Of a stretch of 64,000 nt of DNA, positions 1 to 64,000 are shown piece after piece. Below the pieces are notes generated by a model, which saw only the letters and a list, made by a program, of their open reading frames with translations, ran no database searches and had not been told where the DNA came from. The stretch is from a virus: IMG/VR virus record IMGVR_UViG_3300047553_000365, positions 1 to 64,000 of that record; one strand, written 5' to 3'. The position numbers and the translations under genes were made by a program. Positions within the stretch are counted from its first letter, which is position 1. Every line of letters starts with the position of its first letter.

Positions 1-13
1 ATATAAAACTAAG

Positions 14-259
14 TTGAAAACCATGAGGAGTAATTTCCTATCTGGAAAGTGTTGTATTGATTGTGGGGAATCAGATCCTATAGTTTTAGAATTTGACCAT
101 ATTATAGAATCTGAAAAGTGTTTCAATATCGCTGATGCTATAGCACATAATTATTCTGAAAAAAGTTTAATTGAAGAAATGGATAAGTGTGAAATCAGGT
201 GTGCTAATTGTCATAGAAGAAGACATTATTTTAATAATGCGGGTAAGTGGTCTGGTTGA
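14..259 (+). CDS. HNH endonuclease (probably 5'-partial)
   Basis: CxxC...LEFDH...CEIRCANCHRRRH; frame is open to the window edge; stop lies inside the downstream tRNA. Confidence 0.85.
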   Translation: MKTMRSNFLSGKCCIDCGESDPIVLEFDHIIESEKCFNIADAIAHNYSEKSLIEEMDKCEIRCANCHRRRHYFNNAGKWSG

Positions 260-310
260 CCATTCCTGTCTCATAAGCAGGAGAGGGTGATTCAATTTCA
301 CCACCCGCAA
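238..310 (+). tRNA. tRNA-Met(CAT), fMet-like acceptor
   Basis: Acceptor TGCGGGT/ACCCGCA, anticodon arm CCTGT-CTCATAA-GCAGG, T arm GGTGA-TTCAATT-TCACC. Confidence 0.8.
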
Positions 311-372
311 CTATGGTTTGGAAGCCACCTACCAATAAAGGATAGGCTTGACAGTAGGAGAGACTACAAAAC

Positions 373-444
373 TGGAGTATAGCCAAGTGGTAAGGCAGGA
401 CTCTCATAAGGTCCGTATCGTCAGTTCAAATCTGACTACTCCAA
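373..444 (+). tRNA. tRNA-Met/Ile2(CAT)
   Basis: Acceptor TGGAGTA/TACTCCA, loop CTCATAA, T arm GTCAG-TTCAAAT-CTGAC. Confidence 0.85.
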
Positions 445-477
445 CTTGAAATTCGAAAATCTCAAACTAATTAAGAT

Positions 478-813
478 ATGAATATAGGAAGAAACAAGGG
501 ACATGTTGACCCACTAGACCAAACAGTATTGCCAGAAGAACATATAGTATACGCATACTCTTTACCAGAAGAGATATGGGATGCTAATACGGATTTACAT
601 GGAACCCCAATAACTAATGGAACAGATACATGGGGGAACCCTCTTAAAACAAGCATTTGGACCTTTTTATTAAAATGTCCTCATTGCGGAACTCTTAAAA
701 TTGGAAGATCTACTGGATTTTGGTTTAGTAAAACTAGATGTAACGAATGTAGTAAAATTTATGGAGTACAACCTGATGTTAAACATTTAGAATTAGAACA
801 AGATGAGAAATAG
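478..813 (+). CDS. hypothetical protein with zinc ribbon
   Basis: CPHC...CNEC; overlaps next ORF. Confidence 0.7.
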   Translation: MNIGRNKGHVDPLDQTVLPEEHIVYAYSLPEEIWDANTDLHGTPITNGTDTWGNPLKTSIWTFLLKCPHCGTLKIGRSTGFWFSKTRCNECSKIYGVQPDVKHLELEQDEK

Positions 814-1141
814 AAGATATAGAGAAAAGAACCCAAATCTTTTCGTTGCATCAGGTCATAAGAATCATAGAATTCACGACTTTCTAAAAGGTTGGGGAAC
901 TGTTGATAAAGATGGTTCTATTCTTTGGGATAGTTGGCGACCACCAACCAAAAAAGAAATTGCAAGAGCTAAGAGAAATTCTGACAAGGCCATGAAGAAA
1001 CTAAAAGAAGGAAAATTAACATTTCTTCTTCCACAAATTGTAAATAGATGTTTTCCAACCCTTAGTGTGCAAGATATAATAGGAGTTCAACCAATGAGTA
1101 ATAATCAAAATGAGTCTGAAGAAATTAAGAACGAAGTTTAA
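803..1141 (+). CDS. hypothetical protein
   Basis: ORF coupled to upstream gene. Confidence 0.65.
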   Translation: MRNRRYREKNPNLFVASGHKNHRIHDFLKGWGTVDKDGSILWDSWRPPTKKEIARAKRNSDKAMKKLKEGKLTFLLPQIVNRCFPTLSVQDIIGVQPMSNNQNESEEIKNEV

Positions 1142-1230
1142 GATTAAATCTCCCTTTATTGGAAAGTGGTTGAAATGGTATAAGGAGAAGAAAACTACTA
1201 AAGAAAGAAAGGTGGATGATTGAATATAAA

Positions 1231-1316
<86 letters not shown>

Positions 1317-1322
1317 TAAATA
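1317..1322 (+). promoter_or_regulatory. TAAATA late-promoter-like motif
   Basis: 6 nt upstream of ATG 1329; same motif precedes other leader-bearing genes. Confidence 0.55.
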
Positions 1323-1328
1323 AAATAT

Positions 1329-1865
1329 ATGAAAACTTTTATAGAATATTGGTTAATGAGTGAAAATGCAGCACCTAGGTCTTATGCGTGTTTAATGCTA
1401 GACTGTGAAGAATTACTACCAAAAATTAAAGAAATTCAAAGTAATATTAAGGAATCTGATATATATAATGAAGAAGGTCATGGATTAGAAAAAGAACCAC
1501 ACATTACGGTTCTTTATGGGATTCATGAACAATCCCCACAATTAGTGAAGGATCAAATGGATCTATACCCTGTAACATATACTCTTACTGGATTATCATT
1601 ATTTGAAAATGAAGAATATGATGTGTTAAAATGTTCTGTAGATTCTGAATCTCTACATGCTCTTAATAAACAAGCTAGAGAATTAGAACACACTAATAAT
1701 TACCCAGATTATATACCACATCTCACAATAGCATATTTAAATCCCGGAGAAGGAAAGAAATATTTAAAAATGAAATCACCTATATTTGACAAAGAATTAA
1801 AGTCCGATAGATTCATTTTCTCTGATAAAGACGGAAATCAAACAAAATGGAAAGTTGAAGGATGA
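1329..1865 (+). CDS. 2H phosphoesterase (T4 gp57B/Acb1-like)
   Basis: Two HxT motifs (PHITVLYG, YIPHLTIAY); N-terminal MKTFIEYWLMSE leader. Confidence 0.8.
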   Translation: MKTFIEYWLMSENAAPRSYACLMLDCEELLPKIKEIQSNIKESDIYNEEGHGLEKEPHITVLYGIHEQSPQLVKDQMDLYPVTYTLTGLSLFENEEYDVLKCSVDSESLHALNKQARELEHTNNYPDYIPHLTIAYLNPGEGKKYLKMKSPIFDKELKSDRFIFSDKDGNQTKWKVEG

Positions 1866-2041
1866 AAGTATATTATAAAGCAGTAGATCTTATTCAATGG
1901 GTTTGGAAACATACCTTTGGAATTGAGAAGTCGAAAACACAAATCAAAAGAGAACTTGAACAGGGTTCCGTCAAACTAAACAATCGAAAAATCAATGTCG
2001 ATGACGTTTTTATGTTTGACAAAAACGAAAAGTGTGATTAA
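1862..2041 (+). CDS. small S4-like RNA-binding domain protein (59 aa, not in ORF track)
   Basis: Manual translation: SKTQIKRELEQGSVKLNNRKINVDD matches the S4 pattern; ATGA overlap with upstream gene. Confidence 0.55.
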   Translation: MKVYYKAVDLIQWVWKHTFGIEKSKTQIKRELEQGSVKLNNRKINVDDVFMFDKNEKCD

Positions 2042-2049
2042 ATCATTAC

Positions 2050-2316
2050 ATGATTACATTTGAACGTCAGATTGTGAATTTCGAACCTAAATGGTTAGTA
2101 AAACTTAACGATAAAGAATTCGGAAGATTAACAGCAGATCATATCAATGACTGCATTAATGATCGATATTTGGAAAGTGTTGAAGGTGTAAGGCTGAAAG
2201 ATGAATACCTTTTGGTCTTGAAAGAATTGATGGGTGATCCAAATTTTGATGAAGAATTAACACAAAAGTTTGACGAATTGATAAATACTATTAAAGAATC
2301 TATGCAAAAACAATAG
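2050..2316 (+). CDS. hypothetical protein (TAG stop, in frame with next ORF)
   Basis: ORF track. Confidence 0.65.
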   Translation: MITFERQIVNFEPKWLVKLNDKEFGRLTADHINDCINDRYLESVEGVRLKDEYLLVLKELMGDPNFDEELTQKFDELINTIKESMQKQ

Positions 2317-2364
2317 GTAGCGACTGCCGAAACAGGCGCAAGAGACGGTGCATTCCTTAGTGGA

Positions 2365-2709
2365 TTGCGTGTAAGAGTAAAGGAACTAGCACAGGAAGCT
2401 AGATATATTCGACTAGAAGAAAGTCGAGTAAAGAAGGGGGGTAAGATGAATGTAAACCCAAGGTCAAAGGATTTCTTTGAACTTAACGCTCATCGAAGGT
2501 TCCATGTAAGACCAGCAGCAAGGGCTGCACAATTGGCTTACGGGTTTCTAAAAGGAATCCCCTATAAGAAAATAGAGTCTAAGACCTATACTACTGCGTT
2601 TGATATGCAGTATATTAAAAAAGAGGTTAAGAGACTGGCCACCAAATTCGGTAGATTACCATATGGTAAGAACTACGATGAAGAAGTAGAAAGGTGGTTT
2701 CAAGAATAA
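2365..2709 (+). CDS. conserved phage hypothetical protein; start uncertain
   Basis: KELAQEARYIR...HRRFHVRPAARAAQLAYGFLKGIPYKKIE; only a TTG start below the TAG at 2314. Confidence 0.7.
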   Translation: MRVRVKELAQEARYIRLEESRVKKGGKMNVNPRSKDFFELNAHRRFHVRPAARAAQLAYGFLKGIPYKKIESKTYTTAFDMQYIKKEVKRLATKFGRLPYGKNYDEEVERWFQE

Positions 2710-2712
2710 CAG

Positions 2713-2740
2713 TTGACAATGTTCAATAAAATGGTATGCT
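2713..2740 (+). promoter_or_regulatory. sigma70-like promoter upstream of the CUA tRNA
   Basis: TTGACA-16 nt-TATGCT with TG extension. Confidence 0.6.
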
Positions 2741-2756
2741 GAAAAGTATACCAAAT

Positions 2757-2828
2757 GCAATGTTCGTCTAACGGCTAAGACAGGAAACTCTAAATCTCTC
2801 AATGCGGGTTCGATTCCCACACATTGCA
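2757..2828 (+). tRNA. tRNA with CTA anticodon (amber suppressor type)
   Basis: GCAATGT/ACATTGC, D stem GTCT/AGAC, loop CTCTAAA, T loop TTCGATT; one mismatch in each of the anticodon and T stems. Confidence 0.8.
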
Positions 2829-2830
2829 CC

Positions 2831-3463
2831 GTGAACGATAAAGATTTTATAAAAGCAGTCGAAGAATCTAATAATATATCTAATGTTATTAGAAAGATGA
2901 ATAGGTCTGCTGTCGGTAGTAATTTTAAATGGTGTAAGAAGCATATCAAAAGACTCAATCTTGATACTTCACACTGGAAGAAAGAACGTAACCCAATACC
3001 CGAATGTAGAATTCATACAAACGAAGACCTATTTCAAGAAAACTCTTCTATAGCTAGAGGAACAGTAAAGAAAAGAATCATAATTGACAATCTTATAAAA
3101 TATGAATGTAGTAATTGTGGAATCTCAAAATGGAATGGTCAAGATCTAAGTTTAATTCTAGATCATATTAATGGAATATCCAACGATCATAGATTAGAAA
3201 ATCTTAGATTTTTATGTCCTAATTGTAACTCACAAACTTCTACGTTTTCTGGTAGAAATAAAAAGAATACCCTAGATGATTATTCATGTAATTCCAAACA
3301 CAAATCTAAATCATTGCCACAAAAATTTAAAATAGAAGATGATTACCTTCTATCATTGGTCGATTTTAATAAAATATCTTTTACAAAAATTGCCAAAGAA
3401 TATAATGTATCTGATACTACAGTAAGAAAAAGATATAATAAAATTAAAGCCGAAGTCGAATAA
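2831..3463 (+). CDS. HNH endonuclease
   Basis: CSNCG...LDHINGISNDHRLENLRFLCPNCNSQT; C-terminal HTH-like segment. Confidence 0.92.
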   Translation: MNDKDFIKAVEESNNISNVIRKMNRSAVGSNFKWCKKHIKRLNLDTSHWKKERNPIPECRIHTNEDLFQENSSIARGTVKKRIIIDNLIKYECSNCGISKWNGQDLSLILDHINGISNDHRLENLRFLCPNCNSQTSTFSGRNKKNTLDDYSCNSKHKSKSLPQKFKIEDDYLLSLVDFNKISFTKIAKEYNVSDTTVRKRYNKIKAEVE

Positions 3464-3521
3464 ATTAAATTCACCCACCTTTTCGTGTGGAGAAATGGTA
3501 GCTTACAACTATCCTTCGGCG
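3449..3521 (+). tRNA. atypical tRNA-Glu-like cloverleaf, 8-nt anticodon loop
   Basis: GCCGAAG/CTTCGGC, GAAT/ATTC, CCAC/GTGG, GGTAG/CTATC all pair; loop CTTTTCGT; D and T loops non-consensus. Confidence 0.5.
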
Positions 3522-3522
3522 C

Positions 3523-3783
3523 ATGGAAAACATATATACGGATATTAGAGTTGTTGGTGGACAAGAAGAAGTAATAGAACTTTTTAAAGTTTTGTATACC
3601 ATACAACGTTTAGGAAGAGTTGGTGCTAGTAGAGATTTACTAGTATCTGTTGATGGTGATGGAAGTGCCAGATTAGAATTCTTCCTACAAGAAAATGGTA
3701 GTCTTATACCTTTCGATGAGATGTATAAAAATATAAAGATAAATCTTGATGAGGATATAATTAAATTTGAAATAGGGGAATAA
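3523..3783 (+). CDS. hypothetical protein
   Basis: ORF track. Confidence 0.65.
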   Translation: MENIYTDIRVVGGQEEVIELFKVLYTIQRLGRVGASRDLLVSVDGDGSARLEFFLQENGSLIPFDEMYKNIKINLDEDIIKFEIGE

Positions 3784-3785
3784 TT

Positions 3786-4334
3786 ATGATAACTAAAGAA
3801 GAAGTATACAAGTTGAAGAGTAAAGATATTCTTAAAAGAGATTATGATAAAATCATAGATAAAATTTCTAGGAGAACTCAAGAAGTTTGGGAATATATAT
3901 GTTTTTTGCAGAATAGAACTATGGATTGGTGGGCATTTTCAAATGATGTGGAATATGCTGACGGAGACGGATCGAGTGGTGGAAATTTTGATGTAAAGAA
4001 CGATTTTAAGTATATTTCAATTGGTGGAGAGAATAGTCCGGGTTACTATTCAAAGGCTGGATGGTCATTGGAATCTCGTAAGTATACATATGAGTATGGG
4101 TTTCCCACAGAACTTCTTTGGGATAAAAACTGGAAGAAGACTATTCAAAAATTTGTTGACGAAGAAAGAAATATCATCGAAAATTATAATAAGAAAGAGA
4201 AAGATAAGAAACTGACTAAAAAAGAAAAAAGACAAAAACTGGCAGAGAATATTCGTAGTAAATTGACAAGAGATGAAATTAAATTTATTATGACCAAGTT
4301 CACAAAGGCAGAAGAAAAAATACTGCTTAGTTGA
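3786..4334 (+). CDS. hypothetical protein
   Basis: ORF track. Confidence 0.7.
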   Translation: MITKEEVYKLKSKDILKRDYDKIIDKISRRTQEVWEYICFLQNRTMDWWAFSNDVEYADGDGSSGGNFDVKNDFKYISIGGENSPGYYSKAGWSLESRKYTYEYGFPTELLWDKNWKKTIQKFVDEERNIIENYNKKEKDKKLTKKEKRQKLAENIRSKLTRDEIKFIMTKFTKAEEKILLS

Positions 4335-4338
4335 AAAC

Positions 4339-4442
4339 GCGGAGTTAGTAGCAAGTAAAATGTCCTCTATTTAGGGGGAAGTTGGAAAAACATAGTGAAA
4401 ATTCTAGATGAGTAACTATGGGTGCAAGTCCTCCACTCCGAT
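4339..4442 (+). ncRNA. tRNA-like element with 34-nt hairpin splitting the T stem
   Basis: CGGAGT/ACTCCG, TCCTC-TATTTAG-GGGGA, GGA[insert with CATAGT/ACTATG]GG-TGCAAGT-CCTCC. Confidence 0.4.
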
Positions 4443-4443
4443 C

Positions 4444-4677
4444 ATGAAAGAATACAAACCAATTAAACTCATTCCTAAAAGTTCTACATATATGGAATGG
4501 GTGGAAACAACCTCCAATGCTCTTGGAGTCCCCTTCGATCCAAATGATCCGAAGCATTATGAAAATTCAAAAAGATCTCCTATATTGGAGCTTTTAGGAT
4601 TAAATGAAGAAAAATCTGGTAATGGTAAAATTCCATCTGAGATGAAAGAAAGTAGGTCGTCAAACCGAAACAAGTAA
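4444..4677 (+). CDS. hypothetical protein
   Basis: Internal ATG just after the tRNA-like element. Confidence 0.5.
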   Translation: MKEYKPIKLIPKSSTYMEWVETTSNALGVPFDPNDPKHYENSKRSPILELLGLNEEKSGNGKIPSEMKESRSSNRNK

Positions 4678-4727
4678 TCAATCAAGAGATAAAATACCCA
4701 TAATTCCTTGACGGGGGTTATGTAAAA

Positions 4728-4800
4728 TCCCAAGTAGCTCAGTGGCAGAAGCGTCTGACTGTTAATCAGAATGTCGTAGGTTCGACCCCTACCTTGGGAG
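4728..4800 (+). tRNA. trnN: tRNA-Asn(GTT)
   Basis: TCCCAAG/CTTGGGA, loop CTGTTAA. Confidence 0.95.
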
Positions 4801-4874
4801 CAGGTTGTCGGTAATGAGCAACGATGTATGAAATAAATCGTTATAATGTTGGTCACATTTAAAAATGACCACTA

Positions 4875-4948
4875 CGGAATATTGCGTAATCTGGTATCGC
4901 GCTTGCTTTGGGAGCAAGAGACTTTGGGTTCGAATCCCAATATTCCGA
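4875..4948 (+). tRNA. trnP: tRNA-Pro(TGG)
   Basis: CGGAATA/TATTCCG, CTTGC-TTTGGGA-GCAAG. Confidence 0.95.
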
Positions 4949-4954
4949 CATAGA

Positions 4955-5941
4955 ATGAAACCGAAGCGAACAAAGTATAGTGATTCTCTAATCGAGAAAA
5001 TTGTAGACTATATCTACAACAAAGGACATTCCTTTGGAGAAGCAGTTGAGGAATTTGATTTACCTGAAAGTACCATCACATACCTTACTTGGAAATATAG
5101 AAAAACCACAGACGATAAAATATATATTCATGGTCCACATACCAAATATACCGATAACTTAATTGATGATGTCGGAGATTATATTTATATTGGTGTAAAA
5201 ACTAAAAGAGAGGCTATGAATAAATTCGGAAAAACCAATAAAGTAATTATTACAATAATTAAAAAATACCGAGATAAATATAGTAACGATCCTGTAAAGA
5301 TTCCTCACATAGAATCATACCATAGCAAAATTCTAAAACGTGTAAATAGTGAAAAAAATAGAGAAGTTTCTAAATCCAACATAGCCTTAGTTGAAACATA
5401 TAATCAGGGGGTTAGGTGTGACGAAGAAGGAAACCTATTATCTCCCGACAATACGCCGAGGAGATTGAGAGAGGATAAAGATGGGTATTTAATATTTTCA
5501 AATAATGTAAGTTTTGGTTCATATCCCGTAAAATTACACCGACTACAAGCATATCAAAAATATGGCGATAAATTGTTTGAGGATGGTATAATGACCAGAC
5601 ACTTAGATGGAAATCCAAAAAATAATAATATTAATAATATTGATATCGGTGATAATTACCAAAACCAACAAGACATTCCAGAAGACATTAGAAAGAAAAG
5701 ATCAGTGAGAGGGTTAATAGAGGCTAAAAAAGCAAACACGAAATATACGGACGAATTTAAAAGGGAGGTGGCTGAATACATGTATATAGAATGTCACACA
5801 TCTAGAGAAGCAGAAAAAAAATTCAACTTGCCATTTTTTACCCTACAAAGACTTGCAAGAGACGCTGATCTTAAATTTAATATCGGAAGAAATGAAAATT
5901 ATAATAAGATAATTAAAAACATTCACAAAAGAAAGAAATAA
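4955..5941 (+). CDS. HNH endonuclease with repeated HTH-like domains
   Basis: KLHRLQAYQKYG...RHLDGNPKNNNINNI; repeated TKYxD/HTH-like units; start moved downstream of tRNA-Pro. Confidence 0.88.
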   Translation: MKPKRTKYSDSLIEKIVDYIYNKGHSFGEAVEEFDLPESTITYLTWKYRKTTDDKIYIHGPHTKYTDNLIDDVGDYIYIGVKTKREAMNKFGKTNKVIITIIKKYRDKYSNDPVKIPHIESYHSKILKRVNSEKNREVSKSNIALVETYNQGVRCDEEGNLLSPDNTPRRLREDKDGYLIFSNNVSFGSYPVKLHRLQAYQKYGDKLFEDGIMTRHLDGNPKNNNINNIDIGDNYQNQQDIPEDIRKKRSVRGLIEAKKANTKYTDEFKREVAEYMYIECHTSREAEKKFNLPFFTLQRLARDADLKFNIGRNENYNKIIKNIHKRKK

Positions 5942-5944
5942 ATT

Positions 5945-6118
5945 ATGTTTAACTTAGATATATTTAAAAAAGAGAAGGAAGAAGAGATATCATTACAAGA
6001 ATGTTTAAAAAGATTTGAGGGGGTGATAGATTCCGATGATGAACTTAATCATGGATATCGAAAAATAATTTTGCATCTTCTAGATAGAATTGAGAAATTA
6101 GAAAAGGTTCAAAAATGA
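5945..6118 (+). CDS. small hypothetical protein (57 aa, not in track)
   Basis: Manual translation; fills gap, ATGA overlap with next gene. Confidence 0.55.
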   Translation: MFNLDIFKKEKEEEISLQECLKRFEGVIDSDDELNHGYRKIILHLLDRIEKLEKVQK

Positions 6119-6402
6119 AATACACCTATAATATAGAGTGTCCTCTTGGTGACAAGTGGGTAGCATTTATAAAAATGCAAACAAGAACCTATTGTGATGG
6201 TTATTTGGATGCATTGGAAGGACAATTCCCAAGAAATAACTTGCGTATGGTTCGATCTGATGGTAAGATAGTTCGTGAAGTAAAAGCATTTGATGACGTA
6301 AGTGTTGGAATGATTGCAGGATGGCCTACAGCAGAACAATACGAACATGCAGCAGAAAGAGCCTTGGAAAAGGCAAAGAGAATTAGAGAGAAAAGATTAT
6401 GA
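6115..6402 (+). CDS. hypothetical protein
   Basis: ORF track; coupled. Confidence 0.7.
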   Translation: MKYTYNIECPLGDKWVAFIKMQTRTYCDGYLDALEGQFPRNNLRMVRSDGKIVREVKAFDDVSVGMIAGWPTAEQYEHAAERALEKAKRIREKRL

Positions 6403-6674
6403 GAGAAATGACAACAACTTTATGTGCAGTTCCGTATAGAGTTACGGAACATGATAATCAAATAATGTTTAAAGACGATTCTGGTTTTTGTGGATATGAA
6501 TCAGTCTTTAGTATGGAGTGGAGAGGAACAGGATGGTATTTAATAGACACTGAAAACACCTTCGCTAAAATTTATGTTCCTCATATTGTTGCTGCATATG
6601 AGTGGCTAGAGAAGAATTATATTAAACATTATTATGATGGTGTTGCAACTGTTGAATGTATTTATAAAGAGTAA
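6399..6674 (+). CDS. hypothetical protein
   Basis: ORF track; coupled. Confidence 0.7.
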   Translation: MREMTTTLCAVPYRVTEHDNQIMFKDDSGFCGYESVFSMEWRGTGWYLIDTENTFAKIYVPHIVAAYEWLEKNYIKHYYDGVATVECIYKE

Positions 6675-6687
6675 CTAGAAAAAGATT

Positions 6688-6954
6688 ATGGGTAAAAGAA
6701 ATAGAATAAAGGGTAAATCTTCTTTCAAAACAATTCCAGATCCAGAAGATTCTTGGGCCAAAGTGGAGTTGTATAGGTGGCAACATGGTGAGTTACCTAT
6801 TAATCAAAAACATTCGTTGGATGAAAGTAAAGCATTGATGGCTATGGCAGATGCTATTGAAAAAGGATGTAAGGAAAACGATTCATCAATTATGCCATCA
6901 CCATATAATGTTTGTGCTGTTCTTAGATATATGGCAAAGAAAATCAATAATTAA
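6688..6954 (+). CDS. hypothetical protein
   Basis: ORF track. Confidence 0.7.
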   Translation: MGKRNRIKGKSSFKTIPDPEDSWAKVELYRWQHGELPINQKHSLDESKALMAMADAIEKGCKENDSSIMPSPYNVCAVLRYMAKKINN

Positions 6955-6968
6955 AACCGGGGTAAAAT
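6950..6968 (+). promoter_or_regulatory. phage promoter motif ATTAAAACCG-GGG-TAAAAT (plus-strand copy)
   Basis: Same motif as 19 minus-strand copies in 34-64 kb; precedes tRNA-Lys. Confidence 0.7.
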
Positions 6969-7043
6969 CCGTCCTATCGCTTCGAACCTACAGATAACAA
7001 CCATTGACGAATAGTTGAAACCTGAAATTAGCAAGAAGCCCAA

Positions 7044-7119
7044 GGGTGCGTAGCTCAATTGGTAGAGCAACTGGCTTTTAACCAGTAGGTCATGGGATCG
7101 TAGCCCATCGCACCCACCA
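7044..7119 (+). tRNA. trnK: tRNA-Lys(TTT)
   Basis: GGGTGCG/CGCACCC, loop CTTTTAA, encoded CCA; T loop ATCGTAG atypical. Confidence 0.95.
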
Positions 7120-7330
7120 GAATATTGACAAAGACAAAGAAAAGAGTAAATAAGTTTGAGAGGACGAGTGCCTCTCACGGGCTGCTACAATACCCGTAAT
7201 TTATATGGCCATATGAAGATTGTAGAAAATTATCAATCAAATAGGTATGGTGGAACTTCGAACTACATTATACCGAATGTGAAATGGTGAGGGCTATGTG
7301 TTAACGAATGACCTCTCTTGGTTGATAAAT

Positions 7331-7402
7331 GTGGATGTAGGTAAATGGTTATACTGCCTTCCTTCCAAGTAGGCGTTGTCGGTTCGATTCCGACCATCCA
7401 CA
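7331..7402 (+). tRNA. trnG: tRNA-Gly(TCC)
   Basis: GTGGATG/CATCCAC, loop CTTCCAA. Confidence 0.9.
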
Positions 7403-7403
7403 C

Positions 7404-7946
7404 ATGAAAAAGTTAAGTAAATGTGCAGAATGTTTATTACTAGCATATAACCTAGGTTATAGGTGTGATGATGAGGGGAATGTAATATCTCCAAAAGATA
7501 ATAATTTGAAACTATATACTAATAGTACTGGATATTTCTGTTTTTCGATAAGACTTAATACAGACATACACCATAGAGCAGTTTCTAGAGCAATTCCAGT
7601 TCATAGATTACAAGCATATCAAATATATGGTGATAAGATTTTTGAAAGGGGTATCCATGTTAGACATATTAATAGTAATTGTTTGGATAACAGTCGAAAA
7701 AATATTGGTATTGGTAGCGCATCAGATAACATGATGGATAAACCTTTAGAAATTCGTGTTCGGTGTGCAGTAAATGCATCATCAACCAATAGAAAGTTTA
7801 CTGATGATGAAATGGGTGAAATAAAAACTTTTTATAATGAATGCAAATCCTACCACAAAACTATGGAAAAATTTAAAATTCCTAGCAAGGGTAGTTTACA
7901 TTATATGTTGAATAGAAAATATGTAACAAATAAGGTAAAGTTGTAA
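7404..7946 (+). CDS. HNH endonuclease
   Basis: IPVHRLQAYQIYG...HVRHINSNCLDNSRKNIGIG; paralog of 4955..5941. Confidence 0.88.
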   Translation: MKKLSKCAECLLLAYNLGYRCDDEGNVISPKDNNLKLYTNSTGYFCFSIRLNTDIHHRAVSRAIPVHRLQAYQIYGDKIFERGIHVRHINSNCLDNSRKNIGIGSASDNMMDKPLEIRVRCAVNASSTNRKFTDDEMGEIKTFYNECKSYHKTMEKFKIPSKGSLHYMLNRKYVTNKVKL

Positions 7947-7957
7947 ACTCTCCCTGT

Positions 7958-8028
7958 GTCCTACTAGCTTAATGGTAAAGCTCCTGTTTTGTAATCAGGG
8001 GATCACAGTTCGATTCTGTGGTGGGACT
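7958..8028 (+). tRNA. trnT: tRNA-Thr(TGT)
   Basis: GTCCTAC/GTGGGAC, loop TTTGTAA. Confidence 0.92.
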
Positions 8029-8029
8029 C

Positions 8030-8239
8030 ATGATTGATCCATATAAAGACAAGGTTGGGTTTGGTAAGTATGCGGATAAAACATACTATGATGTGGCAGA
8101 AATCGACCCATCTTATATATTATGGGTTAAAGATAATGTTAAAGGGGTTAATCTTCCTGTGGATTTTACGGATGCTGTTGAATGGGATCTTATGGAGGAA
8201 GAGGAAGAATACCTATCCCAATGGGACCATATAACGTGA
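8030..8239 (+). CDS. small FGKY-motif protein (ExoX C-terminal-like)
   Basis: GFGKYADKTYYDVAEIDPSYILW. Confidence 0.6.
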   Translation: MIDPYKDKVGFGKYADKTYYDVAEIDPSYILWVKDNVKGVNLPVDFTDAVEWDLMEEEEEYLSQWDHIT

Positions 8240-8257
8240 TCGCGTATAGGAAATCCT

Positions 8258-8287
8258 TTGACATTTGAGGCATTTTGTGATTAAATA
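8258..8287 (+). promoter_or_regulatory. sigma70-like promoter overlapping TAAATA
   Basis: TTGACA-17 nt-TTAAATA. Confidence 0.6.
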
Positions 8288-8330
8288 ATAGTGTGGTGAG
8301 GAACCACGAAACAAAAAACCAAACAAAAAT

Positions 8331-9161
8331 ATGAAAACTATAAAGTATGCAGTGTCGGTGATGGTTGCCATTTTAGCAACAAGTGTGATTGCTGCGGGAC
8401 AATCAAAGAAATTAATCCCTAGCGTTCCAGCAGGGGATATGGTAACAACTCCAACAGTTGTAAGAACTGGAACATACCCTACTCTATCGTGGCGTATTTC
8501 CTATCCCTCAAATGTGGGTAGTTTTGCCACTATTAATAAGGGGGTCGTTACTCTCACCAAACAATCTTATGTTTCCGTAAGAGCAATCGGTGTGGGTGTT
8601 ACTGGTGGAAATGCCAATGCAGCTACTAGCAATGTGGATATTAGAATGAATACTGGTAGCGGGTTTCAACAATTGTTCTATGGAACAAATGCTGATGTTG
8701 ACCCTGCCCACGTTCTTTACACAAAGAGCTTGAATGTTGGCGCATCTGTCAACTTTGGTGGAAGATTTGAAGTAGATAATACCCTATCTCCCTTTTACAC
8801 AGGTAATAGTTCTAATTTAAGAGTTGTTGTTCTAGTGGATGGTGACAAGATTCCAACTACTTATGATCTTAAGACAAGTGGTAAACTTGCAAGTTACTTG
8901 GCTCCATATGTTGATGGAACTAGTAAGATCAGTGTCGGTCCAACAAGTGCTATCGTTCTTATGGAAGTTGGTGCTTCAAAAACTACTGATGGTGAATTTG
9001 ATTATCAAGATATTGCTCTACTTGTAACCATATCTGATAAGAACAACAATGGTCACGGTAACAACCTTGACGGTGTGGATTCCTCAAACCCCGGAAAGGG
9101 ATCTGGTGGCCCAAGTGGTGCTGAAGACCCCTCTGGTGGTGTTGATGATGAATCAAAATAA
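8331..9161 (+). CDS. secreted protein, probably host-derived
   Basis: Signal peptide MKTIKYAVSVMVAILATSVIAA; beta-rich body; C-terminal NNGHGNNLDGVDSSNPG motif; own promoter and terminator. Confidence 0.75.
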   Translation: MKTIKYAVSVMVAILATSVIAAGQSKKLIPSVPAGDMVTTPTVVRTGTYPTLSWRISYPSNVGSFATINKGVVTLTKQSYVSVRAIGVGVTGGNANAATSNVDIRMNTGSGFQQLFYGTNADVDPAHVLYTKSLNVGASVNFGGRFEVDNTLSPFYTGNSSNLRVVVLVDGDKIPTTYDLKTSGKLASYLAPYVDGTSKISVGPTSAIVLMEVGASKTTDGEFDYQDIALLVTISDKNNNGHGNNLDGVDSSNPGKGSGGPSGAEDPSGGVDDESK

Positions 9162-9187
9162 CCGATAATTAACAGGTCCAAATAATA

Positions 9188-9214
9188 AGGGTGGGTTAAA
9201 TACCCGCCCTTTTT
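9188..9214 (+). terminator. rho-independent terminator
   Basis: AGGGTGGGT-TAAAT-ACCCGCCCT then T run. Confidence 0.85.
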
Positions 9215-9263
9215 ATTGCCCAAATGGGTTGACAAACCCCCTCCCTATGCTAAAGTAATACAT

Positions 9264-9872
9264 ATGAATAAAGCCATCGAAAATTGCTCGCCTAAATTTA
9301 AGAAGTTCTTCGCATGGTCATGTGATTTTCTTAAGGAACATAATAAGAAGTTAGTAATTAAAAATACTAAAAAAATTAAGTACTTAGAAGATGGTACTTA
9401 TTGTTCTGGGTGGTGTACAGGAGAGGAAATTGTTGTTGCTGCAAAGCACCATATGTTTCAAGAAGTCTACTGCCATGAGTTTTGTCACATGTTACAAGCA
9501 ATTGAAAAAGACCCTCTCTGGGAACAGGATAATGGTAAGTTTTGGACCAATATGGTTGAAGGAACTCTTTGTATAAAAGATTGGGATCAAGCCTTTGGAT
9601 TGATTCAATTGGAAAGAGACTGTGAACGAAGAACCATTCAGCTTTCTAAAAAGTGGGATCTATTCGATACTAAAAAGTATGCCCAAAAAGCCAATCTGTA
9701 TCTTCAATACTACCAATACGTTTTTCTTAAGAAAACGTGGAGGTCTTCTACTTCAATTTATAAACCAAATCTGGTTAAGGTCATGCCTGATAAACTTCTT
9801 CCATTATCTAAATTACAAATAATTGATATGGAACTAATGAAACTATACGAAAAAGAAATAGGAAAAAAATAA
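9264..9872 (+). CDS. HEXXH zinc-metallopeptidase-like protein
   Basis: YCHEFCHMLQ...LERDCE; start moved to the ATG after TTGACA-16-TAAAGT. Confidence 0.6.
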   Translation: MNKAIENCSPKFKKFFAWSCDFLKEHNKKLVIKNTKKIKYLEDGTYCSGWCTGEEIVVAAKHHMFQEVYCHEFCHMLQAIEKDPLWEQDNGKFWTNMVEGTLCIKDWDQAFGLIQLERDCERRTIQLSKKWDLFDTKKYAQKANLYLQYYQYVFLKKTWRSSTSIYKPNLVKVMPDKLLPLSKLQIIDMELMKLYEKEIGKK

Positions 9873-9876
9873 ACAT

Positions 9877-10149
9877 ATGCCATACATTAAACAAGAAGAC
9901 AGAGTTAGAATGGAACATAAGGAAGTTCCAGAAAATGCAGGAGAATTAAATTACGCTATTCACCTTCTATTAGAGGAATACCTATACGCTAGAGGAGAAT
10001 GCTACCAAACCTATAATGATATGTTGGGAGCATTGAATGGAGTGGCACAAGAACTTTATAGACGCAGAGTTGCACCATATGAAGACAAGAAGATTGCTGA
10101 GAATGGTGATATTCTATTCTACAATCCCACACTATATCAAAATCAATGA
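9877..10149 (+). CDS. conserved phage hypothetical protein
   Basis: MPYIKQEDR...GELNY...ELYRRRVAPYEDKKI. Confidence 0.75.
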   Translation: MPYIKQEDRVRMEHKEVPENAGELNYAIHLLLEEYLYARGECYQTYNDMLGALNGVAQELYRRRVAPYEDKKIAENGDILFYNPTLYQNQ

Positions 10150-10309
10150 AAGAGTTGAGATGGGTAATAATCAGAATTGATGGGCAAGAACACACACTTA
10201 AAAGAATACATTTTAAGTATAAAGTATTTGCCAAACTCTATCTAGGAATCGCAAAGATTTTTGGATTAAAGGGAGAATATACTATAAAATATCTAAAAGT
10301 ACATATTGA

Positions 10310-10501
10310 ATGAATACTAGGAGAAACTTTACTTTTGAATTTGTACCATTTTGTCATTGGTTTTGGAGAACCTATGATAGATACGAAGACTTTCCCGACA
10401 TCGTAAATGTTTTTGGGGGTGGACCATTTTTCCAGTATTGGTATTATGAAAAATACTGCCCAATCAAACACAAAGATATAAAAATTCAAGGATATAATTA
10501 A
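10310..10501 (+). CDS. hypothetical protein
   Basis: ORF track. Confidence 0.5.
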   Translation: MNTRRNFTFEFVPFCHWFWRTYDRYEDFPDIVNVFGGGPFFQYWYYEKYCPIKHKDIKIQGYN

Positions 10502-10502
10502 A

Positions 10503-10910
10503 ATGAAACTTACACAAGAACAAATTTTTGAAAAATACCCCAAGATCTTTAAGGAAAAGGATCTCCCCCCACAACAAACCTGTATGTGTTGGGGGCTTGA
10601 GGTTCCTTATGCTTGGATGCCCGTGATTGAAAGACTTTGCAATGCAATGCAGAACTATGCTTGGGTTAGTAGTAATACCCCAAAAATGCAGGTGGTTGCC
10701 GAACAGGTTAAAGAAAAATATGGAACAATGCGCTTCTATTTCCGTATTGAAATAGAAAAGCCGTTTGATGAACTAAACGAAAAACAAAAACAAGAAGTTC
10801 ATAATCGTAGAAGAGAAGTAGAAGGTATGATTTTTATGGCAGATTCTGTGATTAACGGATTACCAGAATTTTACGAACAATTGAAGTCAGTGATGGAAGA
10901 AGAAAAATGA
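10503..10910 (+). CDS. conserved hypothetical protein
   Basis: QVKEKYGTMRFY motif. Confidence 0.75.
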   Translation: MKLTQEQIFEKYPKIFKEKDLPPQQTCMCWGLEVPYAWMPVIERLCNAMQNYAWVSSNTPKMQVVAEQVKEKYGTMRFYFRIEIEKPFDELNEKQKQEVHNRRREVEGMIFMADSVINGLPEFYEQLKSVMEEEK

Positions 10911-11569
10911 AATGGAAATGTAAAAGATGCGGGGCGGAGTTTGATCCAAATAAAGGAAGACTTGACGAACTTTACCATCCATGTTATTGTAAAGAATCTC
11001 CGAGTCCTTGGGAGCCAATAGAGAATAAGAATATGAATATACTAGACAAAACAAAAACCTACCTAATCGGCCCAATGGAATATGCTGATGGTAGAAAATG
11101 GAGAGAAGACATGACAAGCTTTCTTCACCAAATGGGAGTGACTGTATTTGATCCATATAAGAAACCATTCACCAATGCTCCACAAGAGGATGAACAAACT
11201 CATTCCAAAATGGCTAAGTTGATGAATGGGGGAGACTTCGATGAAGTTCATGAACACTTTAAAAGAGTAAGAGCATTTGACTTATCGATGGTTGATAGAT
11301 CAGACTTTATTATTTGTTACATCAATCCAAAGGTTCCCACATTTGGAACTATTGAAGAGTTGGTAACTAGTGTAAGAATGAAGCGACCAACCTTTGTGGT
11401 TGTTGAAGGTGGTAAAGCCAAGACTCCACTATGGATCATGGGAATGATGCCACACAAATACATCTACAATTCTTTTGAAGAGTTAAAGTTGATGTTGACA
11501 AATATCGATCAGGGTGTAAAATCCATCGATAGTGACAGGTGGAGATTATTCAAACCAGAATTAAGATGA
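10907..11569 (+). CDS. nucleoside 2-deoxyribosyltransferase/dNMP hydrolase-like protein with Cys-rich N-extension
   Basis: YLIGPM...FDPY...DLSMVDRSDFII...GTIEEL. Confidence 0.75.
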   Translation: MKWKCKRCGAEFDPNKGRLDELYHPCYCKESPSPWEPIENKNMNILDKTKTYLIGPMEYADGRKWREDMTSFLHQMGVTVFDPYKKPFTNAPQEDEQTHSKMAKLMNGGDFDEVHEHFKRVRAFDLSMVDRSDFIICYINPKVPTFGTIEELVTSVRMKRPTFVVVEGGKAKTPLWIMGMMPHKYIYNSFEELKLMLTNIDQGVKSIDSDRWRLFKPELR

Positions 11570-11787
11570 TATACGTGACACCAGAAGAAGCAGCCCTAAG
11601 AAAAGCTGCGGAAGAATTGGTAGATTTAGCTTTTTTAGATACTCTTGTAGGGTCTAGAAATAAGAAAGTGGGAGACTTGGTTGAAAGATTTAAGAAATCC
11701 CACCCTGATCTTGATATGAGTAAATTAACCCCTGAGCATTTTGCACACTGGTTGCATAAATTTGAAGGAATGGATGGAAAATTATGA
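11566..11787 (+). CDS. hypothetical protein
   Basis: ATGA-coupled start. Confidence 0.6.
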   Translation: MIYVTPEEAALRKAAEELVDLAFLDTLVGSRNKKVGDLVERFKKSHPDLDMSKLTPEHFAHWLHKFEGMDGKL

Positions 11788-11943
11788 GCTTTGAAACCAT
11801 AATGATTAGCGTTGTGTTTGTTATCTACTTCTCTACAGGAGTGGGATACGCAATTAAAGGCAATTGGCCTTGGGCCATTGTTTGGGTTTCGTATGCTATG
11901 GCAAACGTTGGAATGATTTGGGCATCACTAGTAAAGAAATAAT

Positions 11944-12138
11944 ATGAAAAGAAAAACAGAAGAAATGATAGCAGCCATTGTTGGAGTATCAGGAGCAATA
12001 ATCTTCCTGTTGGGAGTCCTTGCTCTAATCGTTATGGCTTTTATAAAAGCCCCGATTGTGTGTTTTTGTTTTATTGGAGGACTTATTCTTCTCCATTGGA
12101 TGGTTTTTGGAATAGCGTATTGTAGTAGGGACAAATGA
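11944..12138 (+). CDS. small membrane protein
   Basis: Two hydrophobic segments. Confidence 0.6.
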   Translation: MKRKTEEMIAAIVGVSGAIIFLLGVLALIVMAFIKAPIVCFCFIGGLILLHWMVFGIAYCSRDK

Positions 12139-12139
12139 T

Positions 12140-12415
12140 ATGAACAAAGAACAAATTAAAGAAAATTTCCAAAAATGGAAAAAACTTAAAGCCGAATTAA
12201 ACGCTTTGGGGTTGAGTTGTTTTCCTGAATTTGCTGAAAAAGGATTTGATATTGTATCTATTGTAGAAGTTCTACAACCAATTACGGTTACTGAAATAGC
12301 TGAACTTTTAGGAGATTGGGGATCTCATGATGAGGTGGTAAAAAAAGCTTGGTATCATATTGGAACAAAAGAATTGGATATGGATCAACATTGGAGATTA
12401 ATCATTAGAAAATAA
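12140..12415 (+). CDS. hypothetical protein
   Basis: ORF track. Confidence 0.65.
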   Translation: MNKEQIKENFQKWKKLKAELNALGLSCFPEFAEKGFDIVSIVEVLQPITVTEIAELLGDWGSHDEVVKKAWYHIGTKELDMDQHWRLIIRK

Positions 12416-12416
12416 T

Positions 12417-12647
12417 ATGAAATACGGTAGACTTATTGAAAACTCTTATCCTTATAAGAAAGGAACAGAATTCATCATAACTGGAGGTGATGATGGGTGG
12501 GGAAGTGGATATCCCTTTTACAGCGGAACTATTAGGGGTATAAGGTTTTCCTTTGAAAGAGGTAGAGTGGAAATAATTTCAGAAGAGGAATTCATAAACA
12601 GAGTAATTAAATGTGAACCAATAATTTTACCAGAGGAGAATTATTAA
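12417..12647 (+). CDS. hypothetical protein
   Basis: ORF track. Confidence 0.65.
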   Translation: MKYGRLIENSYPYKKGTEFIITGGDDGWGSGYPFYSGTIRGIRFSFERGRVEIISEEEFINRVIKCEPIILPEENY

Positions 12648-12648
12648 T

Positions 12649-13065
12649 ATGAAAATCAAAGTTAAAACGACACCAGAACAAAGAAAGCTTATCAAAGAGC
12701 AGCTTGAGAGATACAAGGACAGCCTTTGTTCCTTGAAGGAAGAATATCTTCGTGAAGTTGAAGAAACCAAGGCAAGAATTTCAGAGTATAAAAAGTTTTG
12801 GGAAACCAATGAAATGTCAATTTATGAGTCTGACTATAATAGACCTTATGATAAGAAAAGACTTTGTAAGGCAAGGGCCGTATATAAAGAAATGGGGCTG
12901 AATATCAATACCATGGAACCTTGGAGTTTGTGGTGTTGCTCTGAATGTGGTCAAGAGATTAAGAAAAAATATATAGCTACTGGTCACGATCATACGGATT
13001 ATTCCTATGATGTTTGTGACTGTGATGGAGTTCAGAAAAACAAAAGATGGGAAGAATTGAATTAA
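12649..13065 (+). CDS. hypothetical protein (coiled coil plus Cys cluster)
   Basis: ORF track. Confidence 0.7.
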   Translation: MKIKVKTTPEQRKLIKEQLERYKDSLCSLKEEYLREVEETKARISEYKKFWETNEMSIYESDYNRPYDKKRLCKARAVYKEMGLNINTMEPWSLWCCSECGQEIKKKYIATGHDHTDYSYDVCDCDGVQKNKRWEELN

Positions 13066-13193
13066 TGAATAAATATGTTGAATTATTACTGAGTATGTGT
13101 ACTAGTTATCTAATGAATAAGATCACTAAGGAAACATTTTTATCTAATCTAGAAATTATGCTTACACAGATGAAAGAATTGAAGGATTGATAT

Positions 13194-13406
13194 ATGGAAA
13201 GACCGAGGAAAAGTAAAAGAATTTTGGCCCCACAAAAAGAGAATCCTCTAAAAGTTGTGACGGTTGAAATGAAAGCACCAGATGGCATGGGGGTTATTTT
13301 TATATATAATTGTTCAGATGAAGTCCTTAAAGAAAGAATCAAAGAAGAAGAGAGTAGAGGATACACTCTTGTATCACAAATGGCGTATAACTCAGAGGTA
13401 GAGTAG
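13194..13406 (+). CDS. hypothetical protein; stop inside tRNA-Ile
   Basis: ORF track; last codons overlap the tRNA acceptor and D arm. Confidence 0.55.
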   Translation: MERPRKSKRILAPQKENPLKVVTVEMKAPDGMGVIFIYNCSDEVLKERIKEEESRGYTLVSQMAYNSEVE

Positions 13407-13452
13407 AATCTTGATAAGGTTCAAGCCGTTGGTTCGATCCCAACTACGCCAA
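13381..13452 (+). tRNA. trnI: tRNA-Ile(GAT)
   Basis: TGGCGTA/TACGCCA, GAATC-TTGATAA-GGTTC. Confidence 0.92.
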
Positions 13453-13465
13453 CTTAAATAACATT

Positions 13466-13744
13466 ATGGAATATATACTAATAGCATTCGCGTTCTTCGT
13501 TCTTGGAATCATATCATTTCCCTTTCTAGCCTTTTTAAGAGCTAGAAGTGATAGAGAGTGGGATGATTCTAATATTACTAATATGATTAGATTACTGTCC
13601 CATGTCATTGCTCATCCTAGCGATTTTGCTAAGATGCAGTATCCAGATGGTAAAAAACCTTTCTGGTATCTTGACAAGGACGAATTTGCTGATATAGTAA
13701 ACAGTAGACCAAACAAAAAACAACATGAAAACAGGAAGAATTAA
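13466..13744 (+). CDS. membrane-anchored hypothetical protein
   Basis: N-terminal TM helix. Confidence 0.7.
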   Translation: MEYILIAFAFFVLGIISFPFLAFLRARSDREWDDSNITNMIRLLSHVIAHPSDFAKMQYPDGKKPFWYLDKDEFADIVNSRPNKKQHENRKN

Positions 13745-13903
13745 ACAAAGAGTGGTTGCCCAACGCGACAACAGATACTTTCAAGATAATGTCAATAATC
13801 TTTTAAATGAGGGATATCTTGTTATCGATCTAAAAATTAGTGATGAATTTATGGTGGCAGTTTTAGAAAAATTAGAAGAAAATAAAATAGAACAACAATA
13901 ATT

Positions 13904-14110
13904 ATGAGTAACGATAGATCAAATGGCGCAGGTGCAGGTGGGGGAATTGGCTTCGTAGGACTGTTAACAGTCGCTTTCGTAGTACTGAAGCTTTGTCATG
14001 TTATAGACTGGTCTTGGTGGTGGGTTCTTGCCCCCATTTGGATTTCTGCTATTTTCGTGATTGCAATTCTAGCAGTATTCTTAGGAATATTCATCCTGAT
14101 GGGCAAGTAA
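13904..14110 (+). CDS. small membrane protein (Fragile-X-F/TMEM185-like)
   Basis: LKLCHVIDWSWWWVLAPIW; paralog at 43603. Confidence 0.7.
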   Translation: MSNDRSNGAGAGGGIGFVGLLTVAFVVLKLCHVIDWSWWWVLAPIWISAIFVIAILAVFLGIFILMGK

Positions 14111-14183
14111 GGGAGTATAGTTTAACGGATAGAACGCATCGGTACGGACGATGAGGCTGTGGGTTCAATTCCTCATACTCTCA
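14111..14183 (+). tRNA. trnR: tRNA-Arg(ACG)
   Basis: GGGAGTA/TACTCTC, CATCG-GTACGGA-CGATG. Confidence 0.88.
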
Positions 14184-14196
14184 CACAAACAAAATT

Positions 14197-14637
14197 ATGG
14201 ACACCGAAGAAAAAATACAATTTCTAGAAGAACTATCGGGTTACGAAGGAACGGAATGTGGTGAAATGTGGTCTTGGTTATATAACTTATATCGTTATAA
14301 AGATTCATATTTATTCGATGAAGACTTTAAATCTAGTATGGATAAGGAAATCGAAAAACAATTTGATTCTGCTATGGAAATGATAGAAGAAGGAAGTCTT
14401 GAGGATGTGAATGAACTGCTTGAAAAATATTCCATATCAGTTAATGTTCCAACTACTCCTGTAGAGGATAAAATATTGACAATGTATTTTAGTGGAGATA
14501 ATGTGTGGGTAGCATGTAATCCCCATTTTGGTATAAGTGTTCTTGCTAAGACTGAGAAAGAAGCCATTGAAGAAGTTAAGAGAGCAATCAAAACACACAA
14601 AGTCAATAATTTTGAAAAATATGATTACGGAGAATAA
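14197..14637 (+). CDS. hypothetical protein with HicB-like C-terminus
   Basis: VWVACNPHFGISVLAKTEKEAIEEVKRAI. Confidence 0.55.
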   Translation: MDTEEKIQFLEELSGYEGTECGEMWSWLYNLYRYKDSYLFDEDFKSSMDKEIEKQFDSAMEMIEEGSLEDVNELLEKYSISVNVPTTPVEDKILTMYFSGDNVWVACNPHFGISVLAKTEKEAIEEVKRAIKTHKVNNFEKYDYGE

Positions 14638-14944
14638 TAATCTCAAACAGGGTTTAATGGATTATATGGAGAGAGCTAAAAATAGCGGAAAACCTGCTAT
14701 GATAGTTTCTTTCATAAAAGAATTACCATTATCCGAATTTTGGGAGAAGAGATTCGCGCAAAATGAAACAATGATGTTGTGGAAGTATCATGGATTATAT
14801 GAGGACACTGATTGTTATGTTGCTTTAGATATGGATGAAAAATATAACTATATTCCATTTATTATGGTAAGTGTAAAAGTCCATGATTACATAATTAAAG
14901 AGATTTATAAAATAGATGATTTGAATAAAGTGGATAAAATTTAA
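14621..14944 (+). CDS. hypothetical protein
   Basis: Internal ATG of track ORF 14537. Confidence 0.65.
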   Translation: MITENNNLKQGLMDYMERAKNSGKPAMIVSFIKELPLSEFWEKRFAQNETMMLWKYHGLYEDTDCYVALDMDEKYNYIPFIMVSVKVHDYIIKEIYKIDDLNKVDKI

Positions 14945-14948
14945 ATAT

Positions 14949-15025
14949 ACACGGGCATGTCCAAGGCAAGGCGATGAGGACTCCAAATCTTCGTGAGTAG
15001 GGTTCGATACCCTAACCGTGTGCCA
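14949..15025 (+). tRNA. trnW: tRNA-Trp(CCA)
   Basis: GAGGA-CTCCAAA-TCTTC, T arm TAGGG/CCCTA, encoded CCA; irregular acceptor/D junction. Confidence 0.85.
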
Positions 15026-15028
15026 GAT

Positions 15029-15099
15029 GTTCCGGTGGGGGAGTGGTTACTCGACAGTCTGCAAAACTGTTTATGTGTGTTCGATTCACACCCGGAACT
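15029..15099 (+). tRNA. trnC: tRNA-Cys(GCA)
   Basis: GTTCCGG/CCGGAAC, ACAGT-CTGCAAA-ACTGT, U73. Confidence 0.93.
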
Positions 15100-15268
15100 C
15101 ATAATAAAATTTTTCAATTAAAGTTAGGTTTATCGTCAAAAAGTTATCCAATATGCAACAGATAATGAAGTAGATTTATGGAGCCGCAATAATATAGAGT
15201 ATACAGCATAGTGAAATATATTTATTAGATAAACATACACCCCCTCGGTCAAAGGGATTAATTGAAAT

Positions 15269-15341
15269 GGGAAGTTAGCTCAGTTGGTAGAGCGGCTGAT
15301 TTACATTCAGCATGTCGGCGGTTCGAACCCGTCACTTCCTA
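15269..15341 (+). tRNA. trnV: tRNA-Val(TAC)
   Basis: GGGAAGT/ACTTCCT, GCTGA-TTTACAT-TCAGC. Confidence 0.95.
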
Positions 15342-15344
15342 CAT

Positions 15345-15554
15345 ATGCAAAAATACAAACTTGTTAAATTTGATTATGACAACATGCCAGAACCTTATCA
15401 TAAAGAATATCCCTTTACAAAACATGGTGTATATGTTATGTTGGGAGAAATTGAAGGTATGGATGGGCATTGTATTGTGGTAAGTAGAGACGGTCACACT
15501 TATTGGGGATATCATACAGAAAATTTTATTGAATTAACAGAAGAAGAATTATAA
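15345..15554 (+). CDS. hypothetical protein
   Basis: ATG just after tRNA-Val. Confidence 0.65.
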   Translation: MQKYKLVKFDYDNMPEPYHKEYPFTKHGVYVMLGEIEGMDGHCIVVSRDGHTYWGYHTENFIELTEEEL

Positions 15555-15555
15555 C

Positions 15556-15627
15556 GGAGCATTGGTATATCGGTTATTACCCTCGCCTGTCGAGCGAGTG
15601 AGTCGGGTTCAACTCCCGAATGTTCCG
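15556..15627 (+). tRNA. trnD: tRNA-Asp(GTC)
   Basis: GGAGCAT/ATGTTCC, CTCGC-CTGTCGA-GCGAG, G73. Confidence 0.95.
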
Positions 15628-15786
15628 CCCTCCTGCCTCTATTCAGCACAAGGAATAGAGTATTCTTTGGATAAGAGTGAGTTCGCAACTCAATGATGCC
15701 AAGGACAATCCGACACAAATTAAAGTAAGAGTGGGGTAGCGACCATTAAGAAATAGTCACTGTGTATTATCGGTAGTGGGAAATTA

Positions 15787-15859
15787 GGGGGATTAGCTCA
15801 ATTGGTAGAGCGTTGTCTTTGCAAGGCAAATGTCATCGGTTCGAATCCGATATCCTCCA
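15787..15859 (+). tRNA. trnA: tRNA-Ala(TGC)
   Basis: G3:U70 pair, loop TTTGCAA. Confidence 0.96.
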
Positions 15860-15866
15860 CATTAAC

Positions 15867-15942
15867 GGGCATGTATCCCAACGGTAGAGGAGATGCGCTT
15901 AGAACGCATATAGTGTCAGTTCGAATCTGACCATGCCCACCA
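15867..15942 (+). tRNA. trnL: tRNA-Leu(TAG), short variable loop
   Basis: GGGCATG/CATGCCC, ATGCG-CTTAGAA-CGCAT, encoded CCA. Confidence 0.9.
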
Positions 15943-16030
15943 TTGGCCTTAGTCGTATTAGGCCAACCCTTAGTGTTCGCAGGGATGGGATGAGGTTTAC
16001 GCCTATCATAAAACACCAAAAAACTGCAAT

Positions 16031-16103
16031 CCCTTGGTAGCTCAGTTGGTAGAGCATCTGATTGAAGATCAGAGTGTCGTCAGTTCAAATCTGGCCCAAG
16101 GGA
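16031..16103 (+). tRNA. trnF: tRNA-Phe(GAA)
   Basis: CCCTTGG/CCAAGGG, TCTGA-TTGAAGA-TCAGA. Confidence 0.96.
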
Positions 16104-16289
16104 CATTATGAAAACGAAAACATTATATAAACGACAGATAACCTACAATGATAAGGTGATTTGGGAAAGCGAATGGGGATGTGGAAAAGAAAAAACCCCT
16201 TGGGAACTATTGGAGGAAAAATATGGTAAAAACTTAATGAATAGGGTTACTATAAGTTTTCTTATAAAGAAAGATAATAATTGAAGAGT

Positions 16290-16363
16290 GGGGTGGTAGC
16301 TTAATGGTAAAGCCGCAGATTGTGATTCTGCCTATCAGGGTTCGATTCCCTGCCATCCCTCCA
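16290..16363 (+). tRNA. trnH: tRNA-His(GTG), no encoded G-1, U73
   Basis: GGGGTGG/CCATCCC, GCAGA-TTGTGAT-TCTGC, T-CCA; position -1 is T. Confidence 0.92.
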
Positions 16364-16365
16364 AC

Positions 16366-16436
16366 AGACCCGTAGTGTAACGGCAACACCCCTGATTTTG
16401 ATTCAGGTATTCAAGGTTCGAATCCTTGCGGGTCTA
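16366..16436 (+). tRNA. trnQ: tRNA-Gln(TTG)
   Basis: AGACCCG/CGGGTCT, CCTGA-TTTTGAT-TCAGG. Confidence 0.93.
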
Positions 16437-16472
16437 CTTGACATTGTGTTGGAATATGGTAATATAAATTAT

Positions 16473-16564
16473 GGATGTGTGGTCGAGTCTGGTTTATGGC
16501 ATCCGACTTGAAATCGGAAGATGGGTTAGCAGCCTGTCCGTGGGTTCAAATCCTACCGCATCCT
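16473..16564 (+). tRNA. trnS: tRNA-Ser(TGA)
   Basis: GGATGTG/CGCATCC, TCCGA-CTTGAAA-TCGGA, long variable arm. Confidence 0.95.
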
Positions 16565-16588
16565 CATAACTAGTCTATTATTTGTCAT

Positions 16589-16679
16589 GGATAGGTGGTA
16601 GAGTCTGGTTTATTACACTTCTTTGCTAAAGAAGCGGTCGCTAACAGCGGCCCGATGGGTTCGAATCCCTCCCTATCCT
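16589..16679 (+). tRNA. trnS: tRNA-Ser(GCT)
   Basis: GGATAGG/CCTATCC, CTTCT-TTGCTAA-AGAAG, long variable arm. Confidence 0.95.
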
Positions 16680-16696
16680 CTTAATTAAATACATAT

Positions 16697-17155
16697 ATGA
16701 ATGACGAACTAATATTACATGACTCAGAGACATTAAAACACGTAAATGCTGTAAGAGAAAATATCTGGGAACTTATTAAACATTTAGATGAAAGAGCGCA
16801 GGTTCACGATGCATCTAAATTTGAAGAACCAGAAAGATCAGTTTTTGCTTCTAATACTCCTAAATTGGCTAGAACCGAATATGGGACCGAAGCATATAAA
16901 AAACTTCTAGAAGAAGTCAAACCAGCTATAGATCATCACTATTCAAAGAATACTCACCATCCCGAACATTGGCCAAATGGTATTGAAGATATGGATTTGT
17001 TGGATCTAGTCGAAATGCTCTGTGATTGGGCGGCAGCTACCAAAAGAAATAAGAATGGTAATATACATAAATCCATTGAACATAATCAAGAGAGATTTGG
17101 TATAAGTCCTCAACTATCTAAGATATTTACAAATACGGTTAATAGATATTTCTAA
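16697..17155 (+). CDS. DUF5662-like HD-type protein
   Basis: HDASKFEEPE...HHYSKNTHHPEHW...EMLCDW. Confidence 0.75.
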   Translation: MNDELILHDSETLKHVNAVRENIWELIKHLDERAQVHDASKFEEPERSVFASNTPKLARTEYGTEAYKKLLEEVKPAIDHHYSKNTHHPEHWPNGIEDMDLLDLVEMLCDWAAATKRNKNGNIHKSIEHNQERFGISPQLSKIFTNTVNRYF

Positions 17156-17280
17156 TGTATAGGTAATGCATAAAACTAAATTAAAATGTATAGTAAATCC
17201 TATACTAAGAAAACTACAATGGTTTACAGATAGCCCATATGTTATAGTCTCCAAGTTCAATAACGACAATTTTATTGGTT

Positions 17281-17526
17281 ATGCAATCAGAAGAGTTAAA
17301 ATATTATACTGATGGTAAAAGACATTTGGTATGTGTTCCATACTCTAAAGACAATCTTCATAAAATGGCTGAAGATTTAAACATTAAAAAATGTTGGTTT
17401 CATAAAAACCATTATGATATTCCTAAAAGAAGAATACAGGAAATTGAAGAAAAGTGTGTAATGGTTTCCTCAAGAGAAATAGTGAAAATTATTAATTCGA
17501 ATCAAGACCCTTCTGAAACATCTTAG
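17281..17526 (+). CDS. DUF4031-like protein
   Basis: HLVCVPYSKDNLHKMAEDLNIKKCWFHKNHYDI. Confidence 0.7.
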   Translation: MQSEELKYYTDGKRHLVCVPYSKDNLHKMAEDLNIKKCWFHKNHYDIPKRRIQEIEEKCVMVSSREIVKIINSNQDPSETS

Positions 17527-18199
17527 CTTCCGCATCTCTACGAAGATGCAAGCCTTTTAATTTGGTATACGACCAAAGACGTTTCATGTTTCTTAAATCG
17601 GTAGGAACAGATTCTTCTTTATTCACAGAGATATGATATCTAATATCACGCATCTCTTTTCTAGAATCTGTATTTGCAGTTGATGGTCCTCTATTAAAAA
17701 CCAGAGAAGTTAATGCACCATTACAATGTGGGTTAAGTCTATCCTTAGATAGTTTAAATGCATCTGCTGTTTGTTTGGTGAACCTTGGAAGGGAGTCTCT
17801 AATAAAAACCTTTTCAGCATCTTCATAGGATACTCTAACCACATTCTTAACCTTTGGTAGACCTTCGTAATATGCTCGTTTACCTTTTAAACCAGCAACA
17901 CTTTTCATGGCTTCAATTTCTTTATCAGAAAGAACACCCTTAAAAGCTTTTTCGATTTGTTCAGGTGTATTATATCCTAGATCAAATCCAAATCCTACAG
18001 TAACACCACTGCTAGTAGTTTGCCATGAGGGAACAGTTGGTCTTTGAAGTTTGGCTTCGTAATAGCTTCTTCCTCCAACTTCAAATTGAACAATCATATC
18101 CAACGACTCTTTGGAAACTGGTAAAGAAAGATTCTCCTCTACAACACCAGTCTTAGAGCTAAGAACTAAAGCAAGAACACCAATGAATAATAATTTCAT
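17492..18199 (-). CDS. endolysin (T4-lysozyme/pesticin-like muramidase) with signal peptide
   Basis: IVQFEVGG...SGVTVGFGFDLG...ALTSLVFNRG...LHLRRDAE; hydrophobic N-terminus. Confidence 0.8.
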   Translation of the reverse strand: MKLLFIGVLALVLSSKTGVVEENLSLPVSKESLDMIVQFEVGGRSYYEAKLQRPTVPSWQTTSSGVTVGFGFDLGYNTPEQIEKAFKGVLSDKEIEAMKSVAGLKGKRAYYEGLPKVKNVVRVSYEDAEKVFIRDSLPRFTKQTADAFKLSKDRLNPHCNGALTSLVFNRGPSTANTDSRKEMRDIRYHISVNKEESVPTDLRNMKRLWSYTKLKGLHLRRDAEAKMFQKGLDSN

Positions 18200-18549
18200 T
18201 AGAAGCTAAACATTATGGTGACAAATAGAACTAGGAAAGATCCCAACATCCATCTTGTCTTTTCCACGCTATCCATTTTCTTCCAACCGCTATCAAACAC
18301 ATCTCCAAAGTCTTTACCCAAAGTGTTTGTAAACACAAACTTCTTAACGGTCCAAACTAAGGCAGAGGATACAGCGATCTTTTTCAGAACATCGTAGATA
18401 TCTACCAGATTATAGATTTCAGTAAAGTTAAACTTAGTGTCAACCCAACCTGCTACTGCTAGAACGGCAAATAATCCTGCGGCAACAGCAGCAGCGATTC
18501 CCCAATCCTTTACTATACTTGTCTTATTACTTACATTTTTTGTACTCAT
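18199..18549 (-). CDS. holin-like membrane protein
   Basis: Three hydrophobic segments; abuts endolysin. Confidence 0.5.
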   Translation of the reverse strand: MSTKNVSNKTSIVKDWGIAAAVAAGLFAVLAVAGWVDTKFNFTEIYNLVDIYDVLKKIAVSSALVWTVKKFVFTNTLGKDFGDVFDSGWKKMDSVEKTRWMLGSFLVLFVTIMFSF

Positions 18550-18560
18550 AATTTTATTTA

Positions 18561-19268
18561 TTAAATTCTAAATCTTGTTAATGGAAAGTATATCATAAGA
18601 ACATTCTTAACAACTATCCATAATACGAAAGCTCCCACGATTCCAAAGATCCAATTTCTATATACGGATGCCTTAGCAGACTTAACCTTTTCTTTTTCTA
18701 ATTCAGCCTTTAGCTTTTCCTTTTCAGTGTCCTTAGACTTAAGTAGATTGTGTAGAAACTCGGCTTGTGTTCTAAGTTCGTTGGCTTCTCTTTCCTTCTC
18801 AATCATCTTTACATAGGATTTAGAAACATCTCCCTTAGTTCTTTCCAGAACGCTTCTTTGTTCAGCTAGTTGCTTTTGTAACCCATCATTCTTAACCTGA
18901 ATGTTCTTATTGTTTTCACCAACAAGCAACAGTCCATTCTTAACATGAACAACTTCGGCTTCTTGAACCTTTTGGCTTGCAACCACTTTTTGTCTTAACT
19001 TTTCAAGATTATTAACATTATCTTCTATGGTTAGATTTTGCCTACTAAGAATCGAACCTGTCTCTCCAACATTGTCTTTCATTCTATCTGCTAGTAAAAT
19101 AGCACCATCAACGTTCTTTGAAACGTTTTGTATATCCCCTACAGCACTCTCAACCTTATGTGGAAGGGGTGGAGGATTTGGAGGAACCGTTGGCTTACAT
19201 CCTACGAAAAGAACTGCCAACATGACCAATGGCCATGTAATATAAGTCTTCATACTTATATTTATCAC
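18561..19268 (-). CDS. lipoprotein with coiled coil and C-terminal TM (unimolecular spanin candidate)
   Basis: Lipobox LFVGC, long heptad region, TM WIFGIVGAFVLWIVV. Confidence 0.55.
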   Translation of the reverse strand: MINISMKTYITWPLVMLAVLFVGCKPTVPPNPPPLPHKVESAVGDIQNVSKNVDGAILLADRMKDNVGETGSILSRQNLTIEDNVNNLEKLRQKVVASQKVQEAEVVHVKNGLLLVGENNKNIQVKNDGLQKQLAEQRSVLERTKGDVSKSYVKMIEKEREANELRTQAEFLHNLLKSKDTEKEKLKAELEKEKVKSAKASVYRNWIFGIVGAFVLWIVVKNVLMIYFPLTRFRI

Positions 19269-19597
19269 TTATGATCCTTTTTAAGCTCAATCAGGGTATC
19301 CTTTATAACGATAACCGCTTCCTCTAAACGGATTATTCGGGTTTCCATATTGTTTCGATCCTGATCCATTATTCTCTTGGCTTCTACCCAATCAGATCTT
19401 GTAAACTCGACACCCCTACTGGTAGCGTTACTTAATTCAATATTGTGGACCTTATATTCCAATTCTGAAATCTTGTTCCACGCTAGGTTAAGAAACCATG
19501 AAGACACAGCCAATACCACAGACATAGCTATAGGTAATAACCGATTAGTCCACATCTGCGTATTATTAAACTGTTCTTTTGCGGCTCTTTCACTCAT
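19265..19597 (-). CDS. single-TM coiled-coil protein (lysis-associated)
   Basis: TM LLPIAMSVVLAVSSWFL plus heptads; CTAAATA upstream. Confidence 0.5.
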   Translation of the reverse strand: MSERAAKEQFNNTQMWTNRLLPIAMSVVLAVSSWFLNLAWNKISELEYKVHNIELSNATSRGVEFTRSDWVEAKRIMDQDRNNMETRIIRLEEAVIVIKDTLIELKKDHK

Positions 19598-19714
19598 AAT
19601 GTTATATTAATATTTAGATAAATTGATGGGAAAAATCTTCGAAAATAGGATTTTTTTGCCCACAATCTACACTTTTTGTTGAAAATGATGGCGTTGCAGA
19701 TAAATATTAATACT

Positions 19715-19918
19715 ATGATTAAGCGAGAATCAGAAAATAGCGTTAGATTGTGTTGTGGAAAGAAGGGTTGTCCCGTGGTGACAGACCTTGGGGATGGGTG
19801 GATTCAAATCACCGATGATGACGGCAACGTTGTAAAAATGAAGAAACAGGAAGCAGAAATGATTTCTGATGGGGTTAAGATTCTGGACAATAAGGAAGAA
19901 AGGTTAATTCTTGGCTGA
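19715..19918 (+). CDS. small Cys-containing hypothetical protein
   Basis: LCCGKKGCPVV; TAAATA at 19701. Confidence 0.65.
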   Translation: MIKRESENSVRLCCGKKGCPVVTDLGDGWIQITDDDGNVVKMKKQEAEMISDGVKILDNKEERLILG

Positions 19919-20213
19919 TCTCTGGAAAGAAAGTCTAGCCCTAATTGGGTGCTGTTTCATAATTAAATACGGAACAATTTTAGACTTCATAAGGAAACCA
20001 CTAAAGAAACTAAAATTTTTTAACGAATTATTATCATGTTCACTCTGTATAGGCTTTCACGTTGGATTTTGGAAAGTGATTCTGTTTGGGAATCACTCAA
20101 TGCCGGATGCATTATTCTTAGCATTCTATTCTTCCTCAATATGTTGGCTGGCTGACCATCTAGTAGATGTCATGCAAACCTTCATTTATGGTCGTGATAA
20201 GAACGATCAATAA
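19911..20213 (+). CDS. DUF1360-like membrane protein
   Basis: ELLSCSLCIGFHVG between TM segments. Confidence 0.6.
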   Translation: MADLWKESLALIGCCFIIKYGTILDFIRKPLKKLKFFNELLSCSLCIGFHVGFWKVILFGNHSMPDALFLAFYSSSICWLADHLVDVMQTFIYGRDKNDQ

Positions 20214-21687
20214 TCTGTTTAGCTTTTCTAAACACATCATTCTCAGTCACAGTTTTACCACTGAGTAACATATCAGCAACCCAATCTTGGAGTTTTGGTA
20301 AGTAGATACCAAGTTGCTTTCTATCCTGATTAAACTTCGGAAACATTTCCATCAGTTTATTACCGTTGATAATAGCGGACACCTGTTTCTTTAATTCGTC
20401 TGCACCACCGGGAACAGTATTAAGTTTTGCTTCTGCTCTCTCAATCCTTTCCTTAAATTCTTGTGGATTAAACATTGATGGTCCTCTGGATGCTTCATCA
20501 CAAAAGGCTACGGACTTCACAACATTCCAAGAAGGATCGTGAATCAGTTTTCTTAATGTCTTAAGATTTAACTTATCCAGATCATGAACTAACATATGCT
20601 TTGCCACAGCAGAAAGAATATCCTTCTTCTCTTGTGGTCCAAGATTATTAAACTTCAATCTGTTAAAGATGTTTTGAACGATGGGAACTCCCGCAGCTTC
20701 ATGTCCATGATAGTTGCTAAATCCTCTCTTATTAGTTCCTCTAGTAGTTGCCTTACCGAAATCGTGAAAGAGGACTGCTAGATTTATAATAGGGTCTTTA
20801 AATGGAGATGCCTTAAGACATTCATGAATATGACCCAACACTTGTGATTCCCCTTCAGGATGATGTTGTGGATCATGATCGAATCCTCTCATACTGGTAA
20901 ACTCTGGTAGAATATCGTCAAGAATACCAGCTTCATCCAATTTGGATAGAAAGTTTGATAGAGTTTTTCCCGACTTAGCTGCCTTATAGAACTCCTGTGC
21001 AATACTCTCCATAGAGATTAACTTAGGATCTAGTAACAATCCCTTCAGTTCCTTTGCAGCATTTAGAGTATTCTGCTCAATATCGAATCCCATCTTTGCA
21101 GCAAATCTAAAGACTCTCAGAAGCCTTGTGGCATCTTCCTTGAATCTCTCTTTGGGATTGCCAACTGCTCTGACAACTTTGTTCTTAAGATCCTCTAGAC
21201 CACCCTGATAGTCCACAATTCTACCATTAGAATCCAGACCAAAACTATTAATAGTTATGTCTCGTCTTTTAGTATCAGTTTCAAAGTCATTTACTTCCGT
21301 GGATACATTTGCCTGTCTACCCATTTCGGTTTGAGAATCCTCTCTAAACTTAGCTAGGTCAAAGGCATACTCTCCAAAGATGATCTTGAAAACTGGTTGA
21401 GAATCGTTCTTGGAGATGTTTCTTAGTTCAAAGTGCTTTGATAAGTCCTCAAAGGGAATATTGGTCGCCATGTCCACATCATCAATGGGATCACCCATCA
21501 AAAGATCCCTAGGAACACCCCCCACAATATAGATCTCCCCCCTAGGAAAAAGACCGTTAATCTTCTTCATAAGGGCTAATCCGACCCGTAATTCCTCAGA
21601 ATTTTGTAGGGCTTTCTCCCATTTGTCCGAAAAGTCGTCAATATTATAATTGACGCTTTCGGTAAAGAATTTCAGAAACGACTTCAT
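20182..21687 (-). CDS. cca: CCA tRNA nucleotidyltransferase with HD domain
   Basis: YIVGGVPRDLL..DVD, RRDITINS, EDATRLLRVFRF, HHPEG, LFHDFGK. Confidence 0.93.
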   Translation of the reverse strand: MKSFLKFFTESVNYNIDDFSDKWEKALQNSEELRVGLALMKKINGLFPRGEIYIVGGVPRDLLMGDPIDDVDMATNIPFEDLSKHFELRNISKNDSQPVFKIIFGEYAFDLAKFREDSQTEMGRQANVSTEVNDFETDTKRRDITINSFGLDSNGRIVDYQGGLEDLKNKVVRAVGNPKERFKEDATRLLRVFRFAAKMGFDIEQNTLNAAKELKGLLLDPKLISMESIAQEFYKAAKSGKTLSNFLSKLDEAGILDDILPEFTSMRGFDHDPQHHPEGESQVLGHIHECLKASPFKDPIINLAVLFHDFGKATTRGTNKRGFSNYHGHEAAGVPIVQNIFNRLKFNNLGPQEKKDILSAVAKHMLVHDLDKLNLKTLRKLIHDPSWNVVKSVAFCDEASRGPSMFNPQEFKERIERAEAKLNTVPGGADELKKQVSAIINGNKLMEMFPKFNQDRKQLGIYLPKLQDWVADMLLSGKTVTENDVFRKAKQIIDRSYHDHK

Positions 21688-21722
21688 ACATATATACTTA
21701 CCACAATTGCTAAATAATTACA

Positions 21723-22358
21723 GTGGAAAATTTCAAAACATACTACGAAAGTTTCTCTCTAAACCCCCTAAACTGGTTCAAATCGAAGGTTAAGGCACAG
21801 GAGAAGGACATTCAAAAAAGGTATATTGCCCATGCCAGAGAGAACTTTAAGAAGATGAAAGACCTTCTTAAAAGTAAGGGATATTATATTCACAAACACG
21901 AATTTTCATATACAGTAAGACAGGGTAAGATGGTGGGGTTGTCTGGTAAAAAATATGGGGGGTATACTGGAAAAGTGGGTAGTGGTCCCTTAGATAAAAA
22001 GTATATTCAAACTCTATTCACATTAGCACATGAAGTTGGACATGTTTTACAATGGAACGATGCCACAGAAAGAAAATTAATGGCGGATACTTTTAAGCAA
22101 GAATTAGAAAAAACAAATGATTTGGAACATTATCACTTTCTTGTAAGTATGCACCAATTATGGTATGAGATAAATGCATGGGAAGAAGGATTACAATTTA
22201 TTCCTGATGAACTTAAATTCTATTACCTAAGTTACGCTGTTCCTGCTTTGACATCATATATGAAGTATGATTTACAAGAATATTCCAGATATGAACTAAT
22301 TCAAGAACCCCTAGCAAAGCTTATGGCTGAAAGACGTAGGCTAACTCCGACTAAATAA
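21723..22358 (+). CDS. HEXXH metallopeptidase-like protein with capsid-targeting-like leader
   Basis: MENFKTYYES; LAHEVGH...EINAW. Confidence 0.65.
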   Translation: MENFKTYYESFSLNPLNWFKSKVKAQEKDIQKRYIAHARENFKKMKDLLKSKGYYIHKHEFSYTVRQGKMVGLSGKKYGGYTGKVGSGPLDKKYIQTLFTLAHEVGHVLQWNDATERKLMADTFKQELEKTNDLEHYHFLVSMHQLWYEINAWEEGLQFIPDELKFYYLSYAVPALTSYMKYDLQEYSRYELIQEPLAKLMAERRRLTPTK

Positions 22359-22362
22359 TAAC

Positions 22363-22812
22363 ATGCTGGCATTTAATAAACTTTTTCTTATGCTTAGGGA
22401 ACAACATTCGGAAGATTGGTGGGCCAGTATAGATCTTGTTCCCAGAAACATAATGGGGATGAAAACAAGCTTGAATGATGTTCCTCCATTTAAACCGTAT
22501 GGCTTTTGGGTGGATAAGTCTGGAAACTTTGCTGCTTGTAGATATCAGCAACATTATAGCGTGGGAAAGGATATAATTAGATCGGCTAATAGATATCTGG
22601 AAGAACAAGGGAAACCATTGATTGAAGTTCCCCAAGACAATATTTATGGGACTCTATTTCGTGCTGGATGGATAAGAGTAACTTTGGAGGGGGATCAATT
22701 ATATTATGAGTCCGGTAAAAATTTCGGTCACATGCCCACACAATCACAGATAAAATTTATGAAGTATGTGAAGGACTTATACAAAACAGAAGACGAAAAA
22801 TATAGAATATGA
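22363..22812 (+). CDS. hypothetical protein (PYGFW-domain family)
   Basis: PYGFWVDKSGNF...HY...GWIRV. Confidence 0.75.
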   Translation: MLAFNKLFLMLREQHSEDWWASIDLVPRNIMGMKTSLNDVPPFKPYGFWVDKSGNFAACRYQQHYSVGKDIIRSANRYLEEQGKPLIEVPQDNIYGTLFRAGWIRVTLEGDQLYYESGKNFGHMPTQSQIKFMKYVKDLYKTEDEKYRI

Positions 22813-23618
22813 AATCTTTTAAACAATATTTTGAAGAAGAAAATGGTGGAGAATCTATTGATTTGACAAGAGTTCCTATTAATGCTATTGGTCTTAGACA
22901 TGGTATAAGAAGTCTTCCTGAACAAAAACCTTACGGCTTTTGGATTGATAAGTCAGGTAATTTTATACCTACACAGAACCATAACAAGACAGCAGAGATT
23001 ATAGTTAATGCTGCAATATCATGGATGAAAAAACAGGGTATTCCAACCCCCCATAATTTGAGGGATGCCTTTATGATACTCATGTATGATAATGGCTGGA
23101 TGAGAGTTGTTACTACAACAGGTAGAATTTATAGTGAAGTGGGAATTGGTAGAAAATCTACCCCTAGTCAACTTAAGGCTGTGGAGGATATGAAACTCAT
23201 GTATCTAAAGCAAAGAGATTCTGTTTTGGTGGGAGAAGCAGTAGCTCCAGAACTTTTAAGTCAAATGCAGATGATTCCTGATTCTACCGTTGGGTTCTCT
23301 AATACATTAGCAAATCTGCCCGCATCTCCACCATACGGTTTCTGGGTTTCAAAACACGGTAACTTTATACCAGTGAAAACTATGATGGGACACTCTGATG
23401 TGGGGGGACAGATTGTAAGAAAAATGGAAGAAATATTAGGAACAAAACTTATACCTGAAGATGATTATTCTGATGAATACTTTATAATCATGGATATAAT
23501 GGATGCATTACATTATTGTAGAGTGGTGAGAGATAGGGGGACATATAAATTTGATGTCAAGATTCCTTTAACCAGAGGTCAAAAAAGATTCAAGGATGCT
23601 CTGGAAACGGCATACTGA
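22809..23618 (+). CDS. hypothetical protein (two PYGFW domains) with leader
   Basis: MKSFKQYFEE; PYGFWIDKSGNF and PYGFWVSKHGNF. Confidence 0.75.
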   Translation: MKSFKQYFEEENGGESIDLTRVPINAIGLRHGIRSLPEQKPYGFWIDKSGNFIPTQNHNKTAEIIVNAAISWMKKQGIPTPHNLRDAFMILMYDNGWMRVVTTTGRIYSEVGIGRKSTPSQLKAVEDMKLMYLKQRDSVLVGEAVAPELLSQMQMIPDSTVGFSNTLANLPASPPYGFWVSKHGNFIPVKTMMGHSDVGGQIVRKMEEILGTKLIPEDDYSDEYFIIMDIMDALHYCRVVRDRGTYKFDVKIPLTRGQKRFKDALETAY

Positions 23619-23622
23619 TTCT

Positions 23623-23650
23623 TGACAATGGGATGGGGAATGCTAATATA
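23623..23650 (+). promoter_or_regulatory. sigma70-like promoter, leaderless arrangement
   Basis: TTGACA-16-TAATAT, ATG 5 nt later; coordinates approximate. Confidence 0.6.
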
Positions 23651-23654
23651 GGGT

Positions 23655-23924
23655 ATGAGTAATACCAATTATTATGTAACTTCGGGATCTAGTGTTTATG
23701 GTGGAACATTATACAATACAAACACGAATGGCATCTTTACGAATATTAACAATGTATATAATTACAACGAAATCAAATTTCATGACGAGAGTGGGTTGGG
23801 TGTGGGTAGGCTTTATTGGGATGAAGAGGGCTTTCACTTTGAGGGGAATTTAGACGAATCTGCCGCAATATTTTTTAATATGGTGGGGCATAATCTAGTT
23901 GAAGCAGCTAGATCTGCTAAATAA
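23655..23924 (+). CDS. hypothetical protein
   Basis: ORF track. Confidence 0.65.
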   Translation: MSNTNYYVTSGSSVYGGTLYNTNTNGIFTNINNVYNYNEIKFHDESGLGVGRLYWDEEGFHFEGNLDESAAIFFNMVGHNLVEAARSAK

Positions 23925-23928
23925 TACT

Positions 23929-24399
23929 ATGAAGTCTAAAGATCAAGAAAACCTTTCTAAAATATACCTAGAATATATTGTTAAGGGAAATGAATATCCT
24001 CCTGAACCACCCAAGGGAACTCTTAACTTTGATCGTAATTCCAAACCAAGCGATGAGCTTGATGTGGGGGAAGAGGGGGAATGGAAGGACATTTTAGAGA
24101 ACATTGTCAATCTGGGGGTGAATGCATCGACCTATCTTTCAGTTCGTGGTGGCAATCACCAATGGTTAAAAGGGTTGCAGGATACTATGGACTATATTGA
24201 TTACGCTCTAAGTAAACTAGACGATCATGGTAAACAGTCAATTAAAAATTACATTAAGTATGCTGTTCAAGATAAGAACCATGCAGAAGATCCTGAAGAA
24301 TCGACAGCCTTAAACTTTTTAGTATCAGACTTCTTTAAAAATGAAGTGGTTAAATACTACAAACCAAAACGTAAAGTATCTCTATTAAACTTCCTTTAA
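23929..24399 (+). CDS. hypothetical protein
   Basis: TAAATA 5 nt upstream; MKSKDQENLSKIYLE. Confidence 0.7.
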   Translation: MKSKDQENLSKIYLEYIVKGNEYPPEPPKGTLNFDRNSKPSDELDVGEEGEWKDILENIVNLGVNASTYLSVRGGNHQWLKGLQDTMDYIDYALSKLDDHGKQSIKNYIKYAVQDKNHAEDPEESTALNFLVSDFFKNEVVKYYKPKRKVSLLNFL

Positions 24400-25157
24400 A
24401 CCTTAGTTGAAAGGTGTTTTTTCAATCTTCTATTAGGTTCTTCTCTAGAACCTGTAACTCTCATAAGAGTTAAAATGGCATCCTTGTGTTCTTTAGGAAG
24501 CTTGTTAAAGTGTTCAATGCCAGTGGCCCAAAGTTCATAGTTATTTGATAACCCATAAGAATTTGCCCAATCCACCAATTTTCTCATCTCTTCACGAACA
24601 GCATCATTTCTCTTTCCTGAAAGCATCTTAGGGTTCTTAGGATATACCTTTCTTTTTGTCGCAGCATTGGCTTCATCATAATTAGTTTTTAATATATGGT
24701 CATAATGTTGTTTTACTGCTTTCTTAAAGTTTGAACTATTATTAAACATCCATAGATGCGCCCACTCATGAATAATTATTTGTGTGGCATAATACGGACT
24801 ATCTACTAAAGAATTGTAATCAACCTCCATATACTTTCCTTTTTCATATGCTGCTCCCCCCACAGCTACACTACTTTTTCCAGTGTTTTGATTTTTCACT
24901 TTTGAAAGATCTGCCACAACAACATTAGAGTGCATGGAAGGAAATCCCAATTTATGTATGTAATTACGAGCCAATTCAAACACATGTTTAATTCTCTTGC
25001 TTTTAACATTGAGTCTTACCTCTTCATCAATGTAGGTAGGATCATTTAGAAGATCCTTTTTAATAAAAACGGAAAACATTGGAATATCATATTGATGCTC
25101 CAAGACTGCGGATTTTCGAAAAGCTTCGGGTAGATAGTAGAAATCCTTAAAACTCAC
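24396..25157 (-). CDS. HEXXH metallopeptidase-like protein with leader
   Basis: MSFKDFYYLPE; IIIHEWAH; YGLSNNYELWA; TAAATA 5 nt upstream. Confidence 0.65.
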   Translation of the reverse strand: MSFKDFYYLPEAFRKSAVLEHQYDIPMFSVFIKKDLLNDPTYIDEEVRLNVKSKRIKHVFELARNYIHKLGFPSMHSNVVVADLSKVKNQNTGKSSVAVGGAAYEKGKYMEVDYNSLVDSPYYATQIIIHEWAHLWMFNNSSNFKKAVKQHYDHILKTNYDEANAATKRKVYPKNPKMLSGKRNDAVREEMRKLVDWANSYGLSNNYELWATGIEHFNKLPKEHKDAILTLMRVTGSREEPNRRLKKHLSTKV

Positions 25158-25215
25158 ATTAGTATTTACCTTGACGCTTAAGGATTTCGTGATATGGTGG
25201 GTAAAAGGTTGAATT

Positions 25216-25656
25216 ATGAAACAAGCACTATGTACAAAATGTTTCGGGACGGGGCTTACGATGGGGTGGGTTCCTAGTTATAACAATCCTGATAATTATA
25301 ATTTCGATCCCCCCGCAGAAATATGTTCTTGTGGAGCCTATGAAAAGATGAAAAATAGAGCGCGTATTCAAGACCTAAAAAAAGAATTGGGAGTAGATCA
25401 GTCTAATTGTAAAACCTGCCGACACCTTAAAGGGGAATCTGATGACGAATATGGGTCTAACTTTTATTACTATTGTAGTAAGAGAGAGTCTTTTAGTTGG
25501 TTAAAATCCTTTCCCTTTAAGAAGGATATGGATTGTTGGGAGCCTACCTTTTGGGCAACCAAGCTTGGGGAGGATGTGGATTGGATAGATGGTGCGGGTG
25601 CTAATGAAGCTCACGCTCAGTTTAATGCCATTTTGAATAGGTTTGAGAGAAACTAA
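25216..25656 (+). CDS. Cys-rich hypothetical protein
   Basis: CxxC motifs. Confidence 0.65.
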   Translation: MKQALCTKCFGTGLTMGWVPSYNNPDNYNFDPPAEICSCGAYEKMKNRARIQDLKKELGVDQSNCKTCRHLKGESDDEYGSNFYYYCSKRESFSWLKSFPFKKDMDCWEPTFWATKLGEDVDWIDGAGANEAHAQFNAILNRFERN

Positions 25657-25684
25657 GAGAGATAATACTAAAATAATAATGTAG

Positions 25685-25984
25685 ATGACAAGAGTGGTAA
25701 ACATTCAAAAAGAGCCTTATGATGTAATTATAGACCGTAGCACCATATGGGGAAACCCCTACAGCCACAAGGAAGGAACACTAGCCAAGTATAAAGTGAA
25801 GACCAGAGGAGAAGCTGTGGCGGCATATAGAGCCTATATTATGGATAACCCGGACTTAATGGAAAGGCTTTCTGAATTAGAGGGAAAAGTGTTGGGATGT
25901 CATTGTAAACCACTACCTTGTCATGGGGACATTTTGGTAGACCTGATTAATAATCGACCCAAGATAAACCTAGAGAATATGTAA
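25685..25984 (+). CDS. DUF4326 family protein
   Basis: IDRSTIWGNPY...LEGKVLGCHCKPLPCHGDIL. Confidence 0.85.
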   Translation: MTRVVNIQKEPYDVIIDRSTIWGNPYSHKEGTLAKYKVKTRGEAVAAYRAYIMDNPDLMERLSELEGKVLGCHCKPLPCHGDILVDLINNRPKINLENM

Positions 25985-26004
25985 TTTTTACACTAAATAA
26001 ATAA

Positions 26005-27153
26005 GTGTATCCCACCTTTAAGACATATTTTGAGTCCCGACAGATTCCACCCAATATCGAACAAAAGATATTGTCCATGAATGGATATGTGTTTAGGTAT
26101 GCCGAATTTCTAGACTCTAGAGGTGAAGAGCTTCCTCCCTATCTGTTAAAAAAGTTGGCAGAAACTCCCGAAATGGCATATAGGTGGGCATCCTACCTAA
26201 AGGAAAATAATAAGGATGTTCCAGAGTCAATATTGACAGGAATTTTAAATCAAACCCATTTTGCCTACTGCCCTAACTATCCTGCTCGTTATGCTCGTCT
26301 ATTGGGGGTTAGAGGAGAAGAGATTCCACCAAAATTCATGAAAAAACTATTGGAAGCCGATCCATATGTTATAGCATCATTTGCAATGGTAGTTATAGAG
26401 AATGGACGAACTCCTCCCGATGTTGTTATGAATAGAATAAAAGAACTTCCAGAGGCAGCATATTTCTTTATAAAAGAATTAATATATAATAAAAAAGATA
26501 TTCCTGAAGTATATATACAAACTGTTGCTAAATCTCCCTTTCATTCAAGACATCTAAAACAATTATTTGATAATGAAAACATGGAAGTTCCTTCCATTAT
26601 TCGTAGTGCAGCATCCTTGTGGAATGAATCTAGAGTTAATGTTCCCGACTCCATAATGGATAGAATTTCTAAATCGTATCATTACTCCTATTTGTTAGCT
26701 GTCGAGTTTACTAAGAATAATAGAAAAGTGCCTAAAGAATTTATCACCAGAATTACACATTCGTCACAACATGCAGATCATTATGCAAGAGCGTTGATTG
26801 AAATGAATAAGCCAGTTCCTAGAGTAATCATAAATGCTATAGCCAGAGAACCTTACAGAGCCACATTATTTACCATCTTTTTAACTAGCCATAATAAAGG
26901 TGTTCCCGCAATTATTCGTGAAGTATTAACTAAAAAAGCCCCCTCGTTTTCTTACGAATATTTAGATACTGTATTATCCGCATATAGAGATGTTGGGTTT
27001 CATCAAAGCATTTATAATGGAGCAATTAATAACCTCGCTAAGAGTAATGAAAATGCATTCATTACAGTGAAACTCTTAAGTAGACACGGAATAGACATTC
27101 CTCCAAAACTACAAAAAGCAAAAGACAATTGGATTGCCGATCTAAACTCATGA
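26005..27153 (+). CDS. alpha-helical repeat protein with leader (double module)
   Basis: MYPTFKTYFES; repeated YAxxLxxxGxxVPxxIxxxI units. Confidence 0.8.
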   Translation: MYPTFKTYFESRQIPPNIEQKILSMNGYVFRYAEFLDSRGEELPPYLLKKLAETPEMAYRWASYLKENNKDVPESILTGILNQTHFAYCPNYPARYARLLGVRGEEIPPKFMKKLLEADPYVIASFAMVVIENGRTPPDVVMNRIKELPEAAYFFIKELIYNKKDIPEVYIQTVAKSPFHSRHLKQLFDNENMEVPSIIRSAASLWNESRVNVPDSIMDRISKSYHYSYLLAVEFTKNNRKVPKEFITRITHSSQHADHYARALIEMNKPVPRVIINAIAREPYRATLFTIFLTSHNKGVPAIIREVLTKKAPSFSYEYLDTVLSAYRDVGFHQSIYNGAINNLAKSNENAFITVKLLSRHGIDIPPKLQKAKDNWIADLNS

Positions 27154-27794
27154 AAGACTTTAAAACATACTTCGAATCTCAACAGATTCCGCCAAAGGTT
27201 TACAATACTATTCTAAACAATCATTTGGCGTTGATTAAGTATATCTATTTTTTAGTTAAAAGAGGAGATGAGATTCCAAAAGAGGTATATGATAAAATTT
27301 TGAAACATCCGGGGATTGCCTTAGATTATGCCATAGCAATGATTAAAAACGAAAGGGTACACCAAATACCAAAAGATGTTAAACAGGTAATGTTGGATCA
27401 AAAGGACTTTTATAAGTACGCCAATACACCTATTTATTTTGCCCAAACATGTGTTCATCATGGAGTGGAAATTCCTAAAGAATTTTTAGAAAAGATAGCA
27501 TTGGCTGAAGGAGGAATAGACGATTTGAGAAGATTTATATTATATCTTATTGAAAATAATAAAGAGGTTCCTCTCATTCTTTTGAATGCAGTTAAAGAGA
27601 TGGCGGGTGCTTTGTATGATATTGCAAAAAGATATGTTAATCGTGGAAAGAGGGTTCCAGAAGAACTTATATCAATCATATCCCAAAATTCATTTGCATC
27701 TTATCAAGTGATGCTTTGGTTGAATAGTATAAGTAGACCAGTTCCAGAAGTTATCAGAAGATCGGGAGAGGAGTGGGAAAAGGATCTGATATGA
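27150..27794 (+). CDS. alpha-helical repeat protein with leader
   Basis: MKDFKTYFES; same repeat. Confidence 0.8.
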   Translation: MKDFKTYFESQQIPPKVYNTILNNHLALIKYIYFLVKRGDEIPKEVYDKILKHPGIALDYAIAMIKNERVHQIPKDVKQVMLDQKDFYKYANTPIYFAQTCVHHGVEIPKEFLEKIALAEGGIDDLRRFILYLIENNKEVPLILLNAVKEMAGALYDIAKRYVNRGKRVPEELISIISQNSFASYQVMLWLNSISRPVPEVIRRSGEEWEKDLI

Positions 27795-28312
27795 AACCGT
27801 TTATAGAATATTTTTACGAAGCACAAATTCCTAAAATATTAATAGGGGGTATTGAAAAAAGTCCATACTATGCAAAAGAGTATGCTAAGTTTCTAGTAAA
27901 CAAGGGGGAAGAAGTTCCCGAATCTATTATAAATGCGGTTGCAATTGATATAGATTGGACCTTGGAGTTTACAGAACATCTAATTAAAAATAAAAAACCC
28001 GTTCCCCCGATTTTACATAATAGAATTGTTGGTTATAAGTATAGAGAATATTTGGGGGATTATTATGGTTTATTGTATGTATATCATGGAGAACTATCGG
28101 AAGAACAATGGAATGTAATATGTTCTAATCCCCCAACAGCTTATAGATTTGTTAGAGAATTACATAGTGCAAACTATCCTCCTCCAGTACCAGAAAAAGT
28201 GTTGGATGTTATAGCAGCAGACCGACTTTACGCTAGCAGATATTATGATCTATTACTTAGATACGGTTTAGTGGTTCCCGAAAAAATACGAGCAGCAGTA
28301 AGAAATAGATAA
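27791..28312 (+). CDS. alpha-helical repeat protein with leader
   Basis: MKPFIEYFYE; same repeat. Confidence 0.8.
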   Translation: MKPFIEYFYEAQIPKILIGGIEKSPYYAKEYAKFLVNKGEEVPESIINAVAIDIDWTLEFTEHLIKNKKPVPPILHNRIVGYKYREYLGDYYGLLYVYHGELSEEQWNVICSNPPTAYRFVRELHSANYPPPVPEKVLDVIAADRLYASRYYDLLLRYGLVVPEKIRAAVRNR

Positions 28313-28313
28313 A

Positions 28314-28847
28314 ATGAAAGACTTTAAGACATACTTCGAAGCCCGAAAAATTCCCTACTCTATTATATCTAAAATAGAGAGCAATTCCTATTGGGCCACA
28401 CAGTATGCTTGTCTTTTGATTAGAAAGGGAGAGGATGTTCCTTTATCGACTTTGGAAGCCATCATGCGTGATTCCTATTGGTCATTACAATATGTGAAGT
28501 ATCTAATAAGAAAAGATCAACCCATTCCTGATATGATAGCAGAATTGATTATGAGAATAAGATCCCGACTATCAGAACTATTAATATGGTCCCTTGTAAA
28601 CTATATAGAGATTCCTGAAAAATTCTGGAAGGCTCTAATAAGGAATCATAATGATATATATTTATTTCTTATAGAACTTGAGGATGAACGTAGTGCGGAA
28701 AACGACAGTTTTCAAACCATTCCTGATTTTGTAATCGATGCCATTGCTAAAGATCCCTACACTGTTGCTGTTTATACATCCATTTTAAAAAGGAGAGAAT
28801 TGGAAGTTCCTCCTATTATAGCTCAAGCTCCAACCCGAATCAGATGA
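28314..28847 (+). CDS. alpha-helical repeat protein with leader
   Basis: MKDFKTYFEA; same repeat. Confidence 0.8.
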   Translation: MKDFKTYFEARKIPYSIISKIESNSYWATQYACLLIRKGEDVPLSTLEAIMRDSYWSLQYVKYLIRKDQPIPDMIAELIMRIRSRLSELLIWSLVNYIEIPEKFWKALIRNHNDIYLFLIELEDERSAENDSFQTIPDFVIDAIAKDPYTVAVYTSILKRRELEVPPIIAQAPTRIR

Positions 28848-29365
28848 AAGACTTTAAAACATATTTCGAATCCCGCCAAATACCTGATCCTATTATGAAT
28901 AGGATTAAGCGTAATTATTATTCTTGTATTAACTTTGCAGAATTCTTAATAGAAAAGGGAGAAGAGGTTCCTGAAGATATCTTATTAATTATTTTGAAGG
29001 ATATATATTGGGTACAAGTATTAATTAAACGCTTAGTAGCGTCTCGTTTACCCATTCCAGAAAAATTAATATTTAATGCATCATTATTTCCCTCCACGGT
29101 CCGAGAACTCATCGTTTTCATGGTTCGATACGAAAGAGAGATTCCCGAAAATTTCTGGAAAGCTATGAGTAGTGATCCTCAAATAACCTATGGCCTTATT
29201 AGAGACTTACTGGAAGTTGGAGAAGATATTCCTTCACAGGCCATAGAGATCACTTCCAAGGACGAGAGATGGGCATTTAACGTCAGACACATATTGTTAA
29301 GACACAAACGACATGTTCCCGAAGTATTAAATGCTCCTGCTGATAAATGGGAAGCCAAATACTAA
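28844..29365 (+). CDS. alpha-helical repeat protein with leader
   Basis: MKDFKTYFES; same repeat. Confidence 0.8.
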   Translation: MKDFKTYFESRQIPDPIMNRIKRNYYSCINFAEFLIEKGEEVPEDILLIILKDIYWVQVLIKRLVASRLPIPEKLIFNASLFPSTVRELIVFMVRYEREIPENFWKAMSSDPQITYGLIRDLLEVGEDIPSQAIEITSKDERWAFNVRHILLRHKRHVPEVLNAPADKWEAKY

Positions 29366-29381
29366 ACGGGGCGAAGCCCGC

Positions 29382-29409
29382 TTGACAAACTCCAAAACCA
29401 TGCTATCAT
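29382..29409 (+). promoter_or_regulatory. sigma70-like promoter (copy 1 of a 24-bp duplicate)
   Basis: TTGACAAACTCCAAAACCATGCTA-TCAT, ATG 6 nt after the -10 box. Confidence 0.8.
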
Positions 29410-29415
29410 AACCCC

Positions 29416-29721
29416 ATGAGAGAAATACCCATATTAGGAACAGGATTCTATCGAGAAACCAAAGAGGGAGAATTCACCGAATTTGAATTCTTGGATTTGA
29501 TGTATTGTGTTCAAAATGGTAAATGTTCATGCGCTCGCGCCAAAGATATTATCATGAGAGAAATTCAGGCTCGTCTTGAAAATCCTCCAAAACATGATTG
29601 GTGGGGAGCGGGAGAAGTGGATTGTCCCAAAGAAATTAAATGTGGAAATGGAGAGCTTCACACTATGAGATGTAAAATATGTGGAAAAGATAATCCTCGC
29701 TCTTCTATTTGTTTGGGTTGA
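29416..29721 (+). CDS. hypothetical protein
   Basis: ORF track. Confidence 0.65.
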   Translation: MREIPILGTGFYRETKEGEFTEFEFLDLMYCVQNGKCSCARAKDIIMREIQARLENPPKHDWWGAGEVDCPKEIKCGNGELHTMRCKICGKDNPRSSICLG

Positions 29722-29745
29722 CAAACTCCAAAACCATGCTACAGT
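29718..29745 (+). promoter_or_regulatory. sigma70-like promoter (copy 2)
   Basis: Identical 24 bp, then CAGT; ATG 6 nt after the -10 box. Confidence 0.8.
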
Positions 29746-29751
29746 TTTAGC

Positions 29752-30207
29752 ATGAACCAAGAACTAAACATTAAGGGGCTGCGAGATGCCGAGTATTTAA
29801 GAAAACAAATCGTGATTAATTCCGGGGATGGCTATTCCAATGCCTGTGTACAGGTAGCCATTAATGTAATGAAATATCTGGATGAGCATCCGACAGAGTA
29901 TGAAATCGGGTATTACCCCAATATGAACACCACTCATGGTATTATATGCCATTGTGACGATCAGGGAGGAATTACAGGATTCATGGCTAGTGCCGCAAGA
30001 AACATCGTAGCCGTTGCCTATAAGGATGGGTGGAAGTTCTATTTGGCCGATACTCTGTCAAAATACGACATTGAACATTCCGATAGAATTAATGACAGAA
30101 TTGATAATATTCTGAAGTCCGATGCCTATAATAATTTAGAGGAGAAAGAAGTAAGAGAATATGTAAACGATCTTATTAAGAGATATAAGGAAAACAATCC
30201 AGAATAA
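29752..30207 (+). CDS. hypothetical protein
   Basis: ORF track. Confidence 0.75.
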   Translation: MNQELNIKGLRDAEYLRKQIVINSGDGYSNACVQVAINVMKYLDEHPTEYEIGYYPNMNTTHGIICHCDDQGGITGFMASAARNIVAVAYKDGWKFYLADTLSKYDIEHSDRINDRIDNILKSDAYNNLEEKEVREYVNDLIKRYKENNPE

Positions 30208-30529
30208 TGAAGATGTGGAACACTATTATTTGTTGGTTAATGCATTCCAAGAGAACTCTGGTTGCTGCATATAGTAATAGAACTCATCGATGGAAATGTC
30301 AACAATGTAGTAGAGAATGGGATGATTGATTATGAAACAATTCTTTAAATATGGTGTGAAATGGTAAGGGGAATTGCGGGAACAATAGCAGCCTTTGCAG
30401 TAGTAATCGCTCCCCTTGCAGGAATAGCATATCTCATGAAAAATTATTCGCCTTGGTGGGGACTACTACTTCCTCTATATGCATCCATAATACTTACTTT
30501 AATGACAATGGCAGATATAGACTAAACAT

Positions 30530-30847
30530 ATGAAAATACCTCAAGCAGAATTTAAATTTGGCCAAAGAGTTCTAGTAACTTGGCACGAATCAGAATGTCA
30601 ACCTACTGTGGGAACCATAACGGGAATCAATTACGACCACCGTAGAGATAAAGAACCCATATATACCATTACGGAAGACAATGGTGAACAGACTGATTAT
30701 ATTGATGAGAATATGATAAGTCCCATTCTATTGAGAGAAGAATTGGATTCCCTCAGAGGAGTGGGACAATGGGTGGATGAGAACGATCATTCTCAAGGAT
30801 ATATCTATTGTCCTTATATACCCGATTTTTCAAATAAAAATATATAA
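30530..30847 (+). CDS. hypothetical protein (SH3-like N-terminus)
   Basis: FKFGQRVLV...VGTITGI. Confidence 0.65.
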   Translation: MKIPQAEFKFGQRVLVTWHESECQPTVGTITGINYDHRRDKEPIYTITEDNGEQTDYIDENMISPILLREELDSLRGVGQWVDENDHSQGYIYCPYIPDFSNKNI

Positions 30848-30868
30848 TTAACGAACCAAATAATTAAT

Positions 30869-31129
30869 ATGAAAACATTCCACATATACAAAAGACCTAA
30901 TTACAAGGAAGGATACCATTGGATCGTAAAGGTAAAGTATCCCTTTTCAAAGAACCCAGAGATATGTTCAAACAAACACTTCTCTCTATATAATGGTATT
31001 TCTGAGGAGTGGTATTGTAAAGAGTTTAGTTCCTTGGAGAATGCTAAAGAAGCTGTTTATGAATATAGAAGGTTCTTAGGGTTTGAAGAAATTGAGGAGA
31101 AGGTTATTGAGGATAAGGATGAGTTTTAA
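30869..31129 (+). CDS. hypothetical protein
   Basis: Last plus-strand ORF before the strand switch. Confidence 0.65.
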   Translation: MKTFHIYKRPNYKEGYHWIVKVKYPFSKNPEICSNKHFSLYNGISEEWYCKEFSSLENAKEAVYEYRRFLGFEEIEEKVIEDKDEF

Positions 31130-31313
31130 GTCGCCATAGGGAAAATTTCGAAAAAATTGGTAAAAAATTTTTTTAACTTGAAAATCGCAGTAGGAAAAAC
31201 TTCGAAAAATTTCCGTTAAATTTTACACTGGCCCCACCCCAAAAAGCAAAAATCCACCCCCCTAGTCCAATTTTGAACAGGAGGGTGGGTAATCGGGGGG
31301 TTTTAATGTGTCC
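31130..31313. other. non-coding convergence region with homopolymer tracts and inverted repeats
   Basis: Two TTCGAA-centred A/T palindromes; C tracts pairing with GAGGGTGGG; transcription converges here. Confidence 0.6.
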
Positions 31314-31377
31314 TTACTCCTCCACCTTGGAATGATTAAGGATTAGGGGGGAGGGTTTGACCCTCCCCCCATTAGTA

Positions 31378-31713
31378 TCAGCCTTGGCCGATGATTTCCG
31401 CGATTTGCGCCTCATCCATGCCAGCAGCGCGGAGCTTGTCGGCAAGTGCATTGACTTTGGTTTGCAGGGCTTCCACTTCCGCAAGGGAGGCAGATCGACG
31501 GGTGCGAGTTTCACGAAGGCTCAATTCGCGCTCGCATTCCTTGGCAAGCTTCTTAGGCTCCGCTTCGGCCAGAGCCACAAGAGCATTGACGAATTCACGC
31601 TCGCTCATTTCCAAGCTTTCCTTCGTTGCGGAAGGGGCTGAGAAATTGGCTTTCGTGGTTTGAATGAATGCCTTAGCGGTTTCACTGACTGCGATATGGT
31701 ATTGCTTTTGCAT
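31378..31713 (-). CDS. GC-rich helical/coiled-coil hypothetical protein
   Basis: MQKQYHIAVSET...; visibly higher GC than flanks; TTGCAA-17-TTTACT upstream. Confidence 0.7.
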   Translation of the reverse strand: MQKQYHIAVSETAKAFIQTTKANFSAPSATKESLEMSEREFVNALVALAEAEPKKLAKECERELSLRETRTRRSASLAEVEALQTKVNALADKLRAAGMDEAQIAEIIGQG

Positions 31714-31982
31714 TGTCGTATTTTTTCTAGGGGTTGGAGTTAGGTAGCTATGCCTTATTGCTTCGCTGACCGTGCCACTAGTAAACCATAGGCCATTCCC
31801 CCTTGCAATACTTTTTTGCATTTATTTTTGACCTATTTTTTCCTGTTCACTTGAACACTGATTCGCAGAGTGGTGGGGGTGGTTTTAATTTAATTTCTCC
31901 CTAACAATTAATAAAATTTTGAGACTGGTTTTAATTTAATACTTCCCAAGGTAGTCAAACAAATGTTGGGAATGGTTTTAAT

Positions 31983-32357
31983 TTAATCTGCTATATCGAT
32001 GGCAAAGGTAGGAATATCCTTAATCATCTTAGTAACTTCTGATCTAAGTTCATCGATAGTAAGTGTTACTACATCCATATAACAACCCTCCATAAAGTTT
32101 ACAATATCTTCCATGGAGGTCCAAGTAGTAAGAGGAAAGGTAGTAACATGATGATCTAGGACAAGAACATCAAACTTAGCTAGAGTATAGACATTCTTCT
32201 TTTGGTCAAAGACAATGATATGCTTATAGCTACTGTCATTTGTATTTCCCCAATAGCCTAGAATGGGTAGAACGAAATACCTATCATTATAATCCATGGC
32301 AAAGAATCCATCATTCATGGAAAATACAAAGGAAGTCAACAAAGGATGAGTGTTCAT
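31983..32357 (-). CDS. hypothetical protein
   Basis: Internal ATG of track ORF. Confidence 0.6.
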   Translation of the reverse strand: MNTHPLLTSFVFSMNDGFFAMDYNDRYFVLPILGYWGNTNDSSYKHIIVFDQKKNVYTLAKFDVLVLDHHVTTFPLTTWTSMEDIVNFMEGCYMDVVTLTIDELRSEVTKMIKDIPTFAIDIAD

Positions 32358-32550
32358 GTTTCTATTATTTAATGTTTTTCTTGGGGAGTTTGCAACGCCT
32401 GTGCATACGATCATACACAGGCGTTGCTATTGTCCACTCCATACGATTTCCCCTACCGCATGAAAGTTGTCAGATTAACAAAGTTATTATTTCATGGTAT
32501 TAATATTATTATCAAAAGAATATTATTATGATCGTGATAGGTAATAGTGT

Positions 32551-34098
32551 CTAGTCGTTAGTAGAATTATTACGAGTAGGAACATTAGTAATATATACCA
32601 ACTCATTCATTGCACGGGTAATGGCTACATATTCCAGATTCTTTTCCTGTTCTTGTTGCCAATCCATGACAGCAAACTTGTTAGGCATAAAGTCACGATT
32701 GCCTAGATTAAAGCAACGCTTCCATTCCAAGCCCTTAGCCTTATGAATGGAGGACAAAGTTACAACCTTGGGAAGTCCCTTATCCCCATAGTCTGAAAAC
32801 ATGGAATCAATAAGTTTGGCAAGTTCCCAAGTAGTTGTCATTCCAATCTCTTGCGCTCTTTCAATAAGGACAATCATACATTGCATCTTATCTTCCAGCA
32901 TTTGCATCTTTACACGGGAAGCCTTAGAGAATTCCTTGTCGAAATATTCCACCAACTTTTTGGTAAATTCATTGATTTCAGTAATGGACTTCCACTTATT
33001 ACACAGAGAAACCAAGCTCTTACCAATATCTCTTCCCTCAATACGGCATCCGATTCCTTGACGAATTAGGCGAAAGGCCAAAGATACAAGAGGAGCATTG
33101 TTTCTACAGATAATACCATCGTGGTCATTAAACTTATAATCTCTAAGAGCAGCCACAAATTCGTCATACTTAATGCTAGTAACAATTCCATCGATAGCAT
33201 TATCCTTGGCTTGAATATCAGGGACAAGATACTGGGCCTCCTTAATAATGTTATTACCACAGCGGTAACAAATAGGCAGAGCAAATTCCTGACAGTTGAA
33301 AGCTTCTTTAATGATATTCATGGAATCATTCTCTGCGCCAGTAAATCCATAGATGGCTTGCTTATCATCTCCAATAGCCAGAAACCTTGAAGTAGGTTTA
33401 AGCATTCTCTGTGCAATAAGTTTTCTTACTGCATTGGTATCCTGTGCTTCATCCACGATAACCCAATCATACTTAGTAATGGGAATATTAAGTAGAATGG
33501 GAAGATAGACCATATCATCAAAGTCAATCTCTTTTGTGTCCCGATTGGAAGTATTAAGGACTTGTTTGCAAACATCCAAAATAGCCCCCATTTCAATATC
33601 AGCATCAAAAGAGATATCATGATGAGCATACAAGTCCATCCATGCTTGGTCGTCATTAATAGCAGGAAGTCCCTCAATTCCAAAACCTGCCTGTTTAGCA
33701 AGACTTACCATCTTAAGGACAAATTGCAGACACTTTCTTTCCTCCTTACCCACAAGCTGACTATCTGCAATGTAATAAACCTTGGAGTTATTAACCTTCA
33801 TTCTACCAAAGGTATTTTTAAGGTTAAAGAATCCTTCTGCATGAAAGGTAGCAGCCTTGCAATTACTGATTCCCATGGCTTTAACCTTTTCTTCCAGTTC
33901 CACCGCATTCTTCTTATTGAATGTCATGGAGATAATGGAACCAGACATTTTAGCCATTCCATGTAGGGCAGTAAAAGTCTTTCCAGATCCAGCCCTTGCA
34001 ATTGCAATAGCATTTCCTTCCCCCCTTTCTATCCAATTAAAGATATTTTGCTGATGCTGACTATATACGGTAGGGGTGGGGGCGACAGTGGTTTGCAT
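32551..34098 (-). CDS. SF1 UvrD/Rep-like helicase
   Basis: ARAGSGKT, IVDEAQD, GDDKQAIYGFTGA, YRC, SIHKAKGLEW, YVAITRA. Confidence 0.93.
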   Translation of the reverse strand: MQTTVAPTPTVYSQHQQNIFNWIERGEGNAIAIARAGSGKTFTALHGMAKMSGSIISMTFNKKNAVELEEKVKAMGISNCKAATFHAEGFFNLKNTFGRMKVNNSKVYYIADSQLVGKEERKCLQFVLKMVSLAKQAGFGIEGLPAINDDQAWMDLYAHHDISFDADIEMGAILDVCKQVLNTSNRDTKEIDFDDMVYLPILLNIPITKYDWVIVDEAQDTNAVRKLIAQRMLKPTSRFLAIGDDKQAIYGFTGAENDSMNIIKEAFNCQEFALPICYRCGNNIIKEAQYLVPDIQAKDNAIDGIVTSIKYDEFVAALRDYKFNDHDGIICRNNAPLVSLAFRLIRQGIGCRIEGRDIGKSLVSLCNKWKSITEINEFTKKLVEYFDKEFSKASRVKMQMLEDKMQCMIVLIERAQEIGMTTTWELAKLIDSMFSDYGDKGLPKVVTLSSIHKAKGLEWKRCFNLGNRDFMPNKFAVMDWQQEQEKNLEYVAITRAMNELVYITNVPTRNNSTND

Positions 34099-34194
34099 GA
34101 TTTTCGGTTATTTTCGGGGCTGAATTGCCCTTGAGCCGCCATTGAACCAAATTCCCCCGCCCCCGTCAAGTCGATTTCCGAAAAAATAATTTCA

Positions 34195-34419
34195 TTACTT
34201 CTTCTTAATTCCATCTAGTTCCTGAACCACATACTCAAACATTTTAACTTGTTGGCTTTCATGTTCCAGATCCATATTGATATATTCAAGTAGTAATTCC
34301 TTATTCTCTCCTAGAGCCTTTTCAGTCTTACGAGAAATATGGGTAGTTACTATCATACCAGTAAGAACATTGGTAATAACGATTACAATCAGTAGTATAA
34401 TGTAGGAAGAGCTTTTCAT
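34195..34419 (-). CDS. single-TM hypothetical protein
   Basis: ATG 6 nt after promoter motif at 34435. Confidence 0.65.
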   Translation of the reverse strand: MKSSSYIILLIVIVITNVLTGMIVTTHISRKTEKALGENKELLLEYINMDLEHESQQVKMFEYVVQELDGIKKK

Positions 34420-34425
34420 ATGGAT

Positions 34426-34444
34426 ATTATGGGTCGGTTTTAAT
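34426..34444 (-). promoter_or_regulatory. phage promoter motif ATTAAAACCG-N3-CATAAT
   Basis: One of 19 minus-strand copies. Confidence 0.75.
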
Positions 34445-34558
34445 TTAACTTGTAGGAATATGACCAATTAAAACCATGTTTGTTATATTCGGTTTTAATT
34501 AGGAAGGTAGTAATAGGTTTTAATTTAATACTATATATGGTAGGGTTGGTTTTAATTA

Positions 34559-35020
34559 CTACTGCTTATAGTAGTAATTGGGTTCTGTTTCATCAATACC
34601 ATCATCAAAATATTCTTGGGCAAGTTCTTGAAGATCATTATCTAACTCTTCATAAGAGTAATCCTGATGAGGTTCAATATTAGTAGGCTTAACATCATCA
34701 TTCTCTGCTTCTCTTCTAGCAAGCCATTGATACATTTCCAATCTAGTAGGAAATTCGTATACTTCAAATCCTCTATTAAGAGCTAGTTGAAGAGTGTCCT
34801 TAAGATCATTACTGGCAACAATAGTAGTAATGGCATTTTCTTCCAAGTCTAGAACAGCATAGCTATATGTTTCGTTAGACTTTAGCACAATACCATCATA
34901 CAGAGTTATAACTAATCCGTAGAAGTTATTATAAGAAATATGAAGTATATGACAAGCATTTTCATCAATATCCTCTAAGGCTTTCACATTAACTTTCGAT
35001 TTTTCTAGAATTCTGATCAT
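34559..35020 (-). CDS. hypothetical protein
   Basis: ORF track. Confidence 0.7.
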   Translation of the reverse strand: MIRILEKSKVNVKALEDIDENACHILHISYNNFYGLVITLYDGIVLKSNETYSYAVLDLEENAITTIVASNDLKDTLQLALNRGFEVYEFPTRLEMYQWLARREAENDDVKPTNIEPHQDYSYEELDNDLQELAQEYFDDGIDETEPNYYYKQ

Positions 35021-35219
35021 TTTACTATATTGTTAAAGTTATTATATTTTCAAAGTTATTATATATTCATGATGTAATGGCGATAGTTCCTAACCATATT
35101 ATTATAATGGCTATAACTATTTCTATTGTGAATATGTTTGAATTGATTTTCAATATAGTATAAAATTATTTACTATATTTTAAACCTTTTTCTTTATTCC
35201 CCATTATTTACCTATCTTC

Positions 35220-35266
35220 TGTATTTTAGTGTATTATGGTGTATTACGGTGTATTATTGTGTATTT
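35220..35266. repeat. five TGTATT units at exact 10-bp period
   Basis: TGTATTTTAG TGTATTATGG TGTATTACGG TGTATTATTG TGTATTT. Confidence 0.85.
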
Positions 35267-35275
35267 CCTTGATAC

Positions 35276-35632
35276 TTAAGGACTTTGCTTCAGTCTTTCA
35301 TTCATATTATCCAGTATTTGCTGGTGGGCAATCTTCCGTTCTTCCTCTCTCTTTATCCTCTGTTCCATCCTATGTTTCCACATTTTATTCACCACTTCTT
35401 TCCAATTTCCCACGAAATCATCCACATTTAGAAGCAATGTATTATGGGCATTATCCACAGTATTATCCCAATACTCAATATATAGAGTATCCCCATTAAC
35501 ATAGAAACTTACATGATAAGAATACTTATCCCCCTCAAGAGACAGGTAATAGCTTACAATCTCGTCTGCTCTAAGATACATTTTATTATGTAATGTATCG
35601 TATCGTTCTACTTGTTTTCTACTAAGTTTCAT
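35276..35632 (-). CDS. hypothetical protein
   Basis: ORF track. Confidence 0.7.
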   Translation of the reverse strand: MKLSRKQVERYDTLHNKMYLRADEIVSYYLSLEGDKYSYHVSFYVNGDTLYIEYWDNTVDNAHNTLLLNVDDFVGNWKEVVNKMWKHRMEQRIKREEERKIAHQQILDNMNERLKQSP

Positions 35633-35970
35633 AATTTTGATTTTTGTCCTACCACTTCATAGGTGATTTCTCTTAGAGTTATGGTAAAACTAAATTGCCA
35701 AGAGGAAAGAGTAAAGCAGCATAGTTCTTCACTATATCTTACAGTTTCTCTAATGGTTGTATCTTTACCCTCTCTATAGATAGCTACAATGTCTCCCTCA
35801 TAGATATCTTGATTATTCCTATCCTTTAGTCCAATGTATTGTTCTGGTCTTTCGTGGTCAAAGTCATTGATAATATCCCAAAACTTAAAGTTATCAAATC
35901 CCTGATCGTAATCATAATAATGATACTTCTTCTCATCATTATTCCATACTCTAAATTTAATATTCTTCAT
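35629..35970 (-). CDS. YopX family protein
   Basis: IKFRVWN...EQYIGLKDRNNQDIYEGDIV. Confidence 0.88.
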   Translation of the reverse strand: MKNIKFRVWNNDEKKYHYYDYDQGFDNFKFWDIINDFDHERPEQYIGLKDRNNQDIYEGDIVAIYREGKDTTIRETVRYSEELCCFTLSSWQFSFTITLREITYEVVGQKSKL

Positions 35971-35972
35971 GG

Positions 35973-36221
35973 TTAGTTCTCCCAAGATAAAGGACATTCC
36001 AAATGGTTATCATAGAGGTCCACATAGTTATTCCTATATTTCTCTGCCAGTTCTCTTGCATTGTTCTTTTCTGCTATCAGTCTTTCAATTCTCATAGTAG
36101 CAAGTCCAAGAGTTCCAAATATATGTTCATTTACCAAATCTTTAATATATTCATCTGTGAGTTCTTCTTCATACAGATGTTTAATTAGTCTTTTGGCTAT
36201 GTCTAATTGATAGGGTTTCAT
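35973..36221 (-). CDS. hypothetical protein
   Basis: ORF track. Confidence 0.65.
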   Translation of the reverse strand: MKPYQLDIAKRLIKHLYEEELTDEYIKDLVNEHIFGTLGLATMRIERLIAEKNNARELAEKYRNNYVDLYDNHLECPLSWEN

Positions 36222-36523
36222 AACTTAAGTTTTCTTACTTCGATATCAGGCCATCCGTTCTTTTGTTTTCCCTTGTTAATATGTTCGGAACCTTCGACAA
36301 TGGCTATTCTTTTATATTCCTCCCATTTCATTTCTCCAAAGCTAAATTCAGACAAGGGAGCATCAAGCCATCCTTCATCATATCCATCCCATTTAATATA
36401 TCTTATAAGGTAATATTCTTCCTTCTTATTTTGAACCAGAAGAATAACATCAACTTCCTGATTCTTTTTAAAGGTCAGTTTAGCCTTTGCTTGGGTTGGA
36501 GTTAGCCATTTCATGATTCCCAT
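36218..36523 (-). CDS. hypothetical protein
   Basis: ORF track. Confidence 0.65.
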   Translation of the reverse strand: MGIMKWLTPTQAKAKLTFKKNQEVDVILLVQNKKEEYYLIRYIKWDGYDEGWLDAPLSEFSFGEMKWEEYKRIAIVEGSEHINKGKQKNGWPDIEVRKLKL

Positions 36524-36945
36524 TTAATGATTGTTTTAAGATAGGCTTCTGCCCTTTGTGTAGCGGTTGCGTGAATATTAAGAAACTGGTCGTATAAGTC
36601 CACCGTTGGAGTTGTGTCTAATACCATAGCCAATATAAAAGCATAGGATTTAAGTTGTTTTTCCGATAGGGTTTTCTCTACCTCATGCATCGCATTAAGA
36701 TCATTAAGGTAGTCAGGAACATTGCATCTGTTCATTGCATCCGTGGCATCCAAAAACTTCCTTGTTATTACATCAACCACTCCACCATAACCCCTGATAG
36801 GTTCATCCCAAAATTGTATTTTTGAACCTGATGGGGTAAAAACTTGCCATAATGGGTTTTTAGACATTAGTTTATCATCGGTAGCAAAAATAATTTGCCA
36901 CCCGCACGACTCTGCAATTGCTATTCTTTGTCTTTCGGGTGTCAT
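36511..36945 (-). CDS. conserved phage hypothetical protein
   Basis: QRIAIAESCGW...PDYLNDLNAMHEVE...ATATQRAEA. Confidence 0.75.
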   Translation of the reverse strand: MTPERQRIAIAESCGWQIIFATDDKLMSKNPLWQVFTPSGSKIQFWDEPIRGYGGVVDVITRKFLDATDAMNRCNVPDYLNDLNAMHEVEKTLSEKQLKSYAFILAMVLDTTPTVDLYDQFLNIHATATQRAEAYLKTIIKWES

Positions 36946-36947
36946 GA

Positions 36948-37250
36948 TTACAATGATCCTACATCGGGTTTAAGATTGTGCTTCTCTAGAATGTTCCACC
37001 AGTCTGCGGAAAAGAAACTTCTACCATGTCCACATTCAACAATAAGTTGAAGCAGGTGTTCATAGTTCTTCACCTTATCAACTCTATCATATCTACGATG
37101 GGCATAGATACCATCCTCTCTACATTCCAAGATACATTGAGACTTGGCTTGAGTATTAAGATCTGCCCAAAGATTACCATTCTGGTAATAAATGGTTACA
37201 TACAGACCTTCTCTCAAAGGTTCTTCCAATAGTTCAAATAGTTCTTTCAT
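36948..37250 (-). CDS. hypothetical protein
   Basis: ORF track. Confidence 0.7.
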   Translation of the reverse strand: MKELFELLEEPLREGLYVTIYYQNGNLWADLNTQAKSQCILECREDGIYAHRRYDRVDKVKNYEHLLQLIVECGHGRSFFSADWWNILEKHNLKPDVGSL

Positions 37251-37419
37251 GACTTTAGGGATTCAAACCAACCTACTCCCGTCATACGATTTGCGGTGGA
37301 AAGCATCAGGAATCCAATGATTCCCCAAATAAGGCCAAGTTGTGCAGATACTAGGACTACCATAGCGATAGCAGTAATATCAGCAATCATACACATAATT
37401 CTTAGGGTTAGTTTCATAA

Positions 37420-37965
37420 TTACTTCAGTTTGTTACCAGCATCAAGGATTTCTTTTACCTTATCCATTGTAAAGGTTTGGCAACCCACGACCACCTTATC
37501 CTTATAAACCTTAGCAGAATACTGGTCATTAAGAACGATATCAACGAAGTCCTGCACAACCTCAACAGCTTTGTAGGGATTGGAATATTTACCATTCTTT
37601 GAAATGATATAGACACAATATCCCCTTGTCTTTGCTTCCCCTTGAACACTTAGACTAATGCCTTCGGTGGGTTCCTTATAAATATGAAGTCCCACTTCTC
37701 CCACATCATACTTAACAAATCCATCATTATGGATAATAGTTTTACCCACAAGTTTTCTAGCTTCTTCTAGTTCTTTTCTAATATTGTCAAGAACATTGGA
37801 TTCTTCCTTTACTTCTTCAAACCTATTCTTTGAAAGAGCTGTAAGAGTTCCTTCCATATTAATGTAAAAGTAATCGTTATCTTCCCACTCCGATTCATAC
37901 ACATTACCTTCCTTAAGGGATAGGGATACTGCTGCGGAGTTTATGCATTTAATTTTCTTTTTCAT
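37420..37965 (-). CDS. paralog family A (N-terminal KC..L..G.VYE module plus C-terminal VGCQTF module)
   Basis: Closely similar to 37968 and 41839. Confidence 0.8.
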   Translation of the reverse strand: MKKKIKCINSAAVSLSLKEGNVYESEWEDNDYFYINMEGTLTALSKNRFEEVKEESNVLDNIRKELEEARKLVGKTIIHNDGFVKYDVGEVGLHIYKEPTEGISLSVQGEAKTRGYCVYIISKNGKYSNPYKAVEVVQDFVDIVLNDQYSAKVYKDKVVVGCQTFTMDKVKEILDAGNKLK

Positions 37966-37967
37966 AA

Positions 37968-38516
37968 TTACTTCAGTTTCTTATTGGCATCCAGAATGTC
38001 TTTCACCTTATCAATGGTAAAGGTTTGGCAACCCACGATCACCTTATCCTTATAAACTCTGGCAGAATACTGTTCATTAAGACCAACATTAATAAACTCT
38101 TCCACAACCTTAACATCCTTATAGGGATATAGCAATCCATTCTTTGAAATGATATAGACACAGTATCCCTTTCTTTGTGCTTCCTCTCTAACACTCTGAC
38201 TAGCCTCATTAGTATCTGATGCCTTATCAATGTAAAAGTTTACTTTGGTCACTTCAAGCTTCAAAGAGCCATTATTATAGATAACAAATTTACCCACAAG
38301 TTCCTTGGCTTCTTCCATTTCCTTTCTAATTTCGTCAAGAACATTGTGGGGGGTCTTGGCTTCTTCCATTTCCACAAACCTATACTTACCATAACCTATA
38401 ACGGCTCCATTATTACGAATGTAGAAGTAATGGGTATCTTCTCTTTCAGATTCATACACTTCCCCTTTCTTAAGGGATGATCCATTGTCACATACGCATT
38501 TAATTTTCTTTTTCAT
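37968..38516 (-). CDS. paralog family A
   Basis: Shared LNEQYSARVYKDKVIVGCQTFTIDKVK. Confidence 0.8.
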   Translation of the reverse strand: MKKKIKCVCDNGSSLKKGEVYESEREDTHYFYIRNNGAVIGYGKYRFVEMEEAKTPHNVLDEIRKEMEEAKELVGKFVIYNNGSLKLEVTKVNFYIDKASDTNEASQSVREEAQRKGYCVYIISKNGLLYPYKDVKVVEEFINVGLNEQYSARVYKDKVIVGCQTFTIDKVKDILDANKKLK

Positions 38517-38519
38517 GGT

Positions 38520-38678
38520 TTATTTTACTTCTTCAAACAAAGACTTTAGGTATGGCACAAGGTTCCCCCTATCATTTACAACAAAGATATATAACGGAGT
38601 TTGTTTCTTGCACTCATATACCTTATTCAAGGTAAGAGAACCCCTATTGGAAGTTATGCATTTATATTTCTTTTCCAT
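38520..38678 (-). CDS. family A N-module only (52 aa, not in track)
   Basis: MEKKYKCITSNRGSLTLNKVYE; promoter motif at 38693. Confidence 0.7.
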   Translation of the reverse strand: MEKKYKCITSNRGSLTLNKVYECKKQTPLYIFVVNDRGNLVPYLKSLFEEVK

Positions 38679-38709
38679 GACTTATCATACTTCGGTTTTA
38701 ATGATTAGA

Positions 38710-38943
38710 CTATGGTTTCTTAATTGCGTGTCCAATTGTCTCTCCAACCCAAAATAGAATCATTCCCACAACCACAGGAATCATCAACACAAGAGTAAGG
38801 GGCCAAAGAATAACAAAAAACCAATTCAAAGAAAAACAATCCCTCTCTTTCCATGACATATTAGACATGGCGATTCCCATAACCACACATCCCAAACATA
38901 CCCCAACGAAATACCCGATAATCATCCAATATTCTAAGTTCAT
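38710..38943 (-). CDS. small two-TM protein
   Basis: Paralog of 38974. Confidence 0.7.
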   Translation of the reverse strand: MNLEYWMIIGYFVGVCLGCVVMGIAMSNMSWKERDCFSLNWFFVILWPLTLVLMIPVVVGMILFWVGETIGHAIKKP

Positions 38944-39250
38944 ATTATTTCCAGTTATTAATTATAAGAGCAATCATGGCTTTCTAAATGCTTTACGAAT
39001 TCTTTGACCCAACCATATAAGAAAGAGAATTGACACTATGAAAATGGATACAACAATAGTAAAAGGCCATACTGTGACCAGAAACAAAGAAAAAACAATT
39101 TTTCCTGAATAAGTCTCATTATCTAATAGGTCAGGAATAATAATACCCGTAAAAATACATCCTAGGGCAAATCCTCCCAAATACACGATTAAAAATAAAT
39201 ATTCAAAGTTCATATTATTTCCAGTTATTAACTATAAGAGCAATCATGGC
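38929..39250. repeat. 52-bp direct repeat pair (38929-38980, 39199-39250)
   Basis: Two mismatches, 270-bp spacing. Confidence 0.85.
38974..39213 (-). CDS. small two-TM protein
   Basis: Paralog of 38710. Confidence 0.7.
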   Translation of the reverse strand: MNFEYLFLIVYLGGFALGCIFTGIIIPDLLDNETYSGKIVFSLFLVTVWPFTIVVSIFIVSILFLIWLGQRIRKAFRKP

Positions 39251-39418
39251 AATAATTCCCCCAATTCCCAAGATAGCATGAGAAAAGATAGATATAGTAA
39301 GCAAGATAGATTCTACCTCTATATTTTTACCATTATCCATATATGCCTTTGTTTTAAATCCTAGCCAGTAGGCTATAAAGAATGTTAGACAGATTACAAA
39401 TATTTGTGCAGTATTCAT
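39215..39418 (-). CDS. small two-TM protein
   Basis: ATG 6 nt after promoter motif. Confidence 0.7.
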   Translation of the reverse strand: MNTAQIFVICLTFFIAYWLGFKTKAYMDNGKNIEVESILLTISIFSHAILGIGGIIAMIALIVNNWK

Positions 39419-39445
39419 ATCTTAATTATACCCCGGTTTTAATGT

Positions 39446-40102
39446 TTATTTTTCTTTCTCTTTTCTTTTAAACTTAGCAATTCCTAAAAAGTCCTGCGGA
39501 TCAGTAAAGATATCCTTACCTCTCTTAAGCTTCTTAAGTTGTTGTTTTGTAGGTAGAACATAGATACTAAAGCATTTCTCATTACCCGTTTCATTATTAT
39601 ACCAAGGAATCTTCTCAATATCCGTAATGCTTACAGTTTGCTTATGGTTCTTTAGATAGGCATGAAGATCCTTAAGGTTATATTTTTTGGAAGTTAAACC
39701 TGCATCAATATAATCCCCATATTCAGGAATGGGAATCTGTTCCCCTTCAAGAGTCCACAGAGTATGATCGTAGGAGCAACAAAGAATGATCTTCTTAATA
39801 TCAATATCCTCTGGATTAAGGTTCACAAAATTCTTTCCGCAATTATCCCACCAGACTTCTACTTGTAAACAATGAAAAGGATTCTTTGTCTTAAGATACT
39901 CCATATCAGCATCATACAGAGGAAACATGGGAATGTTTTTACCATCGTATTCACACTTTCTTTTCGGACCAATATAAGTAAGATTCTTTTCCGTTTGCTT
40001 ACCATTCACAAAAGTAATGTCCATGCGAATACTTGGAGAAATCTTATACTTAAAGACTTCCGTAACAGTTTTGGTCTTAGTGACAGGAATTTTGGTTTTC
40101 AT
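39446..40102 (-). CDS. hypothetical protein
   Basis: ORF track. Confidence 0.75.
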   Translation of the reverse strand: MKTKIPVTKTKTVTEVFKYKISPSIRMDITFVNGKQTEKNLTYIGPKRKCEYDGKNIPMFPLYDADMEYLKTKNPFHCLQVEVWWDNCGKNFVNLNPEDIDIKKIILCCSYDHTLWTLEGEQIPIPEYGDYIDAGLTSKKYNLKDLHAYLKNHKQTVSITDIEKIPWYNNETGNEKCFSIYVLPTKQQLKKLKRGKDIFTDPQDFLGIAKFKRKEKEK

Positions 40103-40274
40103 TTCTTCTTAGTTTTCTTTCCTTGACATGGATCACAACGCAATCTTTCAGGCCCAACTTGTGCAACTCTTAGTCCACAAGTCTTACATACATAGGGAAT
40201 AAATGTCATCATTCCTATTGTGGGAATTTTACCCTCCACGCGAGGAACCTGCTTAAAGTTATGCCCTAGATATC

Positions 40275-40592
40275 TCATGAGTTAAATTCTTTCTCTGTTG
40301 CTTCAATGGCATTTGCCAGTTCATTAAGAATATTACAGACTGTCTTAGTGGTTTCAGACATATACTTAAGGTCATATTTCTCTGCCCTTTTTCTTAGATT
40401 CTGTGCCAACAACATATTATAACCCTTTTTTTCAACCTTTGTAAACCTATAAGATTCAAAACAATGTTCTCTACGATCCTCTGCCTTAATTGAATAGAGT
40501 AATTGGCAAGAATCATGAGCATAAACATCATAGTCATTACCCTCAATGAGTAAATGCTCCAACCCCTTGTTATTGATACATTTAACTTTCAT
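40275..40592 (-). CDS. family A N-module protein
   Basis: MKVKCINN...LIEGNDYDV. Confidence 0.7.
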   Translation of the reverse strand: MKVKCINNKGLEHLLIEGNDYDVYAHDSCQLLYSIKAEDRREHCFESYRFTKVEKKGYNMLLAQNLRKRAEKYDLKYMSETTKTVCNILNELANAIEATEKEFNS

Positions 40593-40595
40593 GAT

Positions 40596-41084
40596 TTAAA
40601 GTTGTGTTAATAGAATTGTTTCCAATGCTTTAAAGATGGCAGGTAACTTAACATTGTTAATGTTGTCAACCATTTCCTTATCCATAATATCATTCTTGGC
40701 GGAAGTTTCCGTATAATGATATCCACCACGACCAATAACTTCCGCTGCCTTTTTTAGAGCATAGGCGGAAAGAATAAGGTCACAGAATTCCCAAAGCCTT
40801 TCTTTAATAGCAGGATTAAGTTCATAATCCTCCAAAAGAGCATCATACATACACATATTACGATTCTCTCTTACAAGATGATACTTGTCCCCTTCTTTAA
40901 AAACCCTATCCTTCTCAGCATAGTTTTTAAGATGATAATGACAGTTTCTATTACCCATCCAACCCAAGGCCCAATACCAATCGCATTGCCATTCAGGAAG
41001 AGTTAAATAGATACTCTCTTTAGTTTGTTTATTAACTCCAAAGAACACCCTTTCCTGTTTCCGTTGATAGTTAAGGTTTTGCAT
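40596..41084 (-). CDS. hypothetical protein
   Basis: ATG 6 nt after promoter motif. Confidence 0.75.
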   Translation of the reverse strand: MQNLNYQRKQERVFFGVNKQTKESIYLTLPEWQCDWYWALGWMGNRNCHYHLKNYAEKDRVFKEGDKYHLVRENRNMCMYDALLEDYELNPAIKERLWEFCDLILSAYALKKAAEVIGRGGYHYTETSAKNDIMDKEMVDNINNVKLPAIFKALETILLTQL

Positions 41085-41114
41085 GTCTTAATTATACCCC
41101 GGTTTTAATTACTA

Positions 41115-41531
41115 TTAGTCTGCTAGGGAATTAATAAAGTCTTGGGCTTCTTTTCTAGATCCCCAATATTTCTTATCCCAAAGAATGCTCCATGTTCCTG
41201 TATCCTTTCCTAGATATAAGTAGGTATGATTAGGTTCTGAAGTCCAAATATAATAGTTACCATTCATGTTATCAATATGGGGAATTCTACCAAGAACAGT
41301 CTTGGGCTTATCATTCTGTTCTTCCACGGTAACTTTTGTCCTAGGTTCATATGCCACCACCCTTTGGGCAGTAATCATACCACATTCATCACATTCTAGA
41401 AATTCTGATCCCCTATTAAAATTGGATAGAATATTTCTCTCAAATGTTCCATAGTTGGGTTCAGTAGAATAATGAGAATATTGCCTACCACAACATTCAC
41501 ACTTAATAATGTATTTAAATTCTTTACTCAT
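41115..41531 (-). CDS. zinc-ribbon hypothetical protein
   Basis: CECCG...CDECG. Confidence 0.7.
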   Translation of the reverse strand: MSKEFKYIIKCECCGRQYSHYSTEPNYGTFERNILSNFNRGSEFLECDECGMITAQRVVAYEPRTKVTVEEQNDKPKTVLGRIPHIDNMNGNYYIWTSEPNHTYLYLGKDTGTWSILWDKKYWGSRKEAQDFINSLAD

Positions 41532-41842
41532 GTCCTTGATTTTAAAAGAGTTCCGAGATATTTTATATATTCGGAGAAGTCATCAAATTGATAGATAGTA
41601 TATCCATCATCCAGAAGTCTAGTGATAAGAACTTCAAACTCCTCCTCATTGTAATCTATATCCACATCATTAAGGATTAGATCCAGAACAGACCAATGAG
41701 CAACACCTTTATTTGTAGTATTACCATGAATAAGGTGAGGGTTACTTTGTTCATCAATTGCAATAGTATATTCATTCTGGTCAGAATCTGTGATACTAAT
41801 CTGTTTAACGATATGAGTCTTGTTGTTTATGATTTGTTTCAT
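41528..41842 (-). CDS. hypothetical protein
   Basis: ORF track. Confidence 0.65.
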   Translation of the reverse strand: MKQIINNKTHIVKQISITDSDQNEYTIAIDEQSNPHLIHGNTTNKGVAHWSVLDLILNDVDIDYNEEEFEVLITRLLDDGYTIYQFDDFSEYIKYLGTLLKSRT

Positions 41843-42387
41843 AGTTGTTCTTTGTATGCTTTAAGAATCTCTTCAACTTGTTTAATATCAAAGGTTTGGC
41901 AACCCACGATTACTTTATCCCCCTCCACAATTGCATCATACTTATCATTAAGCTTTACAATCTTATGAGGGACTTCATAAACATCCTCAAAAGGAAGGGA
42001 TCGCGCACCATCCTTTTCAGTAATATATACACAATAGCCATGTTTCTCAGTATGTTCTAGAACAGAGACAGACTTATATCCATCCACTTTACCATCCAAG
42101 TCGATCTTTACTTCTTTCACAACAAAAGAGGTTCTGCTATTGCCTCTTACTCTCTTGCCCACAAGCTTACAGGCTTCTTCATATTTCTTCTGAATCTCTA
42201 CCAATTTAGGATGCATATTAGTATCATTGTCCATTGGTTGAAAGCGATTGCGATTATAATAATTCCTCTTTCCCCTATCATTTAGGATAGTATAATACTT
42301 ATCACATTCATCCAAGACTTCATAAATCTTACCAAGGGTAAGTTCATCCGATGCACCATATCTATCAAAGCATTTTACAGTTTTCAT
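41839..42387 (-). CDS. paralog family A
   Basis: MKTVKC...LTLGKIYEV; VKLNDKYDAIVEGDKVIVGCQTF. Confidence 0.8.
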   Translation of the reverse strand: MKTVKCFDRYGASDELTLGKIYEVLDECDKYYTILNDRGKRNYYNRNRFQPMDNDTNMHPKLVEIQKKYEEACKLVGKRVRGNSRTSFVVKEVKIDLDGKVDGYKSVSVLEHTEKHGYCVYITEKDGARSLPFEDVYEVPHKIVKLNDKYDAIVEGDKVIVGCQTFDIKQVEEILKAYKEQL

Positions 42388-42388
42388 A

Positions 42389-43351
42389 TTAAAGGTCAAG
42401 TAGATTTTGAATGTCTTGTTTGGTAAACACTCCCTGCCCAATGGTAACAGATTTAAGGGGTTTACAGTCGTCAAAATAATCGGTAATCATGATATGATAA
42501 ATAGCCTTCAGTTGGCTCTTACTAATCTTGGCACAACCAAACTTAAAATAGTTTCCCTTATCCTCTGCGGTATATCCATTGATAATCACCACAGGTTTAG
42601 GACGAGTATCATAGGATTCTTCATTAAGATTATCAGGATCAAGAGGATATCCCCCTGTAACACCATCAGGCCAGTTTGCATCCAATGTTACATAATAGCC
42701 ATACTTTTTAAAATATTGTTTTTTATGAGGGTTATTATTCGTTCCTGCACAATCGAAATGAATCTTAAATCCCGTCACAGAAGAAGTAGAAATATTCTTT
42801 TCTCCAAATCGAGACTTAATAAATTTACCAACAAGAGAGGATGCATATTCCACAGTCTCTTGCAGCTTAGGGTATTTTTCTTGTTTAGTATTCATAGGTT
42901 CGTCTTTCACAATTTCAAGGTAATAAAGATCATTATATCCGTGTGCTGAACTAGTAGATAAATGAGGGTTATCCCAAGTTTTATCCACAGTAGAAGAATA
43001 GCAGATAAAGATAACATCCTTAGCACTCCATCCCCATCCTCTAGGAATATACTTATATCCTTGTGGTAGAACAGGAGGATCACATTTAATTTTAGGATCA
43101 AGGTCTTTGGCTTTCATAGTATTAGGTTCGTCTTTTACAATTTCAAGGTAATAAACATCTTCCTGTCCATTAGCTCTCATAGAAAAATTATCATAGGACG
43201 GATTACACATCCAACGGTCAGTAGAGATAAAATAACAAAGATAATTAACATTTTCTGCCGTCCACCCCCATCCTCTAGGAATATACTTATATCCCTTCTT
43301 AAGAACAGGAGGGTTAAATTGAATTTTAGGATCAAGGTCTTTGGCTTTCAT
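42389..43351 (-). CDS. protein with two internal repeats and a family-A-like C-terminus
   Basis: MKAKDLDPKI..PPVL..GYKYIPRGWGW twice; FKFGCAKI. Confidence 0.75.
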   Translation of the reverse strand: MKAKDLDPKIQFNPPVLKKGYKYIPRGWGWTAENVNYLCYFISTDRWMCNPSYDNFSMRANGQEDVYYLEIVKDEPNTMKAKDLDPKIKCDPPVLPQGYKYIPRGWGWSAKDVIFICYSSTVDKTWDNPHLSTSSAHGYNDLYYLEIVKDEPMNTKQEKYPKLQETVEYASSLVGKFIKSRFGEKNISTSSVTGFKIHFDCAGTNNNPHKKQYFKKYGYYVTLDANWPDGVTGGYPLDPDNLNEESYDTRPKPVVIINGYTAEDKGNYFKFGCAKISKSQLKAIYHIMITDYFDDCKPLKSVTIGQGVFTKQDIQNLLDL

Positions 43352-43578
43352 ACTTCATCAATGCTTTGAATTTCAAACTCATCCATATATTCTTCCGAAT
43401 CCACAAAGGATTCTGAATGATTAACATTCAGAATGGTAATCTTATCACTATGAAAGACATTACCCTTAATGTTTTTAATATGTTCTTCCAAGGCAGTTTC
43501 ATCTCCATCAAATTCTACCTCAACAATATTATTCTGCCAAACTTTAATCAACTGGTCAATGTTTATTTCGTATTTCAT
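43348..43578 (-). CDS. hypothetical protein
   Basis: ATG 6 nt after promoter motif. Confidence 0.7.
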   Translation of the reverse strand: MKYEINIDQLIKVWQNNIVEVEFDGDETALEEHIKNIKGNVFHSDKITILNVNHSESFVDSEEYMDEFEIQSIDEV

Positions 43579-43602
43579 GGGTATAGTATAGGTCGGTTTT
43601 AG

Positions 43603-43785
43603 TTACTTGGTAAGAACAATGAGAACAATCATGGCAGTAATAAATAGGAAAAAGCCAATGACGGGAATTAGTAAAGGAATCCATAGAGGAGAATAAATCC
43701 ACTTCCAATTCCATTCTACCACTCCAAGAATCTTAAGAGCAATAAAGGCAATTACAATAATCAGTAGTATAATTCCAATAGCCAT
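43603..43785 (-). CDS. small membrane protein (paralog of 13904)
   Basis: LKILGVVEWNWKWIYSPLW. Confidence 0.7.
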   Translation of the reverse strand: MAIGIILLIIVIAFIALKILGVVEWNWKWIYSPLWIPLLIPVIGFFLFITAMIVLIVLTK

Positions 43786-43786
43786 A

Positions 43787-43999
43787 TTAAAGAAATCTAA
43801 GAGTTATAGCAATACCTGCACAAAAGATGCCACAGACAAACATAAGGGCAATAAGAATTGGCCTAAACATTTTCTCATCAAGAGTTACATCCTCATAATC
43901 CACAAATCCAAGTAAGTAGAAGATAGGAGCAATGATGCCAATCAATCCCGCAATCTCAATAGAATGTTGTAGAATATTCATGGGGTTACTCTCTTCCAA
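43787..43999 (-). CDS. small membrane protein
   Basis: Two TM segments. Confidence 0.6.
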   Translation of the reverse strand: MEESNPMNILQHSIEIAGLIGIIAPIFYLLGFVDYEDVTLDEKMFRPILIALMFVCGIFCAGIAITLRFL

Positions 44000-44190
44000 A
44001 ATGCATGAAGCTTCTTATCATCATAGAAACAATCTGCATCAGTTCCAGTAATGGCATTATACATTTCAGGCGACACATGAAACAACGCATTCATTGTGAG
44101 TTGTCCTTGCCTAAGATACTTAACATCTTCATTATATTCAAGAATCTTAATATGAAGTGCCAGCAATTGAGATTGTGTAAGCTTTTCCAT
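43978..44190 (-). CDS. hypothetical protein
   Basis: ORF track. Confidence 0.65.
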   Translation of the reverse strand: MEKLTQSQLLALHIKILEYNEDVKYLRQGQLTMNALFHVSPEMYNAITGTDADCFYDDKKLHAFWKRVTP

Positions 44191-44334
44191 TTTTGTGATA
44201 GTTTAGAAAATTGGGGTAGTATCGGTGTCACTACCATATTCCGAGAGGGACTGCCTCTATTATGTCAAAGCCCGTATTTTGTTTATTTGTCTCAGTCAGC
44301 TTAACGCAATGTTAGTGACTTATTTATGTATTTA

Positions 44335-44583
44335 TTATTGGGCTTTAAGATTTGCAAGGCGCATTTTAGCACGCACAATTTCAAGTTTAAGTTCCTTAAC
44401 CTTAAGGTTCTTCATAACTTCAATATAATCAGATTGCGGAGGAATCGCAGTAACAGAATCGGCAAACAGAATGTTTACCACACAGCAATTAAGGTTTGCT
44501 TGATTAACTGCCCTACGGCTAAGTTGCACAAGAGTTTCCTTCTTAAGAGGTTGAATGTCAATACTTTTGATTGGAGTCTTCAT
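44335..44583 (-). CDS. hypothetical protein
   Basis: ATG 6 nt after promoter motif. Confidence 0.65.
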   Translation of the reverse strand: MKTPIKSIDIQPLKKETLVQLSRRAVNQANLNCCVVNILFADSVTAIPPQSDYIEVMKNLKVKELKLEIVRAKMRLANLKAQ

Positions 44584-44607
44584 GCCCACAGTATATCCCG
44601 GTTTTAA

Positions 44608-45006
44608 TTAATAGTTACCGAAGTAATAGATTCCGTCATTTTCTTCATATTGTTGGTATTTTGGATAAGGAATAGGTTCTGGTTCAGGTTCCTCTGAATA
44701 GATTAGATATCCTTCCTTATCATAGAGATACTTATATTCCTTTTTACCATCAAGAATATATTGATACCTAAGAATGCCAGTATCAAAGTATCTATACTTC
44801 TCTATGAAAGTCTTTCCACTAGTATGCTTAACAAGATTATTATTCTTATCATACTTCCAAGTCTGCTCCATACCAGTAGATGAAAGAGTCCTAGAAACAT
44901 TATTCTTATCATCGTATTCAATCCAACGCTCGTAGTTCGGACCTTTACGATGAATCATTCTACCCTTTTCATCTCTGGTAGTAACTGGAAGTTTGAAGCT
45001 AATCAT
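44608..45006 (-). CDS. YD/RHS-like repeat protein
   Basis: RDEKGRM, YDDKNNV, YDKNNNL, YDKEGYL. Confidence 0.6.
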   Translation of the reverse strand: MISFKLPVTTRDEKGRMIHRKGPNYERWIEYDDKNNVSRTLSSTGMEQTWKYDKNNNLVKHTSGKTFIEKYRYFDTGILRYQYILDGKKEYKYLYDKEGYLIYSEEPEPEPIPYPKYQQYEENDGIYYFGNY

Positions 45007-45445
45007 AATTCAATAACCTTCTTGGAGGAAATCTCCCGTTAGTAATACCTACAACCTTACACCATTTCTTAAAGCTTTTACCATGAAACTCAAGTTTTCC
45101 CTTCTCATCATAGAAAGTTCCTCTTTCATCATAGTCTAACTTATGAGCAAGTTCATGTTTCAATACCCATTCAAACAGAGGAAAGTATTCCAAACATTGA
45201 TTGCTAATTCTTATCTCATTCGCATCATCAGCCCAAACATACTGCCCAAGGTTGCACTTACTATTATCAAGAACATCATGGAAGGTGACTTTTGTATCAG
45301 CCACCTTCCATTGCTTAAGAGTTAAGCGAGCATAAAGCTCTGCTTCTTCTCTGGTAATTCCCATATTAATAAGGATTGCTATTACTCTTGCAGAAGTTAC
45401 CAGCAACAATCTTACCATACTTCTTTTGAACAAACTTTCTGCCAT
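44999..45445 (-). CDS. SprT-like metallopeptidase domain protein
   Basis: VLKHELAH...HGKSFKKWC. Confidence 0.7.
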   Translation of the reverse strand: MAESLFKRSMVRLLLVTSARVIAILINMGITREEAELYARLTLKQWKVADTKVTFHDVLDNSKCNLGQYVWADDANEIRISNQCLEYFPLFEWVLKHELAHKLDYDERGTFYDEKGKLEFHGKSFKKWCKVVGITNGRFPPRRLLNYD

Positions 45446-45537
45446 TCAAAAGACTATGGGTAGTCATAAGCATACCACCCTTTGGTTTCTTGAACACTTC
45501 CGAACGCCATGACGACTTCAACGGTTTATGCGAATTG

Positions 45538-45729
45538 TTAATCATTGTTTTGGTTTTCTATTAGTTTACCTTCAGGGACTTCCCTATCAGTAAGAATTTT
45601 AGCAGCAGCCTCCACTACATCACGAATAGACTTGTTTTCAGTTCCGAAAACAGTATATTCATAAGTTTGAAAGCCATCACTAATTCTTATTACCCATTTG
45701 ATTGAGTAATCCTGATTAGGATTTTCCAT
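45538..45729 (-). CDS. hypothetical protein
   Basis: ATG 6 nt after promoter motif. Confidence 0.65.
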   Translation of the reverse strand: MENPNQDYSIKWVIRISDGFQTYEYTVFGTENKSIRDVVEAAAKILTDREVPEGKLIENQNND

Positions 45730-45749
45730 AGGTGTATTATAGGGCGGTT

Positions 45750-45956
45750 TTAATCCCCCATATCTTGAAGGGGACGCTTAGAATAGTTCTTGCGTTGATT
45801 ATGCTTACTATTCTTATTATCCCATCCAGTATCGCAGCATTCACCCTTGAATACTTTGTTACCATTTGTCTGCATATCCTTAAGTGAAGGATATCCATGT
45901 TTCCGTGCTTGTTTTGTATTGCTATTTGCCATATGTTTGTTTTGTTTGTTTACCAA
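45750..45956 (-). CDS. small basic hypothetical protein
   Basis: ORF track; start uncertain. Confidence 0.55.
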   Translation of the reverse strand: MVNKQNKHMANSNTKQARKHGYPSLKDMQTNGNKVFKGECCDTGWDNKNSKHNQRKNYSKRPLQDMGD

Positions 45957-46495
45957 TCGAGAAGTAGAATTTTTCCCCCATATACACAGAGGTTATCATA
46001 GTGACTATCCACATATCTTTCATCAATAGCTCTAGGACATTTATAGATACTTTCATTATCTTCCCCAATAACCTTAACCTTTGGTTGAATGGTTAGAAAG
46101 TATTGATATTGCTTCCAACAATCAGTATCATAATGATAGACCATTGTGGGAATTCTATGAGACTTACTAGGAATAGATGAAACATTATAAGCCAACTTAA
46201 TAACTTGTCTATGTCCAATAAATGTCACCCCTGTAGAATGACAAGGATAAAATCCAAGTCTCTTAAACTTATTCTCATACTTCAAAAGCTTGTTATAAAG
46301 ATCACTCTCATAGATTTGAGGAGTATGTTTTTTAGGATTAGGAATAGGAGGATTAAGAATCTGCTTAATAAGCGGAGCCAACATTTTATCCATGAGTTCC
46401 ATTGCATCGACAATTTGTTTGTCCAGCTTCTTAATTTCTCCAAATCCTGCAACTTGTTTGAAATGTTTCATTTGATTGTAATCATTTGTGGCCAA
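45950..46495 (-). CDS. minimal protein-kinase-like fold protein
   Basis: VIKLAY, IQPKV, DSHYDNL, ILLLDW. Confidence 0.5.
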   Translation of the reverse strand: MATNDYNQMKHFKQVAGFGEIKKLDKQIVDAMELMDKMLAPLIKQILNPPIPNPKKHTPQIYESDLYNKLLKYENKFKRLGFYPCHSTGVTFIGHRQVIKLAYNVSSIPSKSHRIPTMVYHYDTDCWKQYQYFLTIQPKVKVIGEDNESIYKCPRAIDERYVDSHYDNLCVYGGKILLLDW

Positions 46496-46905
46496 TCAGG
46501 TTTAATAGTTCCATTCTTACTATTAGCCAAGGTTATATGAAGTCCACGATATCTATCACCATCTTTAATTCCTAGAGCGGCTTTAATTCCTTCAATTTCT
46601 CTAGAATAGACTTTAAGATAATACATGATGAACCCTTTTTTGTATCCACCTTCGATGATATATGGGTCATACTCAAAGTCCACAGATTGTTTATGATATC
46701 CCTTTGCAGCTTGCCAGTCGATTTCATGTTTATTAACTACATTGTTATAGATTGTAATATGCGCTCCATGCATAGGAGTATTCATTTTAATCCAATACCT
46801 TTTGGAAATAAACCAGTAGTAATAGTTTACAAAATCCCTAGAGATATCCACCACAATCCTATTATGGTCTTTCTCTACTGAAATTTTACCACTAGCTTTC
46901 AACAT
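46468..46905 (-). CDS. 2H phosphoesterase-like protein
   Basis: GAHITIY and GLHITLA (two HxT motifs); ATG 5 nt after promoter motif. Confidence 0.6.
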   Translation of the reverse strand: MLKASGKISVEKDHNRIVVDISRDFVNYYYWFISKRYWIKMNTPMHGAHITIYNNVVNKHEIDWQAAKGYHKQSVDFEYDPYIIEGGYKKGFIMYYLKVYSREIEGIKAALGIKDGDRYRGLHITLANSKNGTIKPDWPQMITIK

Positions 46906-46928
46906 TCCTTATTGTAGTCCGGTTTTAA

Positions 46929-47261
46929 TTAATCATAATCCCAAGGATCAATTTCTTTCACCCTACCTTTTTGGGGAATCTTATCAAACTGTTCAGTATT
47001 AATAAGATCACGGGTAGCGGCTCTATCTTTCTTTTTAGTATATCTTTTAACAATTTTAGAAAGTGCCGTGGATTGTTTGTTATTAGAAGTCCAAGTTTCT
47101 GCCAAATTGATAAGTTCTCTTGAAGTATAAGAATACTCTCCACCTTCAAAAAGGTTGTGTTGAATTTTGTAAAGATTTTTATTAACTTTACGAATGTTCA
47201 CACACCAAGAACAATTCTCCTTAACAAGTTTTATTGCCTCTTTAATATTCATTTGCGGCAT
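46929..47261 (-). CDS. hypothetical protein
   Basis: ORF track. Confidence 0.7.
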   Translation of the reverse strand: MPQMNIKEAIKLVKENCSWCVNIRKVNKNLYKIQHNLFEGGEYSYTSRELINLAETWTSNNKQSTALSKIVKRYTKKKDRAATRDLINTEQFDKIPQKGRVKEIDPWDYD

Positions 47262-47773
47262 TTGAATTTAAGTTCTCCTCCACACAAGTTACAAGAATAA
47301 ATTGTCCCCCTTCTAATCCTATTATGCCTAATAGAGCTAAGATGATGTTCCTTACACTTACACTCATAGACATAATTCCTACCACCCTTAACCTTAGTAA
47401 CACTAATGTCATAGTTATGACAACGGCTAGGTTCAAGACCATAAACCTTAATCATAATATCTTGCCAAGACTTACCATGAATGTCCCGGCGACCACCCTT
47501 GTATTGATAACCATTAACTTCCTTATCAATCCAATGAGCAACTTCATGAGGAACAGTCCTATTAAGGAAATCCTCTTTATGATGCTCTGCGAAATCCAAT
47601 TGGAACATAAGTTCTTTCTTGGTAAAGTTACAATAACCACCCCAAGTTCCTTTACGCTTAAAGATGATATTGTTTGGGCGAGAAAACTTTCTACCATAGA
47701 AGTCTTCTGCTTGTTTGAAACATTGTAATACTTTGATTACAATTTGATCTTTCATGGGAAGTGTATCGATCAT
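47249..47773 (-). CDS. SprT family zinc metalloprotease
   Basis: TVPHEVAH, HGKSWQDIM, CH.Y, YVYECKC, YSCNLCG. Confidence 0.88.
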   Translation of the reverse strand: MIDTLPMKDQIVIKVLQCFKQAEDFYGRKFSRPNNIIFKRKGTWGGYCNFTKKELMFQLDFAEHHKEDFLNRTVPHEVAHWIDKEVNGYQYKGGRRDIHGKSWQDIMIKVYGLEPSRCHNYDISVTKVKGGRNYVYECKCKEHHLSSIRHNRIRRGTIYSCNLCGGELKFKCRK

Positions 47774-47793
47774 GCCTAAAGTATACCCCGGTT

Positions 47794-48063
47794 TTAATCA
47801 ATTAATTGTGGATGGTAAATCAACGAAGCCTCTCCAACTGCAATATACCAATAACAATTCTTTTCTTTAGGATGTTTTACAAATACATTAGATTCATAAA
47901 CTTGTTCAAACATGAATCGTTCACAGAATGGTTTAGGATTTTCTGGATCAAGTTTGGGAGCATTAATCAAATCATCCACAGAAATCAAATCATCCTTGAT
48001 TTGTTCTGTAGTATTCTTATTAATATTCTCTACCCAATCCTTCCATTCAATTACTTTAAACAT
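47794..48063 (-). CDS. hypothetical protein
   Basis: ORF track. Confidence 0.65.
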   Translation of the reverse strand: MFKVIEWKDWVENINKNTTEQIKDDLISVDDLINAPKLDPENPKPFCERFMFEQVYESNVFVKHPKEKNCYWYIAVGEASLIYHPQLID

Positions 48064-48067
48064 AGTG

Positions 48068-48514
48068 TTAGTTAGTTAGATATTTTTCAATCCATTCATC
48101 TGTCATAATTTTTCCCTTACTAAGTTCATTTATTTTAATACAAGAATGAGTCTTACCATCCAATCTGGACCCCTCTTTACAATTATACCTCACAATTTGA
48201 AATCCGAATTTTTTCAAAAATTTAAAGACTTCTTTTTTTCTGCTAAACCATTTAAATAATTGCACGGGACCACGAAATCCAAACTTAAGATCTTCTATAT
48301 CAAAATGTCCAATATGAGGAATATCCCTTTTAGGTCCGGGGTGAGTTCTTGTATTATATACATCCACATTAAAAGTTTTTAATGCGAGAGAAACAAGGGT
48401 GCTACCGTATTTCTCATCCAAGATCTTATATTCTTCACTATTCTCACTAAATTCGTGAGTATAGGGGCCAAGTTTACTTTTCTTATGTTCTACTCTGTAA
48501 AAGTATTTACTCAT
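48068..48514 (-). CDS. hypothetical protein
   Basis: YFYRVEH...GPY...HPGP. Confidence 0.7.
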   Translation of the reverse strand: MSKYFYRVEHKKSKLGPYTHEFSENSEEYKILDEKYGSTLVSLALKTFNVDVYNTRTHPGPKRDIPHIGHFDIEDLKFGFRGPVQLFKWFSRKKEVFKFLKKFGFQIVRYNCKEGSRLDGKTHSCIKINELSKGKIMTDEWIEKYLTN

Positions 48515-48515
48515 T

Positions 48516-48929
48516 TTAGTTAGATGCTAGACGAAATGATTTAAGATAGCGAGCAAATTGAAGATCCTTATAAATTTTTGGTTGCAACCATTCCAGATCA
48601 GGATCATTCTCATACTTAGAAATATCCATACCATAAACATCTTCTGGCACAATAAAAGCTATTGCACTTACAGAGTTATTAAGATCAGGTTCTTGGAATG
48701 ATGCGAAGTCCATCTTAAACTTAATAAGTTCTCTTTCTCGTTCAAGCATATCATTGGAACCACCACCATCCAAGACAATAAAGGTCTTATGGTTTTTAGC
48801 AAACTCTTTATAGAGTTTCTTATTACCATAATCAAGTTGATATTCCACAGCAGCATGTCCTACCTGAATACCTTTTTGTATACCACTAAGGTTATACATC
48901 ACAAAGAAATACATTCTAAGTCCTTTCAT
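48516..48929 (-). CDS. peptidyl-tRNA hydrolase II-like protein
   Basis: MYFFVMYNLSGIQKGIQVGHAA, KTFIVL, FQEPDLNNSVSAIA. Confidence 0.5.
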   Translation of the reverse strand: MKGLRMYFFVMYNLSGIQKGIQVGHAAVEYQLDYGNKKLYKEFAKNHKTFIVLDGGGSNDMLERERELIKFKMDFASFQEPDLNNSVSAIAFIVPEDVYGMDISKYENDPDLEWLQPKIYKDLQFARYLKSFRLASN

Positions 48930-48931
48930 AA

Positions 48932-49489
48932 TTAAGAGAGTCTTTTAACAAACAACACAATATTATCCTGACTAGGAATTTCCACATCAATATAAGTTTC
49001 AAGCAAATCACCCAATGAAATAGAATAAATTCTCATTTGATCCTTAACATGAGTAATATTTCCATTAACATAACTATGCACAAGTTCTTCCAAGGTAGGA
49101 GGATTGTTATACAGCAAACGCTTATAATCTTCTGCATTAACTTTAGGACAATCCTTTCCTTCCCATTCCTCGGAAAACTTATCAATAGCTTCTTCCAAAA
49201 GAGAAAAGCAAGTATAATCTGCAACCGTCTCAAAAGGTTCATTACCAAGAACGATGAGAAGCCACAAAGTTTCCTTGGGATAATCAGGATGCTTAATAAA
49301 AAGCTCTGCTGAATCCACACCACTAATCAAATTAGTAGCTAGATTAATCTTCTCATCATTATTATTACCAACGATGAATTCATCTTCATCCCCTCCATCA
49401 TTAACTTTGTAAAGTTCAAAGTTATATTCCTTAACAAGAATATTCAGGAGAGACTTAACAACTGGAGTCCAATTATTGTAAGTTTTCAT
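48932..49489 (-). CDS. hypothetical protein
   Basis: ATG 6 nt after promoter motif. Confidence 0.75.
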   Translation of the reverse strand: MKTYNNWTPVVKSLLNILVKEYNFELYKVNDGGDEDEFIVGNNNDEKINLATNLISGVDSAELFIKHPDYPKETLWLLIVLGNEPFETVADYTCFSLLEEAIDKFSEEWEGKDCPKVNAEDYKRLLYNNPPTLEELVHSYVNGNITHVKDQMRIYSISLGDLLETYIDVEIPSQDNIVLFVKRLS

Positions 49490-49520
49490 GCCCAAAGTAT
49501 AGGTCGGTTTTAATTACTGT

Positions 49521-49937
49521 TTACTTGGATATTTTTAGAATCAGTTGATATTCCGTATACTCTTCATTGGGACCAAACTTATCATCCTCGATTGTTTCAA
49601 TTCTGTGAAGTTCAAGCTTACCCTTAGTCCAATCATTGACTGTAGTGTAGTCGGTATAATGTTTAGTCACATCCTTATTAATATAAAGAGTTAGTCCTTC
49701 ATGCGTAACTTCTGCAAACTTTGGAATAATAACTTCATCCCTAACAACATTCGTAACAGTATTAGGGGCGAATAAACAAAAGATAGTTGCCACAATAGCG
49801 TTTAGCATGAGTCCTAGGATAATACCGCACACAAAATTTGCAACAGTATCACCAACATCCTCATACATACATGAAAGTATACATAAGTAAAAGACAATCG
49901 CAGCCACTATAAGGTATGTAATTTCGTAACCAGTCAT
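49521..49937 (-). CDS. two-TM membrane protein
   Basis: Hydrophobic N-terminal half. Confidence 0.7.
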   Translation of the reverse strand: MTGYEITYLIVAAIVFYLCILSCMYEDVGDTVANFVCGIILGLMLNAIVATIFCLFAPNTVTNVVRDEVIIPKFAEVTHEGLTLYINKDVTKHYTDYTTVNDWTKGKLELHRIETIEDDKFGPNEEYTEYQLILKISK

Positions 49938-49954
49938 ATTATATTATTCTAATG

Positions 49955-50027
49955 TAGGGGCAGTAGGATTTGAACCTACGACCCAAGGATTATGAGTCCT
50001 CTGCTCTAACCACTGAGCTATACCCCT
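49955..50027 (-). tRNA. tRNA-Ile2/Met(CAT), Ile2-like body
   Basis: AGGGGTA/TGCCCCT, GAGGA-CTCATAA-TCCTT; D arm AGCTCAGTGGTTAGAGC as in ileX-type tRNAs. Confidence 0.88.
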
Positions 50028-50033
50028 ATGTTA

Positions 50034-50270
50034 TTAATTAGTGCAAACACGCTCACGCATAATTTGAAATACTGTTTGCTTAAGAAGATCACTACCAATA
50101 CTCAATCCTAAAAAATTAACACTCTCTAGTTCATGCACACGGTCAAGAAAGGTATCCAATTGATGCCTTTCATCTTCCTTAAGACCTTTAGTATCAAATA
50201 CTCCAATAGGTGTAGTTGCTCTAATAAAATACCTGTTTTCCCATCCGTCTACTCTCCATTTCATAGTCAT
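50034..50270 (-). CDS. hypothetical protein
   Basis: ORF track. Confidence 0.6.
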   Translation of the reverse strand: MTMKWRVDGWENRYFIRATTPIGVFDTKGLKEDERHQLDTFLDRVHELESVNFLGLSIGSDLLKQTVFQIMRERVCTN

Positions 50271-50271
50271 A

Positions 50272-50499
50272 TTATTTGTTTGGTTTATGTTTCTTTAACA
50301 GCTTTAAACAAAGTTTTCCTAATTCATCATCTCCAAAGTGTTGTTTAATTATATGCGACACTAAAGCTTTTTCACTTTTCAATCCATTACAAACCCAAAG
50401 TTCTCCCTTCTTAGAATATCCCCAAGTTCCTCCCCAAACATTAGGATCACACTTATGGAATTCGTATCCTGCAAGTTTTACTATTTCTTCGTATGTCAT
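50272..50499 (-). CDS. hypothetical protein
   Basis: ORF track. Confidence 0.6.
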   Translation of the reverse strand: MTYEEIVKLAGYEFHKCDPNVWGGTWGYSKKGELWVCNGLKSEKALVSHIIKQHFGDDELGKLCLKLLKKHKPNK

Positions 50500-50502
50500 A
50501 GA

Positions 50503-50835
50503 TTACATTTTCTGTAAAACTTCCCGAACCCTTTCCGCAGCTTCCAACTTAAAATTAACCCCATCTTCAAAATCAATAAACCAATCCAACAAAAACAATT
50601 CAACTGCTTGAAACATGGCCAAAGAATCAAGATCAGTAGAGAAACAACAAAAGCCACCATTACCATATTGCGCTCCAATTTCTGCCAATTTATGTTCGCA
50701 GTCTCCTCTACGAATAATGTAAACATTAGAAGGATCAACATCCCACAAAATCCCCAACAATTTCTTTAGGGCATCTTCTGGTTGATAATTTTTATATTGT
50801 TCAACAAAATTATTCATATTAGTTGTAGTTTTCAT
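50503..50835 (-). CDS. hypothetical protein
   Basis: ATG 6 nt after promoter motif. Confidence 0.7.
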   Translation of the reverse strand: MKTTTNMNNFVEQYKNYQPEDALKKLLGILWDVDPSNVYIIRRGDCEHKLAEIGAQYGNGGFCCFSTDLDSLAMFQAVELFLLDWFIDFEDGVNFKLEAAERVREVLQKM

Positions 50836-50868
50836 AGTCTTATTGTATCCCGGTTTTAATTACTTAAG

Positions 50869-50943
50869 TGGTGTTACATATTGGAATCGAACCAATCACC
50901 CGTCAGTTATAAACCAACCGCTCTACCAATGAGCTAATGTAAC
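50869..50943 (-). tRNA. tRNA-Ile(TAT)
   Basis: GTTACAT/ATGTAAC, GTTGG-TTTATAA-CTGAC, T arm ATTGG/CCAAT, encoded CCA. Confidence 0.9.
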
Positions 50944-50957
50944 ATTTATTATTACAG

Positions 50958-51084
50958 TGGCATGGGTGGGAATCGAACCCACACGCCCTAAACGGGCAAC
51001 GGATTTTGACGATTAATATAATATTGTTTCAACTATATTAATCGGTTTAAAAAGTCCGTAGCGTCTACCAATTCCGCCACCATG
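50958..51084 (-). tRNA. tRNA-Leu (CAA or TAA) with 42-nt hairpin insertion in the anticodon loop
   Basis: GGCATGG/CCATGCC, Leu D arm GGCGGAATTGGTAGACGC, ACGGA/TCCGT stem, long variable arm; insert holds CGATTAATATA/TATATTAATCG. Confidence 0.85.
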
Positions 51085-51097
51085 CCATTAACTCTAT

Positions 51098-51253
51098 TTA
51101 GTCTGCCTCATCTACAATGAAGACAGAAGCATAAGATTGAGTCTTAGGGTCTTCATAGCTTACACCATAGGCAGGATTGCAATCCTTAAGGGCAGCACAG
51201 TTACTAAGAGTAATTGCACCAATCATAATTCCAATATATTTCAACGTTTTCAT
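51098..51253 (-). CDS. small lipoprotein (51 aa, not in track)
   Basis: MKTLKYIGIMIGAITLSNC lipobox-like. Confidence 0.55.
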   Translation of the reverse strand: MKTLKYIGIMIGAITLSNCAALKDCNPAYGVSYEDPKTQSYASVFIVDEAD

Positions 51254-51449
51254 ATTTATTTTATTTTAGCAGTTATACCATTTATTACAACATTTACATT
51301 TAAAAGTTCCTCCAAATACAGGGTGTGCAGACTCCATAATATGTTTACCAGTTTTAGTAACTTCACACACTGTATTGATTTGTCGGCTAGAAGTAGGATT
51401 GAACATACTTAGAATAATTTCACCAATGAGTTTCAATATTTTCATAGGT

Positions 51450-51695
51450 TTATTTCTTGTAGCCTTTCAGTAGTTCTCCAATATGTTCAAGAACCAATTT
51501 AGCTTCTTCGATAGTAAGACAAACCATTCCACCATTATAGTTCATCTTTTGAGACTTGTCAATCTCAAAATTTGCAATAGTAATTCCATCACCCCCAACA
51601 TCTTTACGAAAATTCTCAATAGAAATACCATAAGTCTGTCCCATGAAGATTTTAATTTCCTTATATACTTCTGGTTCCATAATTTTATTCTTCAA
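51450..51695 (-). CDS. hypothetical protein
   Basis: ORF track. Confidence 0.65.
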   Translation of the reverse strand: MKNKIMEPEVYKEIKIFMGQTYGISIENFRKDVGGDGITIANFEIDKSQKMNYNGGMVCLTIEEAKLVLEHIGELLKGYKK

Positions 51696-51879
51696 ATTGT
51701 CTTACATATTCGTCTGCCATCATAGATATAATGGTTACTTGCCATGTTAGGGGAAACCACTTATCCCTAATCAACTCCCAAAAATCCTTTGGCCACCTAC
51801 CATATTCACACAGATATTTCCATGCTTTAATATGTTCAGGATTCTTAATATCAAAATAGTCTACGATTGATTCTTGCAT
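51685..51879 (-). CDS. hypothetical protein
   Basis: ORF track. Confidence 0.65.
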   Translation of the reverse strand: MQESIVDYFDIKNPEHIKAWKYLCEYGRWPKDFWELIRDKWFPLTWQVTIISMMADEYVRQFEE

Positions 51880-51880
51880 A

Positions 51881-52069
51881 TTACAGTTTGTTTAATTCTT
51901 TTCTTATTTTAGTGTTACAAGGAAAACAATGTTCACATGGAAAAAAACCCTTTGGAATAGTTTCCGTTACTGTTCCTTCCACCTTTAAACATTTACTATG
52001 TTCAGCATGATATACCCTAACACCCCAACGAGGAGTTGCAATTGCTTTTGGGTTATATTTTAATTTCAT
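51881..52069 (-). CDS. hypothetical protein
   Basis: ORF track. Confidence 0.55.
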   Translation of the reverse strand: MKLKYNPKAIATPRWGVRVYHAEHSKCLKVEGTVTETIPKGFFPCEHCFPCNTKIRKELNKL

Positions 52070-52260
52070 AGTTTGTTAATTTCTTCAAACGCTTTCTCCC
52101 AATTGTTTGTATCCATTAGAACGGAGATAGCGAGTTGGTCATACTTACCCAAGGTCTTGAATTTGTCAACAAATTCCTTTGCCTTTTGTTCTGCAAGTTC
52201 CGCAGATTCATTTACAGTAAGTGTAAATAGATTAAGATTGTTAATAAGTTTCGGTGACAT
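52066..52260 (-). CDS. hypothetical protein
   Basis: ATG 6 nt after promoter motif. Confidence 0.65.
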   Translation of the reverse strand: MSPKLINNLNLFTLTVNESAELAEQKAKEFVDKFKTLGKYDQLAISVLMDTNNWEKAFEEINKL

Positions 52261-52284
52261 GGTTATAGTATACCGTGGTTTTAA

Positions 52285-52641
52285 TTACTTGGTAAATGCT
52301 CTGATAGAATACAGAGAGATACTAAATAGGATTGCAGTTCTAATAACATAGAGTTCAACATATTGTAGAGAACATCCGATACAATCCAAAATACCATTAA
52401 CATAAGGTTCCTTCATAAACCATGCGATTAAAAGAATGGAAGGTAGACCAATAATTGCAGGAGTAGATTCTGGCTTCTCATCAAACTTAAGTAGTTTAGA
52501 GAATGTCCAAACACCAAATAGAAAGACACTCAAGCCTGTAAGATAACCCCATAATGCATAGTCAAACAAAAATCCACCACCTAACATAATTGGTAGACCT
52601 GTCCACCAAGGAAGGTTAAAAAGATAACTAAGTATTTTCAT
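52285..52641 (-). CDS. multi-TM membrane protein
   Basis: Four hydrophobic segments. Confidence 0.7.
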   Translation of the reverse strand: MKILSYLFNLPWWTGLPIMLGGGFLFDYALWGYLTGLSVFLFGVWTFSKLLKFDEKPESTPAIIGLPSILLIAWFMKEPYVNGILDCIGCSLQYVELYVIRTAILFSISLYSIRAFTK

Positions 52642-52643
52642 AA

Positions 52644-52859
52644 TTAATAAGTGTCTTTCTGAGTCCTTCTATTACAGATATCATCTTCCCATTCATTATG
52701 TTTAGGAACATGATTCTCAACTGCTTCTTCCCTTGTGTTGGCAAATTGCCATACCCAACAAGCAACATCTAGCTTCTCAAAAGCATCTTTCCAAGATTCA
52801 TTCTCTTCAAAAGCAACAATATTGCCATCATTTTCTTCGATTGTAATGTATCTGTTCAT
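52644..52859 (-). CDS. hypothetical protein
   Basis: ORF track. Confidence 0.65.
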   Translation of the reverse strand: MNRYITIEENDGNIVAFEENESWKDAFEKLDVACWVWQFANTREEAVENHVPKHNEWEDDICNRRTQKDTY

Positions 52860-52861
52860 AA

Positions 52862-53170
52862 TTAATAAAGATTTTCAGAATATAATATTCCCGTTTGCCC
52901 ATCATAACAGAGTTTTCTAATTTGTCCATTTTTTTCTGCAACTGCCCAAGCCTCTTCTCTTGATAAGAATTCACCAAACTGATTAATAAATCCTTGTTTC
53001 TCTACTTGATATTTAAAATTATCCCCATAGATTCTTCTACCTGTTTCTCTCATATCTGGTGAAAAATGTCTAACTCCCGAAAGAATTAACCCATCTTTCA
53101 TCATCATAGCTGCACATACTATGATAGAGTCAGGCTTTACTAAACCTTTTTCTGTCCAATAGTCTTCCAT
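52862..53170 (-). CDS. conserved phage hypothetical protein
   Basis: IVCAA...GVRH...QGFINQFGEFLSREEA...LYSENLY. Confidence 0.75.
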   Translation of the reverse strand: MEDYWTEKGLVKPDSIIVCAAMMMKDGLILSGVRHFSPDMRETGRRIYGDNFKYQVEKQGFINQFGEFLSREEAWAVAEKNGQIRKLCYDGQTGILYSENLY

Positions 53171-53180
53171 AATTTTAAGG

Positions 53181-53214
53181 GGTAGCAGTAACCCACTCCT
53201 AGATTACTGCTACC
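53181..53214. terminator. perfect 11-bp inverted repeat (terminator-like)
   Basis: GGTAGCAGTAA/TTACTGCTACC in an intergenic gap. Confidence 0.55.
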
Positions 53215-53243
53215 GTTTTACTCCCCACCACTTGTATTACAAG

Positions 53244-53738
53244 TTATTCAACATCTGTAGGAATTCCAAGAATGTTCTCTGCCTTAACATTGAAACATTC
53301 CTTAACTTCCTCAACTTCTCCCATAAGCTTCTTTGCATCACTACCAGTAAGATAGGAAGCAAACTGTTCCTTACTCACTTCTGATCCATCAACATAGTAA
53401 TGGGTCTTAGTCCTATTACCCACAGAAGGGTAAAGACGAATGTAATCCACTCCCTTATGTTCGATGATATAAGGGAATTGCTTCCATTGTCCCCAAGGAA
53501 GTGCGCCAACTTCTCCCCTAGTTCCTTCTTCAATTCCCTGCTTAACGCTGGAAAGGTTAGCATAATCAATACCAGCCCTTACAACACCTTCTGATACCTT
53601 TTCAAGAATAACATTCTTAAAAGAAGCAGCAGGTTTAGGTTGAGACTTCCAGCAAACCTTTACAAAGTTACCCTTTGCAGACAGAATCTTATTCTTAATT
53701 GCATCGGCACTCAATGACATATTAGTAGTATCGCTCAT
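53244..53738 (-). CDS. hypothetical protein
   Basis: ATG 6 nt after promoter motif. Confidence 0.8.
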   Translation of the reverse strand: MSDTTNMSLSADAIKNKILSAKGNFVKVCWKSQPKPAASFKNVILEKVSEGVVRAGIDYANLSSVKQGIEEGTRGEVGALPWGQWKQFPYIIEHKGVDYIRLYPSVGNRTKTHYYVDGSEVSKEQFASYLTGSDAKKLMGEVEEVKECFNVKAENILGIPTDVE

Positions 53739-53762
53739 ATCAGTATTATAGTTCGGTTTTAA

Positions 53763-54017
53763 TTAGTAGTTTCTATTAGCATTCACAAGACCATCAAACC
53801 ATGATTGGTCTTCCATAGACTTAGTAGCATTAGGACAAGTCCTAGAGATAAAAACATTAATATACTTACTGGTAGTTTTACTATGTTTGTAACCAGTAAT
53901 AACAACTCCCCTGCCGGGAATAAATGCAGCAACAGGAGTAGAGTAAGAATAAAAGATAACGCTTCCATCATTAAGATGAATGTCCGTTTGATTAGGAGAA
54001 ACATTAATAACTTTCAT
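53763..54017 (-). CDS. conserved phage hypothetical protein
   Basis: FYSYSTPVAA...HSKTTSKYIN. Confidence 0.75.
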   Translation of the reverse strand: MKVINVSPNQTDIHLNDGSVIFYSYSTPVAAFIPGRGVVITGYKHSKTTSKYINVFISRTCPNATKSMEDQSWFDGLVNANRNY

Positions 54018-54044
54018 GGCCCTATTGTATCCCGGTTTTAATTA

Positions 54045-54323
54045 CTATTCTTTTTCTATTGGAGTATGCACATTAACACAGTAAATCAAATTGTCATTTC
54101 CTCTACCACTATTTCTATATTCAAATGATCTACAAAACTCGTATCCTTTTTCTTTCCACATTTTACCAAGGAATTCATTTCTTTCATTCACATCATCAAA
54201 CTCATAGTAATTAGTAGTCACAGAGGTTTTTCTACCTTTGATAAATATCCAACTACTACCTGTATGTTGAAAGGTTAAGGACATATTAATATTCGTAGCC
54301 TTTATATTTTCTATAAGTATCAA
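54045..54323 (-). CDS. hypothetical protein
   Basis: ORF track. Confidence 0.55.
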   Translation of the reverse strand: MILIENIKATNINMSLTFQHTGSSWIFIKGRKTSVTTNYYEFDDVNERNEFLGKMWKEKGYEFCRSFEYRNSGRGNDNLIYCVNVHTPIEKE

Positions 54324-54483
54324 AACATTCGGGATCTTGTTTGGCTTTTCGCCTTTCTTCTCTGATCTTACTTTTCTTTAAATATTTACGATACTTTGAT
54401 TGTTTATGTTCTCCCCCTTTTTTGGGAGAATCAAAATATCTTTCAATTTGTTCTGACATAATAGTGTAATTAATGGCGATCAC
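54286..54483 (-). CDS. small basic hypothetical protein (true start likely downstream of tRNA-Arg)
   Basis: MSEQIERYFD...YRKYKGYEY. Confidence 0.55.
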   Translation of the reverse strand: MIAINYTIMSEQIERYFDSPKKGGEHKQSKYRKYLKKSKIREERRKAKQDPECFDTYRKYKGYEY

Positions 54484-54551
54484 GGCAAGATTCGAACTTG
54501 CAACCTAATCCTTAGAAGGGATTTGCTCTGGTCCTATTGAGCTACGCGACC
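54474..54551 (-). tRNA. trnR: tRNA-Arg(TCT)
   Basis: GGTCGCG/CGTGATC, AATCC-CTTCTAA-GGATT, encoded CCA. Confidence 0.95.
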
Positions 54552-54560
54552 ATGTTAATA

Positions 54561-55094
54561 TTATTTATCCTCAATATTGAATTTGTCACGAAGATCATTC
54601 ATAAGTTCAACTGCTTCAAGGGTAGTATCCTCTCCACTTTTAATATACTCCAAGGCTCTAGCAACAACATTCCTTAGATTACTAACAGCCTTTTTAACAT
54701 GAGTATACTCCTCATTCGTGTCACAGATATAAAGAGAGATTTTTTCCAATTCCTTAAGACTTTCGATTTTTCCATACCAGATTTTTTCTATTGTTTCAAT
54801 AACCCTTTCTTTAACCCTTTCATTCCATCCTGCAACTCTATTAACCCTAGTGCTTTTAAGGACACCCTTATTAGTTCTAGTATTAACAGCACAGATACGA
54901 ATAGCATCTGCTCCACACTTACGAGAAACCCCATTAGTAATGGAGGAATAAACCAACACCATAATATCAGGATTCTTCTTACTAGTGTAGGAATAGACAA
55001 TCTCATTTCCTGACTTATCCTTTGTCCAACCTTTAGCGTGTTGCAAAAGGCCATCAAATTCTAATTCAGTAATGGTAACATAGGTCTTGCTCAT
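54561..55094 (-). CDS. hypothetical protein
   Basis: ATG 6 nt after promoter motif. Confidence 0.75.
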   Translation of the reverse strand: MSKTYVTITELEFDGLLQHAKGWTKDKSGNEIVYSYTSKKNPDIMVLVYSSITNGVSRKCGADAIRICAVNTRTNKGVLKSTRVNRVAGWNERVKERVIETIEKIWYGKIESLKELEKISLYICDTNEEYTHVKKAVSNLRNVVARALEYIKSGEDTTLEAVELMNDLRDKFNIEDK

Positions 55095-55118
55095 GCCCAA
55101 AGTATACCCCGGTTTTAA

Positions 55119-56027
55119 TTAATCTTTCTTTCTCTTAACAATTTTACCAGTTTCTTCTCCCCAAATAATAAGAGGACATTCACGCTTGTAAGTCATTTTA
55201 ACAGTCTCCCCAATGAACTTGAAGATTCCACCAATTCCCCCAAAGAACCCACAGATAACCCTATCTGCTTTGGTAATATGATCGGCAGTTACAAATTGAT
55301 CTAGAACATTCCACAGAATCTTAATACACACTACAAAGATAGCAATACAAAGAATAATAATTGCAGCTTGAAGGAATCCCAAGATATGCATTGCACAGAA
55401 AGCATACATCTTATAGACTACAAATAGAATAGCAGCCACAACCACAGGAATCAAACACTTAACAACGATGGCAGCATACTTGGAAATAGTATTGATAGCC
55501 TTACGCTTAAATGCTTCTCTTTTTTGGTGTTTCTCCATAGCCTTTTTTCTAACCTCATCAAGTTCCGCCATTCTTTTCTTGGCAATAGGATAATGGGTTT
55601 TCTTCCAATTAGTATTCGCCTTAAACCATGCAGCATATCTAGAAATTTCGTCTGAACCATAATTATAATAAAGATAATTAAATAGTCCATCGAAAAGTTG
55701 TGCATTGTTTTTATATTTTTTAAAACATTCAACAATTACATGAGCAGGTGGTTCAAGTGGGGTATTCAACTTGGCTTTAAGTTTCTCGTATTTACTAGTT
55801 TCCATCTTATCCGAGAAATCCGCCAATGGTTTGAGAGAAACTATATAAAGAAGTTTGGCCACAAAGACAAAGGGCAAACAAATAAGGGCAAGCCAAGTCA
55901 TCCAAAAGAACGGACAATAACCCATATAAAAATTCGGCGCATCAATACCAAAAGTGTAAAGTTGAATTTTACACATCCAATGATTGCAATCCAGTTTCTT
56001 TTCTTTCTTTCTAATATCTTCGTTCAT
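55119..56027 (-). CDS. multi-TM membrane protein
   Basis: YCPFFWMTWLALI; several TM segments. Confidence 0.75.
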   Translation of the reverse strand: MNEDIRKKEKKLDCNHWMCKIQLYTFGIDAPNFYMGYCPFFWMTWLALICLPFVFVAKLLYIVSLKPLADFSDKMETSKYEKLKAKLNTPLEPPAHVIVECFKKYKNNAQLFDGLFNYLYYNYGSDEISRYAAWFKANTNWKKTHYPIAKKRMAELDEVRKKAMEKHQKREAFKRKAINTISKYAAIVVKCLIPVVVAAILFVVYKMYAFCAMHILGFLQAAIIILCIAIFVVCIKILWNVLDQFVTADHITKADRVICGFFGGIGGIFKFIGETVKMTYKRECPLIIWGEETGKIVKRKKD

Positions 56028-56028
56028 A

Positions 56029-56256
56029 TTATTCGTTTTCTTTTTGTTGTTTAAGTTGTTGTTCCATTAATTCGTTTTGTCGTCTAAGTTCTTCCACCAT
56101 CTGTTTTTGTTGTCTTACCGATTCAATTCTAGGACTGATATAAGTAAGATCTCCCCCACTATACATGGAATAAACCACAGTAAAAATTAGGGAAAAGAGA
56201 GTCAAACATATCAATGATGTAACAATTATTTCCAGTAGTGTATATCCTTTTTTCAT
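56029..56256 (-). CDS. prepilin-type N-terminal cleavage/methylation motif protein
   Basis: MKKG|YTLLEIIVTSLICLTLFSLIF. Confidence 0.7.
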   Translation of the reverse strand: MKKGYTLLEIIVTSLICLTLFSLIFTVVYSMYSGGDLTYISPRIESVRQQKQMVEELRRQNELMEQQLKQQKENE

Positions 56257-56567
56257 TTTGTCAAACATTTTTGTTTTGCGTATTCAAGAGAAGCAGCCCT
56301 AGCCATTGACCATCCAAATTTGTTAGGAATAAATCTACCAATGACTGCATAGTTTTCGTCAAGAAAGTGAGGATCAAGAGTTTCAAACTCTGTATGAATT
56401 CCTGCCAGTAGCATTAGCTTATGGCCATTAAATGTAATACAGCCATGATACTTTGCTTCCACAATAGTATTACCATTACAATGAGATATTGTAACAATAT
56501 CAAAATTGTGTGGGTCTGGTTTACAGCCCATAGCAATCATCTTAATATCAGGAGCCATACTTAACAA
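56253..56567 (-). CDS. hypothetical protein
   Basis: ORF track. Confidence 0.65.
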   Translation of the reverse strand: MLSMAPDIKMIAMGCKPDPHNFDIVTISHCNGNTIVEAKYHGCITFNGHKLMLLAGIHTEFETLDPHFLDENYAVIGRFIPNKFGWSMARAASLEYAKQKCLTK

Positions 56568-56775
56568 TCAATGGATGAAGTTCTTTGCGAACAATTGTGC
56601 TATTATAATATCCACGAATCTTTTCTCCCTGAATATTACGAAAATGATTTGACCTAGCATCAGTGGATGCAATGATATTATCGAATAGAATACCAGCGTA
56701 TTCCAATCTAACACTATAATCTTTTCTAGTAATAAAATACCAGAACTTAGTAAGCAAGCGAACGATTAGTTTCAT
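56548..56775 (-). CDS. hypothetical protein
   Basis: ORF track. Confidence 0.5.
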   Translation of the reverse strand: MKLIVRLLTKFWYFITRKDYSVRLEYAGILFDNIIASTDARSNHFRNIQGEKIRGYYNSTIVRKELHPLIVKYGS

Positions 56776-57487
56776 ATTTTTTATTGGTTTTTGTTTCGAC
56801 TACAAATCCAGAAGTATCTTTCTTAGCTTTACCCAATGCTACCAAACCAGCAACAACATTCTTGGGATCTTTAAACCTAAGATCATGTTTAGTGGCATCA
56901 ATAACTTTCTTACCCATATAAGTTTTGGGAAGCTTATCCTTAAACACCACAGCAACATTAGCCCCACAGCCAAGGACAATTGCAACAGCATTGTCATTAT
57001 TCTCTGCCTTGGAGAATGTAAGGTGATAATTTTTAGGAAGTTCCCCCATGATGTAGCGCATCATTCTCTTATCATTCTTAGTGTAATCATAGAATTGAGT
57101 AGTGGGAAAATGCTGCATAAGAGATTTACCTTGATACTTAATTGATTCCCATGCAATATCAGAAGTAAGGTTCAACCTAAAGCAAATCTTTTCTCCCCTA
57201 CGCTTTGCAGTCCTAACCTTATTACGGACTTCCTTATAGAGTTGAGCCATAAATGATTCACGATTTTCAAAGAACCATTTAGTTTTCTTAATCCGTGCTT
57301 GTTGCACAATATCGTATTGACCATAACCAGCAGTATTAAGGCAAGATTCCTTGCAGCCCTTACTTGCATTAGGACAAACATCATGACCAGACAAATCCGT
57401 AGGTGCAAGATGAAGACCAAATGTTCTCCATCCATACTTTTCACCTTTAACGATTTTAGTATTACTTCTGCTAATTAGCTTCGTCAT
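56747..57487 (-). CDS. GP88-like protein (Cys cluster, radical-SAM-like)
   Basis: VCPNASKGCKESCL, FRLNLTSDI, QFYDYTK, YHLTFS, HDLRF. Confidence 0.75.
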   Translation of the reverse strand: MTKLISRSNTKIVKGEKYGWRTFGLHLAPTDLSGHDVCPNASKGCKESCLNTAGYGQYDIVQQARIKKTKWFFENRESFMAQLYKEVRNKVRTAKRRGEKICFRLNLTSDIAWESIKYQGKSLMQHFPTTQFYDYTKNDKRMMRYIMGELPKNYHLTFSKAENNDNAVAIVLGCGANVAVVFKDKLPKTYMGKKVIDATKHDLRFKDPKNVVAGLVALGKAKKDTSGFVVETKTNKKYETNRSLAY

Positions 57488-57521
57488 GGCCCCATTATAA
57501 GTCGGTTTTAATTAACCAAAC

Positions 57522-57740
57522 TTAACAGCCAAAGTATACAATCCCATCTTCTTCACAAAATATAAATGGAAATTCTTCCTCTGGATCATGCTCTGTGCAT
57601 TTCCTAAAGAACTCATAGTTATCTAATGGTATTGTTCTAGCCTCATCCACCTTGATATAAATGGGTTTATCATTATAGTCACAGTCTGTTAAGAAGTCCG
57701 CAACCTGCCCATAATTATTCAATCCCTCAATCTTATTCAT
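57522..57740 (-). CDS. hypothetical protein
   Basis: ORF track. Confidence 0.65.
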   Translation of the reverse strand: MNKIEGLNNYGQVADFLTDCDYNDKPIYIKVDEARTIPLDNYEFFRKCTEHDPEEEFPFIFCEEDGIVYFGC

Positions 57741-57741
57741 A

Positions 57742-58110
57742 TTAATTAGTTGTTGGTTTATTATCTAAATCCATAAAAAACTTTCTAATAGAAGTGACAT
57801 AGAACATCTTAGTTTGATTGGCGATATTCGATTTAAAAAGAAATGACGGCATATCAAAATCATTCTCATAAGCGAACACCGTAGTATTGTCATTGATTCT
57901 GCCAATGAAACTTGGATCGCTCTTAGTGATCGCCTTGTCCTTTAACACCTGACAGAGATTGGCGATAGCTTCATCGCTAGACTTCTGATTTGAAAGGAAT
58001 ATAAAGCCAAGATGTTCCAAGTAATTAGCCCTAACCTCATCTAATGTGATGTTCGCAATATTCATGTGTATGTGATATACGGGACCGCTTATGTCATACC
58101 ACGCACACAA
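57742..58110 (-). CDS. hypothetical protein
   Basis: ORF track; TATAAT 6 nt upstream of GTG. Confidence 0.65.
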   Translation of the reverse strand: MCAWYDISGPVYHIHMNIANITLDEVRANYLEHLGFIFLSNQKSSDEAIANLCQVLKDKAITKSDPSFIGRINDNTTVFAYENDFDMPSFLFKSNIANQTKMFYVTSIRKFFMDLDNKPTTN

Positions 58111-58155
58111 AGTTATTATAACTTAATGAATTTGATATTTTAATAAGTTTGTTAT

Positions 58156-58194
58156 AAAAATGAAAGTGGTGTAGTCTTTCACAACTACACCACT
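58156..58194 (-). terminator. terminator closing the ncRNA array
   Basis: AGTGGTGTAGT/ACTACACCACT 11-bp stem then TTCATTTTT. Confidence 0.8.
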
Positions 58195-58212
58195 CGTTTA
58201 GGTATATCAAAC

Positions 58213-58333
58213 AAATCTCTTTTTTATTATAGAATCCCGTTCTACCACTAAACTAACCGCTCCATAAGGAGGGTATTGGAATCGAACCAATGACTGGATT
58301 TTGGATTAATAATGTTACTTGCTGTAGAGATTT
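58213..58333 (-). ncRNA. array unit 6: Y-RNA-like, permuted tRNA domain
   Basis: AAATCTCT/AGAGATTT stem, CAGCAAGT, T arm ATTGG-TTCGATT-CCAAT, acceptor ACCCTCC-TTAT-GGAG(C)GGT, then D arm. Confidence 0.8.
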
Positions 58334-58337
58334 TATC

Positions 58338-58484
58338 AGAAATCCATCTTGTTTGCTTCCCTGCGTCTACCAGTTTCGCCATCCCCAACGTTTATTTATA
58401 TAAGTGTGGGGAGTAGGACTTGAACCTACAGGTGATCTATTGATCGCGGGACTTTACATTGCTATTATTTGCTGTTGAATTTCT
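58338..58484 (-). ncRNA. array unit 5: Y-RNA-like, permuted Leu-type tRNA domain
   Basis: AGAAATT/GATTTCT stem, CAGCAAAT, variable arm, T arm GTAGG-TTCAAGT-CCTAC, acceptor TCCCCA/TGGGGA closed by a loop, D arm GGCGAAACTGGTAGACGC. Confidence 0.8.
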
Positions 58485-58488
58485 TATC

Positions 58489-58611
58489 AGAACTTGTTTT
58501 TTTCTTTTTTCATGCTGCCACTACACCATACGCTCCGCTAGGAACGTAGCAGGATTCGAACCTGCGCCTCTTGTTTACATACAATTAGATAATATTTGCA
58601 GTTCAAGTTCT
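58489..58611 (-). ncRNA. array unit 4: Y-RNA-like, permuted tRNA domain
   Basis: AGAACTT/AAGTTCT stem, CTGCAAAT, T arm GCAGG-TTCGAAT-CCTGC, acceptor TACGTTCC-TAGC-GGAGCGTA, D arm GTGT-AGTGGCA-GCAT. Confidence 0.82.
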
Positions 58612-58615
58612 TATC

Positions 58616-58678
58616 AGATTACATTTTACTTGGTTTCATTTATCAATTGAATAGTATATATTTGCTGTATTGTAATCT
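58616..58678 (-). ncRNA. array unit 3: minimal Y-RNA-like
   Basis: AGATTAC/GTAATCT stem, CAGCAAAT, A-rich loop. Confidence 0.75.
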
Positions 58679-58682
58679 TATC

Positions 58683-58739
58683 AAGTCTCGTTTTTTCCTA
58701 TTTTGCTAATTGGTTTTTTATATTTGCTGGTTGAGACTT
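58683..58739 (-). ncRNA. array unit 2: minimal Y-RNA-like
   Basis: AAGTCTC/GAGACTT stem, CAGCAAAT, A-rich loop. Confidence 0.75.
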
Positions 58740-58743
58740 TATC

Positions 58744-58796
58744 AGAATAGTTTTGTTTCCTTTCTTAAATGTAGAATATATTTGCTGGACTATTCT
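58744..58796 (-). ncRNA. array unit 1: minimal Y-RNA-like
   Basis: AGAATAGT/ACTATTCT stem, CAGCAAAT, A-rich loop. Confidence 0.75.
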
Positions 58797-58894
58797 TATA
58801 GAATAAAGGATTCAATACTTGGGATTACCATCATTTCGCAGCAAGCTTAACTGTATCAGGGTTCCTTTTCAAGCCTTTATTCATGGCGTAATAC

Positions 58895-58923
58895 TATTTA
58901 TCACAATAGCATTACGGTGTCAA
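58895..58923 (-). promoter_or_regulatory. promoter of the ncRNA array
   Basis: TTGACA-17 nt-TAAATA (the -10 box also matches the late motif). Confidence 0.75.
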
Positions 58924-58967
58924 GTAGTTAGTGTTATGAGCAGTAAACTACTGACAAGGTGCTTAGG

Positions 58968-60620
58968 TTAAACTTCGACCATGTTTAGAATCTCTTGGTC
59001 AAGAGCTTCTTCCATGAGTTCGTAAGTGGTCTTAATCTTGCCGCTAAGGAAAGAGATAACGGATGCAGAGTATCCACCGAAGTAATACACATTAAGCGCA
59101 TTCTTACCAGTTTCAAACTTCTCACCAGTTCCCTTACCATAGTAGTTACTTTGGAGATTCCAAAGAACGATTACAAATTCATCAACATATTCCTTAGAGA
59201 ATCCTGCATTTCTAAGAGTAGTGCGAGCAGCATCCACATTAGTCTTATTCAAACTAGCAGGATTAAACTCACTATCACTAATGCACAGAATTCCACGGGG
59301 GAAATCAGATTCGGGAGTTCCTTGTTTCTTCATCTTGCAGAACAAGTTAATAACACTTTGGAAGTTGGTTGAACCAACAAATCCTGACTTATCATTCTTC
59401 CACTTGGAAGTAGGAGAATGACCATTCCACTTGTGAAGCTTTGCATCAGAATTGAATTCAATCCAATGTCCTGCGAAAGTTCCAGTAAGGAATTCACTAA
59501 AGTAAAGAGCAAGAGCCTTACCAATATCATAGCAAGTAGACTTAGTTCCAGTAGCAATGCTACCCATAGAACCAGAAGTGTCACGCACCACGATTAGGTT
59601 GGTATAGTTTTCACCTGCCTTAGCCTTATCAACAAGAGTTTGAAACTGCTTATCAATAGTAAGTTCCTTGTTAGAATCCCCTTGCCAATGACCTTCAAAG
59701 AGTTCATGGACAAATCCAGTATACTTAACAGCAGTAGTCTCAGGCTTCTTAATCCATTCAGAATACTTCTCACTAAGACCTTGATTCTTAAGGAACTTGC
59801 TCTTAACAAGAATCGACAATGCACGACCATGAATCTTACTAAAGTCGATATCCTTAAACTTACCTTGTGAGATAAGCTTTTGCCAATCGTGTGCAGATCC
59901 ACTAGTCTTAAGCTTACGATACTTCTTGTAGTTAGCAGGAGAAGTCTTGCTTCCAAACAGTAGATAACAAATCCACTTAGCAATTTGATTATTAGACTGT
60001 GCATCCACAGTAGTAGCTTGAGACTTAGCCTTGATTTGTGGAAGATACTTCTTCACAAGATCGCAGGTCTTATCATTATTAAGTGCAGCCAGAATCAGTT
60101 CACCAAACTTATCCCAATCCAATTGACGGTTTTCCCATCCATTGTAACTAAGATCATATTGCAGCATGGTAAACACATCATGCCATGAACCCACAGAAAC
60201 AAACAGCAGAATGTTATTCCAGAAAGAATCAGGAGAAACAGTGTGCAGCCAAATCATACGCATGATAGCTTCATGCTTAAGTTCAGTTCCAAGTTGAGGA
60301 TTCTTAGTCTTACTACCATCAGGCAGACTAACAATACGAGGAATGGTTCTAAGGAACAAAGTAAACTTTACTGCCTTAAGAGGATCTTCACCCCAAAGAG
60401 TAGATGCATCAGCAGCAATCTCAGAAAACTTGCGGGGAGTCTTGTAATTACCAGCCTTAGTAAATTGATCGACTAGCGTAGAGCCTGAAGATTTAAACTT
60501 CAATGCTCCATTACCAGAACGAGTCTTATTCGATTCTGCATTGGCATTAGCAAGAAACTCATTAACTTTTTTACGAGTCACTTTACGCACGGTTTCGGCT
60601 TGTCTTTTATTCTCAAACAT
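58968..60620 (-). CDS. TROVE/Ro60-like helical protein with C-terminal vWA domain (DUF2828-like)
   Basis: Helical N-terminal region; IVVRDTSGSM (MIDAS DxSxS), STNFQSV, ILCISDSEFN, IVLWNL. Confidence 0.7.
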   Translation of the reverse strand: MFENKRQAETVRKVTRKKVNEFLANANAESNKTRSGNGALKFKSSGSTLVDQFTKAGNYKTPRKFSEIAADASTLWGEDPLKAVKFTLFLRTIPRIVSLPDGSKTKNPQLGTELKHEAIMRMIWLHTVSPDSFWNNILLFVSVGSWHDVFTMLQYDLSYNGWENRQLDWDKFGELILAALNNDKTCDLVKKYLPQIKAKSQATTVDAQSNNQIAKWICYLLFGSKTSPANYKKYRKLKTSGSAHDWQKLISQGKFKDIDFSKIHGRALSILVKSKFLKNQGLSEKYSEWIKKPETTAVKYTGFVHELFEGHWQGDSNKELTIDKQFQTLVDKAKAGENYTNLIVVRDTSGSMGSIATGTKSTCYDIGKALALYFSEFLTGTFAGHWIEFNSDAKLHKWNGHSPTSKWKNDKSGFVGSTNFQSVINLFCKMKKQGTPESDFPRGILCISDSEFNPASLNKTNVDAARTTLRNAGFSKEYVDEFVIVLWNLQSNYYGKGTGEKFETGKNALNVYYFGGYSASVISFLSGKIKTTYELMEEALDQEILNMVEV

Positions 60621-60685
60621 ATTAGTATTTTAGTTTATTTTTTCGATTTGTCAATAGGCTTTTCGATTTTTTCTTTCGATGCCAC

Positions 60686-60704
60686 AGTATATTACGGTTT
60701 TAAT
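60686..60704 (-). promoter_or_regulatory. phage promoter motif upstream of the TROVE-like gene
   Basis: ATTAAAACCG-TAA-TATACT. Confidence 0.75.
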
Positions 60705-60717
60705 TACTATCTTATTT

Positions 60718-61458
60718 CTAATATAACCATAAATCTTCCTCACTTGTAATAGCACCAAACAAGAAATCATTAATAGAAAGGTAATCAGTTAGGTTATAAT
60801 TATCACCTTTAGTTGGCGACCACCATGACCCATTTCTTTGTTGGTCAGAGCATTCATCCTCCCAACTGTGTCCAATCTTTTTAAGCATTTCTTTTTGATC
60901 TGCTCTACCTTGTCCATGTAATTCTTTAGGAGAAAAATGAGACAGGCAAAACATAGAGATACTATTTCTTTCCCAATCCTTAACTCTCCATAGAAAGACA
61001 TTGGCAACATCTTCTTTCGGACATTGAAATGCTCTAGCATCAAACACAGCAGGATTATATGATCCGATATTAAATCTACCATTATCCCAATTCAAACATG
61101 TCCAAGTTTTATTGAAGTAGGCAGTCATTAGTGCAGCAGTAACAGATTCAATCTTATTCTGTCTACCACCGAACCATTGTTGAGTTTCAATACTACCACT
61201 ATCATCCAACACAAAAGTTACTTCATCACTTTGAACATACAATCCTTTACAGTTTTGCATTTCCTTAGCAACATACTTAGCAGAAATAAACATAGCATTG
61301 ATTAACTTCGTATCAAAAGGTTTATCGCAACCTTTAGTCCAAGTATGAAATGCCTTACCATCTACTCTAACAAGGATAGGAACCTTGGGAGTAAAGTAAT
61401 GTTCACTGATAGATTCGTAGTGTTTGATTCTATCACCTAATGTATCTTTGCTATTCAT
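60718..61458 (-). CDS. thg1: tRNA-His guanylyltransferase Thg1-like 3'-5' polymerase
   Basis: VRVDGKAFH, KPFD, YVQSDEVT, FGGRQNKIES, VFDARAF, FLWRVKD..RNSI. Confidence 0.92.
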   Translation of the reverse strand: MNSKDTLGDRIKHYESISEHYFTPKVPILVRVDGKAFHTWTKGCDKPFDTKLINAMFISAKYVAKEMQNCKGLYVQSDEVTFVLDDSGSIETQQWFGGRQNKIESVTAALMTAYFNKTWTCLNWDNGRFNIGSYNPAVFDARAFQCPKEDVANVFLWRVKDWERNSISMFCLSHFSPKELHGQGRADQKEMLKKIGHSWEDECSDQQRNGSWWSPTKGDNYNLTDYLSINDFLFGAITSEEDLWLY

Positions 61459-61492
61459 TTTTAATAATTTCTGCTACATTTATAATGGAAAA

Positions 61493-61628
61493 GGTGGGTG
61501 GGATATCCCAATAGCTTCATATACCTACTGAATCGAACAGTCCTTATATCATTATAGAAGAATGATATCGTGCAATTACTAGTATTTTTAAGCCCGTGAA
61601 CACTCAAGTATAGAGGCTATTGCCACCC
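61493..61628 (-). ncRNA. extended tRNA-like structured RNA
   Basis: GGGTGG/CCACCC, CAATAGC/GCTATTG, TATACTT/AGGTATA, ATATCATT-CTTCTAT-AATGATAT, ACTG-TTCGATT-CAGT. Confidence 0.6.
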
Positions 61629-61639
61629 ATTAAAATTTA

Positions 61640-61981
61640 TTATTGAAGTTCATCAAGGTCTTGATATTCTTCCACGGTGTAGGTGAACTCAATATTGTCA
61701 GGATTAACATCCTTAAAGTAACGAATAGCCCTGTCTTGAATTCTAGTAAGAGCATCCAACACAATCACCCTGCGTTCAGGAACTTTAGGAAGTTGATAGC
61801 TGTCTGCCATAGCTCTAGCCATAGCAATCTTCAAACCATCTGCTTTATTAAAGCGATCATAGACGGTATTAAGAAGAGAGAAGCCATAACGAACTTCATC
61901 ACCATTACGAACTGCGATAACAACACCACGGGGTTGCCTAGTCTTTTCATCGCGAATGTATTCTTTAATTACGGTTTGCAT
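61640..61981 (-). CDS. conserved phage hypothetical protein
   Basis: PRGVVIA...YGFSL...DRFNKADGLKIA. Confidence 0.75.
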   Translation of the reverse strand: MQTVIKEYIRDEKTRQPRGVVIAVRNGDEVRYGFSLLNTVYDRFNKADGLKIAMARAMADSYQLPKVPERRVIVLDALTRIQDRAIRYFKDVNPDNIEFTYTVEEYQDLDELQ

Positions 61982-62027
61982 ATATGTATTTTGTTTTTGT
62001 TGTGACCATAGTATAGGTCGGTTTTAA

Positions 62028-63128
62028 TTACAAATCTATTTTGTGAAATTGATAATATAATCCAATTTGTGCAGCAATCATAAGTATAAAGGCAGTAATA
62101 ACCCATCCAGTAGGAATTAGAAATGCTGTATCTCTATACATTGTCCAATCATGCGGTCTAAAATCTCTTCGCACAATTCTCTTGATATCAGGAATGATAT
62201 CATCATTCACGGGTTTATCAAGTAAAAGTGTTTGTAAATTTTGCTTTACGAGTTCAGACTTTGACCATCCGAAAACATAACACCATTCCGCAGGTTTAGT
62301 TGGTTCTCCACCATAGCAGATAACGATATCATTTTTCTTACCATTCTTCCAATATGCTTGTAGATTCTTAGCCTGTTCAATTCCATTAGGAAGTTTAACT
62401 AGAATAAGGTTAATATGTTTTTCCGCACCCAAGGCAGCATTCATCTTATCCCAATCCCAAATAGTCATTTCCGTATTACCTACTAGACGAGAAGAACAGA
62501 AGGTATTATTTTCAGGATATGAAAAGAGTCTTAACTTTCTTGCTTCCTGTTCAGAAATATCTTTATATGAATAAAGGTTTTCAGTTCCAATCAAAGGGTT
62601 TTGCCAACTGTTTGTTAATGTAACAGGATAGTCACAATACTCTGGATCGTCTTTAACATAGCTGAAGTAATCATTTCTATCACCAGAATCATAATCAGGT
62701 CTATGTCCCGGCTTGGAAACTATACCATGTTTCTTGGAGATTTGTTTAAAGAAGTTCTCTGATATACTAATATCTCCAATAGTAGTTTCAACCCACCACT
62801 TAGGATAATGCGTTTCATGTCTAGTCACCCACCTAGTATGAGTTTCAGTATTTCCCTCACTATCAGTTGTAGTGTATGTTTCAAGTTCCTCCCATTCTGC
62901 TTCCCATCTTGGAATATGAACAGCAGTTACAACCCTACCAGATAAAGTCTCTGTGTCAGATTTAACACTACATTCCGATACTCCAAGAACAAACATGATA
63001 AGGACTAGAGCAGTTCCAACACTAACACCAGCCTCTTTAATACTGATAGTTGAGAACTTCATCCATGAAATAACCCCCGCAATAACGGGGATTATCATTA
63101 GAACAAATAGCCAGTATCCGTAAGTCAT
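62028..63128 (-). CDS. membrane protein with TPM-like domain
   Basis: Two N-terminal TM, INLILV...YWKNGKKNDIVI, C-terminal TM. Confidence 0.6.
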   Translation of the reverse strand: MTYGYWLFVLMIIPVIAGVISWMKFSTISIKEAGVSVGTALVLIMFVLGVSECSVKSDTETLSGRVVTAVHIPRWEAEWEELETYTTTDSEGNTETHTRWVTRHETHYPKWWVETTIGDISISENFFKQISKKHGIVSKPGHRPDYDSGDRNDYFSYVKDDPEYCDYPVTLTNSWQNPLIGTENLYSYKDISEQEARKLRLFSYPENNTFCSSRLVGNTEMTIWDWDKMNAALGAEKHINLILVKLPNGIEQAKNLQAYWKNGKKNDIVICYGGEPTKPAEWCYVFGWSKSELVKQNLQTLLLDKPVNDDIIPDIKRIVRRDFRPHDWTMYRDTAFLIPTGWVITAFILMIAAQIGLYYQFHKIDL

Positions 63129-63129
63129 A

Positions 63130-63687
63130 TTACTTTACCCATTCGGTGTTATCTTCTCCAGTCCTAAAGTTTTCCTTAGTTTCAGCAGAAGTTACAATAA
63201 CCACTTCAATCTCTTTCTTTCCAAGGAACTTCAAAATCATTCCAGTAGGAAACATATTAATCATATCATCTGCTTGTCGTTTAATTTCCAATAGACGAGT
63301 CTGGGAAAATTGCCAATCCTTACGACCTGCCACAACAATGTTTTGTAGGTTCTTAAGAGTTTCAATTCTCTGAATAGATGGCACAGCTTCCGTTACCATT
63401 CCAACAGTTACCAATGCACCATCCCCAGCAGTATTACCCCCACGCGCATTAGCATAACCAGTAATGATATTAGTTAGTGCTTCCACTTCCTTATCGGAAA
63501 CATTTGCAGCTTCCTTAATTTGTTTTCGGGTATTATCCAAAACATTTTGGTTATCTACCTGAGTTGCTTTTGCTAGATTTTCCAATCTGGTATAACTATT
63601 AAAGCTACCAATTACTGAAAATAGGAGAATGATTCCAAGTAGAAGCACACCCCCCACGACTGTTCCTGCGATTATTAGTTTATTCAT
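63130..63687 (-). CDS. LemA-like protein
   Basis: N-terminal TM then FNSYTRLEN, helical bundle, MFPTGMIL. Confidence 0.6.
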   Translation of the reverse strand: MNKLIIAGTVVGGVLLLGIILLFSVIGSFNSYTRLENLAKATQVDNQNVLDNTRKQIKEAANVSDKEVEALTNIITGYANARGGNTAGDGALVTVGMVTEAVPSIQRIETLKNLQNIVVAGRKDWQFSQTRLLEIKRQADDMINMFPTGMILKFLGKKEIEVVIVTSAETKENFRTGEDNTEWVK

Positions 63688-63711
63688 ATGTGTATTGTAT
63701 TTCGGTTTTAA

Positions 63712-63999
63712 TTAAATTTTTGCAAGTTTGTTTTTAATTTCTACTAACCAAGCATCGTAGTTATTAAACACTGGAATTCCGTAACGCTGACAAACAATGT
63801 CTACATTACCCTTTCTCCAGAATTCATCAGGACAACATACAACCACTGATCTAGTATTTGCATACAGTCCAAGTTCCAGTAATGAAATAGGAGACTTAGT
63901 ATTAGGATCAAAATACAAAGCAATAATGTCTGCCTTATTAAGATGATCTAATTCCCAAGTTACCTGTTCATAGAATTGTGGATTGTTGAGTTCTTGTTT
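63712..63999 (-). CDS. nucleoside 2-deoxyribosyltransferase-like protein (5'-partial)
   Basis: QVTWELDHLNKADII..YF...SPISLLELG...FWRKGNVDIVC; frame open to the window edge. Confidence 0.85.
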   Translation of the reverse strand, partial: KQELNNPQFYEQVTWELDHLNKADIIALYFDPNTKSPISLLELGLYANTRSVVVCCPDEFWRKGNVDIVCQRYGIPVFNNYDAWLVEIKNKLAKI

Positions 64000-64000
64000 C

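Follow-up and report, generated by a model that had tools for sequence, protein, structure and literature searches.

The phage record and its tRNA genes

The DNA analysed here, which we refer to as the window, comprises the first 64 kb of an IMG/VR virus record of 138,655 bp that is ~67% complete and has a G+C content of 35.7%. The DNA runs in which the phage record occurs are freshwater and freshwater-sediment metagenomes, and no RNA run was listed for positions 49000-53000 of the window. When the record was searched with ARAGORN in intron mode, 26 tRNA genes were detected, and a single gene among them, coding for a tRNA-Leu(UAA), was found to be interrupted (Table 1). No other tRNA of the record can read UUA or UUG, and these two codons account for 40% of the Leu codons; hence, a tRNA-Leu(UAA) would be useful to the phage. 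The tRNA-Ile(UAU) gene that follows probably shares a transcript with the interrupted gene. Upstream of both, a consensus scan revealed a promoter-like site, which is a pattern match only, the regional total of such sites not being above that of shuffled sequences.

Table 1. Coordinates of the interrupted tRNA-Leu(UAA) gene, of its neighbours and of further genes of the phage record (positions up to 64,000 lie in the window)
Feature	Coordinates	Strand	Evidence and remarks
tRNA-Ile(UAU)	50869..50943	-	ARAGORN; Rfam 59.3 bits; co-oriented, 14 nt downstream of tRNA-Leu
3′ exon of tRNA-Leu(UAA)	50958..51007	-	A35-A38, UCCGU, Leu-type long variable arm, T arm, acceptor 3′ strand, discriminator A
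Intervening sequence, 44 nt	51008..51051	-	between U34 and A35; leader UUUAAAC (7 nt), 13-bp hairpin, trailer UC (2 nt)
Hairpin in the insert	51010..51044	-	13 bp: 11 Watson-Crick pairs in a row, then G-U and U-A; 9-nt loop UGAAACAAU
5′ exon of tRNA-Leu(UAA)	51052..51086	-	Rfam and ARAGORN; acceptor 5′ strand, Leu-type D arm, ACGGA, C32, U33, U34
Promoter-like site	51534..51562	-	consensus scan; TTGACA-17-TATAAT, 12/12, sigma-70-type; ~450 nt upstream of tRNA-Leu
Thg1	61018-61434	-	98.7 bits
PHROG-547 calcineurin-like metallophosphoesterase	74188-74850		directly downstream of Rnl1
Rnl1-type RNA ligase	75353-76435		65.8 and 64.4 bits; beyond the window
PTH2 peptidyl-tRNA hydrolase	76978-77424
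Small AAA_33 P-loop kinase	81754-82158		27.8 bits (cut-off 27)
Second RNA ligase, with OB domain	87067-88425

Two other tRNA genes of the window deserve a remark. A gene with the anticodon CUA (2757-2830, plus strand) is of the amber suppressor type; it was labelled Pyl by ARAGORN and scored 50.3 bits with the Rfam tRNA model. TAG is the rarest stop codon among the long ORFs (9 of 106), and a crude ORF-coverage test did not single out TAG recoding. The gene labelled tRNA-Leu(UAG) (15867-15942, plus strand) is only 76 nt long, which is a class I length, and its identity is uncertain because it does not have the long variable arm expected of a bacterial tRNA-Leu.

The ORF at 46468-46905 (minus strand) had no Pfam match at E≤0.01, and the Pfam TROVE model had no match in the phage record. 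No IMG/VR relatives were retrieved with the two proteins neighbouring the tRNA locus as queries, the 51-amino acid ORF upstream of the tRNA-Leu gene had no homologue on record besides itself, and cultured phages yielded short tRNA-arm matches to the locus and nothing longer.

Anatomy of the interrupted tRNA-Leu gene

The Rfam tRNA model spans positions 50958-51086 of the minus strand at 47 bits (gathering score 29; E 5.7e-08; model positions 1-71), with ~47 extra nt in the anticodon loop and a long variable arm, which makes the gene a member of the class II tRNA-Leu. It outscores two uninterrupted tRNAs of the same phage (45.5 and 40.3 bits). ARAGORN missed the gene in its default mode; in intron mode it drew the full cloverleaf of a class II Leu tRNA, with an intron of 44 nt and 7 of 7 acceptor pairs. 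CCA is not encoded. An earlier inspection of these letters, the sequence-only reading, had described an otherwise intact class II tRNA-Leu split in the anticodon loop by a hairpin, and both programs bear this out. The end of the gene had been placed at 51084, whereas the Rfam match runs to 51086.

The two halves of the anticodon stem, ACGGA and UCCGU, stand 51 nt apart, and the insert is therefore 44 nt long (51008-51051) rather than 42 nt as first reported. Its position was fixed with three independent comparators. One is the contig of a related phage with an empty site, described below; the others are L118 and L119, two phage tRNA-Leu(UAA) genes without an insert, in which the D arm and the anticodon arm are identical to those of the locus and the loop is CUUAAAA. 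The T arm of L118 is identical as well. Since one 44-nt register alone restores the CUUAAAA loop of these relatives, the boundaries of the insert can be set between U34 and A35. After in silico excision of the insert, ARAGORN recognized a plain tRNA-Leu(taa) with this canonical loop. The predicted spliced junction reads ...ACGGACUU joined to AAAAUCCGUUGCCCG..., with the gene's own variable arm. The sequence-only reading had left the choice between a CAA and a UAA anticodon. Both are arithmetically possible with the removal of 44 nt, but the loop of the uninterrupted relatives fixes the product as UAA, not CAA. The removals of 42 nt that had been proposed for these products have coordinates that are off by 2 nt, and they leave 9-nt loops that ARAGORN calls SeC/Stop.

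Within the 5′ exon, 27 nt are identical to L118 and L119 and to plastid-type trnL(UAA) 5′ exons. This stretch (51052-51078) is shared with the plastid/cyanobacterial-type loci L127-L145; the identity is a possible hint of a cyanobacterial host, or might simply reflect the strong conservation of this tRNA.

The insert is an AU-rich plain stem with no conserved module. The 11 perfect base pairs originally described are present, but the proposed extension to 15 bp is not: the stem has 13 bp, one of them G-U. The predicted free energy of the hairpin is -11.3 kcal/mol, against -2.5±1.6 kcal/mol for shuffled sequences (ViennaRNA; z = -5.37), and none of 200 shuffles was as stable. When the whole RNA was folded, U33, U34 and the first two U's of the intron paired with A38-A35 and thereby added four A-U pairs to the anticodon stem. 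We conclude that the intervening sequence in the tRNA-Leu gene is a real and precisely defined feature, of 44 nt, at U34/A35.

Filled and empty alleles

A contig of 331 nt from another study matches positions 50957-51287 without a difference. Its identity across the interrupted region shows that the insert is not an assembly artefact, and samples from two or three studies at least contain the interrupted allele. By contrast, the insert site is empty in a contig of a related phage (run X9) that is ~97% similar, with 7 differences in 229 nt upstream. On the plus strand of this contig, ...AACGGATTTT runs straight into AAGTCCGT, which corresponds to ACGGA-CUUAAAA-UCCGU on the tRNA strand.

The 44-nt insert is single-copy in the 138.7-kb record. 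A search for the same insert in other phages, which the sequence-only reading had proposed, was only partly rewarded: the identical insert was recovered in the contig of the other study, but it is absent from other viral contigs, where the hairpin arms had no matches. In 596 Gb of bacterial genomes, the hairpin gave seven scattered single matches in unrelated organisms, which is about the level expected by chance. An exact-pattern search for filled alleles returned none from viral contigs or metagenome contigs, and no diverged copies of the insert were found. A dispersed palindrome of the REP/MITE type was considered and rejected, since the insert is unique in the record, missing from viral contigs and at chance level in bacteria. 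Given that all filled copies are identical and that a close relative lacks the insert, the insertion could be so recent that selection has had no time to act on it.

Comparison with known types of intron

With Rfam at E≤10, no intron or ribozyme family was found at the locus in the region 49500-55000, and there was no match to RF00028, with which a group I catalytic core (P3-P9) would be recognized. Group I introns of tRNA-Leu(UAA) classically lie between U34 and A35. When metagenomes were scanned for the 5′ exon followed by anything but A35, 19 loci with inserts of 423-488 nt were obtained (one gave no insert), and the four of these loci that were given to Rfam (L129, L134, L138 and L141) matched RF00028 at 84-119 bits, which served as the positive control. 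The cyanobacterial/plastid group I introns occupy the same site of the same tRNA, with a U at -1 and the 27-nt identical 5′ exon. However, they are 423-488 nt long, whereas the phage insert has 44 nt, no catalytic core and no terminal G. Its end signals are mixed: U34 before the 5′ junction fits a group I intron, but the insert ends in ...CGUC, and the introns compared end in G. Local alignment of the insert with 12 tRNA-Leu group I introns gave scores of 14-20, while shuffles had means of 16-18 and maxima of 23-30. The size of 44 nt, the lack of an Rfam core, the terminal C and the absence of any alignment above shuffles led us to reject a group I intron or its remnant as a candidate. The judgement of the sequence-only reading that a group I ribozyme would need a far longer insert stands: group I introns measure roughly 200 nt or more, and a 44-nt insert cannot self-splice by their chemistry.

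Longer inserts at U34/A35 of tRNA-Leu(UAA) were observed in three other viral contigs, L171 (~9094+), L174 and L178. These inserts of 486-613 nt end in G and contain no ORF longer than 50 amino acids. At the gathering threshold, Rfam called no intron in any of the three, and for L178 a relaxed cut-off of E≤0.1 gave no call either. Divergent group I introns are one possibility for these long inserts, but they may also be of another kind.

The protein-spliced tRNA introns of archaea and eukaryotes are likewise short, non-catalytic and located in the anticodon loop, and they need an endonuclease and a ligase, which is the logic that we propose here. In those systems, the intron lies at 37/38 in a bulge-helix-bulge (BHB), which is cut by EndA/TSEN, and the exons are then joined by RtcB or Trl1, whereas the phage insert lies at 34/35 and has no BHB. 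Explicit enumeration of BHB motifs (strict and with one mismatch, with the extended arm taken into account, using a script run without a positive-control RNA) found none at the junctions of the locus or of eight other inserts, in agreement with the earlier statement that no clear BHB is visible. The EndA family (PF01974) was detected neither in the phage record, which is ~67% complete, nor in 13 further phage records that have an interrupted tRNA-Leu, four of these being at least 98% complete. RtcB was not found in the phage record either, and the ligase that is present is of the ATP-dependent Rnl1 type.

The intervening sequences of bacterial 23S rRNA provide another parallel, as they are also optional hairpins in a loop of a functional stable RNA and are removed by a protein nuclease, RNase III. 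The 23S rRNA fragments stay unjoined, whereas a tRNA anticodon loop must be rejoined. Furthermore, as reasoned from the fold, neither of the phage junctions is within the hairpin stem, and cuts in the U/A extension helix would be staggered in the sense opposite to that of RNase III products; for these two reasons, excision by RNase III was discarded on inspection. The RNase P minihelix model was also discarded on inspection, since the stem starts 7 nt past the 5′ junction and the cut would be misplaced. GUC, the classic hammerhead triplet, immediately precedes the 3′ junction; a self-cleaving hammerhead was nevertheless rejected on inspection, because neither a CUGAUGA box nor a three-way junction is present, the stem is plain and Rfam found nothing. 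The leader UUUAAAC is the classic -1 frameshift heptamer when a hairpin follows, as is the case here. No ORF crosses the tRNA, and we regard the resemblance to a frameshift signal as a coincidence.

Interrupted tRNA-Leu(UAA) genes in other phages

IMG/VR was scanned with a pattern composed of a Leu D arm, GGACU, a gap of 21-51 nt and AAAUCC. Of the anticodon loop, this pattern fixed only C32, U33 and A36-A38, and the conservation of U34 and A35, which it did not force, is therefore informative. Ordinary tRNA-Leu genes also matched. Interrupted tRNA-Leu(UAA) genes were found in 13 contigs, with eight further distinct inserts of 21-49 nt. Exact removal yields CUUAAAA for all nine inserts, that of the locus included, and the U34/A35 register is allowed in eight of the nine.

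The inserts differ in layout. A leader-hairpin-trailer arrangement in an intron that starts with UU is found at the locus (44 nt), in L153 (36 nt) and in L169/L189 (32 nt); L153 and L169 share with the locus the UU start, a short leader, a clean hairpin and a trailer of 2-3 nt. The hairpin is flush in L158/L175 (26 nt) and L176 (36 nt). In L148/L190 (49 nt), L183 (49 nt) and L159 (47 nt), the insert ends at CCA or close to it, and L149/L177 and L163 have 21-nt hairpins. Being so heterogeneous, the nine inserts may not share one mechanism.

Contigs L149 and L163 allow a test of constraint. Their flanks have diverged by ~30%, and yet the tRNA with its 21-nt insert differs at only 7 of 114 positions, of which 4 lie in the loop of the insert, 1 in the anticodon stem and 2 beyond the 3′ end. 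This pattern of substitutions indicates that, in this lineage, purifying selection acts on the interrupted tRNA gene as well as on the stem of the insert. A decaying pseudogene would not show such selection.

Short introns of this kind have a precedent. Devoto et al. 2019 (PMC6784885) described tRNAs of Lak phages with optional, sequence-invariant 'enigmatic' introns, and offered no mechanism. In the literature that followed Devoto et al. 2019 (PMC6784885), we found no mechanistic work on phage tRNA mini-introns. Like the insert studied here, the Lak megaphage introns (PMC6784885) are short, lie in the anticodon loop, are optional, are invariant where present and belong to no RNA family. The Lak case presented in the text of that paper (PMC6784885) is a tRNA-like insert, whereas the locus has a plain hairpin, the comparison being one of descriptions and not of sequences. 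The phage is also a different one (138.7 kb or more, freshwater, with a standard-looking code), its host environment is another, and its insert is, by description, unrelated. At our locus we find a short anticodon-loop insert in a restorable tRNA that is optional, invariant and of no known family. Judging from these features, the locus is a putative intron and a sequence-unique addition to the barely described phage tRNA mini-introns.

A different type of tRNA-Leu-like gene was observed in more than 110 phage contigs (L004-L117; for example L028:2413-2511, L009:10-148 and L009:397-512). These genes have a near-invariant shell, with an AGUCAGG/CCUGACU acceptor, a Leu-type D arm and a canonical T arm, around centres of 70-100 nt that are wholly different between phages, and some loci have two copies. 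Only weak Rfam tRNA matches were obtained with the shells, and some of the centres contain covarying helices (GAUAAC/GUUAUC to GGUAAC/GUUACC). As at the locus, a Leu-type D arm, a T arm and an acceptor stem frame extra RNA at the place of the anticodon loop. However, neither the anticodon stem-loop nor the Leu variable arm survives in the shells, which excision cannot turn back into a tRNA, whereas the locus keeps both and is restored perfectly. No shell-type gene was found in this phage.

RNA-repair genes of the phage

Beyond the window, the record encodes enzymes of the kinds that heal and seal RNA ends (Table 1); with Thg1, which lies in the window, the genes for handling tRNA are densely represented. 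A metallophosphoesterase, Rnl1, a 128-amino acid protein and PTH2 follow each other in a row (74188-77424); the 128-amino acid protein had no family match. PHROG-547 homologues were found in two other phages with interrupted tRNAs, at most 2-3 kb from Rnl1, and these match Pfam Metallophos, whereas three control Rnl1 neighbourhoods had no such homologue. When a candidate endonuclease was sought near Rnl1 across the phages with interrupted tRNAs, the metallophosphoesterase alone recurred.

Genes of the ATP-dependent RNA ligase family were present in seven of the eight assessable interrupted lineages and in 6 of 16 uninterrupted control records (Fisher p = 0.027), and all four interrupted genomes that are at least 98% complete have one. 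For Rnl1 alone, the figures were 5 of 8 and 3 of 16 (p = 0.047). The association between ligase and interrupted tRNA is weak, as the lineages are few, genome size confounds the comparison and the controls may hold other interrupted tRNAs. Moreover, genes for healing and sealing are frequent in large phages, where they serve as a defence against host anticodon nucleases. Their presence is thus not specific, since they serve the repair of tRNAs cut by these nucleases. In phage T4, the break made by the PrrC anticodon nuclease is healed by Pnk and sealed by Rnl1. The present phage resembles T4 in having an Rnl1-family ligase together with end-healing candidates, namely the metallophosphoesterase and the small kinase, for work at an anticodon loop. 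T4, however, mends a single nick inflicted by a host defence and excises nothing, whereas removal of the phage insert would need two cuts 44 nt apart.

A protein-spliced mini-intron as the proposed explanation

Protein-dependent excision and re-ligation is the explanation that we favour, because the two halves of the loop are exact, the design is recurrent, another lineage shows selection and the phage brings its own healing and sealing genes. We put at about even the chance that the insert is a protein-spliced mini-intron of the Lak-phage 'enigmatic' kind in a functional tRNA-Leu(UAA). In the scheme that we infer for transcription, excision, the acting enzymes and any benefit of the insert, the locus would be transcribed as a 129-nt pre-tRNA, probably together with the downstream tRNA-Ile. 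The tRNA body would fold normally, with the 13-bp hairpin projecting from the anticodon loop, and the first two U's of the intron could extend the anticodon stem by pairing with A35 and A36. One or two putative protein endonucleases, of phage or host origin, would then cut after U34 and before A35. The ends, if they need healing, would be processed by the phage metallophosphoesterase and the P-loop kinase, and the exons would be joined by the phage Rnl1-type ligase, whose family seals broken anticodon loops in T4. The product would be an 85-nt tRNA-Leu with the loop CUUAAAA, reading UUA and UUG. A possible benefit is that the anticodon loop would be hidden from a host anticodon nuclease, and another is that maturation of the tRNA would be tied to phage gene expression. 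More generally, phages or their bacterial hosts might have a protein-only tRNA splicing that relies on neither BHB nor EndA, in which a putative endonuclease excises mid-anticodon hairpins and Rnl1 with healing enzymes rejoins the halves; this broader proposal is tentative, and its chance falls slightly short of even.

Several other explanations have to be weighed. It is rather unlikely, in our view, that a recent unspliced insertion, a selfish or accidental palindrome, inactivated a dispensable tRNA, so that the gene is a young pseudogene and a host tRNA-Leu does the decoding. Such an event would account for the optional nature of the insert, with an empty site in a ~97% similar relative, for filled copies that are all identical and have no evolutionary depth, for a singleton without homologues in the viral, metagenome and bacterial collections, and for the failure to find a ribozyme, a BHB or an endonuclease; phage tRNAs are, besides, generally dispensable. 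It would not account for a tRNA body and two loop halves that are flawless, nor for the same precise design in eight other phage lineages, one of which is under purifying selection that includes the stem of the insert. Selection against the allele is not strong, given its occurrence in two or three studies at least, and, unlike palindromes of the MITE/REP type, the insert is not repeated anywhere. A quite improbable reading is that the RNA acts unspliced, as a look-alike that is charged by LeuRS or binds a nuclease, as a hairpin decoy for a tRNA-targeting defence, or as a small-RNA carrier. The bacterial LeuRS does not read the anticodon, and hence the unspliced form could still be handled as a tRNA-Leu. 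The Leu-type acceptor/D-arm/T-arm shells around hypervariable centres in more than 110 viral contigs lend this reading some plausibility, as does the reported ability of phage tRNAs to evade anticodon nucleases via loop changes (PMC10264068). However, a decoy or scaffold needs neither the perfect anticodon stem nor the two loop halves that the locus has kept, exact excision gives CUUAAAA with all nine inserts, and this phage has a plain AU-rich hairpin without a conserved module and no gene of the shell type. Of the two fates that the sequence-only reading had suggested, protein-mediated splicing and an unspliced decoy, the comparative evidence favours splicing.

It is highly improbable that the insert is what a deletion has left of a group I intron at U34/A35, either dead or dependent on a ribozyme acting in trans, even though the site is exactly that of the cyanobacterial/plastid trnL(UAA) group I intron, the 5′ exon has 27 identical nt, a U precedes the 5′ junction as in group I introns, and other phage tRNA-Leu(UAA) genes have inserts of 486-613 nt at the same site. 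The alignments to 12 introns did not rise above shuffles, the insert ends in C and not in G, and Rfam detected no core. A perfect hairpin is, furthermore, unlike the product of random deletion, and the uninterrupted relatives make an insertion more parsimonious than the decay of an intron.

Implications for tRNA maturation in phages

Textbooks describe the tRNA introns of bacteria and phages as self-splicing group I introns and assign the protein-dependent splicing of tRNAs to archaea and eukaryotes. Neither type accommodates a 44-nt hairpin that splits the anticodon of a tRNA which is otherwise perfect and is needed. The locus adds one independent sequence family, with an empty-site relative, to the phage mini-introns, and it offers a compact test substrate, with a 129-nt precursor, an 85-nt product and a unique junction. 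If the insert is not spliced, the locus shows how phage tRNA genes get disabled at an old group I homing site. If it is spliced, bacteria or their viruses would have a route of RNA processing that is new to the literature, and the widespread phage 'tRNA repair' genes would have a second function. If the proposal of a mini-intron is true, the intron may make the maturation of the tRNA depend on phage enzymes, or hide its anticodon loop from anticodon nucleases.

What the first reader, a model, noticed from the sequence alone, without database searches (positions are those of the whole stretch)
58213..58796. Tandem array of six ncRNA units with covarying closing stems and a conserved CAGCAAAU motif
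On the minus strand each unit reads stem - 1 to 4 nt - CAGCAAAT - variable insert - complementary stem - GAT(A). The stems differ between units yet all pair: AGAATAGT/ACTATTCT, AAGTCTC/GAGACTT, AGATTAC/GTAATCT, AGAACTT/AAGTTCT, AGAAATT/GATTTCT, AAATCTCT/AGAGATTT. That is internal covariation evidence for RNA structure. Units are 53-147 nt and 3-4 nt apart, between a TTGACA-17-TAAATA promoter (58895-58923) and a strong terminator (58156-58194). It looks like a polycistronic, processed family of protein-binding RNAs with interchangeable payloads. I cannot assign it to a named RNA family.
Basis: partly seen in the sequence, partly recalled or inferred. Interest (0 to 1): 0.92.

Follow-up and report, generated by a model that had tools for sequence, protein, structure and literature searches.

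The report
Ro60-like phage protein's partner RNA array
A freshwater phage carries, right behind the gene for a ring-shaped Ro60-like RNA-binding protein, a transcription unit of six small RNAs that share one conserved "handle" but carry different cargoes (three mimic tRNAs). This protein-RNA pair recurs in many phages and some bacteria, is in no RNA catalogue, and closely resembles the unexplained Class I RNAs of Dictyostelium.

Summary
Six units lie on the minus strand at 58796-58213. Each is a 7-9 bp closing stem, then 1-4 nt, C(A/U)GCAA(A/G)U, a variable insert, the complementary stem and GAUA. A TTGACA-17-TAAATA element lies upstream and a 13-bp terminator downstream.

The array is not an orphan. 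The gene directly upstream (58968-60620) encodes a DUF2828/DUF7788 protein. Its confident model matches full-length Ro60/TROVE structures (Z 13.5-17.8) and it has an invariant MIDAS motif.

The same handle RNAs lie beside homologues of this gene in 59 of 82 viral loci. A covariance model gave 136 hits there, all on the gene strand. They also lie beside the gene in a cultured cyanophage and in a bacterial chromosome next to RtcB.

Units 4-6 carry circularly permuted, YrlA-like tRNA mimics. My reading is a divergent Ro60/Y-RNA ribonucleoprotein with modular cargo RNAs.

Rfam has no family for these RNAs. The only recurrent near-threshold match is Dictyostelium Class I RNA, which has the same layout.

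One metatranscriptome holds a closed 93-nt cycle of unit 6, which suggests excision at GA^UA and circularisation.

This scan has already found the same module on at least 14 other genomes. A homologue in Felix-O1-type phages (Bas63 gp130) is reported to counter the Ppl defence.

The parts
60718..61458 (-). Thg1-like 3'-5' nucleotidyltransferase gene. It is a neighbour, not a conserved part of the module.
   Evidence: Pfam Thg1 E 9e-28; PHROG 4717 E 4.5e-71. It lies next to the Ro-like gene only in L001 among 82 loci.
58968..60620 (-). Ro60-like protein of 550 aa (DUF2828 N-terminal helical ring plus DUF7788 vWA domain with a MIDAS DxSxS motif). Proposed partner of the RNAs.
   Evidence: Pfam DUF7788 E 1.7e-10 and DUF2828 E 0.002. 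PHROG 850 'RNA-binding protein' E 1e-35. D347, S349 and S351 are invariant in 81 sequences. The profile hits Ro60 in PDB at E 2e-4. The AF2 model has pLDDT 92 and pTM 0.90. Foldseek's top 13 hits are all Ro60/TROVE. VIA-align gives Z 13.5-17.8 over 397-433 residues.
58895..58923 (-). Promoter-like element TTGACA-N17-TAAATA in front of the array.
   Evidence: Read. The same element stands at the same place in L001 and L002. It was not called by the consensus scanner.
58744..58796 (-). Unit 1: handle (AGAAUAGU / ACUAUUCU, CAGCAAAU) with a short A-rich insert, 53 nt.
   Evidence: R1 covariance model 47.4 bits. Rfam Class I 17 bits.
58683..58739 (-). Unit 2: handle (AAGUCUC / GAGACUU) with a short insert, 57 nt.
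   Evidence: R1 53.5 bits, E 4e-10.
58616..58678 (-). Unit 3: handle (AGAUUACA / UGUAAUCU) with a short insert, 63 nt.
   Evidence: R1 51.9 bits. Rfam Dicty_Class_I_RNA 32.7 bits, E 5e-4, over the full model.
58489..58611 (-). Unit 4: handle (CUGCAAAU variant) with a permuted tRNA-like elbow at 58570-58511. It has a T arm, a 7-bp acceptor stem closed by a 4-nt loop and a D arm, but no anticodon arm.
   Evidence: T-arm test. ARAGORN finds a cloverleaf only after circular permutation.
58338..58484 (-). Unit 5: handle with a permuted class-II-like tRNA mimic at 58451-58358. It has a long variable arm, and about 15 nt of linker close the acceptor stem.
   Evidence: Orthologous payloads are seen in L001 and L002.
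58213..58333 (-). Unit 6: handle (CAGCAAGU) with a permuted tRNA mimic at 58306-58233. The tail is GUUUGAUA (58212-58205).
   Evidence: Rfam YrlA 28.5 bits, E 9e-4, over the full model.
58207..58299 (-). 93-nt segment of unit 6 seen as a closed cycle (circular or head-to-tail RNA) in one metatranscriptome. A58207 (GA^UA) is joined to A58299.
   Evidence: run X16, record 1: 123 nt = 93 + 30 (k-1), its tail repeats its head, and there are 0 mismatches. ARAGORN on the circle rebuilds the anticodon-stem analogue GGAUU/AAUCC across the joint.
58155..58195 (-). Intrinsic terminator ending the array transcript.
   Evidence: 13-bp stem, 5 G-C pairs and a T run.

Best explanation
The array is the RNA half of a divergent Ro60/Y-RNA ribonucleoprotein module.

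The 550-aa DUF2828/DUF7788 protein is a Ro60 paralogue: a helical ring plus a vWA/MIDAS domain. The six RNAs are transcribed from their own promoter as one precursor that ends at the terminator.

Each RNA has a common handle. This is a basal stem whose outer pairs are conserved (5' UAAG ... CUG 3'), with the single-stranded box ACAGCAA(A)U on the 5' side. I infer that the handle is the docking site for the Ro-like ring.

The interior of each unit is a free cargo slot. U1-U3 carry short A-rich hairpins. U4-U6 carry anticodon-less, circularly permuted tRNA elbows of the YrlA type.

Inferred function: the cargoes act as adaptors or decoys. They would bring tRNA-recognising enzymes (processing, repair or decay enzymes) to the ring, or soak up host tRNA-targeting nucleases. 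This would serve RNA quality control and counter-defence during infection.

Units are probably released by cuts in the GAUA linkers. At least the U6 cargo can then be ligated into a circle, plausibly by the phage's own Rnl1-type ligase.

Shown: the architecture, covariation, linkage to the gene, the protein fold and the tRNA mimicry. Inferred: binding, processing enzymes and biological role.
For: - Protein fold: AF2 pLDDT 92. The top 13 Foldseek hits and the top 10 VIA hits are all Ro60/TROVE, aligned over the full length at Z 13.5-17.8; hits to vWA domains alone reach only about Z 10. The profile hits Ro60 at E 2e-4. The MIDAS DxSxS motif is invariant.
- Linkage: CAGCAA units with a bracketing stem number 345 on the gene strand and 71 on the other strand in 84 loci, clustered next to the gene. 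Covariance model R1 gives 136 hits at E<=0.01, all on the gene strand, in 59 of 82 loci. It hits only the array in the phage's own 138-kb record.
- Synteny: only the gene and the array travel together; other neighbours differ.
- Wider occurrence: the same module is in the cultured Leptolyngbya phage Lbo-JY46, as five unannotated units. It is also in a bacterial chromosome, directly after a DUF2828 gene and with RtcB and a WYL regulator upstream. That mirrors the rsr-yrlBA-rtcBA operon described in PMC7790460.
- Covariation: 130 distinct stems among 166 array units; all 7 pairs covary.
- tRNA mimicry: sub-threshold YrlA match over the full model on U6. T arms occur in 29 of 64 long units and in 0 of 93 short ones.
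- Expression hint: RNA contigs cover the 3' end of the Ro-like gene and form a 93-nt cycle of U6.
- Ligases: Rnl1 and a second RNA-ligase-family gene are present in the same genome.
- Literature: the Ro60-like gp130 of Bas63 counters the Ppl defence, and its authors suspected that neighbouring 'tRNA genes' are Y RNAs (bioRxiv 10.1101/2024.10.10.617714). Felix-O1-type phages hold homologues at about 24% identity.
Against: - No binding data exist. The handle does not resemble the Ro-binding helix of canonical Y RNAs.
- The YrlA model scores far below its gathering score (28.5 against 69 bits).
- Pfam's TROVE model does not hit the protein at E<=0.01.
- Bas63 gp130 alone, without its RNAs, was enough to counter Ppl in T7, so the RNAs may not be needed for every function of the protein.
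- Loci whose protein is 35% identical or less mostly lack recognisable units.
- Transcription and processing evidence rests on contigs from a single run.
Confidence: 0.7

Rival explanations
1. The RNAs act on their own, without the Ro-like protein. They would be decoys or sponges for host factors such as anticodon nucleases, RNase P or tRNA-modifying enzymes, or riboregulators. Adjacency to the gene would reflect only co-regulation within an RNA-repair island.
For: tRNA-like cargoes could compete for tRNA-binding enzymes; PMC7790460 raises this idea for YrlA. gp130 works without its RNAs in T7.
Against: The gene-plus-array pair is the only conserved synteny across very different phages and a bacterium. 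The part conserved across all units is the handle, not the cargo. A shared handle argues for one common binding partner.
Confidence: 0.13
2. Units 4-6 are true circularly permuted tRNA genes of the Cyanidioschyzon type. The transcript would be circularised and then opened at the acceptor end by RNase P and a 3' nuclease, giving working tRNAs. The handle would be a processing signal.
For: The 3' half precedes the 5' half in all three units. A 93-nt circular form of U6 is seen. In it the joint rebuilds a 5-bp anticodon stem next to a well-formed loop, CUAUAAU.
Against: U4 has no anticodon arm at all. The U6 circle keeps 18 extra nucleotides beside the loop, and its acceptor stem has two mismatches. 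U1-U3, and most units in relatives, carry no tRNA parts (93 short units). The phage already has 25 ordinary tRNA genes. No bulge-helix-bulge motif is evident.
Confidence: 0.07
3. The array is a repeat-derived processing array of another kind, such as a type III antitoxin-like (ToxI) array or a CRISPR-like guide array. The units would be cut out to inhibit or guide an unlinked protein.
For: The units are tandem with short conserved linkers, which suggests endonucleolytic processing.
Against: Units are not sequence repeats and each has its own stem. No ToxN-like or Cas gene lies beside the array. The conserved neighbour is the Ro-like gene.
Confidence: 0.03
4. The pattern is non-functional: chance hairpins or intergenic terminator-like repeats in AT-rich DNA.
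For: The fold energy of unit 6 is no better than that of shuffled sequence (z -0.27).
Against: Six of six motifs are bracketed, against a background of 5.5%. All 136 covariance-model hits in relatives are on the gene strand. All seven stem pairs covary.
Confidence: 0.01

Closest known systems
Bacterial and phage Ro60 (Rsr) with Y RNAs YrlA/YrlB (Rfam RF02553; Chen et al. 2014, PMC4201824; the rsr-yrlBA-rtcBA operon, PMC7790460)
   Same: A ring-plus-vWA protein is encoded next to its small RNAs. The RNA ends pair in a basal stem. An internal loop leads to a tRNA-like domain whose acceptor stem is closed by a loop. Several RNAs occur per locus. RtcB is a neighbour in the bacterial example.
   Different: The protein belongs to the DUF2828/DUF7788 branch, which Pfam's TROVE model does not recognise. 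The conserved handle sequence (UAAG-stem-ACAGCAAAU ... stem-CUGAUA) is different. Arrays reach 6-12 units, most without any tRNA part. The YrlA model scores only 28.5 bits against its gathering score of 69.
Dictyostelium Class I RNAs (Rfam RF01414; Kjellin et al. 2021, PMC7919456)
   Same: Both are 42-65 nt, like U1-U3. A short covarying stem joins the 5' and 3' ends. The start is AAG and the end is CUG(U). A conserved single-stranded box containing ACAGCAA lies directly after the 5' stem strand. The rest is A-rich and variable. The Rfam model matches over its whole length, exactly on unit boundaries: 32.7 bits in the window and 28.6-39.7 bits on 9 units of 8 related loci.
   Different: All matches fall below the gathering score of 41.5. 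Class I genes are dispersed eukaryotic genes with a DUSE promoter. Their only shown direct binder is the RRM protein CIBP/Rnp1A. No Ro-like partner is known in Dictyostelium. Class I RNAs carry no tRNA-like cargo.
Bas63 (Felix-O1-type) gp130, a Ro60-like anti-Ppl counter-defence protein (bioRxiv 10.1101/2024.10.10.617714)
   Same: It is a phage protein with a Ro60-like fold, encoded beside a tRNA/small-RNA region. Felix-O1-type phages hold homologues of the window's protein.
   Different: Identity is only about 24%. I did not check the Bas63 record itself. The reported activity needed no phage RNA. The RNA family was not defined in that work.
Circularly permuted tRNA genes of Cyanidioschyzon merolae (circular pre-tRNA intermediates; reviewed in PMC4238349)
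   Same: The 3' half comes before the 5' half, and a circular RNA form is observed for U6.
   Different: The cargoes lack a usable anticodon arm, no BHB motif is present, and the setting is bacterial/phage.

Membership tests
Ro60/TROVE protein family (the adjacent gene) | Helical-repeat ring followed by a vWA domain with a MIDAS motif; full-length structural match to Ro60 | tested here: met
   Z 13.5-17.8 over 397-433 residues to ten Ro60/TROVE entries. Foldseek E 2e-8 to 7e-5. DxSxS is invariant.
Ro60/TROVE protein family (the adjacent gene) | Match to Pfam TROVE (PF05731) | tested here: not met
   Only DUF7788 and a weak DUF2828 match at E<=0.01. The profile-to-PDB match to Ro60 covers the vWA part only.
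Y RNA / YrlA (RF02553) | Encoded next to a Ro60-type gene | tested here: met
   The array starts 172 nt after the stop codon. The same linkage is seen in 59 of 82 loci.
Y RNA / YrlA (RF02553) | Basal stem formed by the 5' and 3' ends, plus a tRNA-like domain (T arm, closed acceptor stem, D arm) | tested here: met
   Met for U4-U6. U1-U3 have the stem only.
Y RNA / YrlA (RF02553) | Score at or above Rfam's gathering score (69 bits) | tested here: not met
   28.5 bits on U6; 32.5 bits on an L022 unit.
Y RNA / YrlA (RF02553) | Physical binding to the Ro protein | not testable with these tools
   No tool predicts protein-RNA complexes. This needs RIP or EMSA.
Dictyostelium Class I RNA (RF01414) | Short terminal stem with compensatory changes, a conserved box next to the 5' strand, AAG start and CUG(U) end, 42-65 nt | tested here: met
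   U1-U3 are 53-63 nt. The consensus of 55 units is UAAG-stem-nnACAGCAAAU...stem-CUGAUA. The features are as described in PMC7919456.
Dictyostelium Class I RNA (RF01414) | Score at or above Rfam's gathering score (41.5 bits) | tested here: not met
   Best in the window is 32.7 bits. Best in relatives is 39.7 bits. None reaches the gathering score in 18 loci.
Dictyostelium Class I RNA (RF01414) | Dictyostelid nuclear gene with an upstream DUSE promoter element | tested here: not met
   This is phage DNA with a sigma-70-like TTGACA-17-TAAATA element.
Permuted tRNA gene (Cyanidioschyzon type) | 3' half before 5' half, and a circular intermediate | tested here: inconclusive
   The order is met. 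There is one circular form of U6 in one run.
Permuted tRNA gene (Cyanidioschyzon type) | Yields a complete tRNA with an anticodon arm | tested here: not met
   U4 has no anticodon arm. The U6 circle has 18 extra nucleotides beside the loop.
CRISPR array / type III antitoxin (ToxI) array | Near-identical direct repeats | tested here: not met
   TRF finds no repeat in 58205-58796. Every stem is different.

The most novel reading that the evidence does not exclude
The phage and bacterial handle RNAs and the Class I RNAs of dictyostelid amoebae are one ancient RNA family. Their shared handle (AAG-stem-ACAGCAA ... stem-CUG) would be the docking site for DUF2828-type Ro60 paralogues. Close homologues of the protein occur in four amoebozoan transcriptomes: Rhizamoeba, Pellita, Endostelium and Dracoamoeba. 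If so, the long-unexplained Class I RNAs would be Y-RNA-like cofactors of a Ro-like ring. One candidate partner is the Class I pull-down protein of unknown function, DDB_G0281243. In phages, the cargo slot would in addition yield small circular tRNA-mimic RNAs.
Probability: 0.3. Interest if true: 0.9.

Novelty: new variant of a known kind. Interest (0 to 1): 0.78.

Why it matters
- Ro60/Y-RNA particles are a classic RNA-surveillance system that is still poorly understood. This work defines a second, very widespread branch. Its protein has relatives in 548 GenBank phage records and about 1,900 clusters.
- The partner RNAs have a simple, recognisable handle and a free cargo slot, arranged in arrays of up to a dozen. 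That gives a rule for finding unannotated small RNAs in phage tRNA regions.
- It offers a natural scaffold design for presenting RNA modules.
- It provides tractable models: the cultured Leptolyngbya phage Lbo-JY46 and Felix-O1-type coliphages. In the latter, the protein is already linked to escape from the Ppl defence.
- The near-match to Dictyostelium Class I RNAs gives a direct, testable hypothesis for an orphan eukaryotic RNA class.
- The circular U6 product, if confirmed, would be a rare case of a defined small circular RNA in a phage.

Tried and rejected
- A nucleotide search of the array against GenBank phages found nothing.
- Folding the protein from a single sequence failed, with pLDDT 38. 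The fold needed alignment A1.
- phmmer of the single protein against PDB found nothing.
- The protein atlas returned only the protein's own family.
- The circle's joint was not found in viral or metagenome DNA contigs. The control pattern from inside unit 6 was not found either, so this negative result says nothing.
- Run X3 gave no laid contigs despite a word share of 0.96. Parts of the array without RNA cover in X16 are no evidence of absence.
- The tRNA-like cargoes are not recent copies of any of the phage's 25 tRNAs; the best scores are under half the maximum.
- Unit 6's minimum free energy is not better than that of shuffles. Energy alone does not support the structure; covariation does.
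- The Avesson 2011 paper is not held, and the identity of DDB_G0281243 could not be established. No paper links DUF2828 to RNA.
- RtcB is absent from the 67%-complete phage record.
- The CRISPR, ToxI-like and chance-hairpin readings were rejected (see the rival explanations).

Full report
**Observation**

On the minus strand, 58796-58213 holds six consecutive units. Each unit is a 5' stem strand of 7-9 nt, then 1-4 nt, an 8-nt box, an insert of 28-120 nt, the exact complement of the stem, and GAUA. The box is CAGCAAAU four times, CUGCAAAU in U4 and CAGCAAGU in U6. Lengths are 53, 57, 63, 123, 147 and 121 nt.

In this window only 5.5% of random positions have such a bracket. All six motifs of the array have one, and none of the five other copies of the motif pattern in the window does. 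Tandem Repeats Finder sees no repeat, so the units share a design, not a sequence.

A 13-bp terminator follows at 58195-58164. TTGACA-17-TAAATA stands at 58923-58895. The same element is found at the same place in two related phages, although the simple scanner does not accept its second hexamer.

**The neighbour gene**

The 550-aa ORF that ends 172 nt upstream of the first unit on the same strand (58968-60620) matches DUF7788 and, weakly, DUF2828. It also matches PHROG 850, 'RNA-binding protein'.

An alignment of 81 diverse homologues (A1) has an invariant DxSxS MIDAS motif. Its profile finds human and Xenopus Ro60 in PDB at E 2e-4 and 7e-4.

With A1, AlphaFold gives a confident model with pLDDT 92 and pTM 0.90. 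Foldseek's thirteen best PDB hits are all Ro60/TROVE proteins from human, Xenopus, Deinococcus Rsr and Thermus phage phiLo. VIA-align gives Z 13.5-17.8 over about 400-430 residues spanning the whole chain. Hits to vWA domains alone plateau near Z 10.

The protein is therefore a full-length Ro60 paralogue that Pfam's TROVE model does not recognise.

**Linkage of the RNAs to the gene**

Homologues of the protein were fetched from IMG/VR. Right after the gene, or just before it, the same kind of units appear. L001 has about twelve and L002 about eight.

A script counting CAGCAA with a bracketing stem finds 345 on the gene strand and 71 on the other strand. The former cluster next to the gene. Of these, 166 lie in arrays, with 130 different stems. 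Stems start with AG or AA and end with CU, and GAUA is the commonest linker.

An alignment of 55 short units (A2) gives the consensus UAAG-stem-nnACAGCAAAU...stem-CUGAUA. All seven stem pairs show changes on both sides. Pairing is 100%, against 33-40% when the partner is slid. This set was picked for having stems, so the percentage paired is partly circular.

The independent control is covariance model R1, built from A2. It gives 136 hits at E<=0.01 in 82 loci, all on the gene strand, in 59 loci. Many of these hits were not used to build the model. In the phage's own 138-kb record R1 finds only the array.

tblastn of the window's neighbouring ORFs shows that nothing else is syntenic. Thg1 recurs only in L001. 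The gene and the array therefore behave as a two-part module.

**Beyond metagenomes**

The protein has relatives in 548 GenBank phage records. These include Felix-O1-type coliphages, Listeria A511-like phages, Enterococcus phages, and mycobacteriophages annotated 'Ro-like RNA binding protein'.

The closest cultured relative is Leptolyngbya phage Lbo-JY46, at 46% identity. It has five unannotated units in the gap right after the gene, with R1 scores up to 59.9 bits.

In an 8-Mb bacterial contig, a DUF2828 gene is followed by units that R1 detects at 37.5, 25.8 and 23.7 bits. It is preceded by a tRNA cluster, RtcB and a WYL regulator. This echoes the rsr-yrlBA-rtcBA operon of Salmonella (PMC7790460).

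**The cargoes**

U4-U6 hold a T arm, an acceptor stem closed by a short loop, and a D arm, in that order. They are tRNAs opened at the anticodon and circularly permuted. ARAGORN sees a cloverleaf only after permutation. U4 has no anticodon arm.

This is the design of YrlA (PMC4201824). Rfam's YrlA model aligns U6 over its full length, but at 28.5 bits against a threshold of 69.

In relatives, 29 of 64 long units have a T arm and none of 93 short ones does. The cargoes are not copies of the phage's own tRNAs.

**Resemblance to Class I RNA**

Among 4227 Rfam families, the one that recurrently matches the short units is Dictyostelium Class I RNA. It always matches over the whole model and exactly on unit boundaries. 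The score is 32.7 bits on U3, and 28.6-39.7 bits on nine units in eight loci, against a gathering score of 41.5. None reaches the threshold.

Class I RNAs are described as 42-65 nt. They have a short covarying terminal stem, a start at AAG, an end at CUGU, an unpaired conserved box next to the 5' strand, and a variable remainder (PMC7919456). The phage handle has each of these features and shares the core ACAGCAA.

Homologues of the protein occur in transcriptomes of four amoebozoans. I could not determine whether dictyostelids have one. Of the four proteins pulled down with a Class I RNA, one (DDB_G0281243) has no known function.

By Rfam's own criterion the phage units are not members of this family. 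Whether the likeness reflects common descent, a common type of partner or chance remains open.

**A circular product**

In a sediment metatranscriptome (run X16, Logan contigs, k=31), one 123-nt contig matches 58300 down to 58207 and then continues at 58299 down to 58271, with no mismatch.

A contig of 93 + 30 nt whose tail repeats its head is how a closed cycle of 93 k-mers is spelled. In that sample, therefore, A58207 (inside the final GAUA, GA^UA) is joined to A58299. The position is ambiguous by one A.

The 5' end of the circle lies 17 nt after the box. The joint rebuilds AAUCC, which pairs with GGAUU as the anticodon-stem analogue, next to a loop CUAUAAU and 18 further nucleotides.

A second contig covers the 3' end of the Ro-like gene. 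The phage encodes an Rnl1-type RNA ligase and a second ligase-family protein, but no RtcB in the 67% of the genome that is held.

This is one run, and contigs only. DNA in the library cannot be excluded, but linear DNA would not give a cycle. I treat it as a strong lead for expression, cleavage in the linker and ligation, not as proof.

**Reading**

The best-supported explanation is a divergent Ro60/Y-RNA module. The handle would be the protein-binding part, and the interior a cargo slot that presents tRNA mimics or other small structures.

What the particle does is inferred from relatives. Ro60 with Y RNA tethers PNPase and sits in RNA-repair operons (PMC4201824, PMC7790460). Jumbo-phage surveys list TROVE proteins among RNA-repair gear (PMC7824862). 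The Ro60-like gp130 of Bas63 counters the Ppl defence, though it does so without needing its RNAs.

**Earlier findings of this scan**

The same gene-plus-handle-RNA module has been reported by this scan on at least 14 other genomes, with the same reading. Notes on this genome had already proposed a TROVE/Y-like system.

My tests here agree with those notes. They add the bacterial RtcB-linked locus, the cultured cyanophage example, the strand-clean covariance-model survey and the circular U6 RNA.

Noticed in passing
window 58813-58848 (minus strand): Between the promoter and unit 1, the leader holds a degenerate handle-like stretch: AAGCUUG-CUGCGAAAU...CAAGU. This may be the 'seventh unit' another reader counted. 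The stem has only about 5 bp, and R1 does not detect it.
   Followed up: partly
window 1-17000 and 49900-54600: ARAGORN finds 25 tRNA genes, including an amber-suppressor-type tRNA (anticodon CUA, 2757-2830). One Rfam tRNA match is 129 nt long (50958-51086), which suggests an insert or intron.
   Followed up: no
G000 75743-76318 and 87142-87741 (outside the window): A T4 Rnl1-type RNA ligase and a second RNA_ligase-family ORF. Together with the Thg1-like gene they form an RNA-repair toolkit scattered over the genome.
   Followed up: partly
L024 1927-2012: A Hatchet self-cleaving ribozyme above Rfam's threshold (68.6 bits) lies about 1 kb upstream of that phage's handle-RNA array.
   Followed up: no
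L027 6263-6605 and L021 6306-6708: Phage-encoded tmRNA genes lie directly downstream of the handle-RNA arrays in two related phages.
   Followed up: no
P0231 (Rhizamoeba saxonica transcriptome): An amoebozoan homologue of the Ro-like protein is fused to a C-terminal 2H phosphoesterase / 2'-5' RNA ligase-like domain (PF13563). This again links the family to RNA-end chemistry.
   Followed up: no
A2 alignment; e.g. L020 5627-5690, L027 5246-5310, L022 5313-5379: Many short units from different phages share an inner hairpin of the form UUUCAA-AUUUGGK-UUUGAAA followed by AACA. This is a conserved cargo subtype of unknown meaning.
   Followed up: no
window 61493-61630 (minus strand): Another reader flagged an oversized tRNA-like element just upstream of the Thg1-like gene. 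Neither ARAGORN nor Rfam calls it at threshold.
   Followed up: no
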